This document shows, piece by piece, positions 1 through 64,000 of a stretch of 64,000 nt of DNA (positions within the stretch are counted from its first letter, which is position 1; each line of letters starts with the position of its first letter). The notes below the pieces were generated by a model, which was not told where the DNA came from, did not search any database, and saw nothing but the letters and a program-made list of their open reading frames with translations. The stretch covers positions 81,115-145,114 of the forward strand of contig CANQFC010000005.1 of assembly GCA_947598155.1 (NCBI GenBank), in the 5' to 3' direction. A program made the position numbers and the translations under genes. The stretch is from an uncultured Clostridia bacterium (GTDB lineage Bacteria > Bacillota > Clostridia > Oscillospirales > Acutalibacteraceae).

Positions 1-241
1 TAACTAAACATTATAGCGCATAGTTTTACTTTCTAATTAAAACAGTTTAAACACAATTATGAATATTCCGTAAATTAGAGTACAGAACGCATCTTGCTTG
101 TACTCCTGTAGTCTTTTTACGGAAGAAAGGCAAGGCAAACGTTTCTTGCAAACTCATAGATGTTGACGGTGTAGAATTGAACCGCGGTGAAATCGGTAAT
201 CTATCACAAGACAGAGTTGTGATAACAAAAAAGAAGTTGGG

Positions 242-433
242 TTTAATAAAAGAATTTTTTATTTGTTCTTGAAAAGCTTAAACTTAATATGTAAAAAAGT
301 ACATGGGGCGGTGTTTATGAAAAAGTAATATCGTCGGTTTTGGCGCTGTGTTTTACGGCGACGATATTTCCGTTTACGGTATTTTCTCAAAACATCACTC
401 CCGAAATATCGCTTGAGGAGTTTACGAAACAAA
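242..433 (+). pseudogene. degenerate duplicate of the promoter-proximal region plus first ~35 codons (signal peptide) of the S8 protease gene
   Basis: Aligns by eye to 2669..2860 with roughly 15 substitutions/indels. The RBS AAGGAG is ATGGGG here, and a 1-nt deletion gives ATG AAA AAG TAA. No protease body follows. Confidence 0.8.
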
Positions 434-497
434 AGATAAATTAACACTGACTGAAGAAACAAAGGATTTGACGAATAAATAAAATAATGTTAATATA

Positions 498-530
498 AAC
501 CTTGTTAGCTTTTTTGAACAAGGTTTTTAT
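498..530 (+). terminator. rho-independent terminator-like hairpin
   Basis: 9-bp perfect stem AACCTTGTT/AACAAGGTT with a 10-nt loop, followed by a T-run. It ends 13 nt before the response-regulator ATG. Confidence 0.55.
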
Positions 531-542
531 TTCGGTGATTTT

Positions 543-1241
543 ATGAAAATTTTAATTTGTGACGATGAAGAAAGATATTTAAATGAATTAAAAGTTCATG
601 TTGAGGAATACCTGAGAACGCACAATATAAAAGCAGAATTATTTACTACGCTTAACCCTAAAGAAATTATGGATTCCTCTTTTGCCTTTGATCTTGTATT
701 TCTTGATATTCAGATGCCTGAATTAAACGGCATTGAATTAGCCAAAGAATTGAAGAATCGCAACAATAAGGTTATATTTTTCTTTGTTACAAATTTTGAT
801 GAATATCTGGACGAAGCTATGGATCTTCGTATATTCAGATTTTTTGAAAAGCCTTTTAATGTAAAGCGTCTGTATTCAAGCCTTGACAGGGCAATGGAAT
901 ATATTGACGAATCATATGTGGATTTATTCCTCTACAACAACGGTGAGCACCAAAAAATTTTAGTTGATAATATCGTATATATTAAAAGGGAAAACAGAAA
1001 AGTGATTTTAACTACAAACAGCGGAAATGAATATACCACTAAAGAAAGTCTTGAACATTGGACAGAAAAACTGCCGAATACCTTTTTCTATTTAGTACAC
1101 AAGGGTTTCCTTATAAATCTTCATTATGTTACAAAATGCAGTTATACCGAGCTTTATATTGATAAGGTCAGAATTCCTATTGCTCCCAGAAAGCAAGCGA
1201 ATTTTCACAATTATTGGGTTGAGTATTTAAGAAGGAGATAA
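543..1241 (+). CDS. LytTR-family response regulator (AgrA-like), paralog of 46593..47297
   Basis: Receiver motifs ILICDDE and FLDIQMPELNG. C-terminal LytTR-type region LPNTFFYLVHKGFLINLHYV. There is a 1-nt gap to the kinase gene. Confidence 0.85.
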   Translation: MKILICDDEERYLNELKVHVEEYLRTHNIKAELFTTLNPKEIMDSSFAFDLVFLDIQMPELNGIELAKELKNRNNKVIFFFVTNFDEYLDEAMDLRIFRFFEKPFNVKRLYSSLDRAMEYIDESYVDLFLYNNGEHQKILVDNIVYIKRENRKVILTTNSGNEYTTKESLEHWTEKLPNTFFYLVHKGFLINLHYVTKCSYTELYIDKVRIPIAPRKQANFHNYWVEYLRRR

Positions 1242-1242
1242 T

Positions 1243-2532
1243 ATGGCATATATTACAATAATCGTATTGACATATTTTATGGAAATGCTCATATCGTATG
1301 CTTTTTTCTCCCAGATTGCAGAAAAGAAAGTTACAAATATAAAATGTATTACCGTGGGATTTTTACTGTTTGAAAGCGGAGCACTTGTTAATCTGCTACT
1401 GTCAAATATAGTTTGGTTAAATGCAATATGTTTTTTTGTTATAAATCTATTGTTTGGATTTATGTGTTACAGAATTAAATATACACGGCTGATTTTTCTC
1501 TCGGCATTGCTTGATATTTTCAGCACAGCACTTGAATTCGCTACTATTTTTTTGGTGTCTGCTATCACTGATACAGATACAAACGCATATCTTAATCAAA
1601 CCAATATGCTGATATTAGAACTCGTAATAAGCAAACTCCTCTATTTCTTAATTTGTAATATTACCGCACGGTTTGCTAAAAAAGAAAAGTCTAATATTAG
1701 GTTTCCGTTGGTCTTGTATATGTACCCGATTGTTGTTATTGCAGGACTTTTGGTTTTTTGGGATATTTGTGCGAATTCTGATATAAGCCACTCTCAAATG
1801 ATTGCTCTTGCCGTTATTAGTTCGGCTCTTTTCTTTTCAGTAGTGCTCCTTTTCATAATGTACCAGCACAATATTGAAAAAGAAAACGAGCTGTTTTTAC
1901 TGCAAAACGAGCTTGATAAAATCGAAACAGATAAAACGTATTATGATATTCTTGAAAAGCAAAATCAAGATTTAATGATTTACGCACATGATGCTAAAAA
2001 GCATTTATCTGCGATAAGCGAGTTTAATAAAAATCCTATTATTTCCGATTACATTGACGATATGTCCGAGGCTTTGAAATCTCACAGTAAAACAAGCCAT
2101 TCGGGCAACCATATATTTGATGTTATTCTAAACAAGTACGACACGGAATGCGAGCTTAAAAACATAAAGTTTTCTTATGATGTCAAGTTGTGCAATTTAG
2201 ATTTTATTGAAAACTATGACCTTGTAACAATTCTCGGCAACTTGTTAGACAATGCGGTTCGTGCAGCTGAAAACACAGAAAATGCTTTCATTTCGCTTTA
2301 CACACATTACACAAATACATACGCTGTTCTGGAAATATCAAACAAATGCAATACGCCGCCCGTTTTTTCCGATAAAGAACTGTTAACAACAAAAGAAAAC
2401 AAGCGACAACACGGCCTTGGAATAAAGAGTGTAAAAAAAGTCCTGAAAAAATACAGCGGAGACTTTGAATGGAAATATGATAATACAGATAAAGTATTCA
2501 CTGCTGTTTTAATGATTTTAAACGATAAATAA
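1243..2532 (+). CDS. AgrC-like membrane sensor histidine kinase (GHKL, HPK10-like)
   Basis: The N-terminal half is about six hydrophobic segments. H-box IYAHDAKKHLSAI, N-box LGNLLDNAVRAAE, G-box RQHGLGIKSVKKVLKKYSG. Full-length paralog of 47334..48614. Confidence 0.85.
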   Translation: MAYITIIVLTYFMEMLISYAFFSQIAEKKVTNIKCITVGFLLFESGALVNLLLSNIVWLNAICFFVINLLFGFMCYRIKYTRLIFLSALLDIFSTALEFATIFLVSAITDTDTNAYLNQTNMLILELVISKLLYFLICNITARFAKKEKSNIRFPLVLYMYPIVVIAGLLVFWDICANSDISHSQMIALAVISSALFFSVVLLFIMYQHNIEKENELFLLQNELDKIETDKTYYDILEKQNQDLMIYAHDAKKHLSAISEFNKNPIISDYIDDMSEALKSHSKTSHSGNHIFDVILNKYDTECELKNIKFSYDVKLCNLDFIENYDLVTILGNLLDNAVRAAENTENAFISLYTHYTNTYAVLEISNKCNTPPVFSDKELLTTKENKRQHGLGIKSVKKVLKKYSGDFEWKYDNTDKVFTAVLMILNDK

Positions 2533-2553
2533 TTTTTATAAATGCAATCTTCA

Positions 2554-2587
2554 AAAAGCGATTTGGCATTTGTCAAGTCGCTTTTTT
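2554..2587 (+). terminator. rho-independent terminator after the kinase gene
   Basis: Stem AAAAGCGATTT/AAGTCGCTTTT with a ~10-nt loop, followed by a T-run. Confidence 0.6.
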
Positions 2588-2622
2588 CTTGCAATTTGAC
2601 ACGATTTCCTTGCAATTTGTCA
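2588..2622 (+). promoter_or_regulatory. pair of direct repeats with LytTR-site geometry upstream of the protease gene
   Basis: CTTGCAATTTGACA at 2588..2601 and CTTGCAATTTGTCA at 2609..2622, exactly 21 bp start-to-start. A weak promoter-like TTGGAT-17 nt-TATTTT follows at 2629..2657. Confidence 0.5.
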
Positions 2623-2743
2623 TTTCAACTTGGATTTTTATCATTTTAAGGGTATTTTAAAGTTAGATTTAATAAAAGAATTTTTGATTTGTTATTAGAA
2701 AAGTTTTAACTTAATATGTAAAAAAGTACAAGGAGTGGTGTTT

Positions 2744-5700
2744 ATGAAAAAAATAATATCGGTGGTTTTAGCGCTGTGTTTGATGGCGACGATATTTCCG
2801 TTTACGGTATTTTCTCAAAACATCACTCCCGAAATATCGCTTGAGGAGTTTACAAAACAACTAAATCGGCTTCAGGAGGAATATGACGGAAATTTTGTTT
2901 CGGAAATCATTATTGAAGACGATAAGGAGTTTTGCCATATTGACGGTGAGGAATATCCCGTTGCCGATGATTTGGAAACAACAGCCGAAGTTACCGAAAA
3001 CGATATTGAAATTCCGTATTCCTTAATAGAACAGTATGTTGAAATTCCCGAAATTTCAACATATTCGCAAGCGCAAAACGACAATGGCGCAACTGTTGAC
3101 AAAGAAGCCGCCGAAGCTCTCGGTTTTGAGGTAGATATTGACGAGGATAAAGCTGTGCTTACACAGCCTTATCAGACCAAAAGGCTGATAGTAAAATCCA
3201 AGTATAATATAGACCGTCTTGACAGCGTAGCCGTAGTTGAGGGTTACGATGATTTGCATATAGTGCAGTTTGACAGCCGTGAAAGCGCAAAGCAGGCGGA
3301 AGAATACTACAACAGTCAAATGCTTGTTGAATTTGCCGAGCCCGATTTGGTTATGTCAACAATGGAATATGAGGACAGCGAAACGGAAAGCGCACCTACA
3401 TACGGCATAAACGACTATGGCTATCATCTGTCTTGGGGCAGTGAATATACAGGTATTGACGATTATATTGACTATATCGGCGACAGAAATAATCTGCCTG
3501 AAATAGTAGTTGGAGTAATTGATACAGGAATTGATGTTGACCATGAGTTTCTCAAAGACAGAATTATCCGCACTAATTATAATATAAGCTCGTCAGGTGA
3601 AGAAAATGATGAAAATGACGATAAAGGTCACGGTACACATGTCGCAGGCATTATTGCCGATAACACTTTAGACAATGTTAAAATTAAAGGCTACAAGGCT
3701 TTAAACAGTGCAGGAAACGGTACGCTTTCCGATGTCATAATAGCTTTTGATTATGCAGTTGCAGACGGTGTAAAGATAATCAATATGAGCCTTAGTACTG
3801 AGGGTACAAGTAAAACATTTGAAAAATCTATTAACGAAGCTACCAAAGACGGGGTGATAGTATGTGTTTCCGCCGGAAACAGCGGTCACTATGCTTCCCG
3901 AAACTGTCCGGCAAACATTGAAAGCTGTCTAACAGTAGGCGCTTATGAAGCCGGGCCTACTTTAAATACGTTTATGATTCCAATTTGGAGTTGTGACGGT
4001 CCATTGGTTGATGTAGTAGCGCCTGGTGTATCCATTTACAGCACATATCTTGATAACGGATATGAAACATTAAGCGGAACATCAATGGCTTCTCCTTTTG
4101 TCGCTGCGTCTGCCGCGCTCCTTTTATCTAAGAATATTAGTTTAAACGCTGACGGAGTATGCGATTTGTTACAGGAGAACGGAAAGCCCTTTGTTTGGCA
4201 TCCCGGAATCACTTATTATAAATTATACCTTGCTACAATAATCGAATACAATCAGTACCGGACAGATGAGCCCGTGTTCAGTATGGAAAGCGGCAGGTAT
4301 TCCGACAGCGTAACGGTGGAACTTTCCTGCCCCGAAGAAAATGCCGAGATATATTATACCCTCGACGGTTCAAGAGCCTCAAGGGCGAACGGAATTCTTT
4401 ACACAGAGCCTATTGTAATTGACAAGGTAACTAAGGTTCACGCCGCCGCCTACGCCGGAGACAAGCTGAAAAGTCTTCAGGCAATAGCCGATTACTATAT
4501 AACCGTGACAGACTCGGATGGAAATTTTGAAATAGATACGGACGGGTTGATTACTAAATATAACGGGACAAATCAGTATTTGACGATTCCCGATACAATT
4601 AACGGTATTACGGTAACGGGAATCGGAAAAGGCGCCTTTAACGGTAAAGGTATGATTATGATGAAATTCCCCGACACATTAACATACATAGCCGCATGGG
4701 GCCTTCAAGGGCAGTCATCATTAAAGTCAGTTTACTGCAACAATTTGAAAGTAGTCGGCGAAAGAGGATTCTATGGTTGCCGCGCGCTTGATACTATAGA
4801 TTTAACACAGCTTGAAGAAGTAGGCGTATACAGCTTTGGACAGTGTACTTCTATTCAAGAACTCTATAACGATAAATTGACAAGGTTAGAAAAGGGCTCG
4901 TTCTATCGTATAACAAACGCTGTAAGTGTTGATTTACCGAATGTTACATCTATTGATAATCTTGGATTAACAAGTTTAAACAATGTAGAACATATTAATT
5001 TACCAAAACTTGAGGCAATGGGAAACGGTGTTTTTGACGGTGCTTTCCTTTTAGAGACAATAGATCTTCCAAGCTTAACAACTTTAACCGGCAATCATTG
5101 CTTTGGAGCAACATCTAACCTAAAAGAACTAAATGTACCTAAATTAAGCGGAACAATTCATCAGAGTACTTTTTCAGGTTCTGCGCTTGAATATATTGAT
5201 TTTCCGAATGTTACGGCTTTAGAAAGTGGCGCTTTTTCCGGTTGCAATGCTAAAGTTATAAGATTACCAAGTGTTACAACGATTGAAGAGCAGGCTTTTT
5301 ACAATTGTATTAAATTAGAAGAATTATACATTCCATTAGCAACAAATATACCTGAAAGATCTCTTTTTAATGCGAAATCACTTAGAGTTTTGTTTGCTCC
5401 AAATGTAACAAACGCAGTATCAATGCCCGAGTGCGACGGTACAACAATATATCTGTCCAATGCTTGTACCAATCTGCCTGCTATACAAAGATATTCCTAT
5501 AACATCGTAGCGCCGTCGGGCTCATATGCAGAGCAATGGGCAAGTGAAAACGGGCATAATTTCATACCGAGCGACAGCAGAAATGAAAGCATAAAAAATC
5601 CCTCTAATGTAGCGGATTTGGGCAGGTCGATTTGCGTCTCTGCCGCAGGACTTCGTTTCGGCTTTAACTGGGATAATCTTGAGGAAATCGAAAGTCTTGC

Positions 5701-6037
5701 GGACAATATCGAATACGGCTTCGTTTACAGCATTAACGGTACGGAAGATTTAAGCGTTGACAAGACAGACAACATAAATGTAAGAAAAACGGAAGCAATA
5801 AACCGTGTCGACCACGGCAGTATAACCTCGTTTAATCTTGTTTTTGCAAATGTTCCGAAAGAATTTTGGGACAGCAAGCTTACCGCAAGGGCTTATGTAA
5901 ATATTGACGGAATGTATTTCTATTCCAATGTATCAACAGGAAGCTTTACCGAGGTAGCAAACCTTGTTTTGGCTGACGATACGGTTGACGAGACTACAAA
6001 ACAAGCCATAAGAAAATTGTTAGGCGGAGAGGTGTAA
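2744..6037 (+). CDS. secreted S8 (subtilisin-family) serine peptidase with C-terminal leucine-rich-repeat (BspA-like) region
   Basis: Signal peptide MKKIISVVLALCLMATIFPFTVFS. Catalytic triad motifs VGVIDTGID, HGTHVAGII, SGTSMASPFVA. Propeptide-like region upstream of the triad, and repeated LRR-like segments from about residue 600. Start moved to the ATG preceded by AAGGAG. Confidence 0.9.
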   Translation: MKKIISVVLALCLMATIFPFTVFSQNITPEISLEEFTKQLNRLQEEYDGNFVSEIIIEDDKEFCHIDGEEYPVADDLETTAEVTENDIEIPYSLIEQYVEIPEISTYSQAQNDNGATVDKEAAEALGFEVDIDEDKAVLTQPYQTKRLIVKSKYNIDRLDSVAVVEGYDDLHIVQFDSRESAKQAEEYYNSQMLVEFAEPDLVMSTMEYEDSETESAPTYGINDYGYHLSWGSEYTGIDDYIDYIGDRNNLPEIVVGVIDTGIDVDHEFLKDRIIRTNYNISSSGEENDENDDKGHGTHVAGIIADNTLDNVKIKGYKALNSAGNGTLSDVIIAFDYAVADGVKIINMSLSTEGTSKTFEKSINEATKDGVIVCVSAGNSGHYASRNCPANIESCLTVGAYEAGPTLNTFMIPIWSCDGPLVDVVAPGVSIYSTYLDNGYETLSGTSMASPFVAASAALLLSKNISLNADGVCDLLQENGKPFVWHPGITYYKLYLATIIEYNQYRTDEPVFSMESGRYSDSVTVELSCPEENAEIYYTLDGSRASRANGILYTEPIVIDKVTKVHAAAYAGDKLKSLQAIADYYITVTDSDGNFEIDTDGLITKYNGTNQYLTIPDTINGITVTGIGKGAFNGKGMIMMKFPDTLTYIAAWGLQGQSSLKSVYCNNLKVVGERGFYGCRALDTIDLTQLEEVGVYSFGQCTSIQELYNDKLTRLEKGSFYRITNAVSVDLPNVTSIDNLGLTSLNNVEHINLPKLEAMGNGVFDGAFLLETIDLPSLTTLTGNHCFGATSNLKELNVPKLSGTIHQSTFSGSALEYIDFPNVTALESGAFSGCNAKVIRLPSVTTIEEQAFYNCIKLEELYIPLATNIPERSLFNAKSLRVLFAPNVTNAVSMPECDGTTIYLSNACTNLPAIQRYSYNIVAPSGSYAEQWASENGHNFIPSDSRNESIKNPSNVADLGRSICVSAAGLRFGFNWDNLEEIESLADNIEYGFVYSINGTEDLSVDKTDNINVRKTEAINRVDHGSITSFNLVFANVPKEFWDSKLTARAYVNIDGMYFYSNVSTGSFTEVANLVLADDTVDETTKQAIRKLLGGEV

Positions 6038-6041
6038 AGAG

Positions 6042-6173
6042 ATGAAAAAGGAATATATTAAGCCCGATTTTGAAATTTTAATCTTTGAAACAGACGATAT
6101 TATCACAATAAGCGGCGAAGGCGGAGATCTCGGACCTGATGACAATGTCGTAACACCGTGGTTCATCGTATGA
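6042..6173 (+). CDS. 43-aa small ORF (MKKEYIKPDFEILIFETDDIITISGEGGDLGPDDNVVTPWFIV), candidate secreted/processed peptide
   Basis: Not in the ORF track because it is shorter than 60 aa. The ATG lies 4 nt after the protease stop, with GAGGTG 7 nt upstream. Its TGA overlaps the ATG of the next gene (ATGA). Confidence 0.5.
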   Translation: MKKEYIKPDFEILIFETDDIITISGEGGDLGPDDNVVTPWFIV

Positions 6174-6730
6174 AAAACAGGATTATTTTTGCATCTCTGA
6201 TGTTGGCTTTAGCGTCGGTTATACTTGTATCGTGTAAACAAGGCAAAAAAACGGACGGGAGCGCAACCGTTGCCGTGACCGACAGCAGCGGCGCAACTCA
6301 TTACTATGAACTTGTTACCGATAAGGGCGGAAATGCCGTTACGGAAGATAAAAATCAGGCTGTGTTTGCCGAAATTGTAACCGACAAAAGCGGCGCATAT
6401 ATAGCGAACGGGCATACAACCGTAATGCCGATTGAAAATGAAGTCAGTCAAGACCGTATATTAAACTCAACGAAAAAAAATCCGTCTTATACAGAAAAAA
6501 GCGGCGATATTGCAGAGGCCGATAATACCGTTAATTTTGAATTATCGGTATTAAGTCCCGTTACAGAAGAAAATACAACAGCGACTGCAAAACCCGACAC
6601 GACTAAGACTGCCGTGGCGAGTACAGAGCCTGACGATACCAAGACTTCCGCGGCGAGTGCGACATCTGCAATAAAGTCAACCAATCCGCCTGCCACCGAC
6701 AGCAACGGCTGGGTTACTAAGTGGTATTAA
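6170..6730 (+). CDS. putative lipoprotein with Thr/Ala/Ser-rich C-terminal half
   Basis: Signal peptide plus lipobox MKNRIIFASLMLALASVILVSC. Start placed at the ATG overlapping the upstream stop. Confidence 0.65.
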   Translation: MKNRIIFASLMLALASVILVSCKQGKKTDGSATVAVTDSSGATHYYELVTDKGGNAVTEDKNQAVFAEIVTDKSGAYIANGHTTVMPIENEVSQDRILNSTKKNPSYTEKSGDIAEADNTVNFELSVLSPVTEENTTATAKPDTTKTAVASTEPDDTKTSAASATSAIKSTNPPATDSNGWVTKWY

Positions 6731-6895
6731 CCGTGAAAAGACAGCAAACCGGCGTTCTGTTTGCCTGCAACATAAATTTATGCCGCAAAAATCCGTGCTA
6801 ACTGGAATTAAGTTTTGTAAATCGGGAAATTACATTAAATCATTGAAAATAAACAATTTTTGTGTTATAAATTATTTAAACAACTATGTAGGAGA

Positions 6896-7537
6896 ATGTT
6901 TGTGAAAGAAATCAGTTTTAAGAAACCGGTCATAATATTTATCGGCATATTTTCAGTTTTATTGCTGATTTTCTGCGCCTGCGGACAAAGCGGCGACGAG
7001 CAGATAAAAATTAACGGAGAAATTTATGAGGACGCAAACAGCGATTGGACGCCTTTCGGCGAGGCGGAAAAGAGCGGCGAATATTATCTTTACAAAAACA
7101 GTTTAGGCACGGTATTTGCCGAAGCCGGTCGTGACGGAGTTTTGGGCAGCGTTTTTTATCATAATAAAAATGATGCCTATCCCGATATTTCAATGACCGG
7201 GCAAATTGACAAAATCGTACTTGACACAGGCGATAAGCAAGAAACCTTGCGAGATGATATTAAGGATATTTTATTAAGCGAAATGCTCAACGCCGATAAC
7301 ACAAATCCCGAAACCGTTTCGGCGGAGCTTGCGGCGTCCGAGGTTTATGTTAATGTCTATTACAAGGATTATCCGGCATTTCAAAACGAAACGGCCATTT
7401 GCCGCTCACAAGACGGAAAGCTTGGATTTACCTATTGCAGCACGCAAAAAAATACTGAAAAATTTGGCGAGGGAAATATGTTCGTCTTTACCGACAAACA
7501 GTTGATTTCATATTTGGAAGAATTAAATCTTTTCTAA
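6896..7537 (+). CDS. hypothetical secreted/lipoprotein
   Basis: Hydrophobic leader ending in ...LLLIFCACGQSG. AGGAGA lies near the start. The start codon is ambiguous (ATG 6896 or GTG 6902). Confidence 0.55.
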   Translation: MFVKEISFKKPVIIFIGIFSVLLLIFCACGQSGDEQIKINGEIYEDANSDWTPFGEAEKSGEYYLYKNSLGTVFAEAGRDGVLGSVFYHNKNDAYPDISMTGQIDKIVLDTGDKQETLRDDIKDILLSEMLNADNTNPETVSAELAASEVYVNVYYKDYPAFQNETAICRSQDGKLGFTYCSTQKNTEKFGEGNMFVFTDKQLISYLEELNLF

Positions 7538-7620
7538 GGTTAAATTAAAAAGATTGTAATTAAATATTTTCCGCTTAAAATTTACTCATTACTTTCAACT
7601 CATTTTTGATTTTATAATGA

Positions 7621-7716
<96 letters not shown>

Positions 7717-7756
7717 GAACCGACGGGTAAACGCCCCGAGCAGTTCAAAAACAATT

Positions 7757-8080
7757 TTATATGGTTCTTACCTCAACTTGAACTTCTGTTATAATGTCAC
7801 GAAGCTTATCGCCGTCGATGGTATATTCTAAAATTTCATCGGCAGTTTTTGCATACACACCTTCAATATTACTGCATGGTTCATGGCTTTTTACATTTCG
7901 GTGTACTCCGTTGCTGTCAGTGTAATAACCCTCGCCGATATTTATCTTATCTTCGACATGTACAATTGAATATGCTTTACCTTTCCAAACAAATTCAACT
8001 TCACCGCCGCATTTCATACACCATTTAAAATCACTGATACTTTCAAATTTTAATGCTTCGCTGTTATTATATAGAATCAT
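7757..8080 (-). CDS. hypothetical protein (107 aa)
   Basis: ORF with GAGGTG 8 nt upstream of the internal ATG at 8080. I recognise no motif beyond a CMKCGG segment. Confidence 0.5.
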   Translation of the reverse strand: MILYNNSEALKFESISDFKWCMKCGGEVEFVWKGKAYSIVHVEDKINIGEGYYTDSNGVHRNVKSHEPCSNIEGVYAKTADEILEYTIDGDKLRDIITEVQVEVRTI

Positions 8081-8235
8081 ATTGCTTGCACCTCGCCAAT
8101 TTTTGAATTCCGGGAAATCCCCGTTCGGATAGTTAATAGGTGGTTGCAAATGAGGGAAACTATTACTCCAATCAATTTTATTTTATAATTAAAATTTTCT
8201 TTTGTCAAAATAAAACTATTTATAATTTTTAGTGA

Positions 8236-8610
8236 ACATTTAATTTACATATACACTTTACTTTCTCAGTGAAAAGTGAAAAAGTAAAAATCCGAGGTAC
8301 TTTAGTTGCTGCCATTTTAAATAATTTTGATGCTGTTGACAATTCATTAGAAACAATGACTAATAGTGCCGGTAGTGCAATGAAAGAGATGGAAATTATT
8401 GAGAATTCTCTTGAATTCAAATTGAACGCATTAGAGGAAACATCTGTTGGTATATTTCAAAATCTTTTTCATTCAGACCAAATGGGTTCTGTAATAGATT
8501 TTTTAACTAATTTACTTGAAATTCTTGATTCTATAACAGAAAAAATAGGCTTATTTGGTACTTTAGGAGCAAGTATTGGAATAGCCGCATTTATAAAGAG
8601 TATATCTTAA
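8236..8610 (+). pseudogene. internal fragment of a phage tail tape-measure protein (TP901-type core)
   Basis: Open frame with no credible start or RBS. The sequence ...NSAGSAMKEMEIIENSLEFKLNALEETSVGIFQNL...GLFGTLGASIGIAAFIK resembles the conserved tape-measure core. Confidence 0.55.
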
Positions 8611-9086
8611 CCTAATATATATGGTTGCTTAATAGCAGAGGATAGCACAGATAAGTATATAGACAAGTCTGTGAGCGTAGATACTCTATAAATAATTCTA
8701 CGAGGAGTAAATGCTGGGAAACTGGTTAAACCGATTATACTACAACATAATAGGAAACTATAAGTGTGAATGTTGCGAAAGCAGAAAAAAAATAATCGGA
8801 TGGTGCAAGGGAATAAATACGCCTAAACACCAAGTTCTGATTAAGAACAGATAGGATAACATCAGCAGGACATCGACCTAAAAGGCGAAATCCCCAGAGA
8901 CTACCCATCCTCCGAGTTATTATTTTATATAATAGCTTGTAATGTATAGTCCAAACAAAAGTGAAAACTTATCTTTCACTATAATTGTGGTACGCACTAT
9001 ATCTGTGTTGATAAGAAGATATAAATAATAATACACATAATTCTTACATATAAATATTATATATAGAATATTTTTAGGTGAAAAAA

Positions 9087-9308
9087 ATGGAATTTAATAA
9101 ATATGATTTAATCTTTACTATTAAAAAAGCTCAAAATTCTAATGATATTGTAATATTGAAAGAACTATTATTCATTTATAATCAATTGTTAAAACAAGAA
9201 ACAATAAATAACAATATAATAGAAACTTTTTATTGTTATCAAAAAATTTCACAAAACACAATAGAATTTTATAATAGAAATAAAAAAAATAGAAGATACC
9301 TTCTATAA
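9087..9308 (+). CDS. small hypothetical protein (73 aa), paralog of 9353..9556
   Basis: AGGTG lies 6 nt upstream of the ATG. Shares the pattern ELL..Y...L.QE.INN..I.EF..Y...S with the 67-aa ORF on the other strand. Confidence 0.5.
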   Translation: MEFNKYDLIFTIKKAQNSNDIVILKELLFIYNQLLKQETINNNIIETFYCYQKISQNTIEFYNRNKKNRRYLL

Positions 9309-9343
9309 GATATCTTTTTATAAGGTATCTTATAAGGTATCTT
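9293..9343. repeat. array of four 10-bp near-palindromic motifs AAG(A/G)TA(T/C)CTT between the convergent small genes
   Basis: Motifs at 9293, 9307, 9322 and 9334. The outer pair forms a perfect 12-bp inverted repeat, AGAAGATACCTT (9291..9302) / AAGGTATCTTCT (9334..9345). Confidence 0.7.
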
Positions 9344-9352
9344 CTTACTTGT

Positions 9353-9556
9353 TTATACATTTACTGATAATAGTATTTTTTTCGATGCCTCCGATAGATT
9401 TTCATAAAAAATAAATTCCATAATATAATCATTGTTTATTTTTTCTTGCTCTAACATTTTATAATATAAGGATAATAATTCCTCATATGAATTATATTCT
9501 TTATTTTTATATGCAGAATTGATTGCAGAAATTAAAACATTGCGTTTGATAGCCAT
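9353..9556 (-). CDS. small hypothetical protein (67 aa) coupled to the TIR gene
   Basis: The ATG lies 1 nt after the TIR gene stop, with GGAGG 9 nt upstream. Predicted to be helical and very AT-rich. Confidence 0.6.
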   Translation of the reverse strand: MAIKRNVLISAINSAYKNKEYNSYEELLSLYYKMLEQEKINNDYIMEFIFYENLSEASKKILLSVNV

Positions 9557-9557
9557 A

Positions 9558-10787
9558 TTATTCTTCCTCCGTATTCAAAATATCTTTTAAATTCCATTTA
9601 GGATTTAATTGCATTGAGGAAGATATATATTGAATCAAAAAATTTTCAATAAATCTATCAATTCTTAATACCAATAATGGAACAAGAAGCTCTCTGCTCT
9701 TATTTTTAGATTTATTTATAATTGAAATACACATAGAAATATCCATATCATAAAGTTTTGATATAGAATCAAAGGTAAATGTTATATAATCCCGTTTAAT
9801 TTGTTCATTGGCATGAGCCTTTTTATGTAAATCTTCATTATAACTTTTAACAACAGGCATACTTGTTTTTTGTGAACATTCTATCATTCCACCTTTTGCA
9901 GCAATAGGCCTTGTCGATAAATTTATAATTGGATAACCGATGTTGCTAAATTTAATATATTTATCATTTTTCTTAAATCTAAAATGAACACAAGTATCAT
10001 CTATCCCTACGAAATATTGTTGAATATATGAAAATATTTGAATTAAGTAACTTTCAAGATTATTTTTACCATATGCCATTAATGTGCCATTAGTTAATCT
10101 TGGTGAAGTTATTAATGTAGATAACATCTGTAATTGCTTGTTTGTTATTTCTTCTAATTTTAATATAAATTGCTGAATTTCATTTATATATAAAATTGTT
10201 TTATCAAATAAATTTTGTGTCAAACTAATTGATTTAAGATTTCCGTCTTTTATAATTGGGATTTTAACATCGGTTTTATTTGCCGTATTTTTAGTTTTTT
10301 TATTATTTACTTTACTTAAACTTTTATTATCATTGTTAAAGTATTCTTTAAACAAATTACTGATTCCTATAAAAGCATCAATATAACCTCTATCTTGTGG
10401 GCGAAATGATTTTATTGGTTTGCCATCAGTAGGAACAAATTTCAAACAATTAAACACATAATCCCCAGGTACAATATCTTTGCAGATAACCGGTATTACA
10501 ATACATTTTCCTTCTTTATGTCTTTTTATGGCATTTTCAAGTTCTATATCATAACAATATTTAGAAGCAATAAAATCTGGAGTAATAAGAAGAAAAATAA
10601 CATTAGAATCTTTAAGGTTTTTCAAAATTTCTTTATCTATATCACCACCAGGGTTTATCCTACCATCATACCATTGAGAAATATTATAAAGCCGTGATAG
10701 TGCATCTAAATGTGTTTTAAATCTATCACATATTGACTTATCTTTATGTGAATATGAAATAAAGCACTTGATATTATCATTTGACAT
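9558..10787 (-). CDS. TIR-domain protein with uncharacterised ~230-aa C-terminal region
   Basis: N-terminus CFISYSHKDKSICDRF...VIFLLITPDFIASKYCYDIELENAI matches the bacterial TIR_2 pattern, including the conserved Glu. GGAGG lies 6 nt upstream of the ATG. Confidence 0.8.
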   Translation of the reverse strand: MSNDNIKCFISYSHKDKSICDRFKTHLDALSRLYNISQWYDGRINPGGDIDKEILKNLKDSNVIFLLITPDFIASKYCYDIELENAIKRHKEGKCIVIPVICKDIVPGDYVFNCLKFVPTDGKPIKSFRPQDRGYIDAFIGISNLFKEYFNNDNKSLSKVNNKKTKNTANKTDVKIPIIKDGNLKSISLTQNLFDKTILYINEIQQFILKLEEITNKQLQMLSTLITSPRLTNGTLMAYGKNNLESYLIQIFSYIQQYFVGIDDTCVHFRFKKNDKYIKFSNIGYPIINLSTRPIAAKGGMIECSQKTSMPVVKSYNEDLHKKAHANEQIKRDYITFTFDSISKLYDMDISMCISIINKSKNKSRELLVPLLVLRIDRFIENFLIQYISSSMQLNPKWNLKDILNTEEE

Positions 10788-10962
10788 ATTTTACCTCCTT
10801 TTATGTTGTTAAATTATAACATAATATAATCATATATTCAATATTTATTACAAAAAAAATATAAAATAAACATGTCCAATCAATTTTGTAGGGAATAAAA
10901 TATAATATGTTACATTATTTAGGCTATCAAGTCTAACCGCAATTTGTACGATAATTAACTGT

Positions 10963-11502
10963 TTACCACTTATATCCGCAATGATTACATTTGAATTGTG
11001 ACCTTGCGGTTTTGCTTAACAAACCAAATGTTGCCGCTCCGATTACTTTTGAAGTGGTGGAAATCTTTTGGGTGTTTGTTGAGCCGCAGGTTGGGCATTT
11101 AATAGCTTTTTTCTGTCTTTCCCTCCATCTCTTATCAAGTTCTGCAATTTTAGTATTTAAGGGATTTATATAATCTGAATCCGAAGGAACAAAATCCATC
11201 TCATAACCAAGTTGACCAAAAGAGTGTTTAAGGTACTCCATGCTTTCAACTTCTATACCTTGCAATATTATATTTCCTTGGGTACTAAGTAATGTGCAAC
11301 CTTGTCCTTTTTCAACTTTAAACACATCTTCAAGGAAATCACTTGCACAACCCCTTTTAGGATTGGCACTTATAGTTTTTAAAACCATATCATATATACC
11401 AGAATTCGATACATAACTTTCTAAGGGGAAGCCACAGTGAATACATTGTTTGGATTTATCAGAAATCTCTTTTCCGCATTCAGGACAATTTATTAATGCC
11501 AT
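10963..11502 (-). CDS. double zinc-ribbon protein
   Basis: N-terminal CPECG...CIHCG and C-terminal CPTCG...CNHCG, with a short hydrophobic stretch between the latter pair. Start set at MALINCPECG with AGGAG 8 nt upstream. Confidence 0.65.
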   Translation of the reverse strand: MALINCPECGKEISDKSKQCIHCGFPLESYVSNSGIYDMVLKTISANPKRGCASDFLEDVFKVEKGQGCTLLSTQGNIILQGIEVESMEYLKHSFGQLGYEMDFVPSDSDYINPLNTKIAELDKRWRERQKKAIKCPTCGSTNTQKISTTSKVIGAATFGLLSKTARSQFKCNHCGYKW

Positions 11503-11554
11503 ATAATCATCTCCTTTGATACAGTATACCACAACTGTATTTTTAATTCAATAG

Positions 11555-12802
11555 TCTGCATATAAAGAATTAAAGGATGCGGATGGTTTTATTACTTCAA
11601 CAAAATCAGGTAAAATTAAAAAATTACTAAATGAAGCATTTAATCTTGATGACACCAGTAAAATATCGGGTAAAGTATTTAAAAACCTCTCAAACGGCGC
11701 AAAACAGTATGCGGCTTCATTAAAAGAAACCCACAACCCGATTAAAGCATTCAATGCTGGCTTATCCGCTATGAGTACAACGGCAAAAACACTATTAGGA
11801 ACATTTGCTATTGTAACCGCCGTAATTGCCGCCATTAAATTTGCCGAAAGTGCATATGACAAATCGCATGATAATTTAGATGACCTTTCTGAAAAAGGCA
11901 GTAAAATTTCAGAAGAACTTTCTAATGTAAAAAGTGATATTGATAAAATAGACGAACAAATTTCGGCATTGATTAAGCAAAGATTAAGTATCACGGATTC
12001 AAGTGATATTTCTACTTTAAATACACAAATTGAACTTTTAAAACAGCGGAAAGAACTCTTGGAGTGGCAATATGAAAATAAGAAAAGAGAAGCCGAAAAT
12101 AATGCCAAGGAAAAAATTGAGGGTACTAAAAACGACTCTGTCTATAACGGTGCTTCCTATATGGATGGCGAAAAAGGGAAATTATCAAAAGGCAAAAGAT
12201 TTTTCTATTTGATTGGTGGTGAACAAGCACCAACAACATATAGTGCAGAAGCATATGTAGATACATTAGAAAACAGACTTGCTTCCATTCATCCGGAAGA
12301 ATTAGAGAGTGTTTTATATAATCTTGAAGAAATATATAATACCTATGATGAAATTGTTCAAAATGACGATTTAATTGGAACAGAAACATATGATATTGCC
12401 ATCGAAAAGCAGAAACAAATTAATGAATTACTTCAAGAAACACAATATTTGCAAGAAGTTAGAAATGGATTAGATAAAGAATACATAAATGATGCGGATT
12501 TTTCAGATTATTTAGGTGGATATGTTCTTTATCAAAAGAACTTAAATTCCCTTATTCAAAAAGGTTATTCTAATGGAATAGTAACCTTAAAAGATGTAAA
12601 GAGTCAATTTGGAGACTATGCTTCTAATTTGGAAAATGAATTGGGTAAACAAGAAAGAACTCTTGAAGATTATGTTACTTGGTTAAATGCTGCTTCTGCT
12701 TCTCAAATTGAATTTCTTAATAGTTCAAATGTTAATAGTTCAGCAACCTCTTTTAAGAGTTATTCAAAGGCACTTAATGAATATAAAGATAACCTCGGAT
12801 TT
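11555..12802 (+). pseudogene. fragment of a phage tail tape-measure protein (truncated at both ends)
   Basis: The frame opens right after a stop with no start codon. It has a membrane-like segment TLLGTFAIVTAVIAAIKFAE followed by coiled-coil-like sequence. The reading frame then runs into a tRNA 3' fragment and non-coding repeats. Confidence 0.55.
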
Positions 12803-12826
12803 TTGGTGGAGACGGTCGGGATCGAA
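12803..12826. repeat. third, short copy of the tRNA-Ala 3' end
   Basis: TTGGTGGAGACGGTCGGGATCGAA is identical to 13084..13107 and 7657..7680. Confidence 0.8.
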
Positions 12827-13020
12827 GCTTCGCTTCGTTCGGTTGCTTCGCAACCCTTTCGCATTTTTATGTCCGCCTCGCTCTGCCTATCGGCAAACCG
12901 CTCGGCATGGACTAATTCGCTTCGCTTGCTTCGTTCGCTTGCTTCGCAACCCTTTCGCATTTTTATGTCCGCCTCGCTCTGCCTGTCGGCAAACCGCTCG
13001 GCATGGACTGTTCGGTTCGC
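12827..13020. repeat. two tandem copies of a ~96-bp unit
   Basis: GCTTCGCAACCCTTTCGCATTTTTATGTCCGCCTCGCTCTGCCT(A/G)TCGGCAAACCGCTCGGCATGGACT occurs at 12845..12913 and 12941..13009. Confidence 0.85.
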
Positions 13021-13048
13021 TCCCGACGTTATACTTTGCAAAATAAAC

Positions 13049-13160
<112 letters not shown>

Positions 13161-13776
13161 ATATCTTTATAAGCCTTAATTTTACTAAGGTTTTGGCTTG
13201 TTTTTTACATTCAATTTAAAATTACTTTCGGGGTAGTTTACCTGTTTGCTTGCGCTCCAAAGCTTAAGCTACGCCCCCAAGCGCAAAGATATAATATCAC
13301 AAAGTAAATAAAAACTCAACTGTTTTTTTCAAAAATATAAAAATATTTTCTCATCGTCGGAAAAATGCTTTTATCGGTAAGATTTTGATAAATTACATCG
13401 CAGTAAAAACAGAGAAAAAATCAGTAAGCTTTCGGCAAATTACAGCGCGTTAAAACAGCGACTTAAAGCAACGGAAAATATAAGGCGAGGTGAGCCGAAC
13501 CCGTGTCGGTTTTCAACGGCAGATTTGCGCCATGCTGTGTCACCGCCCCTTGACAATACGGCAGTATTATCTTCGGACGTTTCCTTGCCTTAATTCCAAT
13601 TTGAGTATAATATTTGTTTTTTCCCATTTCAACACTCGGCGGAATTTAAGCTCTGATTTATAAAAATATCAAAGAAATATGATGTATATTAAAAAATAAG
13701 ACGGCGGAATCCCGAAAACGGGCTTGAAAGGAACGGTATATAATGATACAATTACAGACGGAAGGCAAGTGTTTAT

Positions 13777-14241
13777 ATGCGCGTTTACGTTCAAAATTTT
13801 AACTCTCCGGTCGGCAATATCGTCGTAAAATCAAACGGTTTGGCGGTTACGGATATTTTTCTCGGCGAATATACGGATGAAAATCCCGATAAAATTACGG
13901 AAAAGGCCGTAAGTGAGCTGTCTTTGTATTTCGGCGGCAGGCTTACACGTTTTTCATTCCCAATTGAGCCGGTAGGAACGGATTTTCAAAAGAGAGTTTG
14001 GAAAATACTTACGGAAATTCCCTACGGAAAAACTCTTTCATACGGCGGCGTTGCTCAAAGGCTCGGCGGAAAGCGGTATTCACGGGCTGTCGGCGGGGCG
14101 GTTAATAAAAATCCTATTCTTATAGTAATTCCGTGCCACAGAGTGATAGGTTCCGACGGCTCGCTTACGGGCTTTGCGGGAGGAATTTCAGTTAAAAAAT
14201 ATCTATTAGATACGGAGAAAAACGATGATTTTCAGAAATAA
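13777..14241 (+). CDS. ogt: methylated-DNA--protein-cysteine methyltransferase
   Basis: Active-site motif IPCHRVIG and the surrounding MGMT DNA-binding domain pattern. Confidence 0.85.
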   Translation: MRVYVQNFNSPVGNIVVKSNGLAVTDIFLGEYTDENPDKITEKAVSELSLYFGGRLTRFSFPIEPVGTDFQKRVWKILTEIPYGKTLSYGGVAQRLGGKRYSRAVGGAVNKNPILIVIPCHRVIGSDGSLTGFAGGISVKKYLLDTEKNDDFQK

Positions 14242-14896
14242 ATCAGTTCCTTTTGAAATAATGTCAAAATATGACAACGTCAAAAACACAAAAAGAGCCA
14301 ATTACAAATTTTTAAACGAAACCGCCGCTCTACAAGGGCAAACCGTACTCGCCGGCGACTCGATAACTGAAATTTTTAATTGCTATGAGCTGTTTTATAA
14401 CTGGTCAAAGGCAAATAACTGCGCCGTCTATAACAGGGGAATAAGCGGCGACACCTCAAACAGACTCTCGGAGCGTTTTTATGACAATGTTCTGAATATT
14501 CGGCCGAAGAACATAATTCTGCTTATCGGCACGAATGATATAGGAATGGGCAGAAAGCCGGCCGACGCGGTCGAAAATATACGGGATATTCTGGAGCAAA
14601 TACGAAACTGTTCTGCTGACGCCAACGTTATACTTCAGGCGGTTTACCCTGTGAATAAGAAAATGTCGGCTGAATCGCGCTCAATGGTGGGCATTCGCAC
14701 AAACGGCAAAATTCGGGAAATGAACGCTCTTTTAAAGCCGCTTGCGAAGGATTTTTGCTGCGCTTGGCTCGACCTTACAGACGCGCTTTCCGATGAAAAC
14801 GGCGATTTAAATAAAAATTATTGCTATGACGGACTTCATTTGAACGCGAACGGGTTTAAAGTCGCCGCTGAAAACATTATACCGCTTTTGAAATAA
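14225..14896 (+). CDS. SGNH/GDSL-family hydrolase
   Basis: Blocks VLAGDSITE, GISGD, GTNDIG and DGLHLN. Confidence 0.75.
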   Translation: MIFRNKSVPFEIMSKYDNVKNTKRANYKFLNETAALQGQTVLAGDSITEIFNCYELFYNWSKANNCAVYNRGISGDTSNRLSERFYDNVLNIRPKNIILLIGTNDIGMGRKPADAVENIRDILEQIRNCSADANVILQAVYPVNKKMSAESRSMVGIRTNGKIREMNALLKPLAKDFCCAWLDLTDALSDENGDLNKNYCYDGLHLNANGFKVAAENIIPLLK

Positions 14897-14918
14897 AATC
14901 AGTCTCGGAGTGTTAATT

Positions 14919-15689
14919 ATGATTTACAAAATTTACAGTCAAAAAGAGATAGAGGAAAGACCGCAGAGAAATAATGTGATTTTGGAAAGCTATGTCATAG
15001 GCCAAAACGCTCCCACGGTTTTAATTTGCCCCGGAGGCGCATATAAATTTATATCAAACCATAACGAGGGCAAACCGTTTGCGGAAAAGCTGAATGCGCA
15101 CGGGTACAACGCTTTTGTGCTTTTTTATAGCGTGGGTTTCGGCAACGGCCGTTTTCCGTATCCGCTTCAGGACGTGGCAAGGGCTGCGCAGTTCATTAAA
15201 TCAAAGGCAAAGGAGCTTAATATAAACGCAGACGGAATTAGCCTTATGGGCAGCTCCGCCGGAGGGCATCTGTGCGCGTTTTTCGCTTCACAGTACAAGA
15301 ATTTTGAAGGGGAGTATAACGGAGAATTTTATTCGCTGAAACCGCAATCCCTTGTGCTTTGCTACCCGGTAATCACTATGCGTGAGCTTACGCACAAGCT
15401 TTCAAGATATATTTTTCTCGGATTTTTTTCCGGAAAAGCGGAACGTGAAAGGGCTTCGGTTGAGCTTAATATAACGGGCGATTATCCGCCTGCCTTTGTT
15501 TGGCACAATAAAGACGACGCTACCGTTGACGTGCGTAACAGTATAATGTTCCAAAAAGCGCTTGATGAAAAAGGCGTTAAAAATGAACTTCATTTATACG
15601 AAACGGGCGGTCACGGAATAGGATTGGCAAAGGGGAAAGAGGCCGAGGGATGGATTGAAAAAGCGATGGCGTTCCTTGACTCAATTTAA
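14919..15689 (+). CDS. alpha/beta hydrolase (esterase/lipase-like)
   Basis: Nucleophile elbow GSSAGGH and a C-terminal GGHG. Start set at the ATG with GGAG 8 nt upstream. Confidence 0.7.
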   Translation: MIYKIYSQKEIEERPQRNNVILESYVIGQNAPTVLICPGGAYKFISNHNEGKPFAEKLNAHGYNAFVLFYSVGFGNGRFPYPLQDVARAAQFIKSKAKELNINADGISLMGSSAGGHLCAFFASQYKNFEGEYNGEFYSLKPQSLVLCYPVITMRELTHKLSRYIFLGFFSGKAERERASVELNITGDYPPAFVWHNKDDATVDVRNSIMFQKALDEKGVKNELHLYETGGHGIGLAKGKEAEGWIEKAMAFLDSI

Positions 15690-15815
15690 ATAAAGGGCTT
15701 GCCAGTTATTAAACGCGGCAAGGCACGGCAACAGCCGCACAGAAAAATCAGAGTGGACAAAATCCCCACTGATTTCGAAATTGATAAATCCTGCGGAGCT
15801 TGATACAAAGCCGAG
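15681..15815 (-). repeat. dispersed ~140-bp structured intergenic repeat, reverse orientation, 5' part degenerate
   Basis: AATAAAGGGCTTGCCAGTTATTAAACGCGGCAAGGC...AATCAG...AAAATCCCCACTGATTTCGAAA matches the reverse complement of the 44641 unit. Confidence 0.6.
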
Positions 15816-15941
15816 GAAAACCACAAAGTGCGCCTTTGCGGTGTAAGTTTTACGCTTGCAGTGCAAAGTGTTTTTCGGGTGATGTGTAACGGCTGGGTTA
15901 TATACCCGCGCAATGAATAGGGATTTATAGGAGAAAATTAA

Positions 15942-16337
15942 ATGAAACGAGAACTGGGAATAGCACGCTGTGGACTGGCATGTTGCTTATGCAGCGAAAA
16001 TGAACATTGTAGCGGATGCAATTCGGGAGAATGCCCTGACAAGGACTGGTGCGAAAACAGAAAATGTTCTATTGAGAAAAAATATACACATTGTCATGAA
16101 TGTAAAGCTGAATGCAGAAAAGGCTTGCTGTCCAAAATAAAACCTTATGGGTTTACCTTGTTTATCAAAAGATACGGAGAGAAAGAACTTTTAGACTGCC
16201 TTGAACGGAATGAAAAAGCAGGCGTTGTTTATCATCGAGAAGGAATTTATGGCGATTATGATGACTTTCATGATGTGGAGGAACTAATCGAATTTATTAA
16301 AACGGGGAAAAAGAATTTCCTGTTTACCAAAATATAA
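15942..16337 (+). CDS. DUF3795-like Cys-rich protein
   Basis: N-terminal CGLACCLCSENEHCSGCNSGEC pattern. Confidence 0.6.
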   Translation: MKRELGIARCGLACCLCSENEHCSGCNSGECPDKDWCENRKCSIEKKYTHCHECKAECRKGLLSKIKPYGFTLFIKRYGEKELLDCLERNEKAGVVYHREGIYGDYDDFHDVEELIEFIKTGKKNFLFTKI

Positions 16338-16484
16338 AGATTTTTTCCTGTTGTATCAAAATCAACAGGAACATAGAATCTGTCGCTTGCAGAGTCGGGG
16401 ACAGCTTGTATAAGTTATTAAAGATAAATTTTTGTAAAAAGACTTGATTTATTTTTTAAAATGTATTATAATTTTTAGGCACTA

Positions 16485-16561
16485 CGGGGTGTGGCGAAGT
16501 TTGGTATCGCGCTTGGTTCGGGACCAAGAGGCCGGAGGTTCAAGTCCTCTCACTCCGACCA
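16485..16561 (+). tRNA. tRNA-Pro (anticodon CGG)
   Basis: 77-nt cloverleaf folded by hand: C1:G72 acceptor CGGGGTG/CACTCCG, anticodon loop UUCGGGA, T-loop TTCAAGT, encoded CCA. Confidence 0.85.
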
Positions 16562-16565
16562 TCGT

Positions 16566-16600
16566 CGTCGCAAGCTGCATATCGCTTGCGACGGTTTTTT
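16566..16600 (+). terminator. rho-independent terminator after tRNA-Pro
   Basis: 10-bp perfect stem CGTCGCAAGC/GCTTGCGACG with an 8-nt loop, followed by T6. Confidence 0.75.
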
Positions 16601-16678
16601 ATATCTGCGGCAAAAAACGACTTGCACTCATTCTGCTGCTCCGCCATCTTGCTGTGCCCGAAAAAGCAATTGGGCGCT

Positions 16679-16706
16679 TTACAAGCCAAAATTTTTATGC
16701 TATAAT
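16679..16706 (+). promoter_or_regulatory. sigma-70-type promoter candidate for the first glycosyltransferase gene
   Basis: TTACAA - 16 nt - TATAAT with TG at the extended -10 position. Confidence 0.4.
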
Positions 16707-16819
16707 TTTTTAAAAAAGGGAGTCGTATGGAAACCTCAAAAAAAGGAACCGCACGGGTTTTCAAAGAGGTTAAAAAAGCAAGAAACTACGTTATATAGGA
16801 ATGGAGGTTTTGCTGTAAA

Positions 16820-17719
16820 ATGGAAAAAAATATGCCATTGATTACAATATTCACCCCGGCATATAACCGCGCATATACATTGCCAAGGACATATGAGTCG
16901 TTGCTGAAACAAGATTGCAAGGACTTTTTGTGGCTTGTAGTTGACGACGGCTCCACCGACAATACGGCGGAGCTCGTTAAGGATTGGCAAAGCCGGGACA
17001 ATGGGTTTGAAATTCGATATATATACAAAGAAAACGGCGGTATGCACACGGCACACAACACGGCTTATGAAAACATAGACACGCAGCTTAATGTGTGCAT
17101 TGACTCCGACGACCGTTTGGCGGACGGAGCGGTAAGTAAAATTAAGCAAAAATGGAACGAGATAAAGGATAAAGGCTACGCCGGGATTGTAGGACTTGAC
17201 GCCGATATGAACACCGGCAAGATAATCGGCAATGGCTTTCCCGATGGGCTTATTGAAACCACCCTTAACGGATATTACGCCGCAGGCGGTAGGGGCGATA
17301 AAAAGCTTATCTACCGCACCGATGTTGTTAAGAAATATCCGCCTTATCCCGTATTTTCGGAAGAGCGCTTTGTGCCGCTTGACTGCTTATATTTGATGAT
17401 CGATCAAGATTATAAGCTGGCGGTTTTGGACGATATTTTATGTGATGTCGAATACTTAGAAGACGGCTCTACGAAAAATATGTTTCGGCAATATATGCGC
17501 AACCCTAAAGGATTTGCTTACAGCCGAAAACTGGCGATGCATTATCCGCAGTCAAAAAAGCGGTTGCTTATGAATTGTATCCATTATGTTTCAAGCAGTA
17601 TTATCAGTCGTAACAGGCATTTTATATCAGAATCACCGAAAAAGGCATTGACTGTTTTGGCAATCCCGTTCGGAGCGGCACTGACGTGGTATATACGGTA
17701 TAAGGTAAAAAATGCTTGA
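16820..17719 (+). CDS. family 2 glycosyltransferase
   Basis: ITIFTPAYNRAYTLPRTYESLLKQ...WLVVDDGSTDNT...DSDD motifs. Confidence 0.8.
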   Translation: MEKNMPLITIFTPAYNRAYTLPRTYESLLKQDCKDFLWLVVDDGSTDNTAELVKDWQSRDNGFEIRYIYKENGGMHTAHNTAYENIDTQLNVCIDSDDRLADGAVSKIKQKWNEIKDKGYAGIVGLDADMNTGKIIGNGFPDGLIETTLNGYYAAGGRGDKKLIYRTDVVKKYPPYPVFSEERFVPLDCLYLMIDQDYKLAVLDDILCDVEYLEDGSTKNMFRQYMRNPKGFAYSRKLAMHYPQSKKRLLMNCIHYVSSSIISRNRHFISESPKKALTVLAIPFGAALTWYIRYKVKNA

Positions 17720-17947
17720 TAAAAGTGAGAATGGAGCATTACGCTTGAGGATTTAAGGAAACCACAGAAAATCCACTATTTTTATTATGCAAAAAGGGCT
17801 TAAAGCATTAACGGACGATGAAATACGCTTTTATCACAAACAAAGCCTTAAGGACAAAATCCTTGTTTACCTAAAATTTCCTCTGATTTAAGTTAAAACC
17901 TTAGTTATATACATAAATAAATACAAAAAAATTTTTCAAAAAATAAA

Positions 17948-17979
17948 GCGCCGATTTTAATAAGAAACGGCGTTTTTTT
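17948..17979 (+). terminator. rho-independent terminator-like hairpin
   Basis: Stem GCGCCG/CGGCGT with a 14-nt loop, followed by T7. Confidence 0.45.
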
Positions 17980-18056
17980 GTTTATTAAATTTGCTTTTTT
18001 GCTCTCTTTTGGCACTTGTTGGTCCTTGAAACATACACTGCAATGTGTTAATATTA

Positions 18057-18194
18057 CTTAGGCAGGATGTTCACGTCTATATAGGCGGCAAGTTCCGTTT
18101 CGGAAACTGGAAAGCCTTTGGTTCTTTCTAATTCCTTCGCGCGGATGTTTCCGCGCTTTGCCGCGCAATTCACCGGGGCAAGCCCCATATTAAA
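18057..18194 (+). repeat. dispersed ~140-bp structured intergenic repeat, full-length copy
   Basis: Runs from CTTAGGCAGGATG...CTATATAGGCGG... to ...TTGCCGCGCAATTCACCGGGGCAAGCCCCATATTAAA, collinear with the units at 44641..45060. Confidence 0.75.
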
Positions 18195-18491
18195 TATGTA
18201 TGCTAAATGAGTACAATCTTTTTCGTTTTTCTATTGCAAAAAATGTAATTTATGTGTATAATTCCCATTTGGGAATGCGAAAGGATTGAAACGATGTAAA
18301 TTTTGAGGTTATATTAGCGGGGCAAACCCCTTATTGAACATAATTTATAAAATTTCGCCAGGCTACAAAGATGGCAATATGACTTGACACAAACTTAAAA
18401 ACATAATATAATAATAAAAATATATACACACTTTAAAATGAGTTTTTGTGTTTAAAAGCGGCTTATTTTTTGTTGGCAAAGGTTGTAATAT

Positions 18492-19760
18492 ATGAAAATC
18501 GAGAAATTCAAAAATAAAATTTGGCTGTCTACTCCGACAATGCACGGCGATGAGCTGGAATACATAAAGCAGGCTTACGAAACAAACTGGATGTCCACCG
18601 TCGGCGAGAACATAAACGAAGTTGAAAAGCAAATATCCGATTTTGTAGGATGCAAATATTCTGTTGCGCTTTCATCCGGAACGGCGGCTTTGCATCTTTG
18701 CGTAAAGCTTGCGGGCGAACGCCTGTATGGTATGCCCAAGCCGAATGAGGGCGCGCTTAAAGGGCATAAGGTGTTTTGTTCGGATATGACCTTTGACGCA
18801 ACGGTGAATCCGGTGGCCTACGAAAACGGCGAAGCGGTTTTCATTGATACAGAGTATGATACATGGAATATGGACCCTGAGGCTCTTGAAAAAGCTTTTG
18901 AGGTCTATCCCGATGTGCGCCTTGTTGTCATCGCCCATCTCTACGGTACGCCAGCTAAAATAGATGAAATCCGAGCTGTATGCAAAAGGCATAACGCTTT
19001 GCTTATTGAGGATGCGGCGGAATCCCTCGGCGCAACTTACAAGGGTCGGCAGACGGGCGCTTTCGGGGATTACAACGCAATTTCCTTTAACGGGAATAAG
19101 ATAATAACGGGCTCTTCGGGCGGAATGTTTCTGACCGACAGCAGGGAAGACGCGGAAAAGGTGCGCAAATGGTCCACCCAGAGCCGCGAGGCCGCGCCGT
19201 GGTATCAGCACGAGGAAATAGGCTACAACTACCGTATGAGCAACGTCATTGCCGGCGTGGTGCGCGGGCAGATTCCGCATTTAAAGGAGCATATCGCGCA
19301 GAAAAAGGCGATTTATGAGCGTTACAAAGAGGGCTTTAAGGATTTGCCCGTAACCATGAACCCGATCAGCCCCGACAGCGAGCCGAACTTTTGGCTGAGC
19401 TGTCTGATAATAAACCCCGAGGCGATGTGCAGGCAGGTTCGCGGGGACAGCGACGTGGCGTATATAAAGGAACCGGGCAAAACCTGCCCGACGGAAATTT
19501 TGGAAACTCTCTCTTGGTACAATGCCGAGGGAAGACCTATTTGGAAGCCGATGCATCTTCAGCCGATTTACCGAATGAATGCGTTCATCACAAAAGATGG
19601 CAACGGGCGGGCGAACAGCAACGCGTATATTGCGGGCGATAAGCCGACCGATGTGGGCGCGGACATCTTCCAGAGAGGTCTCTGCCTTCCAAGCGACAAT
19701 AAAATGAGCGAAGAAGAGCAGGCCGCTGTTATTGAAATAGTCAAAAAATGTTTTGAGTGA
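18492..19760 (+). CDS. DegT/DnrJ/EryC1/StrS-family sugar aminotransferase (EpsN/PglE-like)
   Basis: N-terminal IWLSTPTMHGDELEYIKQAYETNWMS, SSGTAALHL and NGNKIITGSSGGM (PLP-Lys region). Confidence 0.85.
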   Translation: MKIEKFKNKIWLSTPTMHGDELEYIKQAYETNWMSTVGENINEVEKQISDFVGCKYSVALSSGTAALHLCVKLAGERLYGMPKPNEGALKGHKVFCSDMTFDATVNPVAYENGEAVFIDTEYDTWNMDPEALEKAFEVYPDVRLVVIAHLYGTPAKIDEIRAVCKRHNALLIEDAAESLGATYKGRQTGAFGDYNAISFNGNKIITGSSGGMFLTDSREDAEKVRKWSTQSREAAPWYQHEEIGYNYRMSNVIAGVVRGQIPHLKEHIAQKKAIYERYKEGFKDLPVTMNPISPDSEPNFWLSCLIINPEAMCRQVRGDSDVAYIKEPGKTCPTEILETLSWYNAEGRPIWKPMHLQPIYRMNAFITKDGNGRANSNAYIAGDKPTDVGADIFQRGLCLPSDNKMSEEEQAAVIEIVKKCFE

Positions 19761-19768
19761 GGAAAACA

Positions 19769-20437
19769 ATGAATAGTTTACATAAACCGCAGGGTTTGTA
19801 TAAAAATTATTTTAAGCGCATTTTAGATTTTACCTTATCATTGGTGGCGCTTGTTATTCTGTCTCCGTTGCTTTTGATTTTAACGCTTGTCGGAGCTGTT
19901 GTAATGAGGGGAAATCCGTTTTTTGTTCAGAAGCGCCCCGGTATGATTGATAAGAAAACCGGGCAAGAAAAAATTTTCAGCCTGATTAAATTCAGAACCA
20001 TGTCCAATGCTAAGGATAAAAACGGAAATTTGCTTCCCGATGAGAAGCGGTTAACCGCTTACGGCAAGTTTTTAAGGTCAACATCCTGCGACGAATTATT
20101 GGAACTGATAAATATTTTAAAGGGAGATATGTCAATAGTAGGCCCGAGGCCTCTTTTAATTGAATACCTCCCGTATTATACTCCGGAGGAACGAGAAAGG
20201 CATAATGTAAGACCCGGTCTTACGGGCTTGGCGCAGATTAACGGAAGAAATTATCTTATGTGGAATCAGAGGCTTGCCTTAGATGTTACCTATGCACAGA
20301 ATGTGACCTTGGCAAACGATATAAAAATCATATTCAATACCTTTATTAAAGTCATCAAGCGCTCAGATATATCCGAAAAAAGAATTACTCCGCTGAACGT
20401 GGAAAGAACTCAAAAGGAGAGTGCAACTCAATCATGA
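19769..20437 (+). CDS. small bacterial sugar transferase (initiating phosphoglycosyl transferase, EpsL/PglC-like)
   Basis: Re-entrant helix LSLVALVILSPLLL, KFRTM, and DELLELINILKGDMSIVGPRP motifs. Confidence 0.85.
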   Translation: MNSLHKPQGLYKNYFKRILDFTLSLVALVILSPLLLILTLVGAVVMRGNPFFVQKRPGMIDKKTGQEKIFSLIKFRTMSNAKDKNGNLLPDEKRLTAYGKFLRSTSCDELLELINILKGDMSIVGPRPLLIEYLPYYTPEERERHNVRPGLTGLAQINGRNYLMWNQRLALDVTYAQNVTLANDIKIIFNTFIKVIKRSDISEKRITPLNVERTQKESATQS

Positions 20438-21591
20438 TATTTGCAAAAGAAGTAGGCGAATCTTTGACATATAAATTTGCCCAGGCAGCAAATGAGATGA
20501 AAGCACAGGGTAAGGAAATTATTTCTCTGGGTCTTGGAGAACCGGATTTTAAAACACCTGATTATGTTTTGGACGCTACCGTGAAAGCGATGAACGGCGG
20601 CTTTACACATTATTCGGCAACTCAGGGCTTGCCGGAGCTTAGAAAATTGATAGCCGACAGCTGCAACAAGGCTTACGGCTCGGATTATACCGTCAACGAT
20701 GTAATTGTTACTCCGGGAATTAAGGCGGCGGTTTATTTTGCGCTGGCGGCGGTTTTGGAGCCCGACGATGAGGTTATTCTTATCTCTCCCTATTATGTAA
20801 GCTATCCCGCAATGGTTAAGCTTGCAGAGCCTACTGCAAAAATCGTAAATGTGACTTTGAGGGAAGATTTTACTTTGGACAGGGAAATGTTGAAGGCCGC
20901 CTTCAACAAGCGCACCAAGGCAATTTTGGTTAATTCTCCGAATAATCCTACCGGAACGGTGCTTTCCAAAGAAGAAGTCGAATTGATTATCGCTCTTGCC
21001 GAGGAAAACGATGCTTATATCATTTCGGACGAGGTTTACGAGAAACTGATATACAGCGGATATACGCATACAAGCTTCGGATTGTACGGCAATATAAAGA
21101 ACAGGCTTGTTATCTGCAACGGTTACAGCAAATCTCACGCTATGACCGGTTGGAGGCTCGGTTATGCCATAGGGGCAAACAGTATTATTGCAAAAATGAA
21201 CAAGCTTCAGCAGCATATAAACACTAACACTTGCACTTTTATTCAAAAGGGAGCCTGCGCTATTTATCAAAACGAGGCTTCGCATATAGCCGGGTATGTG
21301 AGCGAGCTTGAAAAAAGAATAGGATTTTTTGATACAGAGCTTAATAAGCTGGATTATTTCGCAGGCATAAAGCCAAAAGCCGGATTTTTTTACTTTGCGG
21401 ATATTTCCGCGGCAGGCGTTGATTCCAATACTTTCTGCGCCGATTTATTGAAAAAAACAGGTATAGCGTCAACTCCGGGCATAGCTTTCGGGCCTGAATG
21501 GGACAGATATGTCAGGTTTTCTTTCGCCGTGCCTATGTCAACATTGGAACGTGCAATAGGATTGATGAAGAATTACAAATACGGGAAGTAA
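20434..21591 (+). CDS. class I/II (aspartate-type) PLP aminotransferase
   Basis: SLGLGEPDF, NSPNNPTG and YSKSHAMTGWRLGY motifs. The ATGA overlaps the previous gene. Confidence 0.8.
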   Translation: MIFAKEVGESLTYKFAQAANEMKAQGKEIISLGLGEPDFKTPDYVLDATVKAMNGGFTHYSATQGLPELRKLIADSCNKAYGSDYTVNDVIVTPGIKAAVYFALAAVLEPDDEVILISPYYVSYPAMVKLAEPTAKIVNVTLREDFTLDREMLKAAFNKRTKAILVNSPNNPTGTVLSKEEVELIIALAEENDAYIISDEVYEKLIYSGYTHTSFGLYGNIKNRLVICNGYSKSHAMTGWRLGYAIGANSIIAKMNKLQQHINTNTCTFIQKGACAIYQNEASHIAGYVSELEKRIGFFDTELNKLDYFAGIKPKAGFFYFADISAAGVDSNTFCADLLKKTGIASTPGIAFGPEWDRYVRFSFAVPMSTLERAIGLMKNYKYGK

Positions 21592-21609
21592 AGGCAGGCT
21601 TTAAGGCAA

Positions 21610-22608
21610 ATGGTAAAGATTGTTTTAACAAGAAGTATGGTACCCGGCGACATTCAATACATAAAGGACGGGCTTGATAAAGAGATAGCCGGAATGTATG
21701 AATTTGTTGTACCCGGAGAGTTTACTGAGCAAAAAATATGCGAAGCGGCAGAGGACGCCGAAATTTTACTCGGGCCGTATGTCACAAGGACAATCCTTGA
21801 AAATGCAAAAAAGCTTAAACTTATACAAGTCCCGTGGACGGGAATGGATACGTTCGATTTTGAAGCGGTAAAAGGCTTTAACGTGCCCGTCTGTAACACT
21901 CACAGCAATGCCGATTCCGTTGCGGAGCTCGGCGTTACGCTTTTACTCGATTTACTCAAAAAGGTGTCGTACCACGACAGAAAAATGAGAAATGGTAACT
22001 GGAACAGAGATCAAAAGCCGCTGAATCTTAAGTCAAAAATGCTTTCGGAGCAAACCGTATGCGTGCTCGGCTTTGGGAATATAGGCTCAAAAGTAGGCAA
22101 ATTGATCTCCGCTTTCGGCGCTGAGGTTATAGCGGTTGACGACAGGGCGAAGGCGGGCGAAACGGTGAAACATGCGTTCTCAAACGCTCAAATCGACGAT
22201 GCGCTTAAAATTGCGGACGCGGTTATCTGCACTTTGCCGCTTACCGCCGGAACTAAAGGAATGATAAATACAGACAAATTTGCCGTGATGAAGGACGGCG
22301 CCGTGTTTGTAAATATATCGAGGGCGGCGGTCGTTGACGAGGACGCGGCTTGGGCTGCGCTTGAAAGCGGAAAGCTCGGGGGTTTCGCCTCCGACGTATG
22401 GTGGAACGCCCCAAAGAGAGGGGAAAGCGAAAGCTATCCGTCAACTTTACACGAATGGTGGAAACGCGACAATGTTGCGATGTCGCCGCACCGAGCCGGC
22501 TTTGTAGAGGGGAGCTTACCACATTTAGATGGGGCAATAGAGAATATCATTAGATGCGCTGAAAATAATCAATTGAAAAACATAGTGGATACCGTTGAAT
22601 CATTTTGA
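21610..22608 (+). CDS. D-isomer-specific 2-hydroxyacid dehydrogenase family protein
   Basis: NAD fold VCVLGFGNIGSKVGKL....AVD and a C-terminal SPH motif. Confidence 0.75.
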   Translation: MVKIVLTRSMVPGDIQYIKDGLDKEIAGMYEFVVPGEFTEQKICEAAEDAEILLGPYVTRTILENAKKLKLIQVPWTGMDTFDFEAVKGFNVPVCNTHSNADSVAELGVTLLLDLLKKVSYHDRKMRNGNWNRDQKPLNLKSKMLSEQTVCVLGFGNIGSKVGKLISAFGAEVIAVDDRAKAGETVKHAFSNAQIDDALKIADAVICTLPLTAGTKGMINTDKFAVMKDGAVFVNISRAAVVDEDAAWAALESGKLGGFASDVWWNAPKRGESESYPSTLHEWWKRDNVAMSPHRAGFVEGSLPHLDGAIENIIRCAENNQLKNIVDTVESF

Positions 22609-22665
22609 TACTTAAAATTTTTTCTTATAAATTTCTTATAAAAACAATAGCTTTGAGGTGAGATT

Positions 22666-23748
22666 GTGAATATTCTTGTGTTATATAAAGACAGCGCAAA
22701 AGGCGGGCTTATAAATCACACCAAAATGATAGTTAACGGCTTAAAAAAGCGGAATTTTTCAGTAGTTATAGCCGGACCAAACGGCACGGGAACACAGGAA
22801 TTGCAAAAGGAAAACGGCGCTAACATTATAGATTTTTCAGTTAAAAATCCTATTAAAATAATACGAAAATTAAATAAGATTATTAAGAATGAGCATATTG
22901 ATATTATTCATGCTCAAAACAGAATCCCAGCATTTTATGCAGATATAGTGTGCAAGCTTCACAAAAACGTTTCTTACGTTTGGGCTAATGATCAAGTGCC
23001 GATACCACATGATTTTTTCCATAGAATTAGTACAAAATACGGACAGATGGCAATTACATGTTCGGTTGACGGATATAAAATGTTAAAAGATGATTTTCAC
23101 ATACCCAAAGATAAAATAAAAGTTGTAAATATTGGTGTAAACGAAAAATTTTTCACCCCTTTATCTGATAGTGAAAAATCAGAAATCAGAAAAAGATACA
23201 ATATAGGGGACAACGAAAAAATTATTTTACTATACGGTAGACTTGCGGAAAGTAAAGGACATATGTTCTTTTTGAAAGCGTTATCTAAGGTAAAGTCAAA
23301 TGATAAATATAAGGTGTTGTTCCCGGGAGATGGTTCTGACGAATATAAAAGAGCGCTTGTATCATTTTCTGAAAAACATGGACTGAAAGACAGAATAGTG
23401 TTTACCGGATTTGCAGATGGATATGAACTTCTATCAATTTCTGATTTAATGGTTTTGCCAAGCAGTCATGAAGGCTATTCAATAGCTTGTATTGAAGCGC
23501 TTTGTATGGGCGTTCCGGTAATCAGAACCAAAACTGGGGGCTATGAAGAAACAAAAGAGTATTGCACCGGGGTAGATTACGATGATGTGGAAGCTTTATC
23601 TTCTGAAATTGAGTTGTTCTTTTCCGGGAACAAAAAATTCCAAGAAAAAGCACAAAAAGCGCTTTTAAACAGAGAAAAATTCGGTGAAGATACTATGATT
23701 GATCAATATGTTGAAATATATCAAGGAATAATGAATAAGGCGCATTAA
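22666..23748 (+). CDS. family 4 glycosyltransferase
   Basis: GT-B C-terminal pattern LPSSHEGYSIACIEALCMGVPVI. AT-rich. Confidence 0.75.
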   Translation: MNILVLYKDSAKGGLINHTKMIVNGLKKRNFSVVIAGPNGTGTQELQKENGANIIDFSVKNPIKIIRKLNKIIKNEHIDIIHAQNRIPAFYADIVCKLHKNVSYVWANDQVPIPHDFFHRISTKYGQMAITCSVDGYKMLKDDFHIPKDKIKVVNIGVNEKFFTPLSDSEKSEIRKRYNIGDNEKIILLYGRLAESKGHMFFLKALSKVKSNDKYKVLFPGDGSDEYKRALVSFSEKHGLKDRIVFTGFADGYELLSISDLMVLPSSHEGYSIACIEALCMGVPVIRTKTGGYEETKEYCTGVDYDDVEALSSEIELFFSGNKKFQEKAQKALLNREKFGEDTMIDQYVEIYQGIMNKAH

Positions 23749-23804
23749 ATGTAGTTATTCTTAAAGATAATCGAGTGTTTTGAAGTTTTTATCTATGTTA
23801 AACA

Positions 23805-25121
23805 ATGAGGTGGAAAATGCCGATTCATGATATAAAGGACTTGTCAAATTGGATAATAATGCGCAATACTTCTGCCCATGTCCGTATAACAAAAACAACG
23901 CTTGACGCTTGCTTTCCGTGGTATTACAGTGAAGAAAACGGAGAAATTCGTAATCCGTCAGGAAGTTTTTTTACAATTAAAGGAGTTGTGTGTTCTGACG
24001 GTATTGAGCAACCCATTATACTGCAAAATGAAATCGGCTATCTCGGCATCATTAGAAAGCTGTTTGGCGGGGAGATGCACTACCTTATGCAGGCTAAAAT
24101 CGAGCCGGGGAATATCAATAAAATTCAGCTTTCACCGACGATTCAGGCGACAAAGTCTAACTTTATGCAAAAGCACGGTGGCGCAAAACCCGCTTACCTC
24201 GACTACTTCATAAATGCGGAGAAATACAGAATTGTTGTTGACCAGCTCCAGTCCGAGCAGTCATCGCGTTTTCTTGGAAAGCGCAACCGCAACATCATAA
24301 TCGAGCTCGGCGAAAAAGACGACATTGAAGTTTTGCCCTCGCATATGTGGATGACGATGGGGCAAATCAAAGAATTGATGCGTGTGAACAACATTGTCAA
24401 TATGGACACTCGCACGGTGCTGTCCTGCCTACCGCTTGAGGGAGAGCTTGGAGACATCACTGATTCCGCGCTGTACCGTTCGGTGCGGGGAGAGCGGGAA
24501 AGCAATCTGTCCGAAATATATAGGTACATAAATAATTACAAGATGTTTGACGAAATCGACCATCAACTTGTTCCTCTCTTTTCGCTTAAAAACTGGGAAA
24601 TGAGAAACGGAGAATTTGTTTGCAAAGAGCCATACGGCTTTAAGGTCGTGTTCTGTGATATAGAGATTGAAGGCCGCGAGGTTAAGCACTGGTGCCAGCC
24701 GCTTTTCGAGGCTGCGGGAATTGCCACGTTCGGGCTTTTAACCCGTGTAAACCGAGGTGTCCGTGAATTTCTCGTTCGTGCCACGCCTGAGGTAGGGTGT
24801 TTTGATAAAATCGAGCTTGGCCCTTCGGTGCAGCGCGAGTGCATACATAATGAAAAAAACAACACCGCTGTAGACAAGATTTTTAATGCTCATTTGAAAA
24901 CAGGCCAGGGTGTGAAATTCGATACGCTACTTTCAGAGGAAGGCGGTCGGTTCTATCACGAGCAGAACAGAAATATTTTGATTGAGGTCGACGCGGATGA
25001 GCTGCCAAATCCACCGGACGGTTACTTTTGGACTGATTACAGGACGCTTGGCACGCTTATTAAGGTCAACAATTGCCTTAATATACAACTCAGAAATTTG
25101 CTTTCAGTATTGGAGTGGTGA
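23805..25121 (+). CDS. NDP-hexose 2,3-dehydratase (EvaA/TylX3-like)
   Basis: Two-lobed Nudix-like architecture. The segment YLMQAKIEPGNINKIQLSPTIQATKSNF is characteristic of the Hexose_dehydrat family. Confidence 0.75.
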   Translation: MRWKMPIHDIKDLSNWIIMRNTSAHVRITKTTLDACFPWYYSEENGEIRNPSGSFFTIKGVVCSDGIEQPIILQNEIGYLGIIRKLFGGEMHYLMQAKIEPGNINKIQLSPTIQATKSNFMQKHGGAKPAYLDYFINAEKYRIVVDQLQSEQSSRFLGKRNRNIIIELGEKDDIEVLPSHMWMTMGQIKELMRVNNIVNMDTRTVLSCLPLEGELGDITDSALYRSVRGERESNLSEIYRYINNYKMFDEIDHQLVPLFSLKNWEMRNGEFVCKEPYGFKVVFCDIEIEGREVKHWCQPLFEAAGIATFGLLTRVNRGVREFLVRATPEVGCFDKIELGPSVQRECIHNEKNNTAVDKIFNAHLKTGQGVKFDTLLSEEGGRFYHEQNRNILIEVDADELPNPPDGYFWTDYRTLGTLIKVNNCLNIQLRNLLSVLEW

Positions 25122-26131
25122 CCGTGGAAAAAGTAAAAATAGGAATTATCTGCCCGTCGGAGATTGCGTTCAGGCGTTTTATGCCGGCAATACAAAAACT
25201 TGACTGCGCTGAATACGTCGGCGTTGCCCACGCAAGCGAAAAGGAATGGTTCGGCAACTGTCTTCCCGACGCCACTGTAATTCAAAATGAAGAAAAAAAA
25301 GCCAAGTCCTTTGCCGATACCTACGGCGGGAAGATATATGACAGTTACGAAGTACTCCTGTCGTCATCGGACGTTGACGCAGTCTACGTCCCGCTCCCTC
25401 CGGCGCTCCATTTTAAATGGGCAAAATCCGCACTCAAGCAAGGCAAGCACATTTTTCTTGAAAAACCGTCAACAACATCAGAGGCGGACACGAAAGAGCT
25501 ACTTGAGCTTGCCGCGCAGAAAAATCTTGCTGTTCACGAGAACTATATGTTCGCGTTCCATAAACAAATTGAGGAAATTCAGGACATAATCGCAAGCGGC
25601 AGAATTGGCGATGTCAGACTTTACAGAATCGCTTTCGGCTTTCCCCAGCGGGCAAAAAACGATTTCCGCTATAATAAGGCTCTTGGTGGCGGCGCACTTC
25701 TCGACTGCGGTGGGTACACCGTTAAGTTAGCCACTATGCTCCTCGGTGATACGGCGAAGCTTATGTATTCTCAGTTGAATCACACCACCGATTTTGATGT
25801 GGATATTTACGGCAGCGCGGCAATGGTGAATGATTTTGGGACGACCGCACAGCTTTCGTTCGGTATGGACAACAGCTACAAATGCGAGTTGGAAGTCTGG
25901 GGAAGCAAGGGCTTTCTGCGCACCGGTAGAATCCTAACAGCGCCGGACGGCTTTGTGCCGACTGCAGAGATTACGGTTGGGAACGAAACCAAGACGGTAA
26001 CCCTGTCCGCCGATGACACGTTTGGAAAGTCGATTGAACATTTCTGCAAGTGTGTGTGTAATTATGAAACGAGAGAAGAAAACTACAAAAAGATACTAAA
26101 GCAGGCAAAACTTGTGGATGAAATCAAGTAA
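25115..26131 (+). CDS. Gfo/Idh/MocA-family oxidoreductase, candidate NDP-hexose 3-ketoreductase
   Basis: N-terminal Rossmann IGIICPSEIAFRRF and the EKP motif (FLEKPSTT). Overlaps the dehydratase gene by 7 nt. Confidence 0.65.
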   Translation: MVTVEKVKIGIICPSEIAFRRFMPAIQKLDCAEYVGVAHASEKEWFGNCLPDATVIQNEEKKAKSFADTYGGKIYDSYEVLLSSSDVDAVYVPLPPALHFKWAKSALKQGKHIFLEKPSTTSEADTKELLELAAQKNLAVHENYMFAFHKQIEEIQDIIASGRIGDVRLYRIAFGFPQRAKNDFRYNKALGGGALLDCGGYTVKLATMLLGDTAKLMYSQLNHTTDFDVDIYGSAAMVNDFGTTAQLSFGMDNSYKCELEVWGSKGFLRTGRILTAPDGFVPTAEITVGNETKTVTLSADDTFGKSIEHFCKCVCNYETREENYKKILKQAKLVDEIK

Positions 26132-26149
26132 GCAATAGGAGTTGAGCGT

Positions 26150-27052
26150 TTGAAAATTACGGTTGTGGGCGCAAACAGTTATATCGCAAGAAATCTGATT
26201 TTTGAAATAAAACAGCGTAAAATAAAAGCTGACCTTAAGCTGTATGACTATGCTGACAGTCAGACAGACGGAGAGCAAAATTATCAAAAAATAGATATTC
26301 TTGATCGAGATTCTGTATCCAAAATAGATTTTGACTGTGATATTATATATATGTTTGTGGGTAAAACAGGAACCATTACGGGGTTTGGAAACTATGAAGA
26401 ATTCATAGATATTAACGAAAAAGCGCTTTTGAATATACTTAATGAGTACAGAAATCAGCATTCGTCGGCTAAAATCATTTACCCTTCTACAAGACTTGTA
26501 TATAGAGGCGATGATATGCCTCTTAAAGAGGATGCGGTAAAAGAGTTTAAAACAATTTATGCAATCAATAAGTATGCCTGTGAGCAATATCTCAAAATAT
26601 TCCATAATTTTTTTGATGTGAAGTATTGTATATTCAGAATATGCGTTCCTTATGGCACTTTACTACCCGCGGCATCCTCATATGGTACGATAGGATTTAT
26701 GCTCAATAAGGCTAAAGCAAATCAGAATATTACTCTGTATGGCGACGGTAGCGCAAGACGTACATTTACATATATTAAAGATTTGTGCGACATTTTGATT
26801 GATGGCGCGCTGTCAGATAATTGTCTGAACGACGTCTACAACATCGGCGGTGAAAACAGAAGTCTGAAAGAGGTTGCGGAAATGATTGCAAAGAAATATG
26901 GCGTTGGAATAGATTATATTGATTATCCAAGTGAACAGCTAAAAATAGAATCAGGCGATACGGTATTTTGTGACGAAAAGTTAAAGCAGCGCTTGCGTGC
27001 AGACGCTGCTACCCCTGAAAATTTGCGGGGGGGGGGTATAACTATCAACTGA
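26150..27052 (+). CDS. NAD-dependent epimerase/dehydratase-family SDR; C-terminal tail crosses a G10 tract
   Basis: VVGANSYIARNL and the YAINK (YxxxK) motif. TTG start with AGGAG upstream. The last 9 codons include and follow the G-tract. Confidence 0.7.
   Translation: MKITVVGANSYIARNLIFEIKQRKIKADLKLYDYADSQTDGEQNYQKIDILDRDSVSKIDFDCDIIYMFVGKTGTITGFGNYEEFIDINEKALLNILNEYRNQHSSAKIIYPSTRLVYRGDDMPLKEDAVKEFKTIYAINKYACEQYLKIFHNFFDVKYCIFRICVPYGTLLPAASSYGTIGFMLNKAKANQNITLYGDGSARRTFTYIKDLCDILIDGALSDNCLNDVYNIGGENRSLKEVAEMIAKKYGVGIDYIDYPSEQLKIESGDTVFCDEKLKQRLRADAATPENLRGGGITIN
27027..27036. repeat. G10 homopolymer tract
   Basis: Counted directly; lies 15 nt before the stop of 26150..27052. Confidence 0.95.
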
Positions 27053-27083
27053 TTATATCTGCCGCAGAAAAGGCGGCGGCATA

Positions 27084-28016
27084 ATGAAAAAGGTGGTTAT
27101 AACCGGAGCCGGAGGATTCATCGGTGGAGCGCTGACAGAACTTCTTCTCGGAGAGGATATAACGGTTTACGGTGTTGATATTTCAGAAAAGGCGCTTGAA
27201 AGACATTGTGGGAGAAAAAATTTTATTCCTATTATTGCGGATTTTTCAAAGTATGTTGACTTACATAAAATGATTGAAGATCGTGATATTGAAGTTTTCT
27301 ACCACTTTGCATGGTCCGGAGGATTTGAAAAATCACTTGGTGATTATAAGCTTCAACTTGACAATGCCAAGGCGTGCGGCAATGCGATAACTGCGGCAAT
27401 ATCTCTTAGATGCCAAAAATTTGTCAATGCGGGTACATATAATCAGTTTGAAATTACTTCGATACTTAATTCCAACTTCGACTTTCTTAGGCCAACGTGC
27501 ATTTATTCGGTTGCAAAAACTGCGGCGCACATCATTTGCAAAACATTAGCTGTAAATAAAATAGAATACTGCGCCGGACTTATCCCGATGCCTTACGGAG
27601 AAAACAACCGCTCTATGCAGCTTCCTAATGTTTTGATGCTTTCGCTTCTTCGGGGTGTTTCGCCCAAATTGATAGAAGGAGATAATTGGTACGATATGGT
27701 TTACATATCGGATATAGCAAAGGCATTTGAAGCAATCGGGCGCAATGGCAAAAATGGTAGTGAATATTATATCGGTCACAGGGAGAAAAGAACTTTCAAG
27801 GAAATTGTAACTGAAATTAGAAATGTAATAGCACCGGAAGTTGAACTGAAATTCGGTGAATATAGTGAGCAAAAGATATTTGATGAATCTCTTATTGATT
27901 TTGATAAATTGTACAATGATACTGGATATGAATGTATTTCAAATTTTGATGAAACAGTAAAAAGAACAGCTGACTGGCTGCAATTTGATACAGTAATGAA
28001 GGAGAAAACAATATGA
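27084..28016 (+). CDS. NAD-dependent epimerase/dehydratase-family SDR
   Basis: [12 protein letters not shown] and YSVAK (YxxxK) motifs. Confidence 0.7.
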
Positions 28017-28891
28017 AGGGTATTATTTTGGCCGGCGGAAAAGGAACAAGACTTTTTCCTATGACAAAAATTATTTCAAAACAGCTATTACCTATTTATG
28101 ACAAACCGCTTATATATTATCCGCTGTCCGTTTTGCTTTTAGCGAACATCCGCGATATATTGATTATATCCACTCCGCAGGACATTGGCAATTACCGTAA
28201 TCTTTTGGGCGATGGTTCAAAAATAGGCGTTCAATTTACATATGCAGTTCAGAACGAGCCTCGTGGTTTGGCAGATGCGTTTATATTGGGAGCCGATTTT
28301 ATAGGCGATGACAGTGTTTGTCTTGTTTTAGGAGATAATGTTTTTTACGGTCAATACTTCACTCCGATTATTGAACATGCAAAAAAGCAGGCAGAGACAT
28401 ACGGCGCGGCAATTTTTGGATATCCGGTTAAAAACCCAAAGGATTTTGGAGTAGTCGAATTTGATGAAAATAACCACGTAATATCCATTGAGGAAAAGCC
28501 GCAAAATCCAAAGTCGAATTACGCAGTTCCGGGGCTTTATTTCTACAACAATGATGTCGTAGAAATTGCAAAAAATGTAAAACCCTCTGCCCGCGGTGAA
28601 ATTGAGATAACTGCAATCAATAATGAATACCTAAAACGAAAACAGCTTCAGGTGACATTGATGGGTCGCGGTATGGCATGGTTAGACACCGGCACGCCGG
28701 AGGGAATGCTTAAGGCGGCGGAGTTTGTTGAGGCTGTACAAGACAGGCAGGGATTCTACGTTTCCTGTATCGAGGAAATCGCGTGGCGTAGGGGATTTAT
28801 CACAAGAGAACAGCTTCGGGAAATCGGACAGTCGCTGAAAATGACCGATTACGGACAATATCTTATCGCGTTATCGGAGGAAAAAATATGA
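28013..28891 (+). CDS. rfbA: glucose-1-phosphate thymidylyltransferase
   Basis: [18 protein letters not shown]...[17 protein letters not shown] and LGDNVFYG. Confidence 0.9.
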
Positions 28892-29913
28892 CCATCATCG
28901 TTACCGGCGGAGCGGGATTTATCGGCTCCAACTTCATCTTTCATATGCTGGACAAGCATCCGACATACAGCATCGTATGCCTCGACAAGCTGACCTATGC
29001 CGGCAACCTGTCTACGCTTGCATCAGTTATGGACAAGCCGAACTTTCGCTTTGTCAAGCTCGACATCTGCGACCGCGAGGGCGTGTGCAAACTGTTTGAA
29101 GAAGAACACCCTGACATCGTGGTCAACTTCGCGGCGGAGTCTCACGTTGACCGCAGCATAGAGAATCCCGAGGTCTTTCTCCAGACTAATATCCTCGGCA
29201 CTCAGGTGCTGATGGACGCCTGCCGTAAGTACGGAATCAAGCGCTATCATCAGGTATCTACCGATGAGGTTTACGGTGACCTGCCCCTTGACCGTCCGGA
29301 CCTTTTCTTCACGGAAGAAACGCCTATACATACCAGCAGCCCTTACAGCGCTTCAAAAGCAAGTGCAGACTTGCTTGTTTTGGCATACCACCGCACCTAC
29401 GGCCTGCCTGTGACAATTAGCCGTTGCTCAAACAATTACGGACCCTATCACTTCCCGGAGAAGCTTATCCCGCTGATGATCGCCAACTGCCTGAACGATA
29501 AGCCTCTTCCTGTCTACGGCAAGGGCGAGAATGTGCGCGACTGGTTATATGTTGAGGACCACTGCAAGGCGATTGACCTCATCATTCACAAGGGACGCGT
29601 CGGCGAGGTCTACAACGTCGGCGGACACAACGAGATGCGTAACATCGACATCGTGAAGTTGATCTGCCAAAAGCTCGGCAAGCCGGAAAGTCTAATCACA
29701 TACGTTACCGACCGCAAGGGTCACGATATGCGCTATGCTATTGATCCGACAAAGATCCATACTGAGCTCGGTTGGTTTCCCGAGACTAAGTTTGAAGATG
29801 GGCTCAAGAAGACAATCGATTGGTATCTTGACAACCGCGAGTGGTGGGAAACAATCATAAGCGGAGAGTATCGGAATTATTACGAGAAGATGTATGGGAA
29901 TAGACTTGCATAA
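28888..29913 (+). CDS. rfbB: dTDP-glucose 4,6-dehydratase
   Basis: [21 protein letters not shown] and [12 protein letters not shown] motifs. Confidence 0.9.
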
Positions 29914-29984
29914 GTCTAAAAAACTATTCTTATAAGTATGTTTGGTAAAGCGATAAATTATATGAAGAGTGGTAGTGATGTTTT

Positions 29985-30947
29985 ATGAATTTCTTACTTC
30001 TCAGCGTTGGCACGCGCAACAAAGTAGTGCAGTATTTTAGAAAAGCATTTAATAAAGTCGGAGATGTCATTGCAACCGATGCAAGTCCGCTTGCTCCGGC
30101 ACTTTACGAGGCGGACAGGCACTATGTCGTTCCGCGTATAACCGATGCCGGATATATAGACAAGATTCTTGATATATGTAAAGTAGAAAAAATATCAGGT
30201 GTTCTGTCGCTGATTGACCCTGAACTTTCGCTTTTGGCGGAGAATAAGGAAAAGTTCGCTCAAATCGGCGTGACAGTAATCGGCTCGTCATATGAGCTTT
30301 GCGAAATGAGCCTTGACAAAAGGCTGATGTTTAAATGGCTTAGCGAGCACGGCTATAATTGCGCCAAAACATATACCGACTTAAAAAGCCTTTCTTCGGC
30401 TGTTGCCGAGGGCGAAGTATCTTTTCCCGTTTTTGTTAAACCCGCAAGGGGAAGCGCAAGCATAGCAATTTCCAAAGCGTATGATACGCAAACCGTAGAA
30501 TTGCTTATGAATCACGATAAGGATTTAATAGCGCAGGAATTTTTGAACGGTCAGGAGATAGGCGCCGACGTTTATATTGACCTTATTTCACATGAGGTCG
30601 TTTCAATTTTCACAAAGAAGAAGCTTGTTATGAGAGCGGGCGAAACGGACAAAGCCGTTTCCTTTAAAGATGAAAAGCTTTTTTGCCTGATTGAGAGATT
30701 TGTTAAAGAGGCAGGCTTCACAGGGCAGATAGATATAGATATTTTTGAGATTGACGGAGAGTATTACATATCTGAGGTCAATCCCCGTTTCGGCGGCGGC
30801 TACCCTCACGCATATGAATGCGGTTGCGACCATATGAATCTGATTTTGAATAATCTGCAAGGTATTGCTAATGAAAAAAATATCGGAGCATACAGCGAAG
30901 GTATATGTATGATGAAGTATAATGAGGTAATGATCTCGGAAAAATAA
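29985..30947 (+). CDS. ATP-grasp family ligase
   Basis: FPVFVKPARGSASI, IAQEFLNGQEIGADV and YISEVNPRFGGGYP motifs. Confidence 0.75.
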   Translation: MNFLLLSVGTRNKVVQYFRKAFNKVGDVIATDASPLAPALYEADRHYVVPRITDAGYIDKILDICKVEKISGVLSLIDPELSLLAENKEKFAQIGVTVIGSSYELCEMSLDKRLMFKWLSEHGYNCAKTYTDLKSLSSAVAEGEVSFPVFVKPARGSASIAISKAYDTQTVELLMNHDKDLIAQEFLNGQEIGADVYIDLISHEVVSIFTKKKLVMRAGETDKAVSFKDEKLFCLIERFVKEAGFTGQIDIDIFEIDGEYYISEVNPRFGGGYPHAYECGCDHMNLILNNLQGIANEKNIGAYSEGICMMKYNEVMISEK

Positions 30948-31011
30948 AATAAATAAGCAGATGAATAATACGTAAATTATTAAAAGTATTTAAGCGGAGT
31001 GAGCAAAAAAG

Positions 31012-32115
31012 ATGCGGATATTATACATAACTACATTCGGAGGAACAATGGATTTCTTCAAATCATTTATAAAAGAACTGATTGAAGAAGGCAATACCGT
31101 TGATATTGCCACCAATATCTCAGAAAGCGATGTTCCCGCTTGTTACCGCGAATGGGGATGCAAGGTCTATCCGCTGTCCTGCACGCGTTCACCCTTTGAC
31201 AAAGGGAATATTAGTGCAATAAAGGAAATTCGCCGTATCGTGATACAGGGTAATTACGATATAGTCCATTGCCACACGCCTATTGCGGCGTTTTGCACAA
31301 GATTGGCTTGCATTTCGCTTAGGAAAAAGGGCGTAAAGGTTATCTATACAGCCCACGGCTTCCATTTTTACAAGGGCGCGCCGCTGAAAAATTGGCTTAT
31401 TTTCTATCCGGCGGAGTGGTTATGCGCTTTTTGGACCGACGTGCTTATTACAATAAATAAGGAAGATTATGCGCTTGCCCAAAAGCATATGCACGCAAAA
31501 AAGGTTGAGTATGTTCCTGGCGTCGGAATTGATTTGCAAAAGTTTTCCTCTAAGCCTTATACCGCCGAAAGAGTAAAAGATATACGTTCTCAGCTCGGCT
31601 TGACCGATGAAAATAAATTGATTTTGTCCCTCGGCGAATTGAATGAAAACAAAAACTTCGAGGCGGTTATTCGCGCTTTAAAGGAGCTTGACGATAAGTC
31701 AATTCACTATGCCGTTGCAGGCGAGGGCAAATTGCACGATTATTTTCTTAATTTGGCAAAGGAACTCGGCGTTTTTGAGCAGCTGCATTTGCTCGGCTTC
31801 AGGAACGACGCTCCTGATTTATATAAGGCGGCGAATTTGTATATCAATTCTTCTCTGCGTGAGGGCTTGCCGGTTTCCGTTATGGAGGCGCTTGCATCCG
31901 GCACGCCGGTAATCGGTTCAAATATTCGGGGTAACGCCGATTTGGTAAGCGCCCAAAATCTGTTTAATCCCTTGGATATTAAAGATATTGCGGATAAAAT
32001 ACGCGGCTGTTTATTCGGTGAAATCTTGCAGGGGGCTTCGCAAAACGAGGATATTTGCAAATTCGGCTCGCAAAATGTTTCAAAGCGTATAAAAGAAATT
32101 TATAAACAATGTTGA
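31012..32115 (+). CDS. family 4 glycosyltransferase
   Basis: GT-B C-terminal pattern NSSLREGLPVSVMEALASGTPVIGS. Confidence 0.75.
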   Translation: MRILYITTFGGTMDFFKSFIKELIEEGNTVDIATNISESDVPACYREWGCKVYPLSCTRSPFDKGNISAIKEIRRIVIQGNYDIVHCHTPIAAFCTRLACISLRKKGVKVIYTAHGFHFYKGAPLKNWLIFYPAEWLCAFWTDVLITINKEDYALAQKHMHAKKVEYVPGVGIDLQKFSSKPYTAERVKDIRSQLGLTDENKLILSLGELNENKNFEAVIRALKELDDKSIHYAVAGEGKLHDYFLNLAKELGVFEQLHLLGFRNDAPDLYKAANLYINSSLREGLPVSVMEALASGTPVIGSNIRGNADLVSAQNLFNPLDIKDIADKIRGCLFGEILQGASQNEDICKFGSQNVSKRIKEIYKQC

Positions 32116-32125
32116 GGTGTTTGGT

Positions 32126-32701
32126 ATGAATAAGGAAAACAAAAAGGTTTCTTACTATTATAAAAGTGATTTTTTCAGAATGACGGGAAGAGATACAAGC
32201 AATATTGCCTTCTTTTTATTCCATTATTTCGGCGAGTTTCGTTTGAGATACGTCTTTTATTTAAGATGGCTTCAGACTCATTCAAAAAGACATATACTGT
32301 ATCCCCTGTTTTATACCTCAAAGTTATTATTGGGAAGAAAGCACGGCTTGGAAATTTCTCATAATACGACGATCGGTCCCGGATTGTATCTGGGCCACCC
32401 CTACAATATTACCGTGGGGGGGGGTACTGTATTAGGCAAGAATATAAACTTACATAAGGGCGCGACAATAGGCGCAGAGAACAGGGGAAAAAGAAAGGGT
32501 ATTCCCACACTCGGCGACAATATTTCCGTCGGTATCAACTCAACAATAGTCGGGAATATTACTGTCGGCAGCGATGTTATGATAGCTTCCAACAGCTTTA
32601 TTAATCAGGATATACCGGAACATTCCGTTGTATTCGGAAATCCTGCGGTTGTAAAAAGTCGGCAAAACGCAACCGAGTCGTATGTTATTAACAGGGTTTA
32701 A
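32126..32701 (+). CDS. hexapeptide-repeat (LbH) O-acetyltransferase, serine-acetyltransferase-like; contains a G9 tract
   Basis: Repeated [LIV]G motifs: ITVGGGTVLGKNINLHKGATIG...VGINSTIVGNITVGSDVMIASNS. Confidence 0.75.
   Translation: MNKENKKVSYYYKSDFFRMTGRDTSNIAFFLFHYFGEFRLRYVFYLRWLQTHSKRHILYPLFYTSKLLLGRKHGLEISHNTTIGPGLYLGHPYNITVGGGTVLGKNINLHKGATIGAENRGKRKGIPTLGDNISVGINSTIVGNITVGSDVMIASNSFINQDIPEHSVVFGNPAVVKSRQNATESYVINRV
32416..32424. repeat. G9 homopolymer tract inside the acetyltransferase CDS
   Basis: Counted directly; encodes the GGG of ITVGGGTV. Confidence 0.95.
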
Positions 32702-32761
32702 TCGGGAATACGGCTTTTTCGTTTCTGTTTTCGTAAAATACGAACTAAAAGGTGTCAATAT

Positions 32762-33811
32762 ATGAAAATATTGCATGTGCTTAATTCAACCTCATATTCG
32801 GGGGCTGAAAACGTCGTTTGCCAAATAATTGATATGTTTGGGAACGATAAAGATACGCAGATGGTATATTGCAGTCCCGACGGACCGGTAAAAAGCTCCC
32901 TTGAAGACCGCCATGTTAATTTTTCTCCCGTAAAAAAATTAGTTCCGTCGGAGCTTAAAAAGGTTATTAAAAAAGTGAAGCCGGATTTAATACATGCACA
33001 TGATTTCAGGGCGAGCATAATAGCCTTGCTCTCAGCGGGGAATATCCCCGTCATATCTCATCTTCACGCTAATTATCCGTGGCTTAAAAAGAGAGGCATT
33101 AAAACCGTATTCTATGCCGGTACCTGCAACAGATACAAAAGGATTTTAACCGTTTCCCCAAGCGTTTTTGACGAGTTTGTTTACGGCGACAGGTTTAAGG
33201 ATAAGCTTACCGTTGTAGGAAATCCTATAAATGTCGGCGCCATACGCTCAAACGTAAGCTCTCAAAGCGTAGAAAAGGTTTATGATTTGGGCTTTTGCGG
33301 CAGGTTGGCGGCTCCGAAAAATCCGGAGGCGTTTGTCAATATCGCCGCAAGCCTTAAAGACAGTTATCCGAACTTATCCGCAGTGATGGTCGGTGACGGC
33401 GTTCTTAAAAACGAGGTCTTGTCCCTTATCAGTGAAAAAGGTCTCGGGAAAAACATCAAATTGATGGGCTTTCAAAAAAACCCTTATCCTATATTGCAGT
33501 CCTGCAAGGTGATGTGTATGCCGTCAAGGTGGGAAGGCTTTGGCCTTGCGGCTGTTGAGGCCCTTGCGCTGGGAACGCCTGTCGTTTGCAGTAATGTAGG
33601 CGGGCTGCCCGGAATAGTTAACGATGAGTGCGGCAAGGTTTGCGCTTCACAGGAGGAAATGACTCTGGAGTGCTTAAATTTACTTTCGGAAAAAAGCCGC
33701 CTTGAATATAAGTCCGAAAAAGCGGCGCAGAGGGCGTCGGAATTGGACAATATTGCTGAATATAAAAATATGCTGTCCGCCGTTTATACGGACGCTTTGA
33801 ATATCAAATAA
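32762..33811 (+). CDS. family 4 glycosyltransferase
   Basis: MKILHVLNSTSYSGAENV and PSRWEGFGLAAVEALALGTPVV. Confidence 0.75.
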   Translation: MKILHVLNSTSYSGAENVVCQIIDMFGNDKDTQMVYCSPDGPVKSSLEDRHVNFSPVKKLVPSELKKVIKKVKPDLIHAHDFRASIIALLSAGNIPVISHLHANYPWLKKRGIKTVFYAGTCNRYKRILTVSPSVFDEFVYGDRFKDKLTVVGNPINVGAIRSNVSSQSVEKVYDLGFCGRLAAPKNPEAFVNIAASLKDSYPNLSAVMVGDGVLKNEVLSLISEKGLGKNIKLMGFQKNPYPILQSCKVMCMPSRWEGFGLAAVEALALGTPVVCSNVGGLPGIVNDECGKVCASQEEMTLECLNLLSEKSRLEYKSEKAAQRASELDNIAEYKNMLSAVYTDALNIK

Positions 33812-33823
33812 GGAGAATGGCAA

Positions 33824-34701
33824 ATGCAGCCTGAATTAACCGTTCTTACGCCGGCCTATAATCGGGCCGAGCTTCTGCCCAAATGCTACGAAAGCCTACG
33901 GGCGCAGACCTGCTTTGATTTTGAATGGCTTATTGTTGACGACGGTTCAACAGATAATACCGAGGAAATTGTCAATAGCTGGGTGTCCGACAAAAGCGTC
34001 GGTTTTGAAACGGTATATGTCAAAAAGCCGAACGGCGGCAAGCATACCGCAATAAATTATTCTTCAAAATATATCAGGGGTTCGGTTGTTTTGATTTTGG
34101 ACAGCGACGATTACCTTACAAGCGACGCCGTGGAGACGGTGTTGAGTTATTGGAAAGATTATTCGAGCGACGGCAAAATTTGCGGTCTTAGCTTTTTGAA
34201 GGGTTATGACGAGCAAACCTCCACCGCAAAATTCGGCAGCGAAATACAGCGTTCAAATCATGTTGATTTCAGGGTGAACAAAAAAATCAACGGCGACTGC
34301 TGCGAAATAATCAGAACAGATGTTTTGAAGGAGTTTCCTTTCCCCGAGTTTAAGGGCGAAAAATTTTTGGGTGAGAATTATCTTTGGGTAAATGCCGGTT
34401 TAAAATACGATACTGTATATATAAATAAAATTATTTACATTGGCGAGTATTTGGAGGGCGGCTTGTCAAAGCGGGGCAGGGCTTTGCGAATGAAAAGCCC
34501 CATGGCGGTATGGCAAGCTCAAAGGTTGAATTAAATAAACGCATATGCCTAAGCCGCCGAATAAAAAGCGCCGCGCTTTATTCCTGCTACGGCTTTGCCG
34601 CCGGGATGTCCGTAAAGGATATAGTAAAAACAAGCGGGCATCCGTTAATTGTATCGCTACTTTTGCCGCTTGGCAGATTTTTGCGTTCTTACTGGGGTTG
34701 A
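33824..34701 (+). pseudogene. family 2 glycosyltransferase interrupted by a frameshift near 34498..34510
   Basis: The N-terminal 236 aa resemble 16820..17719 (LTVLTPAYNRAELLPKCYESL...DDGSTDNT). The C-terminal continuation ...HGGMASSKVELNKRI...RRIKSAALY is in another frame, and the shift lies at or just after a C4 run. Confidence 0.6.
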
Positions 34702-34732
34702 TAACCCAATTTTTGAGAGGATTTTTTAGATT

Positions 34733-35893
34733 ATGAGTGGAGCGATTATAATATCGTCATATTTTACCTTTTCCCTTGCGGCCGTTTTGATTTCAAAAAG
34801 GAAGTACAGGCTTAGGGACACTAAGATTTTATTTTCAAAAAGGTCGAAAATGCCTTATTTTTACGTTGTTTTCTCATCGCTGATGTTTACATTTGTCGAT
34901 TTTTTATGCACATACGGCAAAGAGATAAGAGATTTCGGAGGCGACAGAAAAAATTATTACAGTATGTTTTCCGGAAATCTTTTGGGTACTCAGACATACG
35001 GTCTTGCAAGAATTTTTGACTTTGTAAAATTATATTCCGACGACATAAGAAGCGCTTTTTATTTAACAAGCTTTTTATGCTTCTTCATCTTGTTTCTGTC
35101 TTACAGAATTTCGGATGACTCTACACCTTCCGCTCTTGCGTTTGTTCTTCTTACTGATGTTGTATTTGTTTTCTTTGTTGCTTTAAAGCAGGCTTACGCT
35201 GTCGCTTTAGGGTATTTAATGTTTTCCATTGCTTTAAAAAAGAACACGGTATGGAATACCGTTTTGTGTCTGCTTTTATCGCTGCTTGCGTGCCTGTTCC
35301 ATCCCTCCGCCATAATTTTGGTTTTGTCTTTACTGATTATTAAATTGCTGCCCCAAGGCAAACAGAGGATAAAGCGGGCCTTTCTTATATTATTGTTGGC
35401 GGTATTGATTGTTCTGTTTGTATTCGGTGATAACGCTGTAATTTTATTGGCGAATTTTGTCGGCAGATTTTCACCGAAATATTCTTCCACTATTATAAGC
35501 TATCTCGGAGAGCAAAATGGTACTAACGATAGCGTGTCTTTTGCATTTATAAAAGGTTTTCCGTTTTACTACTTGGCTTTACTAGGCTTTATAAAAAGAA
35601 AATATTTAAAGCTAAAAATAAAAAATTACGATGCGTACTGGATTTTGACAATAATTTGCTCCTTATCTTATATTACATCGCTTCATTCGTATTGGCTGGC
35701 TCGTTTGGCGCCGTATTTTTATTTTCATTCCGGTATTTTCTTCGGATTGATTTTAAAAAATTCAACCGGTTGGCATTTTGATATTAACAACAAAAAAATC
35801 AGCGTAAATTCATTGATAGTTTATTCAAGTGAATTTGTTTTACTTCTTCGTTATTTCCTACTTACTTTCTATATAAATTACAGTGGATTTTAA
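34733..35893 (+). CDS. EpsG-like polytopic membrane protein (candidate repeat-unit polymerase)
   Basis: About 10 or more hydrophobic segments and no soluble domain, positioned among the GTs. Confidence 0.55.
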   Translation: MSGAIIISSYFTFSLAAVLISKRKYRLRDTKILFSKRSKMPYFYVVFSSLMFTFVDFLCTYGKEIRDFGGDRKNYYSMFSGNLLGTQTYGLARIFDFVKLYSDDIRSAFYLTSFLCFFILFLSYRISDDSTPSALAFVLLTDVVFVFFVALKQAYAVALGYLMFSIALKKNTVWNTVLCLLLSLLACLFHPSAIILVLSLLIIKLLPQGKQRIKRAFLILLLAVLIVLFVFGDNAVILLANFVGRFSPKYSSTIISYLGEQNGTNDSVSFAFIKGFPFYYLALLGFIKRKYLKLKIKNYDAYWILTIICSLSYITSLHSYWLARLAPYFYFHSGIFFGLILKNSTGWHFDINNKKISVNSLIVYSSEFVLLLRYFLLTFYINYSGF

Positions 35894-35913
35894 TTGTAAA
35901 TCAGGTTTTGATT

Positions 35914-36996
35914 ATGAACGTATTACTTATATGCAAAACTCCGTACAATATTATGACCGCACTGCAAATTGCGCTTACAAAGCACAAAGGGGACAATTTG
36001 GATATAGTATTGTTTAACACTATGTCTAATGTTGAAAAAATTGAAAAAAACATAGAGCAATGCGGCTTGTTCGGCTCTGTTCGCATATGCCGTATGCGAA
36101 AAGTTGAAAAGCCCGGCAAAAATATTCTGCGCAGGATGTTTTCCAAAATGTGCATATTCGGCGTAGGCGTTGAGGAACGCCTTTTCCGCCCGTGTGAAAA
36201 GGTATATGATTTTATATATGACACCCCGGGCGGTTGGGTAGATAAGCAGATAATACTTAAAAATAAAATAAGAGCTGAAAAAGAGGGCAAAAAAACGACC
36301 GAGTTTTTGTATGAGGACGGAATAGCCACATACAGTAAGGGTGAAAAAAACAACGAAAAGGCCGCGGCGGACGGGGAAAAGAAAAGCATTAAGATTTACC
36401 CGGGCTTTTCGGGAATGTACGTCTTTTCGCCCGAAATTATCGAGTATAAATATCCTTTTCCCATATTTCCCATTGAAAAGCTCAGCAGGGATAACAAAAA
36501 ATATATGGACGCAGTTAACGCCATATTTCAATATGAAAAAATTGAAGACGCATACGACAAGAAATATATATTTTTTGAAGAGAGCTATTTTGCCGACGGG
36601 ATGGACATTAACGACGTTGACATTATAAAAGATATTTCCGAAATCGTAAAGCCCGAAAATATATTTGTTAAAATTCATCCGAGAAACAGGGAAAACAGAT
36701 TTTCAAAAATGGGTATAAAAACAAATGTCAATACGGAAATTCCCTGGGAGGCAATAGCCTTAAACGAGAAAATTTCGCAAAAAATTCTCATTGCCGTTTC
36801 TTCAGGCTCCGTACTCAATATTTTACTTGTTACAAAGACGATACCCGAAAAAATTATTTTGCTTACAAATTATGAAAAGGTGAACAAGGACGCACTTTTA
36901 CCGATATGCAGTTGGATTTTAAAGGTAGCAAAACGCTACAGCGATATTATCGAAATACCCGTCACTTATGAAGAGCTTAAAAACAGCCTGTTATAA
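35914..36996 (+). CDS. hypothetical protein, possibly a GT52-like (CMP-sugar dependent) glycosyltransferase
   Basis: The N-terminus NVLLICKTPYNIMTALQIAL resembles the start of GT52-type enzymes. Weak, from memory only. Confidence 0.35.
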   Translation: MNVLLICKTPYNIMTALQIALTKHKGDNLDIVLFNTMSNVEKIEKNIEQCGLFGSVRICRMRKVEKPGKNILRRMFSKMCIFGVGVEERLFRPCEKVYDFIYDTPGGWVDKQIILKNKIRAEKEGKKTTEFLYEDGIATYSKGEKNNEKAAADGEKKSIKIYPGFSGMYVFSPEIIEYKYPFPIFPIEKLSRDNKKYMDAVNAIFQYEKIEDAYDKKYIFFEESYFADGMDINDVDIIKDISEIVKPENIFVKIHPRNRENRFSKMGIKTNVNTEIPWEAIALNEKISQKILIAVSSGSVLNILLVTKTIPEKIILLTNYEKVNKDALLPICSWILKVAKRYSDIIEIPVTYEELKNSLL

Positions 36997-37129
36997 CATT
37001 TTGCAATATTAGCCTATGGCGCAATAAGAAATAGTATTTATCAATCCTGTTGGTCTTAAAGAAATATTAAATATGAGTATGATAATACAGTCAATACCAT
37101 CAAATAAAGCAGAATAAATAGGAGGGCTT

Positions 37130-38053
37130 ATGAATTATCTCATCACAGGCGCTGCCGGTTTTATAGGTTCGGCAATAGCAAGGCAAATTTTGGAACGGGA
37201 GGGGGCAAACACTTGTGTAACTATTGATAACCTCAGTACCGGACTCAGAGAAAACATTCCTGACGGTTGCCGTTTCATTTATGGCAATACATATGATAAA
37301 AACGTCCTGAAACAACTTGACGATGAACATTTTGATGCGATTATACATATCGCCGGGCAGAGTTCAGGCGAAATCAGCTTTGACGATCCTGTATATGACT
37401 TACAAACTAATACACAGTCAACGATTATGCTTTTGAAATATGCCCTGCGGACAAGATGCAAAAAATTTATTTACGCGAGCTCAATGTCTGTATATGGCGA
37501 TCATAATCCGCCAATAGTGGATGAAAATACTGAGACCGTTCCAAAAAGCTTTTATGCCGTTGGAAAACTTGCCAGTGAGAATTATATGCGTATTTATTCC
37601 GAATATGGGATAGCGTGTACGGCGCTTAGGTTTTTCAATGTCTACGGTATAGGGCAGAATATGGCCAATCTGCGTCAAGGAATGGCAAGCATCTTTTTAG
37701 CTCAGGCAATCAAGGACAGGCATATTCTTGTAAAGGGGAGCAAGGATAGGTTCAGAGATTTTGTATATATAGACGATGTTGTAAATGCGGTTATAAAGGC
37801 GTTGGATAGGGATTCCGGTTTTGAAGTGTACAATGTTTGCACAGGAGTACCACAAACAGTAGAAAAGGTTATAGAAACTATTCAGTCAAATCTTAAGTAT
37901 CCAGTTACAGTAGAATATACAAAAGGAACTCCGGGAGATCAGTTTGGCATTTACGGCAATAACAGCAAAATACACTCTCAGTTAGGGTGGAACCCTAAAG
38001 TTGGTTTTGATGATGGCATAAAAAAAATGATTGACTGGGCTCTTAACAACTAA
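37130..38053 (+). CDS. NAD-dependent nucleotide-sugar epimerase/dehydratase (SDR)
   Basis: ITGAAGFIGSAI and YAVGK (YxxxK) motifs. Confidence 0.75.
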   Translation: MNYLITGAAGFIGSAIARQILEREGANTCVTIDNLSTGLRENIPDGCRFIYGNTYDKNVLKQLDDEHFDAIIHIAGQSSGEISFDDPVYDLQTNTQSTIMLLKYALRTRCKKFIYASSMSVYGDHNPPIVDENTETVPKSFYAVGKLASENYMRIYSEYGIACTALRFFNVYGIGQNMANLRQGMASIFLAQAIKDRHILVKGSKDRFRDFVYIDDVVNAVIKALDRDSGFEVYNVCTGVPQTVEKVIETIQSNLKYPVTVEYTKGTPGDQFGIYGNNSKIHSQLGWNPKVGFDDGIKKMIDWALNN

Positions 38054-38075
38054 AAATATTTAGGAGAATATAAAA

Positions 38076-38816
38076 ATGAAAGTTTACGCATTACTCACCG
38101 GTCGTGGCAATAACACACTAAAGGATAAAAATATCCTCGATTGCCTTGGACATCCGGTTCTGTATTATCCCGCAAACGCCGCTTTAAACGCGAAGACGGT
38201 GGAAAAGCTGTTCTGTTCGAGCGACGACGATAAAATTCTCGCCGAGGCGCAAAAGCTCGGTCACACTCCAATCAAACGCCCGGCAGAGCTTGCAAAGCCT
38301 TCGAGCCAGCATGTGGATTGCATTTTGCATGCTCTCGGCGAAATTGAAAAGAATTGTGAATTACCCGATATTTTAGTTGTTACGCTTGCAAACAATGTAA
38401 CCGTAAAATCCGAATGGATTGACGATTGTGTAAAAATGATGGAGAATAACCCCGAGCTCACAGCCGTTGTTCCCGTGTATGAGGATAACGACCATCATCC
38501 GTTGAGGGCAAAAACCGTTGATGAAAACGGATTGCTTCAAATGTATGAAAAGGGCATAACGGGCAAGGTTTCAACCAACCGTCAGGATTTGCCGAAATGC
38601 TATTTCCTTTCCCATAATTTTTGGGCTTTAAGGGTTGAAAACCTGTTAAATAACGCTTCCGACGGCCAGCAGCCGTGGGCGTTTATGGGCAATAATATAG
38701 GATATTATGAGATTGACGAGTCGATAGATATACACAAAGAGGTTGACCTTTTGCTTGCAAAAGAGTGGATAAAGACGAATATGCCCGCAAATTCTGCGGG
38801 GGGGGGGCAGTTATAG
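38076..38816 (+). CDS. CMP-sugar synthetase-like cytidylyltransferase (NeuA/CTP_transf_3 family); C-terminal tail crosses a G10 tract
   Basis: YALLTGRGNNTLKDKN...IKRPAELA pattern. The last 7 codons include and follow the G-tract. Confidence 0.7.
   Translation: MKVYALLTGRGNNTLKDKNILDCLGHPVLYYPANAALNAKTVEKLFCSSDDDKILAEAQKLGHTPIKRPAELAKPSSQHVDCILHALGEIEKNCELPDILVVTLANNVTVKSEWIDDCVKMMENNPELTAVVPVYEDNDHHPLRAKTVDENGLLQMYEKGITGKVSTNRQDLPKCYFLSHNFWALRVENLLNNASDGQQPWAFMGNNIGYYEIDESIDIHKEVDLLLAKEWIKTNMPANSAGGGQL
38798..38807. repeat. G10 homopolymer tract
   Basis: Counted directly; lies 6 nt before the stop of 38076..38816. Confidence 0.95.
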
Positions 38817-38855
38817 GCTGACCCTTACCGCTGTTCTCCGAAAGGAGGCGGCGTG

Positions 38856-39521
38856 ATGAGTATTGCTTGCTTTATACCCATAAAAGCCAATTCCGAGCGC
38901 GTACCGGGCAAGAATTTCCGTGTACTTAACGGTAAAAAACTTTATGAATATATAATTGAGCATTCCGTTGACGCCGGCGCTTTTGACGATATTATTATCG
39001 ACACGAACAGCGGCGAAATTAAGACGTTTGCCGAAAAACTCGGCTGTAAAGTCATTGAGCGTCGGGAAGAGCTTGCCAGAAATACGGCAAACGGAAATGA
39101 CCTTTTAAACTATCATTTTGAAAAATTCCCAGAATATGACTATTATTTTCAGCTTTTTGCGACTGCGCCGTATCTTCAGCCTTCATCAATAAAAGCGTGC
39201 GCTTATAAACTGACAAACAGTACCGAGTATGACTCGTGTTTTACGGCAATAAAGCATCAGGGATTTTTTTGGCTTAATAATACCAGTATAAATTACCGTC
39301 CTTGTATTCTGCCGCGCAGTCAGGATATGCTGCCGGTGGTTGAAGAAACGACAGGACTGTATGGAATCACTCGGCAGGCGCTTGAAAAATATCACTGCCG
39401 AATAGGCGCGAAACCCTATATTCACTTCGTAAGTAAATTTGAAGCGGTGGACATTAACACTGAGGAGGATTTGAAAATAGCGGAGCAAGTCGGAAGAGAG
39501 TACTGGAAATATACGCGGTGA
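38856..39521 (+). CDS. second CMP-sugar synthetase-like cytidylyltransferase (CTP_transf_3 family)
   Basis: ACFIPIKANSERVPGKN...IERREELA pattern. AGGAGG lies 7 nt upstream of the ATG. Confidence 0.7.
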   Translation: MSIACFIPIKANSERVPGKNFRVLNGKKLYEYIIEHSVDAGAFDDIIIDTNSGEIKTFAEKLGCKVIERREELARNTANGNDLLNYHFEKFPEYDYYFQLFATAPYLQPSSIKACAYKLTNSTEYDSCFTAIKHQGFFWLNNTSINYRPCILPRSQDMLPVVEETTGLYGITRQALEKYHCRIGAKPYIHFVSKFEAVDINTEEDLKIAEQVGREYWKYTR

Positions 39522-39590
39522 AAGAGATTTTGATTAACTGACTAAAGGAAAAATACGTCGAAAGACTCAGAAAAGTTAAAAAAATTGCGA

Positions 39591-39718
39591 ATTAAATAAC
39601 GCTTCCGATGGCCAGCAGCCGTGGGCGTTTATGGGCAATAATATAGGATATTATGAGATTGACGAGTCGATAGATATACACAAAGAGGTTGACCTTTTGC
39701 TTGCAAAAGAGTGGATAA
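39591..39718 (+). repeat. 127-bp duplicate of the 3' end of 38076..38816 (copy of 38646..38772)
   Basis: One mismatch seen by eye. After the repeat this copy continues ...EWIKSNLP-stop, instead of the G-tract tail. Confidence 0.9.
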
Positions 39719-39772
39719 AAAGCAATCTCCCGTAAACTGACAGGGGATTCGCACCTAAAAGAGGTTTTTTAA

Positions 39773-41200
39773 TTGAGAGAATTGAGCAAAAAAATAAAAA
39801 GTATTCCCCGCGGAGTAAAAGCGTCTGTGGCATATTTTACCGCAAGCGTTATCTCTGCGGGAATACAATATATCACCACGCCTTTATATACAAGGTTGCT
39901 GACGCCCGATGAATACGGTATGGTCTCGGTGTTTTTGACATGGCTGCAAATTTTCAACATTTTGGCAACCTTTAATCTGGGCGCGGGCGTTTTTAACAAC
40001 GGTATGGTGGATTATCCCGATAAGCGCGACGAATATTCGCTGTCGATGCTTATGCTGTCCAATATCATTACCGTTTGCTTTTTCTTAATTGTATTAAGCC
40101 TGTATCCTTTTATTAAAGTCTGGTTAGGTGTCGATTTACCGCTTATTGTGCTTATGGCTGTAATTCTGCTGTTCAAACCGGCATATATCTTTTGGGCGGC
40201 AAAGCAGCGATATGAATTAAAATACGAATCGACCTTTATTTGGTCGGTAATTACTGCGTTTGTGTCTCCCGCCGTTGCGCTTGTTTGCATTGTAATCTTT
40301 AAAAACAACAGGCTGTACGCCCGTATTTTCGGCGCGGAGCTTGCTCTTGTGGCGGTTTATGTAATCTTCTATGTTTACCTTATAGTAAAAGGAAATTGTA
40401 AGGTTAAAGCAAAGTATTGGAAGGCTGCGTTGCTTTTCAACTTGCCGCTTATTCCTCATTATCTTTCGATGTATCTTTTGGGCAGCTCCGACAAGATAAT
40501 GATTTCTAAGTTAGTCAGCGATTCCGCAACTGCATATTACAGCGTAGCTTATACGGTTTCGTCTGTGGCAGTTATTATCTGGAACGCCGCAAACGGTTCT
40601 CTTATACCTTATACCTATGAAAAATGCAGTAAAAAGGATTATAAATCCATTTCGTCGGTAGTCGTTTTGCTGTTAATGGTTTTTGCCGCAGCGTGTATAG
40701 GCGTTACAATGCTTGCACCGGAGGTAGTGGCGATTTTGGCGACTCCGAATTATATGGAAGCTATTTATGCAATTCCGCCTATTGTGTGCGGCGTGTTCTT
40801 CCAGGTGCATTATTCCGTTTACGCAAATATACTTTTCTACTATAAAAAACCGCAATATGTTACGGTGGCTACAATAATAACTACCGTGCTTAACATAGTG
40901 CTTAATTATATCTTTATAAAGAAATTCGGCTATATCGCCGCAGGCTATACAACCCTTGTCTGCTATCTTGTTCAGGCTATACTTGATTACGCCATAATGC
41001 GCAAGACTGTCGGCGACAGGGTCTACAATATGAGGCAGATAGGGCTTTTGTCCGCCGGGGTTATTGTTGTTTCCCTGTTAAGTAATTTTATATATAATTA
41101 TATAGTTATAAGATATGCGATTATTGTTGTACTTTTGGCTTTGTGCATATTGTTTAGGAAAAGAATTATCGGTATGTTAAAGCAAATGAAGAGCAAATAA
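39773..41200 (+). CDS. wzx: Wzx-type polysaccharide flippase (MOP superfamily)
   Basis: About 12-14 hydrophobic segments, with an N-terminus typical of the polysaccharide biosynthesis protein family. TTG start. Confidence 0.7.
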   Translation: MRELSKKIKSIPRGVKASVAYFTASVISAGIQYITTPLYTRLLTPDEYGMVSVFLTWLQIFNILATFNLGAGVFNNGMVDYPDKRDEYSLSMLMLSNIITVCFFLIVLSLYPFIKVWLGVDLPLIVLMAVILLFKPAYIFWAAKQRYELKYESTFIWSVITAFVSPAVALVCIVIFKNNRLYARIFGAELALVAVYVIFYVYLIVKGNCKVKAKYWKAALLFNLPLIPHYLSMYLLGSSDKIMISKLVSDSATAYYSVAYTVSSVAVIIWNAANGSLIPYTYEKCSKKDYKSISSVVVLLLMVFAAACIGVTMLAPEVVAILATPNYMEAIYAIPPIVCGVFFQVHYSVYANILFYYKKPQYVTVATIITTVLNIVLNYIFIKKFGYIAAGYTTLVCYLVQAILDYAIMRKTVGDRVYNMRQIGLLSAGVIVVSLLSNFIYNYIVIRYAIIVVLLALCILFRKRIIGMLKQMKSK

Positions 41201-41250
41201 TATTAAAGCGGCGGATTTTAAATTTGTTTTACGGAAAACGGGAGAAAGAA

Positions 41251-42435
41251 ATGGAGCAGGTTTTATCCGAAATATGGAATATTACACAGCCTATACTTCG
41301 CGCGGCGGTATGCGGCGATGCAATTTCGGATGAGTGCAGGGAAAAATTATCGCCGCAGACGCTTAAAGCGGTATATAAATTTACAAAGAAGTACAATATA
41401 GCGCAAATTGCAGCATTTGCGTTGCTTAATGACGAGCGTATAGAAATCGACGGCGAGGTTGAAGCTGCTTTCAAAAAATCGCTGTTTTTGGCGGCGACGC
41501 TTTGCGAACAAATGGATTATGAGTATAATCGCATCGGAAAGGCATTTGATGAAGAGCAAATACCTTATATCCCGCTTAAAGGCACGGTTTTGCGTAAATA
41601 TTACAGAGAATCGTGGATGAGGACGAGCAGCGATACGGATATACTTGTAAAGGCGGAGGATATTGGACGGGCGAAGAAAACGCTTACCGAAAAGCTTAAA
41701 TATACGCTGACGGGCGGAACGGCGCACGATATTTCGTTGAGCTCACCGGGCAATATTCATACGGAAATTCATTATGAGCTTATTGAGGCGAACAGGGCGG
41801 CAAAATCGTCAAAAATCTTATTAAATGTATGGGAAAGCTCAGCGCCGCTGGGAAATACGTATTGCTATGCTATGTCGGATGAAATGTTCTATTTTTACCA
41901 TATAGCGCATATGGCAAAGCACTTTGAAAACGGCGGCTGTGGGATACGGCCGTTTATAGACTTGTGGATTTTAAACCATAGGATAGATTTTGAGCGTGAA
42001 AAGCGTGAAAAAATACTTAACGAGGGCGGTTTGCTGAAATTTGCCAAAGCCTGTGAGGAACTTTCTGAGGTATGGTTCGGTTCGGCGAAGGCAAATGAAA
42101 TTACGCAAGCCTTGGAAAGATATTTGTTAAACGGCGGAATGTACGGAACAGTAGAAAATATGGTAGCCGTGCAGAAAAATCAGGACGGCGGGAGGATGCA
42201 ATATATATTTCACCGTTTGTTTTTGCCGTTTGCGCAGCTTAAAAATATATATCCTGTGTTAAAAAAACACAAATGGCTTATGCCTTTAATGCAAGTACGG
42301 CGCTGGATTAAAATGATAACAAGCGGAAGAATGAACCGAACGGTGTGGGAACTTCGCAGTCTTAACGAGAACGAGAATGAAAATTCCGAAATGAACGAGC
42401 TACTTGAAAAACTCGGATTAAATAATAAAAAATAA
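41251..42435 (+). CDS. uncharacterised nucleotidyltransferase-family protein (NTP_transf_5-like)
   Basis: The pattern IPYIPLKG...SSDTDILV...HDISL...EIHYEL recalls that family. Start set at the ATG after GGGAGA. Confidence 0.5.
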   Translation: MEQVLSEIWNITQPILRAAVCGDAISDECREKLSPQTLKAVYKFTKKYNIAQIAAFALLNDERIEIDGEVEAAFKKSLFLAATLCEQMDYEYNRIGKAFDEEQIPYIPLKGTVLRKYYRESWMRTSSDTDILVKAEDIGRAKKTLTEKLKYTLTGGTAHDISLSSPGNIHTEIHYELIEANRAAKSSKILLNVWESSAPLGNTYCYAMSDEMFYFYHIAHMAKHFENGGCGIRPFIDLWILNHRIDFEREKREKILNEGGLLKFAKACEELSEVWFGSAKANEITQALERYLLNGGMYGTVENMVAVQKNQDGGRMQYIFHRLFLPFAQLKNIYPVLKKHKWLMPLMQVRRWIKMITSGRMNRTVWELRSLNENENENSEMNELLEKLGLNNKK

Positions 42436-42599
42436 TATTTTTAAAGCTTAGCTAATACTTTTAAATGACAACATCAAAAGTTTTCGCCCGCCTCTTGTAA
42501 AAGGTGGTGGGGTCGAGGGGCAGAGCCCTGCGGTGCAGTCCGCAGATTGCAAAATCCACGTACTTTCAAAACCGCAGGAAATTGTAAAATCGTTCCTGA

Positions 42600-42848
42600 T
42601 TACTTCTGTGGCTGCTGTTCTTCCAACAAGCATATATAAACCGTTCCCAGTCTGATTTTTGGATTATTATGGGAAAACATCTCACTTTCTGTGCAGTTAT
42701 ATCGTTTCTTCCATCTCATAAGGGATGCTTTTGATATATGATACCTACGGCATACAAAATCTATATCTTTTATTTTTATTGATTTTTGAATTCTATTAGT
42801 ATATAATAATTTTGTATTTAGCTTCGAACAAATGATTATATTCTCCAT
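42600..42848 (-). mobile_element. IS transposase N-terminal (HTH) remnant
   Basis: 82-aa ORF with RYHISKASLMRWKKRY, a helix-turn-helix typical of IS3-like OrfA. No catalytic domain follows. Confidence 0.5.
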
Positions 42849-43066
42849 AAAAGATGAGTATGATAAGGAAAGGCACCAAACCTTGCTTGCTGTTTACAAT
42901 GTGCTTCAGAAAAAGGGTTACAATCTAATAAGATAGATAGTCAGTTATATTCTTTCGGAAGACCATACTTATATCACTACTCACAATAATTCTCGTAGTT
43001 TATTTGTCGCTCTGACAGAGATGAGTTTTTGCAAATCCTTGTAAAAGAATATTTTAAAGAAAAACC
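42849..43066 (+). pseudogene. IreB/UPF0297-like gene remnant with an in-frame stop and a frameshift
   Basis: Translation ...LLAVYNVLQKKGYNLIR-stop-IVSYILSEDHTYITTHNNSRSL...; after a frameshift it reads DEFLQILVKEYFKEKPEG. The N-terminus is missing at the IS remnant boundary. Confidence 0.5.
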
Positions 43067-43087
43067 GGAAGGATAAAAGGTGCAGAA

Positions 43088-44167
43088 ATGGCTAAAGTTA
43101 CACGAAATTCAAATATTGAACTTCTGCGTATACTGTCAATGTTTGCAATAATTGCATTCCATTTTTCACGACAAAGCGGAACGGTTGAATACACGCTTTG
43201 TGTGAATGATTTTTTGCTTTCCCTTATAGGCAACGGAGGAAGTATAGCGGTAAATGTTTTCTTACTTATCGGCGTATGGTATATGGTAGACTCAAAATTC
43301 AGCGCCGCAAGAAATCTTAAAATGTACTTCCAACTCTATTTTTATTCATCGTTACTTACCATTGTGGCGCTTATTATTGACTATAAAGCTGTTTCGTTAA
43401 AATATTTGATTTACGGTTTTGTACCGTTCATAGGAAGAGCGCTTTGGTTTGCATCTTCATATTTGTGGTTACTGACTTTTAAGCCGTTTTTGGATTTAAT
43501 TCTTCAATGGGAAAAGAAAAAACTTACGGTATTTACGACCCTTTTCTTTATTCTTATGTCGTTGTTCAGTACAATTCTGACAACTCAAGACGGCTCTGTG
43601 GTTGACACGGTTTGGTTTGGTTTAATTTATCTTGTCATAGGAACAATCAAAAAATATCCTCCTAAATTAAATAAATTAAAATGGAAGGGCATATACAGCT
43701 TAATTTTATTTGCAGTCGGATACACCGCTTTAGCAGCGATTCGCTTCTTTGTTACGGTAAATAAGGGCGATAACATAATATTTAAAGCGCTTGGAAGGGC
43801 GACCCATACATATATTCTCGACATAAAGTCTTTTCCGAATATTCTTCTTGCAGGGCTTATTTTCCACTTTTTTATCACTATGAAGCCGCATGCAAGCAAG
43901 CTCATAAACAGCGTGTCAAAAAGCACATTTTCGGTTTACATAATTCATCAGGTTCCCGCATTCTTTCCGATTATGTGGCCGACTTTCTTTAACACAACGG
44001 CATGGCTTCCGGCGCACAATGTTTTATATGTGATATTTGTGGTGTTTGCAGTATTTACGGTTTGCAGCATAATAGATATTCCGAGAAGGAAGTGGCTTGA
44101 ACCGGCGTTTTCTAAAACGAAATTTTTCAAATTTTTAACGGCTAAAATTGAAAAAGTATACAACTGA
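43088..44167 (+). CDS. acyltransferase family 3 membrane protein (OafA-like O-acyltransferase)
   Basis: N-terminus RNSNIELLRILSMFAIIAFHF and about 10 hydrophobic segments. Confidence 0.8.
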   Translation: MAKVTRNSNIELLRILSMFAIIAFHFSRQSGTVEYTLCVNDFLLSLIGNGGSIAVNVFLLIGVWYMVDSKFSAARNLKMYFQLYFYSSLLTIVALIIDYKAVSLKYLIYGFVPFIGRALWFASSYLWLLTFKPFLDLILQWEKKKLTVFTTLFFILMSLFSTILTTQDGSVVDTVWFGLIYLVIGTIKKYPPKLNKLKWKGIYSLILFAVGYTALAAIRFFVTVNKGDNIIFKALGRATHTYILDIKSFPNILLAGLIFHFFITMKPHASKLINSVSKSTFSVYIIHQVPAFFPIMWPTFFNTTAWLPAHNVLYVIFVVFAVFTVCSIIDIPRRKWLEPAFSKTKFFKFLTAKIEKVYN

Positions 44168-44198
44168 ATCACCGTCTTACATTTGGCTAAGAAAAGCG

Positions 44199-44275
44199 AG
44201 CGCGCGCCTTGCCGCGCCCTTGACGGGCAAGCCTTTTATTGAATGACGGGGTTAGACCTTATTGAACTGCAAAAA
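44199..44275 (+). repeat. partial copy (3' end, terminal part doubled) of the dispersed repeat
   Basis: GCGCGCCTTGCCGCGCCCTTGACGGGCAAGCCTTTTATTGAA followed by TGACGGGGTTAGACCTTATTGAA. Confidence 0.65.
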
Positions 44276-44374
44276 ATAAAACGCTGATTTTGATAAAATT
44301 TATCAAAATCGGCGTTATTTTTGCCATAGCGTTCAGTTGAGTAAGCTCATTTCAAATATATTATTTGTAAAAAT

Positions 44375-44605
44375 TCAACAGTGATTCAAATAGTAGTCTT
44401 CAAGAACAGAATCAAGGTGCTCGAAACTCACATCGTTTATATTAAGCGATAAGACAAGCTTTTCAAGCGCTGTAAAATCAGTTGAAACGTCGAAAATCCT
44501 TTTGACTTCATTGCCGCTGTCATTTTTAACAACAATGCCCGCAGAAATGAATCCGTCATATTCGCCGTTACCTCTGACCTTGTGATAAAAAATTCTGTAT
44601 TTCAT
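44375..44605 (-). CDS. hypothetical small protein (76 aa)
   Basis: ORF with GAGGTCAGAC upstream of the ATG. No motif recognised with confidence. Confidence 0.45.
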   Translation of the reverse strand: MKYRIFYHKVRGNGEYDGFISAGIVVKNDSGNEVKRIFDVSTDFTALEKLVLSLNINDVSFEHLDSVLEDYYLNHC

Positions 44606-44640
44606 AGTCTGACCTCGATTAAGCGCCTATTTTAATATAA

Positions 44641-45060
44641 CGCAGGCAAGATGTCCCCGCCGCTATTGTCGGCGGGTTCCATTTTCGGAATCAGCCGGGG
44701 ATTTGGTTTTCGCTGATTCCTCAGCGCGGTTTACACCGCGCCTTGCCGCGTTTAATGACGGGACAAGCCTCTTATTGAACGCAGGCAAGATGTCCCCCGC
44801 CTCTATTGTCGGCGGGTTCCATTTTCGGAATCAGTGGGGGGATTTGGTTTTCGCTGATTCCTCAGCGCGGTTTACACCGCGCCTTGCCGCGTTTAATGAC
44901 GAGACAAGCCCCTTATTGAACGCAGGCAAGATGTCCCCGCCTATATTGTCGGCGGGTTCCATTTTCGGAATCAGCCGGAGATTTGGTCTCCACTGATTCC
45001 TCAGCGCGGTTTACACTGAGCCTTGCCACGCAATTCAACGGGGCAAAGCCCCTTATTGAA
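44641..45060 (+). repeat. three tandem copies (~140 bp each) of the structured intergenic repeat
   Basis: Units at 44641..44779, 44780..44920 and 44921..45060. Each contains hairpins CCCGCC/GGCGGG, GGAATCAG/CTGATTCC, GCGCGG/CCGCGC and CTTGCC/GGCAAG-like. Confidence 0.9.
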
Positions 45061-45197
45061 AACTGCATTGCGATAAGTTTTTGTAAAGGTTATACAATCA
45101 ACATCTAAATGCCAGTGACAATTTGTCACAAATTTATATAAAAACACTTATATACACCGTTTAAAAGTTTTGCCTTAAATATATAAATAATTTAATA

Positions 45198-45788
45198 TTA
45201 CGCTTGTCGTTTTTCGGTTTCCTTTTTGAATTTACCGGCTATAAGCAACAGGCTTTCGAGAATTAAACTCACAGCGCAGGGCGCAGTTAAAAATCTTAAG
45301 CCGAGGAAGTACGAAACGGTGCTGAGGGCAATTATCACAAACAAAATTATTAAAGAGATTTTGCGGAAATACTTAAATTCAATGTCCGTCAGCGGTTTTT
45401 CGGGTGTATCAAGAGGGCAAAAGAGAAAAATCGGTATTGACGCCGCTAAACCCGTAAAAAACAGGACAGACTGTAAATCGTAAGATTTTGACAGCCAGAT
45501 TACAACAATGCAAGCCAATATTGAAAGTGTTGACATTATATCGCATTTTGTTTCGGTTGAGGCGTGATAACCGCCGGCATATATTCTAATAGACTGAAAT
45601 GCAATATAAAAGATAATGCTTTCAAGGGTACTGCTTAGTATCAAGCCGAATATACAGGCAATAATAAAAAACATAATCCGCGACAACAACATAAACAGGC
45701 CGTAGACATACAGCTCTCTGTCGTTTTCGCTTATTGTACCGCTTGAAAGCATCTTCCCGACAAAATATTGAGATAATTTATTGATCAT
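45198..45788 (-). CDS. agrB: AgrB-family autoinducer-processing membrane peptidase
   Basis: Multi-pass membrane protein with IRIYAGGYHASTETKC. The His and Cys are 7 residues apart, as in the catalytic pair of characterised AgrB. Confidence 0.85.
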   Translation of the reverse strand: MINKLSQYFVGKMLSSGTISENDRELYVYGLFMLLSRIMFFIIACIFGLILSSTLESIIFYIAFQSIRIYAGGYHASTETKCDIMSTLSILACIVVIWLSKSYDLQSVLFFTGLAASIPIFLFCPLDTPEKPLTDIEFKYFRKISLIILFVIIALSTVSYFLGLRFLTAPCAVSLILESLLLIAGKFKKETEKRQA

Positions 45789-45943
45789 TATTTTATCTTA
45801 CTGAATTTCTTTAACGCTTTGGGCGCCTTAGGCTGATATATAGCAAAGCAGGTTGTTGAATTGGCGTCTCTTTTTAAAGAAAGTTCAGCAGTTTTTTTGA
45901 CAATTTTTGTAGCTTTATTTATTATTACGCTCATTTTTTTCAT
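45788..45943 (-). CDS. agrD: AgrD-type autoinducing peptide precursor (51 aa: MKKMSVIINKATKIVKKTAELSLKRDANSTTCFAIYQPKAPKALKKFSKIK)
   Basis: Hand-translated; not in the ORF track. Amphipathic leader, single Cys, and a five-residue CFAIY followed by QPKAP and a basic tail. Its TAA overlaps the agrB ATG (TAATG). The alternative start at the second ATG (45934) has better RBS spacing. Confidence 0.8.
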   Translation of the reverse strand: MKKMSVIINKATKIVKKTAELSLKRDANSTTCFAIYQPKAPKALKKFSKIK

Positions 45944-46003
45944 CTCCTTTTAATTCGACAATATTATAACAGATTTACTATTTGATGTCTATAAAATCGC
46001 CGA

Positions 46004-46036
46004 AACGCAATAAAATTTGTATTTAACGCAAGAATT
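46004..46036. promoter_or_regulatory. pair of direct repeats with LytTR-site geometry in the agrD / xre intergenic region
   Basis: AACGCAATAAAA at 46004 and AACGCAAGAATT at 46025, exactly 21 bp start-to-start. Confidence 0.4.
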
Positions 46037-46155
46037 AAGCATTATATAAAAAAGTTAAATTTTTTCGGTATTATTACATATTTTATAGATACATTCTACT
46101 AAAATTGTTTGTTAATCGGCGTTTTAAATGGTAGCATAATAAAGAGGTGATAAAT

Positions 46156-46485
46156 ATGAAAATAAGCCCCGATTTGGTCGGAATACGAATAATGCAAAAA
46201 AGAAAGGAAATGGGTTTTTCTCAGGAAAAGCTTGCCGAGTTGATTGACATTTCCAAAAACCATTTGTCAAGTATTGAGTGCGGGCACCACCTGCCTACGG
46301 TAAAGGTTACCCAAAGCTTATGCAACGTTTTGGGCGGCACATTTGATTATTATTATATCGGTGAAATTAAAGACGGTTCAAAATCGGAAATTTTAGAGTT
46401 GTTTGAAAAGCTGTCGCCGACTGAACGCGAGTATGTCCTGTTACTGCTTAATACTTATGTAAACAATAAGTATAAATTTCAGTGA
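46156..46485 (+). CDS. XRE-family helix-turn-helix transcriptional regulator
   Basis: IRIMQKRKEMGFSQEKLAELIDISKNHLSSIECG. AGAGG lies 8 nt upstream of the ATG. Confidence 0.8.
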   Translation: MKISPDLVGIRIMQKRKEMGFSQEKLAELIDISKNHLSSIECGHHLPTVKVTQSLCNVLGGTFDYYYIGEIKDGSKSEILELFEKLSPTEREYVLLLLNTYVNNKYKFQ

Positions 46486-46490
46486 CGGCA

Positions 46491-46545
46491 TTTCAATAAG
46501 CGGTTTGCCCGTCCGCCTATATAGGCGGCGGCATCTCTTGCCTAA
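46491..46545 (-). repeat. miniature copy of the dispersed repeat retaining only both termini and the palindromic core
   Basis: TTTCAATAAGCGGTTTGCCCGTC joined to CGCCTATATAGGCGGCGGCATCTCTTGCCTAAG. Confidence 0.65.
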
Positions 46546-46592
46546 GTTATATTTGATTTCCGATAACCGATTTTGTGTAAGATGTTTGCAGG

Positions 46593-47297
46593 GTGAGGAA
46601 TGTGAAAATTGTAATATGCGATGACGACAAAGTAAATCTTAATCAGGTAAAACTTCACATTGAGGAATATATGAAAGAGCATTATATTGATGCGGATTTC
46701 TTTTCCACAACATCGCCGAAAAAAATCTTAGATTGCGGCGAGGCGTTTGACATAGCGTTCCTTGACATTCAGATGCCTGAAATTGACGGTATCACGTTGG
46801 CGAGGGAATTAAAAAAACGCAACAGGAAAACTATCCTGTTTTTCGTCACGGCGTTCGGGGATTATCAGGACGATGCTATGAATCTTAACATCTTCAGGTT
46901 TTTTGTAAAGCCGTTTAATATTGAGCGTCTTTATTCCGGGCTTGACAAGGCGATTGCATATCTTGACCAATCGTATATTGACATATACCTTGAGGAAGAG
47001 AGCAGATACATTAAACTTCCCGTTGACAGTATTAAATATATTCGGCGGGAAAACAGGAGAAACGCTGTTTTTACCGTCAACGGAAATTACAATGTAAGCG
47101 GCGACTTCCACGAGCTTATTGATAGGCTCCCGAACACGTTTTTCTATCTGGTTCACAAGTCGTTTTATGTAAATTTGCATTACATTACGGAGTACAACTA
47201 TAAGGAACTGCACATTGACAGCGTAAGAATTGCAATAGCCACAAGAAAGCAGGCGGATTTTCACAAACATTGGTTTGAATATGTTAAAAGTTGTTAG
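46593..47297 (+). CDS. agrA: LytTR-family response regulator (AgrA-like)
   Basis: Receiver IVICDDD and FLDIQMPEIDG, plus LytTR region LPNTFFYLVHKSFYVNLHYI. Start uncertain (GTG 46593 or GTG 46602). Confidence 0.8.
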   Translation: MRNVKIVICDDDKVNLNQVKLHIEEYMKEHYIDADFFSTTSPKKILDCGEAFDIAFLDIQMPEIDGITLARELKKRNRKTILFFVTAFGDYQDDAMNLNIFRFFVKPFNIERLYSGLDKAIAYLDQSYIDIYLEEESRYIKLPVDSIKYIRRENRRNAVFTVNGNYNVSGDFHELIDRLPNTFFYLVHKSFYVNLHYITEYNYKELHIDSVRIAIATRKQADFHKHWFEYVKSC

Positions 47298-47333
47298 CGC
47301 AAAAATTAGAAGTGTGGGGTGCAAAGCGGTTAT

Positions 47334-48614
47334 ATGGCAAATAACATCGCTATTTTTGTAACATATTTTCTTGAAATGCTTATGGCATACATATTTTTTC
47401 TTCAAATAGGCGAGAAAAAGCGCGGCTTTTGGCAATGTTGCTTAATCGGAACGGCAGTTTTCTTAATCGGCGCGTTGGGGGATATTGTCTTTAACAGCAC
47501 CGTTTGGATAAACGCCGTTACGTTTATATTGATACATTTTGCTTTTGCGTATTTTTGCTTTGAAATAAAATATTCAAGGGTTATATTTTATGCGATAATC
47601 CTCGATATTTTTTCCGCCGCGACGGAAATTATCGCAATTTTTATAATATCTGTTGTTACAAATACCGAGATAACGGCGTACACCAGCAGTATAAACTTTT
47701 TAATAATTGACGCCGCCATAAGCAAAACGCTGTATTTCTTAACATGCTTGATACTTTCTTCTTTGGTAAAAAAGGATAAAATCAACGTGCGAATACCCGT
47801 TTCGCTGTATTTTTACCCCATTGTTGTCGTATTTACATTTATTGTACTGTGGGGAATCTGCGCAAATTACAATTTGAGCGGCGCGTATAAAATTCTGATT
47901 TCATCGGCGAGCGCGTTGCTGTTTTTCTCAACCATAACGCTTTTTATTGTCTATCAGCGGAACGTAGATAAAGAAAACAGATATTTAATCCTTGAAAACG
48001 AGATAAGAAAAGAAAAAACGGATAAAAACTATTACAGTATCCTTGAGCACCAGAACAAGGAGCTTATGCTTTACGCTCATGACGCAAAAAATCACCTTAA
48101 TGCGATAAAGGCGTTAAATAAAAATGAGCAGATAGACGAATATTTAACTCAAATGACAAACGAGTTACAGCAGTACAGCAACACTTGTCACAGCGGGAAC
48201 CGCACTCTTGATGTAATAATAAGTAAGTATGCTACGGAGTGTGAAGTGAAAAATATCCGCTTTGATTTCAGCGTCGAAATGTCGAATTTGAGTCAGGTGA
48301 ACGATTACGATTTGGTAACGATTTTGAGTAACATTCTTGACAACGCGGTTGAGGCGGCGGAGGAAAGCGATGAAAAATTTATAACGCTGACTACGAATAA
48401 GGTAAATACTTATGAGTCTGTCGTTGTCTCTAACAGCTGTGTTTCTCCGCCAAATGTTGCAGACGGAAGGTTAAAGACGACGAAGGGCGACTCTCAGCGC
48501 CACGGCTTTGGGTTAAAAAGCGTTATAAAGGTTCTCAAAAAATACAACGGCGACTTGGACTGGGAATATGACGAAGAGGCGAGAGAATTTTCTGTAACGA
48601 TGATATTAAAATAG
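47334..48614 (+). CDS. agrC: AgrC-like membrane sensor histidine kinase
   Basis: Hydrophobic N-terminal half. H-box LYAHDAKNHLNAI, N-box LSNILDNAVEAAE, G-box RHGFGLKSVIKVLKKYNG. Start aligned to the paralog MAYITII / MANNIAIF. Confidence 0.8.
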   Translation: MANNIAIFVTYFLEMLMAYIFFLQIGEKKRGFWQCCLIGTAVFLIGALGDIVFNSTVWINAVTFILIHFAFAYFCFEIKYSRVIFYAIILDIFSAATEIIAIFIISVVTNTEITAYTSSINFLIIDAAISKTLYFLTCLILSSLVKKDKINVRIPVSLYFYPIVVVFTFIVLWGICANYNLSGAYKILISSASALLFFSTITLFIVYQRNVDKENRYLILENEIRKEKTDKNYYSILEHQNKELMLYAHDAKNHLNAIKALNKNEQIDEYLTQMTNELQQYSNTCHSGNRTLDVIISKYATECEVKNIRFDFSVEMSNLSQVNDYDLVTILSNILDNAVEAAEESDEKFITLTTNKVNTYESVVVSNSCVSPPNVADGRLKTTKGDSQRHGFGLKSVIKVLKKYNGDLDWEYDEEAREFSVTMILK

Positions 48615-48728
48615 GGTTAAAAATCGCCGTAGAAGAAAATTATCTAAAAAAACCCTCAATATCTTTTGTTAAAAAGCGACCCTCTCTGCGCCGACAAGCG
48701 CCTGGAGGGTTTTAGTTAAAATATACCG

Positions 48729-48780
48729 TTTTTAATGACGGGCAAGCCCCTTATTGAGCGACGGGCGCGCCGCTTATTAA
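48729..48780 (+). repeat. partial copy (3' end, doubled) of the dispersed repeat
   Basis: TTTAATGACGGGCAAGCCCCTTATTGAG followed by CGACGGGCGCGCCGCTTATTAAA. Confidence 0.6.
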
Positions 48781-48943
48781 AAATCGGTTGATATTATTGT
48801 TCTTATGTTATATAATTAAGGCGGTTAAGGCGAGGGGAGATGAACACACGCCTTAAATAAAAATACAGGAAAGGAACGGTACGGCGTACATAAGCGGATT
48901 TCACAAGCCGCTTGCAGTAACCGCATACCGAAAAGGATTTATT

Positions 48944-50107
48944 ATGTCAGTATTTGTAAATGAAGACGGGAGCAATCCTTATTTCCCCGAAATAAAAAAG
49001 AATTTCGGATTTGGCTGTATGCGTCTTCCTATGAAAATGAAGGTCAAGGTGGATTACGGCGAATTTTGTAAAATGATTGATGCGTTTATGGAGGCGGGTT
49101 TTAATTATTTTGATACCGCGCACGGGTACGTTGCAACGCAGAGCGAAACAAGTATCCGCGACTGCTTAACAAAGCGTTACCCACGCGAATCGTTTGTCCT
49201 GGCGAACAAATTGTCGTCTAATTTATTTAAAACCGAGTCCGATATACGTCCGTTTTTTGAAAAACAGTTAAAATATTGCGGAGTCGATTATTTTGACTTT
49301 TACCTTATGCACGCTCAAAGCAGTGAGAATTACCCCAAATATAAGAACGCCAACGCTTACAATGTGGCTCTTGAGCTTAAAAAAGAGGGTAAAATCCGCC
49401 ACGTAGGCATATCTTTTCACGATAAAGCGGATGTGCTTGATATGATTTTGAATGAAAATCCGGCTCTTGAGGTCGTTCAGTTACAGTTTAACTACCGCGA
49501 TTATGATGACGCGGGCGTTCAGAGCCGTGAATGTCTTGAAGTCTGCCGAAAGCATAAAAAGCCCGTTATAGTTATGGAACCCGTTAAAGGCGGAGCTCTT
49601 GTAAATCTGCCGGACAGCGCAAAGGAAATTTTCGATTCTCTTAGCACGGGTAAAAGTTATGCCTCATACGCGCTTAGATTCGCCGCGGGCTTTGACGGGA
49701 TTTGTATGGTGTTATCCGGTATGAGCAATATGAATCAAATGAACGACAATCTCTCGTTTATGACGGATTTTGAGCCGTTAAACAACGCCGAGGCCGAGGC
49801 TGTGCAAAAGGTAAGCGCCATTCTTAAAAACAGTGATATTATTCAGTGTACGGCCTGCCGTTACTGTACTGCCGGCTGTCCTAAAAACATAAATATTCCT
49901 GAGCTTTTTGCCTGCCTTAACGCGAAAAAGCAGGACAAGGGGCTTATAAAATGGAATTCTCGTCAATATTACAACGCCCACGTTAAAAACTCGGGCAGAG
50001 CCAAGGAGTGCATAGCCTGCGGAAAATGCGAAAGCGTTTGTCCGCAGCAGTTACCGATACGCAGCCTGCTTAAAGAGGTATCAAAGGAATTCGACAGAAT
50101 TATATGA
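48944..50107 (+). CDS. aldo/keto reductase with C-terminal 4Fe-4S ferredoxin-type domain
   Basis: AKR pattern FGCMRLP...FDTAHGY...NKL, and two Cys clusters CTACRYCTAGCP and CIACGKCESVCP. Confidence 0.8.
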   Translation: MSVFVNEDGSNPYFPEIKKNFGFGCMRLPMKMKVKVDYGEFCKMIDAFMEAGFNYFDTAHGYVATQSETSIRDCLTKRYPRESFVLANKLSSNLFKTESDIRPFFEKQLKYCGVDYFDFYLMHAQSSENYPKYKNANAYNVALELKKEGKIRHVGISFHDKADVLDMILNENPALEVVQLQFNYRDYDDAGVQSRECLEVCRKHKKPVIVMEPVKGGALVNLPDSAKEIFDSLSTGKSYASYALRFAAGFDGICMVLSGMSNMNQMNDNLSFMTDFEPLNNAEAEAVQKVSAILKNSDIIQCTACRYCTAGCPKNINIPELFACLNAKKQDKGLIKWNSRQYYNAHVKNSGRAKECIACGKCESVCPQQLPIRSLLKEVSKEFDRII

Positions 50108-50123
50108 CAAGGAAGCGGTATTT

Positions 50124-50714
50124 TTGAAAAAGAAAAATACTCAAAACACAAAAAAGAAAATTGTTTCGGCCGCTTGGAAGCTCTTTTATGAGCAGGGGTA
50201 CAACGGTACGACGATTGACGATATTGTGTCGGAATCGGGCACATCAAAGGGTTCGTTTTACCACTATTTTTCTTGTAAGGACGATTTGCTCTCATCGCTC
50301 GCGTATCTTTTCGATGAAAAATACGAAGAACTGCGCGATGTAATGCCTGACCAGATGTCAAGCGTTCAAAAAATGCTTTTTCTCAACAAAGAGCTTTTCA
50401 GAATGATTGACAACAGTATTTCAATTGACCTTTTGACCCAGCTTTTATCCTCCCAGCTCATCACAAAAAACGAGAAAAGCTTACTCGACCGCAACAGAAC
50501 ATATTTCAGGCTTTTAAGGCAAATCGTTACGGACGGTCAAAAAAAAGGAGAAATTTCCGATAAAAATTCTGTGAACGACATTGTCAAGGCTTATGCGCTG
50601 TATGAGCGCGCGTTGCTGTATGACTGGTGCCTTTGCAACGGCGAATACTCGCTTTCCGATTACAGCTCCAAAATGCTGCCGATGTTTTTGAACGGGTATT
50701 TGTCAGGCGGATAA
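50124..50714 (+). CDS. TetR/AcrR-family transcriptional regulator
   Basis: KKKIVSAAWKLFYEQGYNGTTIDDIVSESGTSKGSFYHYF. Confidence 0.85.
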   Translation: MKKKNTQNTKKKIVSAAWKLFYEQGYNGTTIDDIVSESGTSKGSFYHYFSCKDDLLSSLAYLFDEKYEELRDVMPDQMSSVQKMLFLNKELFRMIDNSISIDLLTQLLSSQLITKNEKSLLDRNRTYFRLLRQIVTDGQKKGEISDKNSVNDIVKAYALYERALLYDWCLCNGEYSLSDYSSKMLPMFLNGYLSGG

Positions 50715-50839
50715 GCGCGGCAACGCGAAAATGCTGTTAACGGTTATTAAAACGCCTAATTTGCAATAAAATGAATATTTTTACAATCGCTCCCTATGCG
50801 CCCGCCGCATGGGGAGTTGACGCTTTTTTAGCCGATTTG

Positions 50840-50905
50840 CCATATTTTCAGTACGGAACCTGCCCCGCCGCTTATATAGGCGGGGGGACGTCTCTTGCCT
50901 AAGTT
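50840..50905 (-). repeat. copy of the 5' half of the dispersed repeat, reverse orientation (may extend to ~50761)
   Basis: GGAACCTGCCCCGCCGCTTATATAGGCGGGGGGACGTCTCTTGCCTAAG. Confidence 0.6.
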
Positions 50906-51237
50906 ATACGCGTGTATATCATTATGTATTAAAATTTTCGTAAAGCGCTTTGTAATTTTATGCATTTTTTATTCGTTTTTTCTTTACAAATATACATAAA
51001 TAATGTATAATACTATTGATTTGCCGAGCACTTTATACTGCTTTCGGTTAAAAAAATTCGGTTTTGTATATTTTTCATAAAATATATACCGTTTTTTACT
51101 TCAAAATCGACTGAATACGTATTGACTTTAGCAAGGTAAAGTGTTAACATACTAAAGCGTAAAATATGTCTGAGTATTTTAAAAAAAGAAAGGAACGGTA
51201 CGAACACAAAAAGGGAAGTTTTATTTACGTTATATAA

Positions 51238-51369
51238 CGCGGGGCAAGGCGTCCCGCCTATATAGACGGCGGGTTCGGCTCGGAATAGGGAGGGGATTTG
51301 CCCCTTTGATTTCTCCAATCGGCTGTTGCCGCACCTTGACACCGCTTGGCGGGAAGACCCCTTATTGAA
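51238..51369 (+). repeat. dispersed structured intergenic repeat, full-length copy immediately upstream of the TrpR-like gene
   Basis: Runs from CGCGGGGCAAGGCGTCCCGCCTATATAGACGGCGGG to ...GGCGGGAAGACCCCTTATTGAA. Confidence 0.7.
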
Positions 51370-51391
51370 TTTCGTACCGCGGGGATTTTTT

Positions 51392-51688
51392 ATGAACTTT
51401 CATTCGGATTCGGTTGACAGGTTGTTCCAAACTTTTTTAAATCTTGAAACAATAGAGGATTGTTACGTTTATTTTGAGGACCTTTGCACTATTAAGGAAA
51501 TTCGCGATATGGCTCAGCGGCTTGACGCGGCGATTCTTCTAAAAAACGGCATGAGCTATCAGAAAATCAGCGACACGCTGGACATCAGCACCGCGACGAT
51601 AGGCAAGGTAAGCAAATGCCTTAATTACGGCAGCGGCGGGTACGCGGCCGCGATAAATAAATTGAATAAAGAGGATATAAATAAATGA
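51392..51688 (+). CDS. TrpR-related YerC/YecD-family DNA-binding protein, candidate his operon regulator
   Basis: The pattern DCYVYFEDLCTIKEIRDMAQRLDAAILLKNGMSYQKISDTLDISTATIGKVSKCLNYGSGGY is typical of YerC/YecD. The ATGA overlaps hisZ. Start moved to the ATG outside the repeat. Confidence 0.7.
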   Translation: MNFHSDSVDRLFQTFLNLETIEDCYVYFEDLCTIKEIRDMAQRLDAAILLKNGMSYQKISDTLDISTATIGKVSKCLNYGSGGYAAAINKLNKEDINK

Positions 51689-52803
51689 ATTCAGCGCAGC
51701 TGCTCCCAAGCGAAAATTTGGTCTTTCTGCTTCGCGGGCTTTATGATAAATACGGTTATTTACGCTATAAGATGAATAAATTTGAGGAATATGACCTTTA
51801 CGCCAAAAATAAGGATTTTCTTATTTCCGACAGCGTAATAACATTTACAGACACAAACGGTAAGCTTTTGGCTTTAAAACCCGACGTGACACTTTCAATA
51901 GTGAAGAATACGAAGGATTCGGGCAAAACGGTTCAAAAGCTTTATTATAACGAAAACGTTTACCGCGTTTCAAAGGGTACTCATTCATTTAAAGAAATAA
52001 CGCAGGTGGGGCTTGAGGCTATCGGCAGCATTGACGAATACACCGTTCTTGAGGTTATATCTCTCGCGTTAAAAAGCCTTGCCTGCACAGGAAAAAACTG
52101 TATTTTGGAAATATCGCATTTGGGAATACTTTCGGATGTAATAAATTACGCGGGAATACCTCAGGGCGAAATTGAAAAAGCGTTCCGTTTTATCGGAGAA
52201 AAAAATATACATGAGCTGCTTTCTTTCTGCGATGCGCTCGGAATTGAAAAAACAAAGGCGGATTTACTCGCGGACGCGGCAAAAGTTTACGGCTCCGCAG
52301 GCGATGTTTTGCCTTGGATACGGAAAAATCTTAAAGGTATTGCCGACGATAAAAATATAGACGAATTTGAAAAAGTTATAAAAGCCTTGTGTATTGAAGA
52401 AAACGGCGGCGCAGTAAGAATTGATTTTTCAGCCGTCGGCGATTTGCGCTATTACAACGGATTTGTGTTTAAAGGCTTTGCCGAGGGGATTCCCGAAAGC
52501 GTGCTTTCAGGCGGGCAGTATGACGCTCTTATGAAAAATATGAAGAGAAAATCAGGGGCGATAGGCTTTGCGGTTTATCTTGACGCCCTTGAAAATACGT
52601 CTACCGTTTCCGAATACGATGTAGACGTGCTATTGCTCTATTCCGAAAAATCGGATATTTCATTTATTAAAAGAACGGCCGACGAGATAATATCCAACGG
52701 GGAAAGCGTTTTAACGCAGAGAGAAAAGCCGTGTACGGTTAAATACAAAAGGCTTTTGGCGGAAAAAGACGGAGAGGTGATTTGCGTTGAAAACAATGCT
52801 TAA
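51685..52803 (+). CDS. hisZ: ATP phosphoribosyltransferase regulatory subunit
   Basis: HisRS-like paralog lacking the anticodon-binding domain, directly upstream of a short-form hisG. Confidence 0.8.
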   Translation: MNSAQLLPSENLVFLLRGLYDKYGYLRYKMNKFEEYDLYAKNKDFLISDSVITFTDTNGKLLALKPDVTLSIVKNTKDSGKTVQKLYYNENVYRVSKGTHSFKEITQVGLEAIGSIDEYTVLEVISLALKSLACTGKNCILEISHLGILSDVINYAGIPQGEIEKAFRFIGEKNIHELLSFCDALGIEKTKADLLADAAKVYGSAGDVLPWIRKNLKGIADDKNIDEFEKVIKALCIEENGGAVRIDFSAVGDLRYYNGFVFKGFAEGIPESVLSGGQYDALMKNMKRKSGAIGFAVYLDALENTSTVSEYDVDVLLLYSEKSDISFIKRTADEIISNGESVLTQREKPCTVKYKRLLAEKDGEVICVENNA

Positions 52804-53425
52804 CGTTGCCCTTCCGAAAGGCAGGCTCGGGGAACAGGTATATTCAATGTTTGAAAAAGCAGGTTATCCCTGCCCCTCTATTAAAGAGAACAACAGAAAG
52901 CTGATATTTGAAAATCCGTCTGCGGGAGTTCGCTATTTCTGGGTAAAGCCATCTGACGTCGCAATTTATGTTGAAAGGGGCGCGGCGGACGTCGGCGTAG
53001 CGGGCAAAGATATTTTGCTTGAGTATGAGCCCGACGTTTACGAGCTTGCCGACCTTAAAATCGGCAAATGCGTTATGGCAGTCGCGGCTAAAAAGGATTT
53101 TCGCGACGACAGGGGCAGAACGCTGAAGGTCGCCACAAAATTTTCAAATATCGCTGAGAATTACTACCGCTCGAAGGGGCGGGATATTGACATTATCCAT
53201 TTAAACGGCTCAATTGAAATTGCCCCCATTTTAGGGCTTTCCGACGTAATAGTCGATATTGTCGAAACAGGTAAAACGCTTAAAGAGAACGACCTTACCG
53301 TATTTGACTCGGTAGTTCCCATAAGCGCAAGGCTCATTTCAAACAAGGCAAGCTATAAATTTAAGAGCGCTGAAATCGACAGGCTCGCTCAAAAAATCGC
53401 GGAGCAGACGGAGGAACGGTTATGA
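52787..53425 (+). CDS. hisG: ATP phosphoribosyltransferase (short form)
   Basis: LNVALPKGRL...DIVETGKTLKEN; 212 aa. Confidence 0.9.
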   Translation: MKTMLNVALPKGRLGEQVYSMFEKAGYPCPSIKENNRKLIFENPSAGVRYFWVKPSDVAIYVERGAADVGVAGKDILLEYEPDVYELADLKIGKCVMAVAAKKDFRDDRGRTLKVATKFSNIAENYYRSKGRDIDIIHLNGSIEIAPILGLSDVIVDIVETGKTLKENDLTVFDSVVPISARLISNKASYKFKSAEIDRLAQKIAEQTEERL

Positions 53426-54705
53426 TTAAAATTATGAAATACAGCGAGGTAAAAAACAGCGAGATTTTTGCCCGTGCCATACCTTCGGTAAATGTGACCG
53501 ATATTGTCGCCGAAATAATTGAAAACGTCAGAAAAAACGGCGATAAAGCGCTTTTTGAATACAATAAAAAGTTTGATAAAGCCGACCTGACAGAGCTTTT
53601 GGTGACCGAAGACGAGATAAATGAGGCTATATCTTCGGTAGAACCTAAATTTATTGAAATTCTGGAAAAAGCGGCAAAAAACATCAGAAAATTTCACGAA
53701 AAACAGGTTAGAACCAGTTTTATTATAAACGACGAAGACGGCATAGTAATGGGGCAGAAGATAATTCCCGTTGACAAAGCGGGTCTTTATGTTCCCGGCG
53801 GCACGGCGGCATATCCGTCAACTGTTTTAATGGATTCAATTCCTGCGAAGATAGCCGGCTGTAAAGAGGTCGTTATTGTAACTCCCCCCGGGGCAGACGG
53901 CAAAATCAGCCCCGTAATTTTAGCGGCGGCTAAAATCGCAGGCGTTGATAAAATTGTAAAGGTGGGCGGCGCGCAGGCGATTGCCGCATTGGCTTACGGA
54001 ACCGAATCCGTTCCGAAGGTGGACAAAATAGTGGGTCCGGGCAACGCGTTTGTCGCCGAAGCAAAAAAACAGGTCTTTGGCGTTGTTTCGATTGATATGA
54101 TAGCGGGGCCGAGTGAAATTTTAATTGTTGCCGACAAATTCAATAGTCCAAAGCATTTGGCGGCGGACCTGCTCTCTCAGGCGGAGCACGACAAAATGGC
54201 CAGCGCCGTTTTGGTGACCGACAGCGATGAATTGGCGAGGAATGTTGCCGATGAAATTGAAAATCAACTGCCGCTTCTTGCGAGAGAGGAAATCGCGAGA
54301 GAATCAATAGACACAAACGGTAAAATTATTGTTGCCGACAGTCTTGAAAAAGTGTTTGAAATTGCGAATGAAATTGCGCCGGAGCATTTGGAGCTTTGCG
54401 TTGAAAATCCCTTTGACCGGCTTGACAAAATCCGCCACGCGGGCTCGGTCTTTATGGGCAAAAACTGCCCCGAAGCATTGGGCGATTATTTTGCGGGGCC
54501 TAACCATACTCTTCCGACGGGCGGAACGGCAAAGTTTTCAAGCCCTCTTTCCGTTGACGATTTCATTAAAAAGACGCAGTACACTTATTATACAAAAGAC
54601 GCTCTTGCGCGGGTAGCCGGAGATGTGGCGTATTTTGCGGAGAAGGAAGGGCTTACCGCCCACGCTAAAAGCGCGTTAATACGCACCGGGGAGGGAGATT
54701 TTTGA
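53422..54705 (+). CDS. hisD: histidinol dehydrogenase
   Basis: YVPGGTAAYPSTVLM, GPGNAFVAEAK and SQAEHD motifs. Confidence 0.9.
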   Translation: MIKIMKYSEVKNSEIFARAIPSVNVTDIVAEIIENVRKNGDKALFEYNKKFDKADLTELLVTEDEINEAISSVEPKFIEILEKAAKNIRKFHEKQVRTSFIINDEDGIVMGQKIIPVDKAGLYVPGGTAAYPSTVLMDSIPAKIAGCKEVVIVTPPGADGKISPVILAAAKIAGVDKIVKVGGAQAIAALAYGTESVPKVDKIVGPGNAFVAEAKKQVFGVVSIDMIAGPSEILIVADKFNSPKHLAADLLSQAEHDKMASAVLVTDSDELARNVADEIENQLPLLAREEIARESIDTNGKIIVADSLEKVFEIANEIAPEHLELCVENPFDRLDKIRHAGSVFMGKNCPEALGDYFAGPNHTLPTGGTAKFSSPLSVDDFIKKTQYTYYTKDALARVAGDVAYFAEKEGLTAHAKSALIRTGEGDF

Positions 54706-55766
54706 GCCGTTTTTTCAGCGAAAAATATAATTCGCTTGTGCCGTACACTCCGGGTGAACAGCCAAAGAATACGGAATATGTAAAGCTCAATACAAATGAA
54801 TCCCCGTTTCCTCCGTCGCCTAAGGCAGTATCTCTCGCTCAAAAAGAAGCGGAAAAATTGGAGCTTTATTCAGACCCTGAGTGCCGCGACCTTGTGAAAA
54901 CGGCCGCGGAATATTTCGGAGTTTCGGAAAATGAGATACTTTTTACAAACGGCAGTGATGAAATTTTAAACTTTGCGTTTTCGGCGTTTTGCGATGAAAC
55001 CCATACGGCGGTATTCCCCGACATTACATACGGGTTTTACCCTGTTTTTGCCGAGTTTAACGGCATACCTTATGAGGAAATACCGCTTGAAAACGATTTC
55101 ACGGTAAATACGGACGCGTTTTGCGGCGTGAATAAAACGGTGTTTATCGCAAATCCTAACGCCCCTACGGGTATAGCGCTGCCGCTTGACGATATTGAGA
55201 AAATAATAAAAAGCAATCCGCAAAGCGTAGTTGTAGTGGACGAGGCTTATGTGGATTTCGGCGCGGAAAGCGCGGTAAGTCTTGTACACAAATATGACAA
55301 CTTGCTTGTAACGGGAACTTTTTCAAAATCACGCTCCTTAGCCGGCGGAAGGCTTGGATTCGGAATAGCAAACAAAGAGCTTATAAGGGATCTTAATACG
55401 GTAAAGTATTCCACAAACCCCTATAACGTAAACAGGATGACTATGGCTGCCGGCATAGGCGCTCTTAAAGATAACGCATATTTTGAAAAGAATTGCGGGG
55501 AAATTAAAAAAGTGCGCGAATATACGGCGTCACAGCTCAAGGCTATGGGCTTTACATTAACGCCCTCATCGGCAAATTTCATTTTTGCCGCCTCGGATAA
55601 AATTGACGGTAAAACGTTTTATTTAAAGCTAAAGGAAAAGGGAATCCTTATCCGCCATTTTGACAAAGAGCGTATTCAAAGCTATAACAGAATAACGGTA
55701 GGCACAAAAGAGCAGATGGACTTGTTCCTCAGCGCCGTTAAAGAAATTTTAAAGGAGCAAATATGA
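54702..55766 (+). CDS. hisC: histidinol-phosphate aminotransferase
   Basis: KLNTNESPFPPSP, NPNAPTG and TFSKSRSLAGGRLG motifs. Confidence 0.9.
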   Translation: MSRFFSEKYNSLVPYTPGEQPKNTEYVKLNTNESPFPPSPKAVSLAQKEAEKLELYSDPECRDLVKTAAEYFGVSENEILFTNGSDEILNFAFSAFCDETHTAVFPDITYGFYPVFAEFNGIPYEEIPLENDFTVNTDAFCGVNKTVFIANPNAPTGIALPLDDIEKIIKSNPQSVVVVDEAYVDFGAESAVSLVHKYDNLLVTGTFSKSRSLAGGRLGFGIANKELIRDLNTVKYSTNPYNVNRMTMAAGIGALKDNAYFEKNCGEIKKVREYTASQLKAMGFTLTPSSANFIFAASDKIDGKTFYLKLKEKGILIRHFDKERIQSYNRITVGTKEQMDLFLSAVKEILKEQI

Positions 55767-56350
55767 GAACGTCGGCAATAGAAAGAAATACTGCGGAAAC
55801 AAAAATTAAACTTTCGCTGAACCTTGACGGAACGGGTAAAAGCGCTGTAAATTCAGGCTGCGGATTCCTTGACCATATGTTAACTCTCTTTGCGCGCCAC
55901 GGAAGATTTGACCTTACGGTTGAATGCGACGGGGACACGCAGGTGGATTATCATCACACTACGGAGGATATAGGAATAACGCTCGGAGCGGCGTTTTCGG
56001 AAGCTCTGGGTGATAAAAGAGGAATTGAGCGTTACGGCAGCGTTGTTTTGCCTATGGACGAAGCGTTGATTTTAACGTCGGTTGACCTTTCAGGCAGAGC
56101 ATATCTCGGCTTTGATTTAAACATTCCCGCCGAAAAGGTCGGCGGATTTGACACGGAGCTTGTAAAGGAATTTTGGCTCGGATTTATTCGCGCGTCTGAG
56201 TGTACTTTGCACATTAAACAGTTTTCGGGAGAAAATTCACATCATATAATTGAGGGCGCGTTTAAATCAGCCGCGAGGAGCCTTTCTAAAGCGGTTAAGA
56301 TAAATTCGGATTATAAGGATGAAATTCCGTCAACAAAAGGAGTTCTTTGA
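55763..56350 (+). CDS. hisB: imidazoleglycerol-phosphate dehydratase
   Basis: RNTAETKI...GFLDHML...DYHHTTEDIGI...NSHHIIEG. Confidence 0.9.
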   Translation: MRTSAIERNTAETKIKLSLNLDGTGKSAVNSGCGFLDHMLTLFARHGRFDLTVECDGDTQVDYHHTTEDIGITLGAAFSEALGDKRGIERYGSVVLPMDEALILTSVDLSGRAYLGFDLNIPAEKVGGFDTELVKEFWLGFIRASECTLHIKQFSGENSHHIIEGAFKSAARSLSKAVKINSDYKDEIPSTKGVL

Positions 56351-56970
56351 TGATAGCGATTGCAGATTACGGAGTGGGTAATCTTTTTTCACTGAAAAGC
56401 TCGTTTTCGGCAATAGGAGCAAATGTATTGGTTACAGGCGACGCGGCCGATTTGGAAAAAGCCGATAATATCGTTCTTCCGGGCGTCGGCGCATTTAAAG
56501 ACGCATCAAAAAAGCTGTTTGATTCGGGGCTTGGGCAGGCGTTGATAAACGAAGCGGCAAAGGGTAAACCGATTATGGGTATTTGTCTTGGTATGCAGCT
56601 CCTTTTTGATAAGAGCTTTGAATACGGCGAACACAAGGGCTTGGGCCTTATTCACGGAAGCGTAAGACCTATTTCTGACGTTATCCCGAATGACCTTAAA
56701 ATACCGCATATCGGCTGGAACGCTCTTGATTTAAAAAAAGAAAGCCCAATTAACAAGTACATAAACGACGGAGATTTCGTTTATTTCGTTCATTCATTTT
56801 ATGCCGCCGGCTGTGACGAATTTACCGTGGCAACCGCTGAATACGGCGCACCGCTGACGGCAACGGTTCAAAATAAAAATGTGTTCGGATGCCAATTCCA
56901 CCCTGAAAAGAGCGGAAAAACAGGGCTTAACATTCTCCGCGCGTTCGCTGAAACGGGGGCAAACCTATGA
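56350..56970 (+). CDS. hisH: imidazole glycerol phosphate synthase, glutaminase subunit
   Basis: IADYGVGNL, GICLGMQLL and QFHPEKSG motifs. Confidence 0.9.
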   Translation: MIAIADYGVGNLFSLKSSFSAIGANVLVTGDAADLEKADNIVLPGVGAFKDASKKLFDSGLGQALINEAAKGKPIMGICLGMQLLFDKSFEYGEHKGLGLIHGSVRPISDVIPNDLKIPHIGWNALDLKKESPINKYINDGDFVYFVHSFYAAGCDEFTVATAEYGAPLTATVQNKNVFGCQFHPEKSGKTGLNILRAFAETGANL

Positions 56971-57680
56971 TTATTTTTCCCGCGATAGATTTATTTGAGG
57001 GTAAAGTTGTTCGCCTTTACAGGGGCGATTACAATAAAATGACGGTTTACAGCGATAATCCGCCCGAAATTGCGGAGGATTTTAAAAAATGCGGAGCGTC
57101 TCACATTCACATTGTGGATTTAGAGGGAGCTAAAAACGGCACAACTCCGAATTTTTACGCTGTAACAAAAATTAAAAATCAAAGCGGCCTTTTTTGCGAG
57201 GTCGGCGGCGGTATCCGCGATATGGGAGTAATTGAACGGTATATTTCGGCCGGAATAGATAGAGTCATTCTCGGCACTGCGGCAGTCACAAGCGAGGGCT
57301 TTGTGAGGGACGCGGTTGGAAAATACGGCGGTAAAATAGCCGTAGGAATCGACATTTTGGACGGATTTGCGGCGATAAAGGGCTGGACTGAAAAAAGCGC
57401 GATTTCAGCGTTTGATTTTTGTGAAAAAATGCAAAATGACGGCGTGGAAACGCTTATTTGCACAGATATTTCCAAAGACGGCGCTATGAAAGGCACAAAT
57501 CACGCCCTTTACAGCGAATTGTCCCGAAGATTTAATATGAAAATAATCGCTTCAGGAGGGGTTTCTTCGCTGAGCGACGTTAAACGGCTTGCGGAAAACA
57601 ATCTTTACGGGGCAATAATCGGCAAAGCGTATTATACAAAAAATATTGATTTGAAACAGGCTGTTGAGGTGGCGAAATGA
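56967..57680 (+). CDS. hisA: ProFAR isomerase
   Basis: IFPAIDL..GKVVRL and VGGGIR motifs. Confidence 0.9.
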   Translation: MIIFPAIDLFEGKVVRLYRGDYNKMTVYSDNPPEIAEDFKKCGASHIHIVDLEGAKNGTTPNFYAVTKIKNQSGLFCEVGGGIRDMGVIERYISAGIDRVILGTAAVTSEGFVRDAVGKYGGKIAVGIDILDGFAAIKGWTEKSAISAFDFCEKMQNDGVETLICTDISKDGAMKGTNHALYSELSRRFNMKIIASGGVSSLSDVKRLAENNLYGAIIGKAYYTKNIDLKQAVEVAK

Positions 57681-58435
57681 TTACAAAAAGAATTATACCC
57701 TGCCTTGACGTAAGGGACGGACGAGTAGTAAAGGGCGTAAATTTTAAAGGGCTTAAAGACGTGTCTTCCCCTGTAAAGCTCGCGGAATTTTATTCGGACT
57801 GCGGCGCTGACGAGCTTGTGTTTTACGATATAACGGCGTCTTCCGACGGGCGTGAAATTTTTACCGATATTTTGATTGAAACAGCGAAAAAAGTGTTTAT
57901 CCCATTGACAGTCGGCGGCGGGATAAACACGGTTGCGGATTTTGACCGGGTGCTGAAGTGCGGCGCGGATAAAGTCAGCGTCAATTCAGGCGCCGTCAAA
58001 AATCCTGCGATTATTTCAGAGGCCGCAAAGCTGTACGGCAACCAGTGCGTTGTGCTTTCGGTCGATGTTAAACGGGTCGACGGAGTATTCAGGGTCTTTG
58101 CCAAGGGCGGACGTGAAAATACGGGGCTGGAGGCAGTGAGCTGGATTAAATACTGCGTTGAGAACGGCGCGGGCGAAGTCGTGGTAAATTCAATGGATAC
58201 CGACGGCGTTAAGGGAGGCTTTGATTTAGAGCTTCTGAACGCTGTCTGCGACGCTGTTTCCGTTCCGGTTATAGCTTCGGGAGGAGCCGGGAAAATTGAA
58301 GATTTCATCACGCTTTTTAAGAAAATTCCAAAGGTAGACGCGGGTCTTGCGGCGTCTATATTCCATTTCGGAGAGGTAAAAATATCGGAGCTTAAAGAGC
58401 AAATGTTTAAGGCAAATATTCCTGTTAGGAGATAA
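57677..58435 (+). CDS. hisF: imidazole glycerol phosphate synthase, cyclase subunit
   Basis: RIIPCLDVRDGRVVKG, TVGGGI and ASGGAG motifs. Confidence 0.9.
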   Translation: MITKRIIPCLDVRDGRVVKGVNFKGLKDVSSPVKLAEFYSDCGADELVFYDITASSDGREIFTDILIETAKKVFIPLTVGGGINTVADFDRVLKCGADKVSVNSGAVKNPAIISEAAKLYGNQCVVLSVDVKRVDGVFRVFAKGGRENTGLEAVSWIKYCVENGAGEVVVNSMDTDGVKGGFDLELLNAVCDAVSVPVIASGGAGKIEDFITLFKKIPKVDAGLAASIFHFGEVKISELKEQMFKANIPVRR

Positions 58436-58437
58436 AA

Positions 58438-59088
58438 ATGATAAAAATTGACGAACTTAAATTTGACGAAAAAGGGCTGATACCTGCAATAGTTGTTGAT
58501 TCTGTCAGCAAAAAGATACTGACATTGGCATATATGAATCGGGAAAGCCTTAAAATATCAATGGAAAAAGGGCTTACCTGTTTTTGGAGCAGGTCAAGGC
58601 AAAAGCTATGGCTTAAAGGCGAAACCAGCGGAAATTATCAGCACATAGTTTCAATTACGGCTGATTGCGACAAAGACGCTCTTGTAGTTTCGGTAATGCC
58701 CGACGGCCCTGCCTGCCACCAAGGCACATTTTCCTGCTTTAACGATAAAGTATATCAAAGCGGGGAATATGAGGATTTTTCATATGAAGAGCTTATGGAA
58801 CTTATTAAGGGCAGAAAAACAGAGAAAAAAGAGGGCTCTTACACAACGTATCTTTTTGAAAAAGGGCTTGACAAAATCCTTAAAAAGGTAGGCGAGGAGA
58901 GTACGGAGGTCATTATAGCCGCAAAAGAGCGGGACAGAGCGGAAACGGTTTATGAAATTGCCGACCTTGCGTACCATGTAATGGTGCTGATGATAGAGGC
59001 GGGCATTGACCTTGCGGATATTCACAAAGAACTCGCCTCACGCCATGTTATAGACAGCAAGGTAAAACAGGAAAAAATGACGAAATAA
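58438..59088 (+). CDS. hisI: bifunctional phosphoribosyl-AMP cyclohydrolase / phosphoribosyl-ATP pyrophosphatase
   Basis: GLIPAIVVD...WSRSRQKLWLKGETSGN...DCD, plus the C-terminal HisE part SYTTYLF...EEStEVIIAAK. Confidence 0.9.
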   Translation: MIKIDELKFDEKGLIPAIVVDSVSKKILTLAYMNRESLKISMEKGLTCFWSRSRQKLWLKGETSGNYQHIVSITADCDKDALVVSVMPDGPACHQGTFSCFNDKVYQSGEYEDFSYEELMELIKGRKTEKKEGSYTTYLFEKGLDKILKKVGEESTEVIIAAKERDRAETVYEIADLAYHVMVLMIEAGIDLADIHKELASRHVIDSKVKQEKMTK

Positions 59089-59100
59089 GAGTGATTCGCA

Positions 59101-60030
59101 ATGACAAAGGTGTTTATTGACGGGAGCGCCGGCACAACGGGGCTCAGAATTTATGAGCGTTTAGACAAAAGAAAAGACATTGAGCTTATACGTTTAAGCG
59201 AAGAAAAAAGAAAAGATTTAAATGCAAGAAAAAAAGCGCTTAACTTGGCCGATATTGCGTTTTTATGCCTGCCGGATGAGGCGGCAAAGCAAGCTGTATC
59301 GCTTATAGATAACGATAAAACGGTTATTATTGATACGTCTACCGCGCACAGAACCGCGCAAGGGTGGGCATACGGCTTTCCGGAACTCGCAGGCATCAGA
59401 GAGATAATAAAACATTCAAAGCGAATAGCGAATCCGGGGTGCCACGCAAGCGGGTTTATATCCCTTATAAAACCGCTTACAGAGCGCGGATTGCTCCCGA
59501 AGGACGCGGTTTTGTCCGCGTTTTCGCTGACAGGCTATTCCGGCGGCGGCAAAAAAATGATTGCCGATTACGAAAATGAAGAGAATAAAAAAGCCTTACT
59601 CGCTCCCAGAAGTTACGGTATTTCGCAAACGCACAAGCATTTGCCCGAGATGAGCAAAATTTGCGGTCTTGATAAATTGCCTTTATTCACACCGATTGTT
59701 TCAAGCTATTATTCGGGTATGGAGGTCGTAATAACGCTCGCGAAAGAGCAGATAAACGGCGGCTTTGAGGATATTAAAAATATTTACAGGTCTTATTACA
59801 CCGGTAAAACGGTAAAGTACCGTGAAAATACCGATGAAGGCGGTTTTCTTTCGGCGTCGGCTTTTTCAGGCAGAGATGATATGGAGATAAGCGTATTCGG
59901 TAATGACGACAGAATAATGCTTGTATCCCGATTTGACAACCTCGGAAAAGGCGCCTCCGGCGCGGCGATACAAAATATGAATATTGTTCTGGGGATTCCA
60001 GAAACCACAGGACTTAATATAGGAGAATAA
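59101..60030 (+). CDS. argC: N-acetyl-gamma-glutamyl-phosphate reductase (short, type-2 form)
   Basis: IDGSAGTTG and NPGCHASGF active-site Cys region; 309 aa. Confidence 0.85.
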   Translation: MTKVFIDGSAGTTGLRIYERLDKRKDIELIRLSEEKRKDLNARKKALNLADIAFLCLPDEAAKQAVSLIDNDKTVIIDTSTAHRTAQGWAYGFPELAGIREIIKHSKRIANPGCHASGFISLIKPLTERGLLPKDAVLSAFSLTGYSGGGKKMIADYENEENKKALLAPRSYGISQTHKHLPEMSKICGLDKLPLFTPIVSSYYSGMEVVITLAKEQINGGFEDIKNIYRSYYTGKTVKYRENTDEGGFLSASAFSGRDDMEISVFGNDDRIMLVSRFDNLGKGASGAAIQNMNIVLGIPETTGLNIGE

Positions 60031-60032
60031 AT

Positions 60033-61253
60033 ATGAATTTTAAAATGATAGAGGGCGGCATCTGCGCTCCGTTAGGTTTTACCGCGTCCGGAATACACTG
60101 CGGAATACGAAAAAACAAAGAAAAAAAGGACCTCGCGCTGATAATGTGTGAAAAAGAATGCGATACCGCGGCGGTTTTTACAAAAAATTTAGTTTACGGC
60201 GCGCCGATTACCGTTACTCGTGAAAATATTTCAGACGGAAAAGCGAGGGGAGTTATCTGCAACAGCGGTATAGCAAATACATGCAGTCCCGACGGTGTGG
60301 AAAAGGCAAAAGCTATGTGTGAATTGGCGGCGGAGGCAACGGGAACAAAAGCGTCCGATTTTATAGTATCTTCCACCGGAGTTATAGGGCCGTCAATAAA
60401 CATTGAACCTATAAAAAACGGTATGCCGCGCCTTGTAAAGGAGTTAAGCTCTGACGGTTCTGACGCCGCGGCTAAAGCAATTATGACGACCGATACGGTA
60501 AAAAAAGAATTTGCCGTTGAATTTGTACTCGGCGGGAAAATATGCAGAATAGGGGCAATCGCCAAGGGTAGCGGAATGATTCACCCTAATATGGCTACAA
60601 TGCTTTGTTTTATAACGACCGACGCGGATATTTCGCCTGAATGCCTTAAAAGCGCGCTCCTTTCCGTGACGGACGACAGCTTTAATATGCTTTCTGTTGA
60701 CGGGGACACCTCAACAAACGATACTGTTGCGATTTTGGCGTCGGGACTTTGCGGAAATGAAAGAATAGAATCCGAAAACAGCGACTATGCTGTGTTTACA
60801 CAGGCGCTTTCGGCTCTCTGCAAAAAGACGGTAAGGCTTATGGCGAAAGACGGAGAGGGAGCGACAAAACTTGTTGAATGTTTTGTATCGGGCGCCGAAA
60901 GCCGAGAAATCGCGAGGATATGCGCTAAGTCGGTTATTTCATCTTCCCTTGTAAAGGCGGCAATGTTCGGCGCCGACGCCAACTGCGGCAGAATACTTTG
61001 CGCGATAGGTTATTCGGGCGCCCGGATAGACGCCGGCAAAATCGGAATAGATTATATATCCGACCGCGGAAAAGTTACAGTGTGCAAAAACGGCGTTGTA
61101 ATAGACTTTTCGGAAGAAAAGGCGAAAGAGATTTTGTCCGCAGATGAAATACAGATAGCAGTTTCTCTTAACAGCGGGACTGAAAAAGCGACCGCTTGGG
61201 GTTGCGATTTGACTTACGATTATGTTAAAATAAACGGCGATTACCGTAGCTGA
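60033..61253 (+). CDS. argJ: bifunctional ornithine acetyltransferase / N-acetylglutamate synthase
   Basis: KGSGMIHPNMATML autoprocessing site region and TTDT. Confidence 0.9.
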   Translation: MNFKMIEGGICAPLGFTASGIHCGIRKNKEKKDLALIMCEKECDTAAVFTKNLVYGAPITVTRENISDGKARGVICNSGIANTCSPDGVEKAKAMCELAAEATGTKASDFIVSSTGVIGPSINIEPIKNGMPRLVKELSSDGSDAAAKAIMTTDTVKKEFAVEFVLGGKICRIGAIAKGSGMIHPNMATMLCFITTDADISPECLKSALLSVTDDSFNMLSVDGDTSTNDTVAILASGLCGNERIESENSDYAVFTQALSALCKKTVRLMAKDGEGATKLVECFVSGAESREIARICAKSVISSSLVKAAMFGADANCGRILCAIGYSGARIDAGKIGIDYISDRGKVTVCKNGVVIDFSEEKAKEILSADEIQIAVSLNSGTEKATAWGCDLTYDYVKINGDYRS

Positions 61254-61271
61254 AAACTCGGAGGCAGTATA

Positions 61272-62138
61272 ATGGAAAATTTTTCAAACGCGGAACGCGC
61301 GGAGGTTTTAACGCAGGCGCTTCCCTATATAAAACGCTATGTAGGCAAAGTTGTAGTTGTAAAATACGGCGGCAACGCCATGATAAACGAGAGCCTTAAA
61401 AAGCAGGTTATGGAGGACATTGTTCTTTTGTGGCTTATCGGCGTTAAGGTAGTGCTTGTTCACGGCGGCGGCCCTGAAATAAACGACCTTATGAACAGGC
61501 TCGGCAAAAAGGCGGAGTTTGTTGACGGCCTGCGCGTTACCGACAAAGAAACCGTTGATATTGTTGAAATGGTGCTTGCGGGAAAAGTGAATAAATCGCT
61601 TGTGAACCTTCTTCAGATGAACGGCGGAAAGGCAATGGGCGTTTCGGGAATCGACGGCAGGCTTATAGAGGCAAAAATGAAAGATAAACGGCTCGGCTTT
61701 GTGGGCGAAATTACAAGAGTGCGCATAGGCGCAGTCGAGGATTTGCTTGAAAAGGGTTATATTCCCGTAATTTCAACGGTAGGATGCGATAAAAAGGGAA
61801 ACACCTACAACATTAACGGCGATACTGCGGCGGCGTTTATCGCAGGAGCATTGAAAGCCGAAAGACTTATAATGATGACGGACATCGCGGGAGTTTTAAT
61901 GGATAAAGACGACCCTTCAACGCTTATCCCAGAGCTTACCGTTACCGAGGCTCAGTCTCTAAAAAAAGACGGCATTATTGCCGGCGGTATGATACCTAAG
62001 GTGGACTGCTGTGTTGAGGCTATCGGCAAGGGCGTTGAAAACGTTACTATAATGGACGGCAGAATTCCGCATTCAATTCTTATGGAGCTTCTCACGGCAG
62101 AGGGCGCCGGCACTATGGTCACAGGAGATAAAAAATGA
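61272..62138 (+). CDS. argB: acetylglutamate kinase
   Basis: VVVKYGGNAM, VLVHGGGPEI and NINGDTAA motifs. Confidence 0.9.
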   Translation: MENFSNAERAEVLTQALPYIKRYVGKVVVVKYGGNAMINESLKKQVMEDIVLLWLIGVKVVLVHGGGPEINDLMNRLGKKAEFVDGLRVTDKETVDIVEMVLAGKVNKSLVNLLQMNGGKAMGVSGIDGRLIEAKMKDKRLGFVGEITRVRIGAVEDLLEKGYIPVISTVGCDKKGNTYNINGDTAAAFIAGALKAERLIMMTDIAGVLMDKDDPSTLIPELTVTEAQSLKKDGIIAGGMIPKVDCCVEAIGKGVENVTIMDGRIPHSILMELLTAEGAGTMVTGDKK

Positions 62139-63301
62139 ATTTACAAAGTACCGATAAAAAATATATAGCAAATACATACAACCGCTTTCCCGTAAGCATA
62201 GTCTCAGGTAAGGGCTCGGTAGTAAAAGATGAAAACGGCAAGGAGTATATAGACTTAGGTTCGGGCATAGGCGTAACGTCTTTCGGCGTTGCCGATGAAA
62301 TTTGGCAGAACGCCGTAAAAGAACAAATTGCGAAGGTTCAGCATATGTCAAATCTATATTACACGGAGCCCTGCATACGCCTTGCGGAGATTCTCTGCGA
62401 AAGAACGGGAATGAAAAAGGTGTTCTTTTCAAATTCGGGCGCCGAGGCAAACGAATGCGCTATTAAAGTAGCAAGAAAATACGCAGGCGGCAAATACGGT
62501 GAAAACCGCTATACAATAATAACGCTTAATAACAGCTTTCACGGCAGAACGCTCACTACTCTTTCGGCAACGGGTCAGGAGCATTACCATGAGCTTTTCA
62601 CCCCCTTAACTCCCGGCTTTAAAAGCGTTGACGCCGGCGATTTAGAGGCAATAAAGAAAATTCACGCCGAAACACCCGCCGCGGGCGTTCTTATAGAGTG
62701 TATTCAGGGCGAGGGCGGAGTTTTGCCGGTAGATAAGGGCTTTGTTGAGGCTTTGAGCGATTGGTGCAATGAAAACGACGTTCTTTTTATGGTAGATGAG
62801 GTTCAGACGGGCAACGGCAGAACAGGCGAGCTTTACTGCTATATGAATTACGGGGTTACGCCCGATGTCGTTTCCACAGCCAAGGGTCTTGCAGGCGGGC
62901 TCCCGTTAGGCGCAACTCTTATCGGAGAAAAGGCGCAAGACGTTCTCGGCTACGGCGACCACGGCTCAACATTTGGCGGAAATCCCGTTTGCTGTGCGGC
63001 GGCATTAAGCATTATTGAGCGAATTGACGATTCTTTTCTCTCTGAGGTTAAAGATAAAAGCCGCGCGGCATTTGAATCGCTCAGCGGCGCCAAGGGTGTT
63101 GAAAGCGTCAGCGGAATCGGGCTTATGATAGGAATTAAAACAAAAAGACCCGCGGCCGATGTAGTTAAGGAATCAATGGAAAACGGCGTTCTCTGCCTTA
63201 CAGCTAAAGATAAGGTGCGCTTACTTCCTGCTCTCAATATTCCGAAGGAAACGCTTTTAAGGGCGATTGAAGTTATTAAAACCGCGTGCGCGAATGTGTA
63301 A
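62135..63301 (+). CDS. argD: acetylornithine aminotransferase
   Basis: [21 protein letters not shown] and STFGGNP motifs. Confidence 0.9.
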
Positions 63302-63311
63302 AGGTGAAAGT

Positions 63312-64000
63312 ATGGATTTAAAAGGAAGGCATTTTTTAAAGCTGTTGGATTTTACCCCCGAAGAGATAAATTATCTTCTTGATTTGGCGGCGGAGCTTAA
63401 AAATAAAAAGAAAAACGGAATTTCACACAGGCTGTGCGAGGGCAAAAACGTGGCTTTGATTTTTGAAAAAACAAGCACGCGTACACGCTGTGCGTTTGAG
63501 GTTGCGGCGGCAGATCTCGGTATGCACCCCGTTTATCTTGACCCGCAGGGTTCGCAGATAGGAAAAAAAGAGAGCATTGCGGACACAGCAAGGGTACTCG
63601 GCAGAATGTTTGACGGAATCGAGTACCGAGGTTACGGTCAGGAAATAGTCGAAGAGTTGGCGAAATATGCGGGAGTTCCGGTTTGGAACGGGCTTACGAA
63701 TGAATTTCACCCCACGCAGATACTCGCGGATTTTCTGACTATTCGCGAGCATTTCGGCGCTCTTTCAGGCAAAAAGCTTGTCTATATGGGCGACGCAAGG
63801 TACAATATGGGCAATTCTTTGATGGTAGGCGCGGCAAAAATGGGTATGCACTTTACCGCCTGCGCCCCCAAAAAGTATTTTCCTGACGGTATGCTTGTAA
63901 AAAAATGTATGGAAATCGCGGAGAAAACAGGCGCGGTTATCGAATTTGTTGAAGACCCCACGGCGGCAACGGCAAACGCCGATGTAATTTACACGGACGT
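63312..64000 (+). CDS. argF: ornithine carbamoyltransferase (3' end beyond the window)
   Basis: Hand-translated [19 protein letters not shown]...[13 protein letters not shown]. Absent from the ORF track because no stop lies within the window. Confidence 0.85.

Follow-up and report, generated by a model that had tools for sequence, protein, structure and literature searches.

The locus at the start of the window (the whole 64,000-nucleotide stretch that was analysed) raises two questions: does an AgrA/AgrC-like sensor pair control the secreted protease operon behind it, and is the small peptide encoded in that operon the signal of the circuit? The first-pass annotation had proposed both. The first gene of the pair (543..1241, + strand; allele RR232) encodes an AgrA-like response regulator with receiver and LytTR DNA-binding domains (Pfam Response_reg, 2.5e-15; LytTR, 1.5e-13). 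The second (1243..2532, + strand; allele HK429) encodes a polytopic sensor histidine kinase of the AgrC/HPK10 type (Pfam HATPase_c_5, 1.9e-22), with about 6-7 hydrophobic segments in residues 1-205 and with H, N and G boxes. As had been claimed, the pair is paralogous to a regulator and kinase elsewhere in the window (46593-47297 and 47319-48614). The regulators are 55% identical (E 3e-96) and the kinases 49% (E 1e-147; 45% in the sensor and 53% in the cytoplasmic part), and all the shared motifs quoted for the two pairs were found. The paralogs belong to a complete agr-type locus, agrD-agrB-XRE-agrA-agrC (45198..48614), which further comprises agrB (45198-45788, minus strand; PF04647, E 1e-33), an AgrD-like, Cys-containing 51-aa ORF (45788-45943, minus strand; ...TTCFAIYQP...) and an XRE regulator gene (46147-46485). 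Since this locus has its own kinase and regulator, the first pair is a second, paralogous receptor. It was correctly described as having no AgrB or AgrD gene beside it, and no AgrB match was found in a further 8.7 kb of the source contig (L001) upstream, where the genes encode unrelated membrane proteins. The agr-type locus is a candidate source of the signal for the orphan kinase.

The kinase gene ends at an intrinsic terminator (2553..2586, + strand; hairpin of -18.9 kcal/mol, z -6.2, T-run). Given that this terminator lies between the kinase gene and the operon, the operon needs a separate promoter. The two 14-bp direct repeats reported to follow the terminator, CTTGCAATTTG(A/T)CA or T1 boxes (2588..2622, + strand), are present and form a candidate LytTR binding site. 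The copies, CTTGCAATTTGACA (2588-2601) and CTTGCAATTTGTCA (2609-2622), start 21 bp apart and agree at 12 of 13 positions at this offset, a score attained in 0 of 2000 shuffles; the window contains no further good copy. Described LytTR sites consist of 9-11 nt repeats with 11-13 nt spacers (PMC4847170), and RgaR sites have critical G residues at -51 and -72 (PMC10602386); the repeat geometry here matches these descriptions. The expected promoter was also found: a promoter-like TTGTCA-16-TATCAT (2617..2644, + strand) fits the consensus at 10 of 12 positions, is the top match in 1-8000, and has its -35 hexamer within the proximal repeat. The T1 repeats occur wherever allele RR232 precedes the subtilase gene. 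Because the surrounding sequence is near-identical across strains, however, conservation within this allele says little. The repeats are absent upstream of the regulator gene, and agr-type autoinduction is therefore not apparent for the sensor pair. A consensus scan placed a promoter-like TTGACG-17-TAATAT with a TG extension at 468..496 (+ strand), 47 nt 5' of the regulator start, which is a candidate constitutive promoter for the pair.

The sensor pair is bracketed by a direct repeat of about 200 bp (234-432 vs 2660-2860; 91% identical, spacing 2428 bp), which the first-pass annotation did not mention. The upstream copy, A1 (234..432, + strand), carries the subtilase promoter, the ribosome-binding site and the first ~30 codons, and is a pseudo-start because its reading frame is broken (ATGAAAAAGTAA). 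A terminator-like hairpin followed by a T-run (492..531, + strand; -10.9 kcal/mol, z -3.6) lies between A1 and the regulator gene. The downstream copy, A2 (2660..2860, + strand), contains the older core promoter region together with the ribosome-binding site and the subtilase gene's functional 5' end, and its boundary is the break point of many short-read contigs. The sensor pair is thus a 2.43-kb cassette between the two copies, in an A-X-A layout. One sister strain carries the cassette as a tandem duplicate; in others it is stacked with, or swapped for, two other LytTR/HPK10 alleles, so that three alleles with 27-35% mutual identity are found at the same position before the same subtilase gene. 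Each has its own terminator on the 3' side, and two of the three have highly significant direct repeats in a 21-bp register adjoining a -35 box. In the L015 cassette, which occupies the same place before the same downstream gene and whose regulator and kinase are 27% and 32% identical to those of the window, the terminator is followed by TTCTGCGTTTATC/TTCTGCGTTTGTC at offset 21, and 0 of 2000 shuffles were as good. The third allele (L004) has its promoter region duplicated, before its own regulator operon and before the subtilase gene. The repeats of this allele and of the resident agr locus, taken alone, reach 9 of 13 matches, as do 15-26% of shuffles, and are not significant.

These results lend good support to the proposed two-component control of the downstream operon, and the sequence suggests that the sensor pair probably puts the protease operon under peptide quorum-sensing control. 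A chance landing of the pair, which would then regulate something else, with the repeats as recombination scars or part of the terminator region, appears unlikely to us. It would agree with a region whose duplications and mosaics mark it as a recombination hot spot, and with the terminator that divides the pair from the operon. In addition, a promoter-like TTGTTA-17-TAATAT within A2, read by eye, could drive the operon independently of the regulator. However, chance would have to account for three unrelated alleles fixed at one exact position, in the same orientation and with the same gene downstream, and for the phased repeats abutting the -35 box in two of them. Furthermore, the duplication junctions fall at 432/433 and 2659/2660, away from the 14-bp repeats.

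The operon itself begins with an intact gene for a secreted S8 subtilase of 1097 aa (2744..6037, + strand), in which Pfam and sequence features delimit a signal peptide, a pro-region and a catalytic domain. The motifs DTG, HGTH and GTSMA place the catalytic residues at D259, H295 and S446 (numbered on the translation from 2747, without the initial Met). Beyond the catalytic domain are CHB_HEX_C/Fn3_assoc, three stretches of BspA-type LRR_5 and a C-terminal beta-sandwich domain; AlphaFold2 modelled the last 185 aa with a pLDDT of 84.7, and the top fold matches were CBM21-like, with TM of 0.4-0.55. This architecture recurs in hundreds of protein clusters. The 43-aa peptide gene (6042..6173, + strand) starts 4 nt past the subtilase stop, with its ribosome-binding site GGAGAGGTG in the subtilase 3' end, and is overlapped by ATGA by the gene for lipoprotein 1 (186 aa; 6170..6730, + strand), an arrangement described accurately before. 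Lipoprotein 1 combines a lipobox (LVSC) with a long Thr/Ser-rich linker and a C-terminus, ...PATDSNGWVTKWY, that is conserved; in loci L004, L010, L158, L159 and L161 an orthologue with this C-terminal motif lies 3' of the peptide. The last gene of the operon encodes lipoprotein 2 (211 aa; 6902..7537, + strand), which is conserved in L004-L009 and L016 and was absent from the earlier description. The subtilase-peptide-lipoprotein trio was kept in genomes whose subtilase is 78, 65, 55 and 47% identical, whereas a LytTR gene or two-component system adjoined the trio in none of them. The subtilase-peptide adjacency is old.

The N-terminal ~25 residues of the 43-aa peptide are RiPP-leader-like (MKKEYIKPDFEILIFETDDIITISG) and are followed by the tail GGDLGPDDNVVTPWFIV. 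Relatives differ by in-frame indels. The peptide belongs to a family of at least 146 clusters (E<1e-3) that share a conserved, RiPP-leader-like N-terminus; no description of this family was found. Family members usually follow large surface proteins, most of them non-proteases, and some sister peptides lie in PqqD/radical-SAM/ABC clusters. Neither the window nor the 9 kb upstream of it yielded an exporter, PqqD, HprK-like or S26-like gene, so the fate of the 43-aa peptide is a matter of conjecture. It might remain cytoplasmic and work on, or together with, the large secreted product of the preceding gene, perhaps to target or hold it. In favour of this, the peptide lacks a signal peptide, exporters and maturases are missing from the surroundings of most family loci, and the N-terminus stays constant next to partner proteins that differ widely, whereas the tail is variable. 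Nevertheless, we regard a cytoplasmic role as improbable, as sisters with the same leader cluster with a PqqD chaperone, an S26-like peptidase and ABC exporters, others cluster with a radical-SAM maturase and a C39 exporter, and the partner proteins leave unfolded via Sec or, in Bacteroidota, via the type IX system. Less probable still is the loop first suggested, in which the peptide leaves the cell, undergoes maturation by the subtilase and then acts on the orphan kinase as its signal in AgrB/AgrD-free autoinduction: the peptide lies behind the sensor pair in translational coupling with a secreted protease, combines a leader-plus-tail layout with a hydrophobic C-terminus (PWFIV) and has long adjoined the subtilase gene, and GelE matures an fsr-co-regulated peptide (PMC5454873), but the four more distant trios lack a two-component neighbour, none of ~160 further family loci has an AgrC-like kinase beside the peptide (one has a regulator-like match), kinases only 31-35% identical precede peptides 86-91% identical while HK429 precedes two peptide variants, the peptide has neither a signal peptide nor an exporter at its locus, and the same genome holds a canonical agrD/agrB signal source. 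The 43-aa peptide is probably not the signal of the circuit.

The wiring of the sensor pair to the protease operon resembles that of fsr and gelE in Enterococcus faecalis. As in fsrABDC/gelE-sprE, genes for an AgrC/AgrA-type kinase and a LytTR regulator immediately precede an operon that encodes a secreted protease and whose promoter has LytTR sites, candidates in the present case. Direct targets of Fsr include gelE-sprE and ef1097, and the EF1097 precursor is a substrate that GelE trims (PMC5454873); here the peptide gene lies inside the operon, and its product has no Sec signal. Unlike fsr, the pair has no agrB/agrD-type genes of its own and is a cassette whose copy number and allele vary among strains, and a 1097-aa S8-LRR protein takes the place of the metalloprotease and small serine protease of gelE-sprE. 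With Staphylococcus aureus agr the locus shares an HPK10 kinase with a polytopic sensor domain, a LytTR regulator and, as in the AgrA boxes of P2/P3, paired direct repeats that lie ~21 bp from one another and abut the -35 (PMC4847170). It differs in that AgrB/AgrD are not adjacent, the boxes are absent upstream of the regulator gene and the scores of both proteins fall far short of the NCBIfam cut-offs for AgrA and AgrC. In Clostridioides difficile, the AgrC-like kinase, VirR-like regulator and agrBD are unlinked (PMC10602386). The kinase and LytTR-type regulator likewise lie away from agrBD here, as in RgaS/RgaR-agrB1D1 and in C. perfringens VirS/VirR-AgrBD, and RgaR/VirR target promoters also have two direct repeats 21 bp apart (PMC10602386; PMC7492741). 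In contrast to both species, the genome here also has a full agr locus, kinase and regulator included, and the pair is joined physically to a single target operon.

In systems with LanP-type subtilases such as NisP, a secreted S8 protease gene adjoins a leader-bearing lanthipeptide precursor gene. The protease and peptide genes here are arranged likewise, but LanB, LanC, LanM and LanT genes are absent, the peptide is Cys-free and its relatives mostly follow non-proteases. The peptide also shares an N-terminal MKKxYxxPx(L/F) leader with precursors of RRE (PqqD)-dependent RiPPs (lasso, sacti- and ranthipeptides). Family members gave sub-threshold matches to thiazolylpeptide, StsA and paeninodin precursor models, and sister peptides lie beside PqqD, radical-SAM/SPASM, HprK-like and ABC genes. 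Unlike in these RiPP systems, the peptide gene is coupled to one for a large surface protein, its locus and surroundings yielded no gene for a PqqD, maturase or exporter, and the peptide tail is Cys-free.

We therefore favour, with moderate confidence, a region composed of an old operon and an inserted sensor cassette that would control it through an AIP-type signal, with the peptide as cargo. The old operon, widespread in one clostridial lineage, consists of an S8 subtilase gene with BspA-type LRRs, a 38-44-aa peptide gene 3-4 nt past the subtilase stop and genes for Thr/Ser-rich lipoproteins with a terminal ...GWVTKWY. In the rabbit-gut lineage of the window, the 2.43-kb cassette would have been inserted recently before this operon, leaving the duplicated operon promoter and 5' end as its mark and bringing the AgrA/AgrC-type pair, its own terminator and the 14-bp repeats in 21-bp register that overlap the -35 box. 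The kinase may sense an extracellular cyclic AIP-type peptide produced elsewhere, either in other strains or from the agrD/agrB genes at a distance of 43 kb, and would phosphorylate the LytTR regulator. A regulator dimer would then bind both repeats and turn on the protease-peptide-lipoprotein operon, much as fsr drives gelE-sprE in E. faecalis. The 43-aa peptide would be cargo of the operon and not its input. It has a leader-plus-tail layout, and the family leader resembles those recognised by PqqD-type chaperones. Its processing and export probably depend on machinery from elsewhere in the genome, the subtilase possibly doing the final trimming, and its function would be tied to the surface protein encoded just upstream.

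The DNA ahead of the subtilase operon encodes a regulator with Response_reg and LytTR domains (543-1241) and a kinase (1243-2532) in which about 6-7 hydrophobic segments precede an HPK10-type HATPase_c_5 domain. The pair at 543-2532 thus shows the agr-type combination of an HPK10 kinase carrying a polytopic sensor with a LytTR regulator, and both proteins scored under the NCBIfam equivalog cut-offs for AgrA and AgrC. The first-pass annotation had described them as paralogs of the pair at 46593-48614 and as lacking an AgrB or AgrD neighbour, and both points held. First, the identity to that second pair was 55% for the regulator and 49% for the kinase. In addition, no PF04647 match was found in 543-7537 or in the 8.7 kb upstream, and the window contains an AgrB at 45198-45788 only. 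Finally, the sole small conserved ORF beside the first pair encodes a 43-aa peptide (6042-6173) with neither a Cys nor the AgrD layout. Past the window edge, the next 8.7 kb encode nothing but unrelated membrane proteins plus one ECF sigma/anti-sigma pair.

The pair at 46593-48614 belongs to a complete agr-type locus, with agrB (45198-45788, minus strand; PF04647, E 1e-33) and, just upstream of it, an agrD-like ORF of 51 aa containing ANSTTCFAIYQPKAP (45788-45943, minus strand), for which a thiolactone with the ring CFAIY is predicted. The layout of this locus is unusual: agrD stands before agrB on the minus strand, and an XRE-family regulator gene separates these two from the divergent regulator and kinase genes. 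Directly downstream of agrB, at about 45117-45131, lies GTGACAATTTGTCAC, a palindrome that is nearly perfect.

The proposal that the first pair controls the subtilase operon is well supported by a terminator and by significant 21-bp repeats in two alleles. The kinase gene ends at a strong intrinsic terminator (-18.9 kcal/mol, z -6.2). Right after it stand, as first reported, the paired repeats CTTGCAATTTGACA (2588-2601) and CTTGCAATTTGTCA (2609-2622), 21 bp apart, with 12 of 13 positions matching at offset 21, a score attained by none of 2000 shuffles. The first 8 kb have their top sigma-70-like match at TTGTCA-16-TATCAT, whose -35 element lies within the second (proximal) repeat, and 2588-2622 matches the pattern of a LytTR-regulated promoter, which is two direct repeats of 9-11 nt, spaced 11-13 nt apart, by a -35 element. 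At L015, a comparison locus with another allele of the pair, the 13-bp repeats TTCTGCGTTTATC and TTCTGCGTTTGTC lie exactly 21 bp apart between terminator and promoter (again 0/2000 shuffles). The two box types have a common TGC..TTTGTC core and the same phase, and their regulators are 27% identical; retention at this identity suggests constraint rather than leftover common ancestry. Published LytTR sites consist of repeats of 9-11 nt with spacers of 11-13 nt and no common consensus (PMC4847170), and in RgaR the critical G residues are at -51 and -72 (PMC10602386). The published geometry agrees with that of the window and L015 repeats, which are candidate LytTR sites.

Phased repeats could also be read at about 21 bp in the cassette of a third allele, at locus L004 (AGGTCAAT/AGGCAAT), and between the genes of the resident agr locus (AACGCAAT/AACGCAAG). 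Both reached only 9/13 matches and were left out as evidence because 15-26% of shuffles equal that score. Near 1-542, ahead of the regulator's own operon, no further copy of the regulator boxes was found at up to 2 mismatches, and the offset-21 search returned nothing significant, so the sites of agr-type autoinduction were not seen there. At L004, the entire promoter region is doubled, with one copy before its own regulator operon and one before the subtilase gene. This is the layout expected of autoregulation plus target control, with repeats that are imperfect and non-significant alone.

Among described systems, E. faecalis fsr comes closest to the window's pair and operon. Its regulator, FsrA, binds at LytTR sites ahead of fsrB, gelE and ef1097, and the fsr regulon therefore includes the secreted-protease operon gelE-sprE; GelE trims the EF1097 precursor, which is co-regulated with it (PMC5454873).

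The sensor pair lies on a unit that appears in several arrangements among related strains, of which the closest named are the rabbit-gut MAGs Lapin-024__bin7 and Lapin-022__bin52 ('uncultured Clostridia bacterium'). The window itself is 100% identical to contig NODE_22 of ENA assembly ERZ27249413. A segment of about 200 bp, comprising the promoter of the subtilase gene, its ribosome-binding site and the opening ~30 codons, is present twice: at 2660-2860 before the real subtilase gene and at 234-432 before the regulator. Identity between the copies is 91%, and the reading frame of the upstream one is broken. The regulator and kinase genes are therefore part of a 2428-bp unit bracketed by direct repeats. 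In another sample this unit is a tandem duplicate, with three segment copies and two sensor pairs, and many short-read contigs from other samples end exactly at the repeat boundary. Furthermore, related strains carry a different allele (239-aa regulator, 432-aa kinase), found alone or stacked upstream of the window's allele, and at L015 another allele stands before a second, paralogous subtilase-peptide module in tandem. Three LytTR/HPK10 alleles were distinguished, and identity to the window's pair is just 27-35%. In all arrangements, a terminator and then the subtilase promoter follow the kinase gene nearest the subtilase.

The two paralogous modules of L015 (MAG Lapin-024__bin7, 2528-16129) stand in tandem in one genome. 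The first is behind its own LytTR/HPK10 allele, with a perfect 17-bp tandem (GAAAATTCAATAAAAAA twice) directly after its kinase gene; the second is behind a regulator-less kinase gene and the window's allele. A peptide gene was seen after the first module, and the locus ends within the second subtilase gene. Among kinase alleles we considered divergence mainly in the sensor domain, as in agr specificity groups, and rejected it: the divergence is concentrated in cytoplasmic residues 241-320. Against the L006, L007 and L015 alleles, the window kinase is 88-100% identical in the sensor domain and 65-70% identical in residues 241-320 (dimerisation/linker), which suggests a recombined patch rather than signal-specificity diversification.

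A conserved protein of 53-56 aa with two hydrophobic helices, containing PFLVIIFIVMCGITIKKF, is encoded at three comparison loci (L004, 4155-4325; L007, 6344-6514; L158, 4816-4977). In the relative whose subtilase is 78% identical to the window's, a small two-helix membrane ORF lies directly upstream of the subtilase gene. In the rabbit strains this ORF is displaced upstream or duplicated by the cassettes, and it is absent from the window. Ancestrally, the gene of this two-helix protein stood immediately ahead of the subtilase gene.

The operon itself was largely as first described. The subtilase (2744-6037) has an N-terminal hydrophobic signal peptide, a Peptidase_S8 domain (2.9e-45) with intact catalytic motifs (DTG259, HGTH295, GTSMA444), CHB_HEX_C/Fn3_assoc domains and BspA-type LRR_5 repeats, in keeping with the secreted, LRR-bearing protease first proposed. 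Its C-terminal 185 residues form a confidently predicted beta-sandwich (pLDDT 84.7) whose best, weak likeness is to CBM21-type modules. Subtilases of S8 + CHB_HEX_C + LRR_5 architecture fall into hundreds of clusters. The 43-codon ORF and the overlapping lipoprotein gene follow, as annotated, and a second lipoprotein gene lies further downstream. Lipoboxes were read from the sequence of lipoprotein 1 (6170-6730; ...ASVILVSC/KQ) and lipoprotein 2 (6902-7537; ...LLIFCAC/GQ). Lipoprotein 1 and its orthologues at L004, L010, L158, L159 and L161 have a conserved N-terminal motif, TAVTDSxGxTHYYE, a long low-complexity Thr/Ser linker and a conserved C-terminus, PATD(K/S)(D/N)GW(V/I)TKWY. This layout looks like that of a membrane tether with a terminal peptide on display, and from the layout and the invariant C-terminus only, we propose that the lipoprotein may tether the otherwise anchorless subtilase to the membrane.

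Conservation of the five-gene arrangement, which the first-pass annotation had proposed as a test, was checked in four contexts whose subtilases are 78, 65, 55 and 47% identical to the window's. The operon half stood but the sensor half did not. An ORF of 38-41 aa from the same peptide family was present about 3 nt after the subtilase gene in all four contexts (uncalled in one), and a lipoprotein ending in PATDKDGW(V/I)TKWY came directly after the peptide in three. A LytTR system near the subtilase was found in none of the four, where the upstream neighbours were an RHS protein, an ECF sigma factor with a Listeria-Bacteroides-repeat protein, and a clpC operon. Therefore, the subtilase-peptide-lipoprotein trio is ancestral, and the quorum-sensing input is recent and lineage-specific.

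Beyond the operon, a 74-bp direct repeat with 1 mismatch (7643-7716 and 13070-13146) brackets a segment of about 5.4 kb (about 7717-13069) with a low GC content of 27-30%. The repeat consists of the 3' ~58 nt of tRNA-Ala(GGC) (13085-13160, minus strand) plus 16 nt. The segment carries genes for two proteins, one with a TIR domain (9558-10787, minus strand) and one with a zinc ribbon (10963-11532, minus strand), and looks like a defence islet integrated at the tRNA. Downstream of the operon at other loci, the TIR gene is replaced by Thoeris ThsA/ThsB (L005) or by AraC and GH3 genes (L004). At 16820-44167 lies a long run of same-strand genes for the biosynthesis of a polysaccharide or deoxy-sugar; those sampled encode a GT2 glycosyltransferase, a DegT aminotransferase, an NDP-hexose 2,3-dehydratase, EpsG, a Wzx-like flippase and an acyltransferase.

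The 43-codon ORF is very likely a real gene, judging from its strong ribosome-binding site, located within the subtilase 3' end, and from relatives whose peptide genes differ by 12-nt, in-frame indels. Substitution counts gave very few differences. The peptide, whose tail is DLGPDDNVVTPWFIV, matched nothing in Pfam or NCBIfam, and a PDB sequence search returned nothing; its relatives matched only RiPP precursor models, all below threshold. A literature search by sequence strings yielded nothing relevant, and no published description of the family was found. When 1.84 billion representative proteins were searched with a profile (E<1e-3), at least 146 clusters at 50% identity were recovered, nearly all of 29-68 aa. 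They share the motif MKKEYxxPxxExxxFxxxD(I/V)ITxS, with M1, Y5, P8, D19 and S24 at least 90% conserved, and a Gly-rich, acidic tail in which Trp is frequent. Members occur in Clostridia, Lachnospiraceae and Bacilli of the gut and rumen, and apparent members in Bacteroidota, the latter with weaker similarity (37-54% over 24-38 residues) and found by a pattern fixing the first eight residues.

Several relatives stand beside RiPP-type genes. In a branch with Cys-rich tails (L035, whose precursor is 49% identical to the window peptide over 39 aa), the peptides belong to classical clusters with an HprK/ScmC-like protein, PqqD, a radical-SAM/SPASM maturase and a C39 ABC exporter. The L084 and L098 peptides, with window-like acidic tails containing Trp, directly precede genes for an HprK-like protein, PqqD (PF05402, 1.6e-17), a signal-peptidase-I/S26-like protein and an ABC transporter. 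Upstream of such peptides is a large surface protein, of 1517 aa in L146 (L084-type peptide) and at least 444 aa in L098. The window peptide has, like RRE-dependent RiPP precursors, a leader homologous to those of PqqD-adjacent precursors. Its N-terminal half thus behaves like the leaders that PqqD-type chaperones bind. HMMs for HprK-like, PqqD and S26-like proteins found nothing in the window, its upstream extension (L001), L004, L005, L015 or L016; tblastn for maturation and export genes was likewise negative across the window and its flanks, and Pfam revealed no peptide exporter among the sampled window genes. A cognate chaperone, maturase or exporter was not found at the same locus.

The neighbours of the family were surveyed at 13 genome loci and at 120 metagenome loci that supplied 40 distinct peptides. 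What recurred was a large signal-peptide protein ending 2-125 nt upstream of the peptide, with LRR_5, Flg_new (Listeria-Bacteroides repeat), Big_2 (Ig-like), beta-helix or CBM architectures and, in Bacteroidota MAGs, C-termini of the T9SS type. Human-gut assemblies contain one member at very high abundance, where it follows a surface protein of about 1950 aa and precedes LRR_5/dockerin and HprK-like proteins. L081, L134 and about 80 similar human-gut metagenome loci represent an abundant organism with the family peptide MKKEYSSPEFELVKFKFEDIILTGSLDDTPEATKSDGDDWG; the gene order is a protein of about 1950 aa (divergent InlB B-repeat domain, Flg_new_2), the peptide, LRR_5/dockerin and an HprK/ScmC-like protein. 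At the surveyed loci, no S8 catalytic domain was found outside the window's own subtilase lineage, and no AgrC-like kinase was found.

We tentatively suggest that the 43-codon ORF class could be a new secreted-peptide/RiPP-like system that partners surface proteins and has been captured here by interchangeable quorum-sensing receptor cassettes, a reading we hold at somewhat less than even chances. The earlier idea that the peptide is a substrate of the subtilase may be correct in the window's lineage, but the family at large does not follow that logic. The companion idea, that the peptide is the signal of this circuit, found no support: its distribution is far wider than that of the sensor and independent of it, divergent kinases pair with near-identical peptides, and a canonical AIP source is present in the same genome. 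A C-terminal domain shared by the peptide-preceding proteins was rejected as a general rule, with the seeded HMM recovering its own seeds and 1 independent match among 43 proteins. Fusion of the peptide to the upstream protein by frameshift or readthrough was dismissed on frames and gaps that are inconsistent between loci.

In closely related gut strains, one, two or three different AgrC/AgrA-type receptor cassettes are attached to the same protease operon. Each brings its own terminator, two of the three also contribute a significant repeat pair, and recombination at the duplicated promoter segment joins them, a natural rewiring of sensor to target. This provides a tractable case for studying the swapping or stacking of signal specificity on a single target, and the way in which commensal Clostridia may place surface proteases under cell-density control. 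The peptide family has a RiPP-type leader and consistently trails big surface proteins in gut bacteria. If our reading is true, the class would be a new secreted-peptide/RiPP-like system beside surface proteins of unrelated architecture. The peptides would represent an unexplored set of microbiome peptides if they are exported, and an as yet unrecognised accessory to surface-protein biogenesis if they are not.

Follow-up and report, generated by a model that had tools for sequence, protein, structure and literature searches.

A prophage-borne TIR cassette of gut Clostridia that looks like an undescribed abortive-infection-type module

TIR enzymes are common to bacterial, plant and animal immunity, and the central question about them is how each TIR stays off and is then switched on. 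Here, this question is raised by an AT-rich TIR cassette in a window of 64,000 nt (the whole stretch of DNA that was analysed) from an uncultured Clostridia bacterium, which the original prediction had singled out as a candidate anti-phage defence module. All four of its proposed open reading frames are present where they had been placed. Judged from its sequence, the cassette looks like an undescribed abortive-infection-type module; its core is a two-gene cassette, joined here by a third gene, that is cargo of gut-Clostridia prophages and mobile elements. The features of the locus are as follows.

7621..7716, no strand: left copy of a direct repeat, att-like, a displaced 3′ part of tRNA-Ala (98% identical to 13049-13143; repeat families D3 and D5)
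8269..8610, plus strand: tape-measure fragment of the decayed prophage, 113 aa (phrog_4211, 1.6e-13; TIGR01760, 1.3e-04)
9087..9308, plus strand: convergent paralogue of the small partner, 73 aa from the ATG at 9087 (76 aa from a GTG at 9078), with its own AGGTG ribosome-binding site
9280..9356, no strand: AT-rich inverted repeat between the convergent small genes (arms 9280-9305 and 9331-9356)
9353..9556, minus strand: small partner gene, 67 aa (1-nt gap; GGAGG in the end of the TIR gene)
9558..10787, minus strand: TIR protein gene, 409 aa (ORF list)
9561..10271, minus strand: C-terminal module, aa 173-409 (domain-only AF2 model, Foldseek, conserved residues)
10272..10319, minus strand: flexible Lys/Asn/Ser-rich linker, aa 157-172, from the TIR to the C-terminal module (low pLDDT, variable length)
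10320..10787, minus strand: TIR domain, aa 1-156, with Glu82 at the catalytic position (profiles, alignment, AF2 model)
10788..10962, minus strand: intergenic region upstream of the TIR gene (promoter-like hexamers)
10963..11532, minus strand: double zinc-ribbon protein, 189 aa, or 179 aa in public gene calls (Zn_Ribbon_1)
11771..13114, plus strand: tail/tape-measure-like fragment, 447 aa (phrog_167 tape measure, 1.4e-05, weaker)
13049..13160, minus strand: tRNA-Ala(GGC) at 13085-13160 together with the right direct-repeat copy at 13049-13143 (ARAGORN, repeat finder)

Direct repeats of 96 nt (7621-7716 and 13049-13143) bound the island, and the 3′ 59 nt of the tRNA-Ala form part of them. The AT-richness noted at the outset is borne out, with a GC content of 0.237 in the cassette versus 0.333 in the rest of the island and 0.405-0.423 in the chromosomal flanks, and at homologous loci the cassette was likewise AT-richer than its flanks (9/9). 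The cassette had been placed inside a broken tape-measure gene within a tRNA-Ala island; the tape-measure fragments and the island were found. The 113-aa fragment is 31% identical to aa 875-982 of the tape-measure ORFs adjoining the P0058 cassettes (aa 1270-1377 in L008), and the end of the 447-aa fragment overlaps 82-nt tandem repeats and the tRNA-Ala. The cassette is better read as a prophage moron, placed in intact relatives behind the tape-measure gene or between tail-fibre and lysis genes, than as a simple insertion into the tape-measure gene, and in the window it survives within a prophage remnant of 5.4 kb that is integrated at the tRNA-Ala. Its ORFs remain intact, without any difference between 12 contigs from different samples, while the surrounding prophage is decayed and the neighbouring phage genes are truncated. 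Neither an empty integration site nor a presence/absence polymorphism of the island was found, the contigs ending at the att repeats; L117 diverges left of 13591.

One of the four genes does not belong to the module. The two zinc ribbons recognised earlier are there (Zn_Ribbon_1 at aa 16-37, 2.1e-07, and a second ribbon at aa 134-187), but the gene had also been counted as a member of the cassette, and it is absent beside the closest homologous cassettes, which places it outside the module. In P0058-type prophages, 189-aa ORFs share ~47% identity with the C-terminal ribbon, and the protein is non-core, neighbouring prophage cargo. Between this gene and the TIR gene lie two promoter-like pairs, TTGATA-17-TATTAT (10930->10902) and TTGAAT-17-TATAAT with TG (10841->10813), in a region in which the count of such sites is not above chance; we infer that the TIR gene may have its own promoter in 10788..10962. 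At the other end of the cassette, the arms of the inverted repeat (26 nt, 81% complementary by the repeat finder) make 9280..9356 a candidate bidirectional terminator. A G+C-based scan detected no terminator between the small genes, having missed this hairpin because it is AT-rich.

The TIR assignment held in profile searches (Pfam TIR_2, 2.2e-13, 51.2 bits versus a cut-off of 28), and Pfam TIR matches as well (6.3e-07, 29.8 bits versus 21.3); both profiles match 64/64 family members. AF2 models a TIR fold, for which Foldseek returned the TIRs of MAL, TRR-2, RPS4 and SARM1. By sequence, the nearest solved TIR is Cat1 (3e-07), a ligand-activated, filament-forming NADase. The Glu seen at the catalytic position, E82, is located at the start of helix alpha-C, is invariant in the 64 family members and, when aligned, falls on the catalytic-position Glu that Cat1, RPS4 and the bacterial TIR 7uxr have; the domain is predicted to be of the NAD+-cleaving type. 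Behind it, the linker falls below pLDDT 50 at aa 157-168 in the AF2 model, and its length differs across the family alignment.

The ~230 aa that follow had been described as not assignable to any family. This is correct for sequence profiles: the C-terminal ~240 aa matched nothing in Pfam, NCBIfam, PADLOC or PHROG, none of the 64 family members has a Pfam match to this region, GAF families are absent from their Pfam matches at E<=1, and a profile search of PDB sequences gave nothing below E 0.5. The fold, however, can be assigned, and is GAF-like in the model. The domain-only AF2 model of aa 173-409 (pLDDT 94.9, pTM 0.91) runs from a beta-hairpin through two long helices and a GAF-like alpha/beta core to C-terminal helices. 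All best PDB matches are GAF domains (4g3v at 4.6e-05, 3e0y, 5w10, 3trc and 3ci6; TM about 0.5), and the Foldseek top 14 in the PDB are GAF or GAF-fold proteins (E 4.6e-05 to 1.6e-02, TM to target 0.39-0.54). The similarity is of moderate strength (TM about 0.5, rmsd 6-8 A), and it is with moderate confidence that we assign the modelled domain a GAF-like fold. Conserved within it are H268, R270, K314, N317, Y334, T336, S351 and S355, the first six forming an invariant polar/basic cluster, and these polar residues are suggestive of small-ligand binding.

Relatives of the full-length protein number ~70 and are essentially from gut Clostridia and their prophages. The profile of the C-terminal domain recovers 230 representative proteins, including TIR fusions, a PNP_UDP_1-TIR fusion (P0006, with the PNP nucleosidase domain ahead of the TIR) and proteins that have the same motifs and a membrane N-terminus but no Pfam TIR match. 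In this last, sister family the N-terminal membrane domain replaces the TIR before the GAF-like domain, and the downstream small gene is kept. The swaps between TIR, PNP-TIR and membrane N-termini together with the retained small gene indicate that the GAF-like domain and the small protein are the constant part and that the toxic domain is swappable; moreover, a membrane domain in the place of the TIR argues that the TIR is an effector and not a ThsB-like signal maker. No family match was found in cultured-phage genomes, and scans of metagenomes and viral contigs, for which the C-terminal alignment proved too divergent as a seed, gave almost none; plasmid matches were TIR-only and belong to a different ~315-aa family.

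As had been stated for the locus itself, the partners of Thoeris, CBASS, SPARTA and retron systems are missing from the neighbourhood (about 6-9 kb), and the same is true of related loci. The Pfam content of called genes revealed no ThsA effector (SIR2-SLOG, Macro-TM or other) over this distance or in related loci, no Argonaute is nearby, and neither a cyclase nor a CD-NTase is encoded around the cassette or in 14 related loci. Membership in Thoeris, CBASS, Pycsar, SPARTA and retrons was rejected, the defining partners being lacking. A trait of CBASS/Pycsar-type signalling systems is present in the alternation of effectors (TIR, PNP-TIR and membrane N-termini) on a common C-terminal domain. 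The view that the system is undescribed agrees with the profile libraries searched (Pfam, NCBIfam, PADLOC, PHROG), which give the cassette no system name, and literature searches found no TIR-GAF system.

Two readings would nevertheless place the partner elsewhere. In a Thoeris-like sensor, the TIR would make a signal for an effector whose gene lies in another part of the genome, and indeed the best PADLOC match is ThsB1 (PDLC00420, 8e-36) and Pfam ThsB_TIR gives weak matches in 37/64 family members. The ThsB1 match, however, joins aa 8-160 to positions 4-156 of a 319-position model and covers the generic TIR core only, no SIR2/SLOG, Macro or caspase-like effector is found within 6-9 kb or in related loci, and the TIR-to-membrane-domain swap fits an effector rather than a signal synthase, which leaves this reading highly improbable. 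NCBIfam Thoeris type III ThcB4 scored 19 bits versus a cut-off of 220. The other reading, which we consider improbable to a lesser degree, is an orphan second-messenger effector, whose GAF-like domain would bind a cyclic nucleotide or ADP-ribose derivative made by an enzyme encoded elsewhere or by the phage, leaving execution to the TIR or the membrane domain as Pycsar and CBASS do. In its favour are the invariant Arg/Lys/His/Asn/Tyr/Thr residues, the presence of the cAMP-bound Lcd1 GAF domain (5w10) among the best structural matches, and the TIR/TM alternation on a ligand-binding domain that recalls Pycsar/Pucsar effectors. Yet no GAF or cNMP-binding sequence profile matches, the 14 loci have no conserved cyclase, CD-NTase, Cas10 or second TIR as a neighbour (L105, with an extra TIR-only gene, is the sole such case), and the partner that is conserved is a 55-101-aa protein without an enzyme fold.

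The 67-aa ORF begins 1 nt past the TIR stop, just as had been proposed, has its GGAGG within the final TIR codons and is translationally coupled to the TIR gene. The pairing is also conserved elsewhere: a same-strand gene of 55-101 aa lies directly downstream in 11/11 distinct TIR loci examined and a small gene does so in 3/3 membrane-variant loci. At homologous loci, the start of the small gene ranges between 23 nt ahead of the large gene's stop codon and 130 nt beyond it. Direct downstream orthologues of the 67-aa protein occur in L020 and L021 (45-53% identity) and, aligned in a matrix, in L103, L105 and L106 (43-52%). With a profile of the clade-A small protein, the positional counterparts of other TIR clades ranked 2nd-10th of 1577 ORFs; what the TIR-linked small proteins have in common with the partners in the membrane variants is their position alone. 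The two small proteins of the cassette are paralogous, as predicted, sharing 35% identity over 51 aa; both small ORFs of L021 are matched by each of them at 42-53%. A convergent paralogue recurs in 4/6 close loci, tail-to-tail also in L021, L103 and L105, and since pairs from the same locus are no closer than pairs across loci, the duplication is old. The 67-aa protein found nothing but itself in a word-indexed homologue search, and profile searches found no recognisable domain in the small proteins; their matches to Rho_N (E 0.041) and JetD (E 0.0037) are weak and were judged to be chance.

A tight, translationally coupled two-gene operon is also what a toxin-antitoxin addiction module would look like, with a TIR-GAF toxin, the 67-aa protein as antitoxin and the convergent paralogue as a spare, serving mainly to stabilise the prophage or mobile element. 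The cassette is always on mobile elements, it has survived in a decayed prophage as addictive modules do, its toxic domains are swappable, and NAD+-degrading toxins with small partners are known, the RES-Xre type being established toxin-antitoxin pairs. Profile searches, however, detected no DNA-binding or protease-labile antitoxin signature in the small proteins, and the elaborate, conserved sensor-like domain with its invariant polar residues would be needless for a plain toxin; on balance we regard addiction as rather unlikely. A toxin-antitoxin role and a defence role are compatible with each other.

The settings of the relatives bear on what the cassette does for its carrier. Related cassettes occupy late-gene moron sites after the tape-measure gene of prophages or lie between tail-fibre and holin/lysin genes, and others are found in integrative, non-phage elements; some stand beside AbiEii, SLFN_AlbA_2 and AAA_14/DUF4143 genes. 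Prophages P0058 and P0040 have the gene in the late region, on the strand of the tail genes, and the membrane variants adjoin terminase (phage packaging) genes. Such positions would suit a phage offensive or lifecycle gene, acting on host NAD+ or on lysis timing, and the remnant state of the island would suit a merely decaying leftover in the window. Against this stand the orientation of the cassette, which in the window and in L021 is opposite to that of the adjoining tail genes, the divergent HTH_3 gene at the P0058 loci, which suggests autonomous expression, its presence in non-phage elements, and the fact that its ORFs have stayed intact and identical in 12 contigs among truncated phage genes. 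We think this reading very unlikely.

We favour, with moderate confidence, a TIR NAD+-depleting effector that is borne on mobile elements and controlled by the GAF-like domain and the small partner or partners. In this NAD+-depleting effector, the TIR would be the toxic part, and the GAF-like module would act as a sensor or regulator that keeps it inactive. A phage-derived cue, either a small ligand or a phage protein, would cause oligomerisation, upon which TIR domains could meet and form active sites; the resulting collapse of NAD+ would abort the infection, as for other sensor-TIR effectors. The co-translated small protein may bind the GAF-like module, either inhibiting it or acting as a co-sensor, and the separately transcribed convergent paralogue may serve as a second regulator. 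More tentatively, the GAF-like domain and the small helical partner might form a portable, hitherto unrecognised phage-sensing module that drives a TIR NADase, a PNP-TIR or a membrane-disrupting domain and travels as tail-module moron cargo of gut prophages to exclude rival phages, with the two long-diverged paralogues as opposing regulators, for example a brake and a self-immunity factor of the resident prophage.

The family offers a compact case of TIR control, in which one sensor-like domain and a 67-aa partner would govern either a TIR or a membrane effector. Its carriers are prophages of gut Clostridia, bacteria in which defence against phages is difficult to study and still largely uncharted. 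If active, the cassette would represent a new sensor class for TIR-based immunity and help to explain phage-phage exclusion in the gut microbiome; its survival in a decayed prophage may be an instance of phage cargo retained by a host.

Several known systems resemble the cassette in part. It recalls Thoeris in its TIR core, for which a ThsB model of PADLOC gives the best score, but it lacks an adjacent ThsA, adds a GAF-like domain of 240 aa and a small partner, and alternates its TIR with a membrane domain. RES-Xre modules are likewise two-gene operons on mobile DNA that combine an NAD+-targeting enzyme (predicted in the cassette) with a small co-expressed partner; the cassette differs in its toxin-first order, a partner without HTH, the sensor-like domain and the second, convergent partner paralogue. 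Among E. coli TIR loci, 12/32 tested defend against phages, several of them as two-gene systems (PMC11350192). These systems, TIR-I to TIR-IX, are one- or two-gene TIR loci like the cassette and are proven to be anti-phage, with the TIR catalytic residue needed, whereas they are Proteobacterial and, compared by description, have other or no recognised extra domains (PMC11350192). SpbK of ICEBs1 is also a TIR NADase on a mobile element that has a further domain besides the TIR and works without a separate effector; its trigger is a phage portal protein, and the small protein Nip is able to inhibit a TIR (PMC11984713). In SpbK, however, the TIR sits at the C-terminus, and it is the phage rather than the defence locus that encodes Nip (PMC11984713). 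Similar in design are the sensor-TIR effectors, namely the CNBD-TIR of Pycsar/Pucsar, TIR-SAVED and TIR-STING of CBASS, and the CARF-TIR Cat1 of type III CRISPR, which join a NADase-type TIR to a domain of ligand-binding type. The same sensor domain is alternatively found on a membrane effector there too, TIR/TM alternation on one sensor domain being a known pattern of Pycsar/Pucsar effectors (10.64898/2026.08.12.744502). The sensor of the cassette, in contrast, is GAF-like without a sequence match to CNBD, SAVED, STING or CARF, it comes without a cyclase, CD-NTase or Cas10 alongside, and its conserved partner is a tiny helical protein. The design is already known, and the cassette is most likely a variant of it.

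The original prediction had proposed a TIR defence module, and an ORF check recovered all four of its ORFs as described:

9087-9308, plus strand: convergent small ORF of 73 aa, with its own AGGTG
9280-9305 and 9331-9356: AT-rich inverted repeat between the 73-aa and 67-aa genes
9353-9556, minus strand: small partner ORF of 67 aa
9558-10787, minus strand: TIR + GAF-like protein of 409 aa
10963-11532, minus strand: double zinc-ribbon protein of 189 aa

The presumed coupling of the small gene to the TIR gene is evident from the 67-aa start, located 1 nt past the TIR stop codon, and from a GGAGG inside the final TIR codons. The cassette, comprising the TIR gene and both small genes (9078-10787), is also as AT-rich as claimed, with a GC content of 0.237 compared with 0.333 in the remainder of the tRNA-Ala island and 0.405-0.423 in the chromosomal flanks, and the cassettes of 9/9 homologous loci were AT-richer than their surroundings. 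The zinc-ribbon protein, which had been counted as part of the module, was absent beside the nearest homologous cassettes, and only its C-terminal ribbon resembles ORFs of the prophages that carry the relative P0058; we rejected its gene as a core component and regard it as neighbouring phage cargo.

The TIR call held in profile searches (Pfam TIR_2, 2.2e-13; TIR, 6.3e-07; both above the curated cut-offs), and aa 8-160 matched the PADLOC ThsB1 model PDLC00420 (8e-36). The proposed catalytic Glu is Glu82, which does not vary among 64 aligned full-length relatives; HMMER alignments to solved structures place it opposite the WxxxE-motif Glu of Cat1, RPS4 and the bacterial TIR 7uxr, the known catalytic residue. 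Among solved TIRs, Cat1, an NADase that is activated by a ligand and forms filaments, was nearest in sequence (3e-07). The TIR core is most similar to that of ~315-aa proteobacterial plasmid proteins (precomputed Pfam PF27176 + TIR), whose genes each precede one for a 161-173-aa hypothetical protein (L107 4010-5477 and L108 4007-5649) and may form with it another unnamed two-gene TIR module.

The C-terminal region had been described as lacking any family, and this still applies at the profile level, as the C-terminal 240 residues of the window protein and 64 relatives gave no Pfam, NCBIfam, PADLOC or PHROG match and newer precomputed Pfam annotations of these proteins contain TIR only; its fold, however, is now modelled as GAF-like with AlphaFold2 and Foldseek. 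The full-length model based on the family alignment reached a pLDDT of 90, and the C-terminal domain modelled alone a pLDDT of 94.9 and a pTM of 0.91. In the predicted structure, the TIR is joined by a disordered Lys/Asn-rich linker (aa 157-172) to a beta-hairpin, after which come two helices of ~30 residues each, an alpha/beta core and the C-terminal helices. The top non-TIR Foldseek matches in the PDB were GAF domains (NlhH2 4g3v, 4.6e-05; 3e0y; cAMP-bound Lcd1 5w10; PtsP 3trc and 3ci6), followed by IclR- and LuxR-type ligand-binding domains. TM-scores to the GAF structures were ~0.5, and we therefore call the domain GAF-like rather than a member of the GAF family. Further Foldseek links led to phage proteins, one annotated as 'membrane protein' in a Gordonia phage and one as 'GAF domain-containing protein'. 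The (nearly) invariant polar residues in the family alignment, H268, R270, K314, N317, Y334, T336, S351 and S355, are compatible with a ligand pocket. The known partners of TIR systems are missing, as had been noted, with no SIR2, SLOG, Macro, cyclase, Argonaute or reverse transcriptase gene within 6-9 kb. An orphan effector answering a nucleotide signal produced elsewhere is a further reading, which we consider quite improbable.

The protein database holds ~70 full-length relatives with 28-61% identity, one of which (P0058, labelled by NCBI as a Caudoviricetes TIR protein) occurs on >180 contigs, while species-representative genomes yielded only four, all in Clostridia. We compared 11 distinct TIR loci (window, L007, L015, L020-L024, L103, L105 and L106). 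The predicted pairing is conserved, with a same-strand ORF of 65-101 aa directly downstream in 11/11, starting between 23 nt before and 130 nt after the stop codon of the large gene. The small proteins of the clade nearest the window protein share 43-62% identity with each other, and those of the two more distant clades (B and C) were undetectable from it by BLAST. A close-clade profile ranked the small ORFs of all five distinct clade-B/C loci 2nd-10th of 1577 ORFs, at individual E-values of 0.14-0.57, and the distant proteins align with a common helix-loop-helix pattern. The convergent paralogue, likewise part of the original prediction, lies tail-to-tail in 4/6 close loci (window, L021, L103 and L105). 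Downstream copies resemble one another more closely (49%) than convergent copies do (38%); since same-locus pairs (28-42% identity) are no closer than cross-locus pairs (mean 37%), the comparison indicates an old duplication with both copies retained. Large and small gene might also constitute an addiction-type toxin-antitoxin pair, which we regard as unlikely and which may coexist with a defence role. In L105, a separate 153-aa TIR-only gene (4732-5193) lies 36 nt upstream of the TIR + GAF-like gene.

When a profile of the C-terminal domain alone was searched exhaustively against 1.84 billion proteins, 230 representative proteins matched at E<=0.001 (179 at E<=1e-10, 45 at E<=1e-30). Besides TIR fusions, these include a second group of ~370-400-aa proteins without a Pfam TIR match, in which the common C-terminal domain is combined with a coiled coil and an N-terminus containing two or more strongly hydrophobic helices. 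These membrane variants have no Pfam domain and no name; they share with the TIR fusions the motifs VRVHFRYL, GMIY, SLIKSLN, DYxTL and SMGISV, and a 55-66-aa gene follows directly downstream in 3/3 fetched loci:

L109, 5001-6355: membrane variant and small gene in a phage, beside terminase genes
L110, 5001-6396: membrane variant and small gene in a Prim-Pol-carrying integrative element of the 7.3-Mb genome AP021875.1
L111, 388-1744: membrane variant and small gene

In a third arrangement, the 708-aa P0006 (L103/L104), a PNP_UDP_1 nucleosidase domain (1.2e-10) stands ahead of the TIR + GAF-like protein, both small genes are kept downstream and an AbiEii gene follows ~3 kb downstream; P0010 is a fragment of such a fusion from the same loci. 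Because TIR, PNP-TIR and membrane N-termini share both, the constant unit consists of the GAF-like domain and the small gene, combined with a changing N-terminal domain; this pattern fits a toxic effector controlled by a sensor. The replacement of TIR by a membrane domain on the same GAF-like domain argues against a ThsB-like signal-synthase role, and we consider a Thoeris-like signal maker very improbable.

The predicted setting, a broken tape-measure region within a tRNA-Ala island, was confirmed by the following features alongside the cassette:

7621-7716 and 13049-13143: 96-nt direct repeats, 98% identical, at the island borders
7757-8149, minus strand: 130-aa protein of unknown function (phrog_3711, 6.2e-09)
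inside the island: tape-measure fragment (phrog_4211, 1.6e-13)
11771-13114, plus strand: tape-measure-like fragment of 447 aa

Each repeat contains the 3' 59 nt of tRNA-Ala (13085-13160) and 36 nt beyond, as is characteristic of elements integrated at tRNA genes. As its interior showed no integrase gene and no further phage structural gene, the island is a prophage remnant, of which the phrog_3711-matching protein is probably a further surviving gene. The 447-aa ORF reads through tandem repeats, giving the duplicated peptide ASQPFRIFMSASLCLSANRSAWT, and runs on into the antisense of tRNA-Ala, so that its 3' end is unlikely to be truly coding. A third copy (25 nt) of the tRNA-Ala 3' end at 12802-12826 and an 82-nt tandem duplication (12832-12913 and 12928-13009, 98% identical) look like scars of repeated integration. 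Public contigs end at the island repeats. The metagenome contig L117 (1-2620) is 99% identical in DNA sequence to the window from 13591 on, and its MGMT protein is the same; since it carries a GH3 glycosidase gene on the left in place of tRNA-Ala and the island, the region is rearranged in a related strain. About 1.6 kb left of the left repeat, a gene unrelated to the cassette (2735-6037, plus strand) encodes a 1100-aa secreted subtilisin-like protein (Peptidase_S8) with LRR_5 repeats.

In intact relatives, the cassette lies directly past the tape-measure gene (prophages carrying P0058 or P0040, L007-L019), between tail-fibre and holin/lysin genes (L021) or in an element that also encodes Mob_Pre and an integrase (L105); others adjoin transposases or defence-type genes (AbiEii in L103, SLFN_AlbA_2 in L106, AAA_14/DUF4143 in L020). 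The prophage tail/late-gene slot recurs in three separate clades, in two directly after the tape-measure gene and in the window beside a fragment of one. The cassette of P0058 loci lies between a divergent HTH_3 gene, which precedes it, and the gene of an unannotated 1500-1700-aa protein, which follows. All three cassette genes were intact and identical in 12 contigs from several samples, and we consider it very unlikely that the cassette is a decaying remnant or serves the phage lifecycle.

We favour, with moderate confidence, a mobile-element-borne abortive-infection or superinfection-exclusion module, in which the TIR would be the effector depleting NAD+, the GAF-like domain a putative sensor or regulator and the small protein(s) a candidate brake or co-sensor. 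The C-terminal domain, membrane variants and small proteins have no family in Pfam, NCBIfam (June 2026), PADLOC-DB 2.0, PHROGs or PDB sequences, and we found no TIR-GAF system in the literature. There are precedents: SpbK is a mobile-element-borne TIR NADase that responds to a phage portal protein and can be blocked by a small protein (PMC11984713), and 12/32 tested TIR loci of E. coli gave defence, several of them consisting of two genes (PMC11350192). Pycsar/Pucsar systems combine a single type of sensor with either TIR or 3TM effectors (10.64898/2026.08.12.744502), resembling the alternation of TIR and membrane effectors in the GAF-like family. The design principle, in which mobile DNA carries a sensor domain whose TIR or TM effector can be exchanged, is already known; the fold of the sensor, its tiny partner and the pairing of two paralogues have no known precedent.
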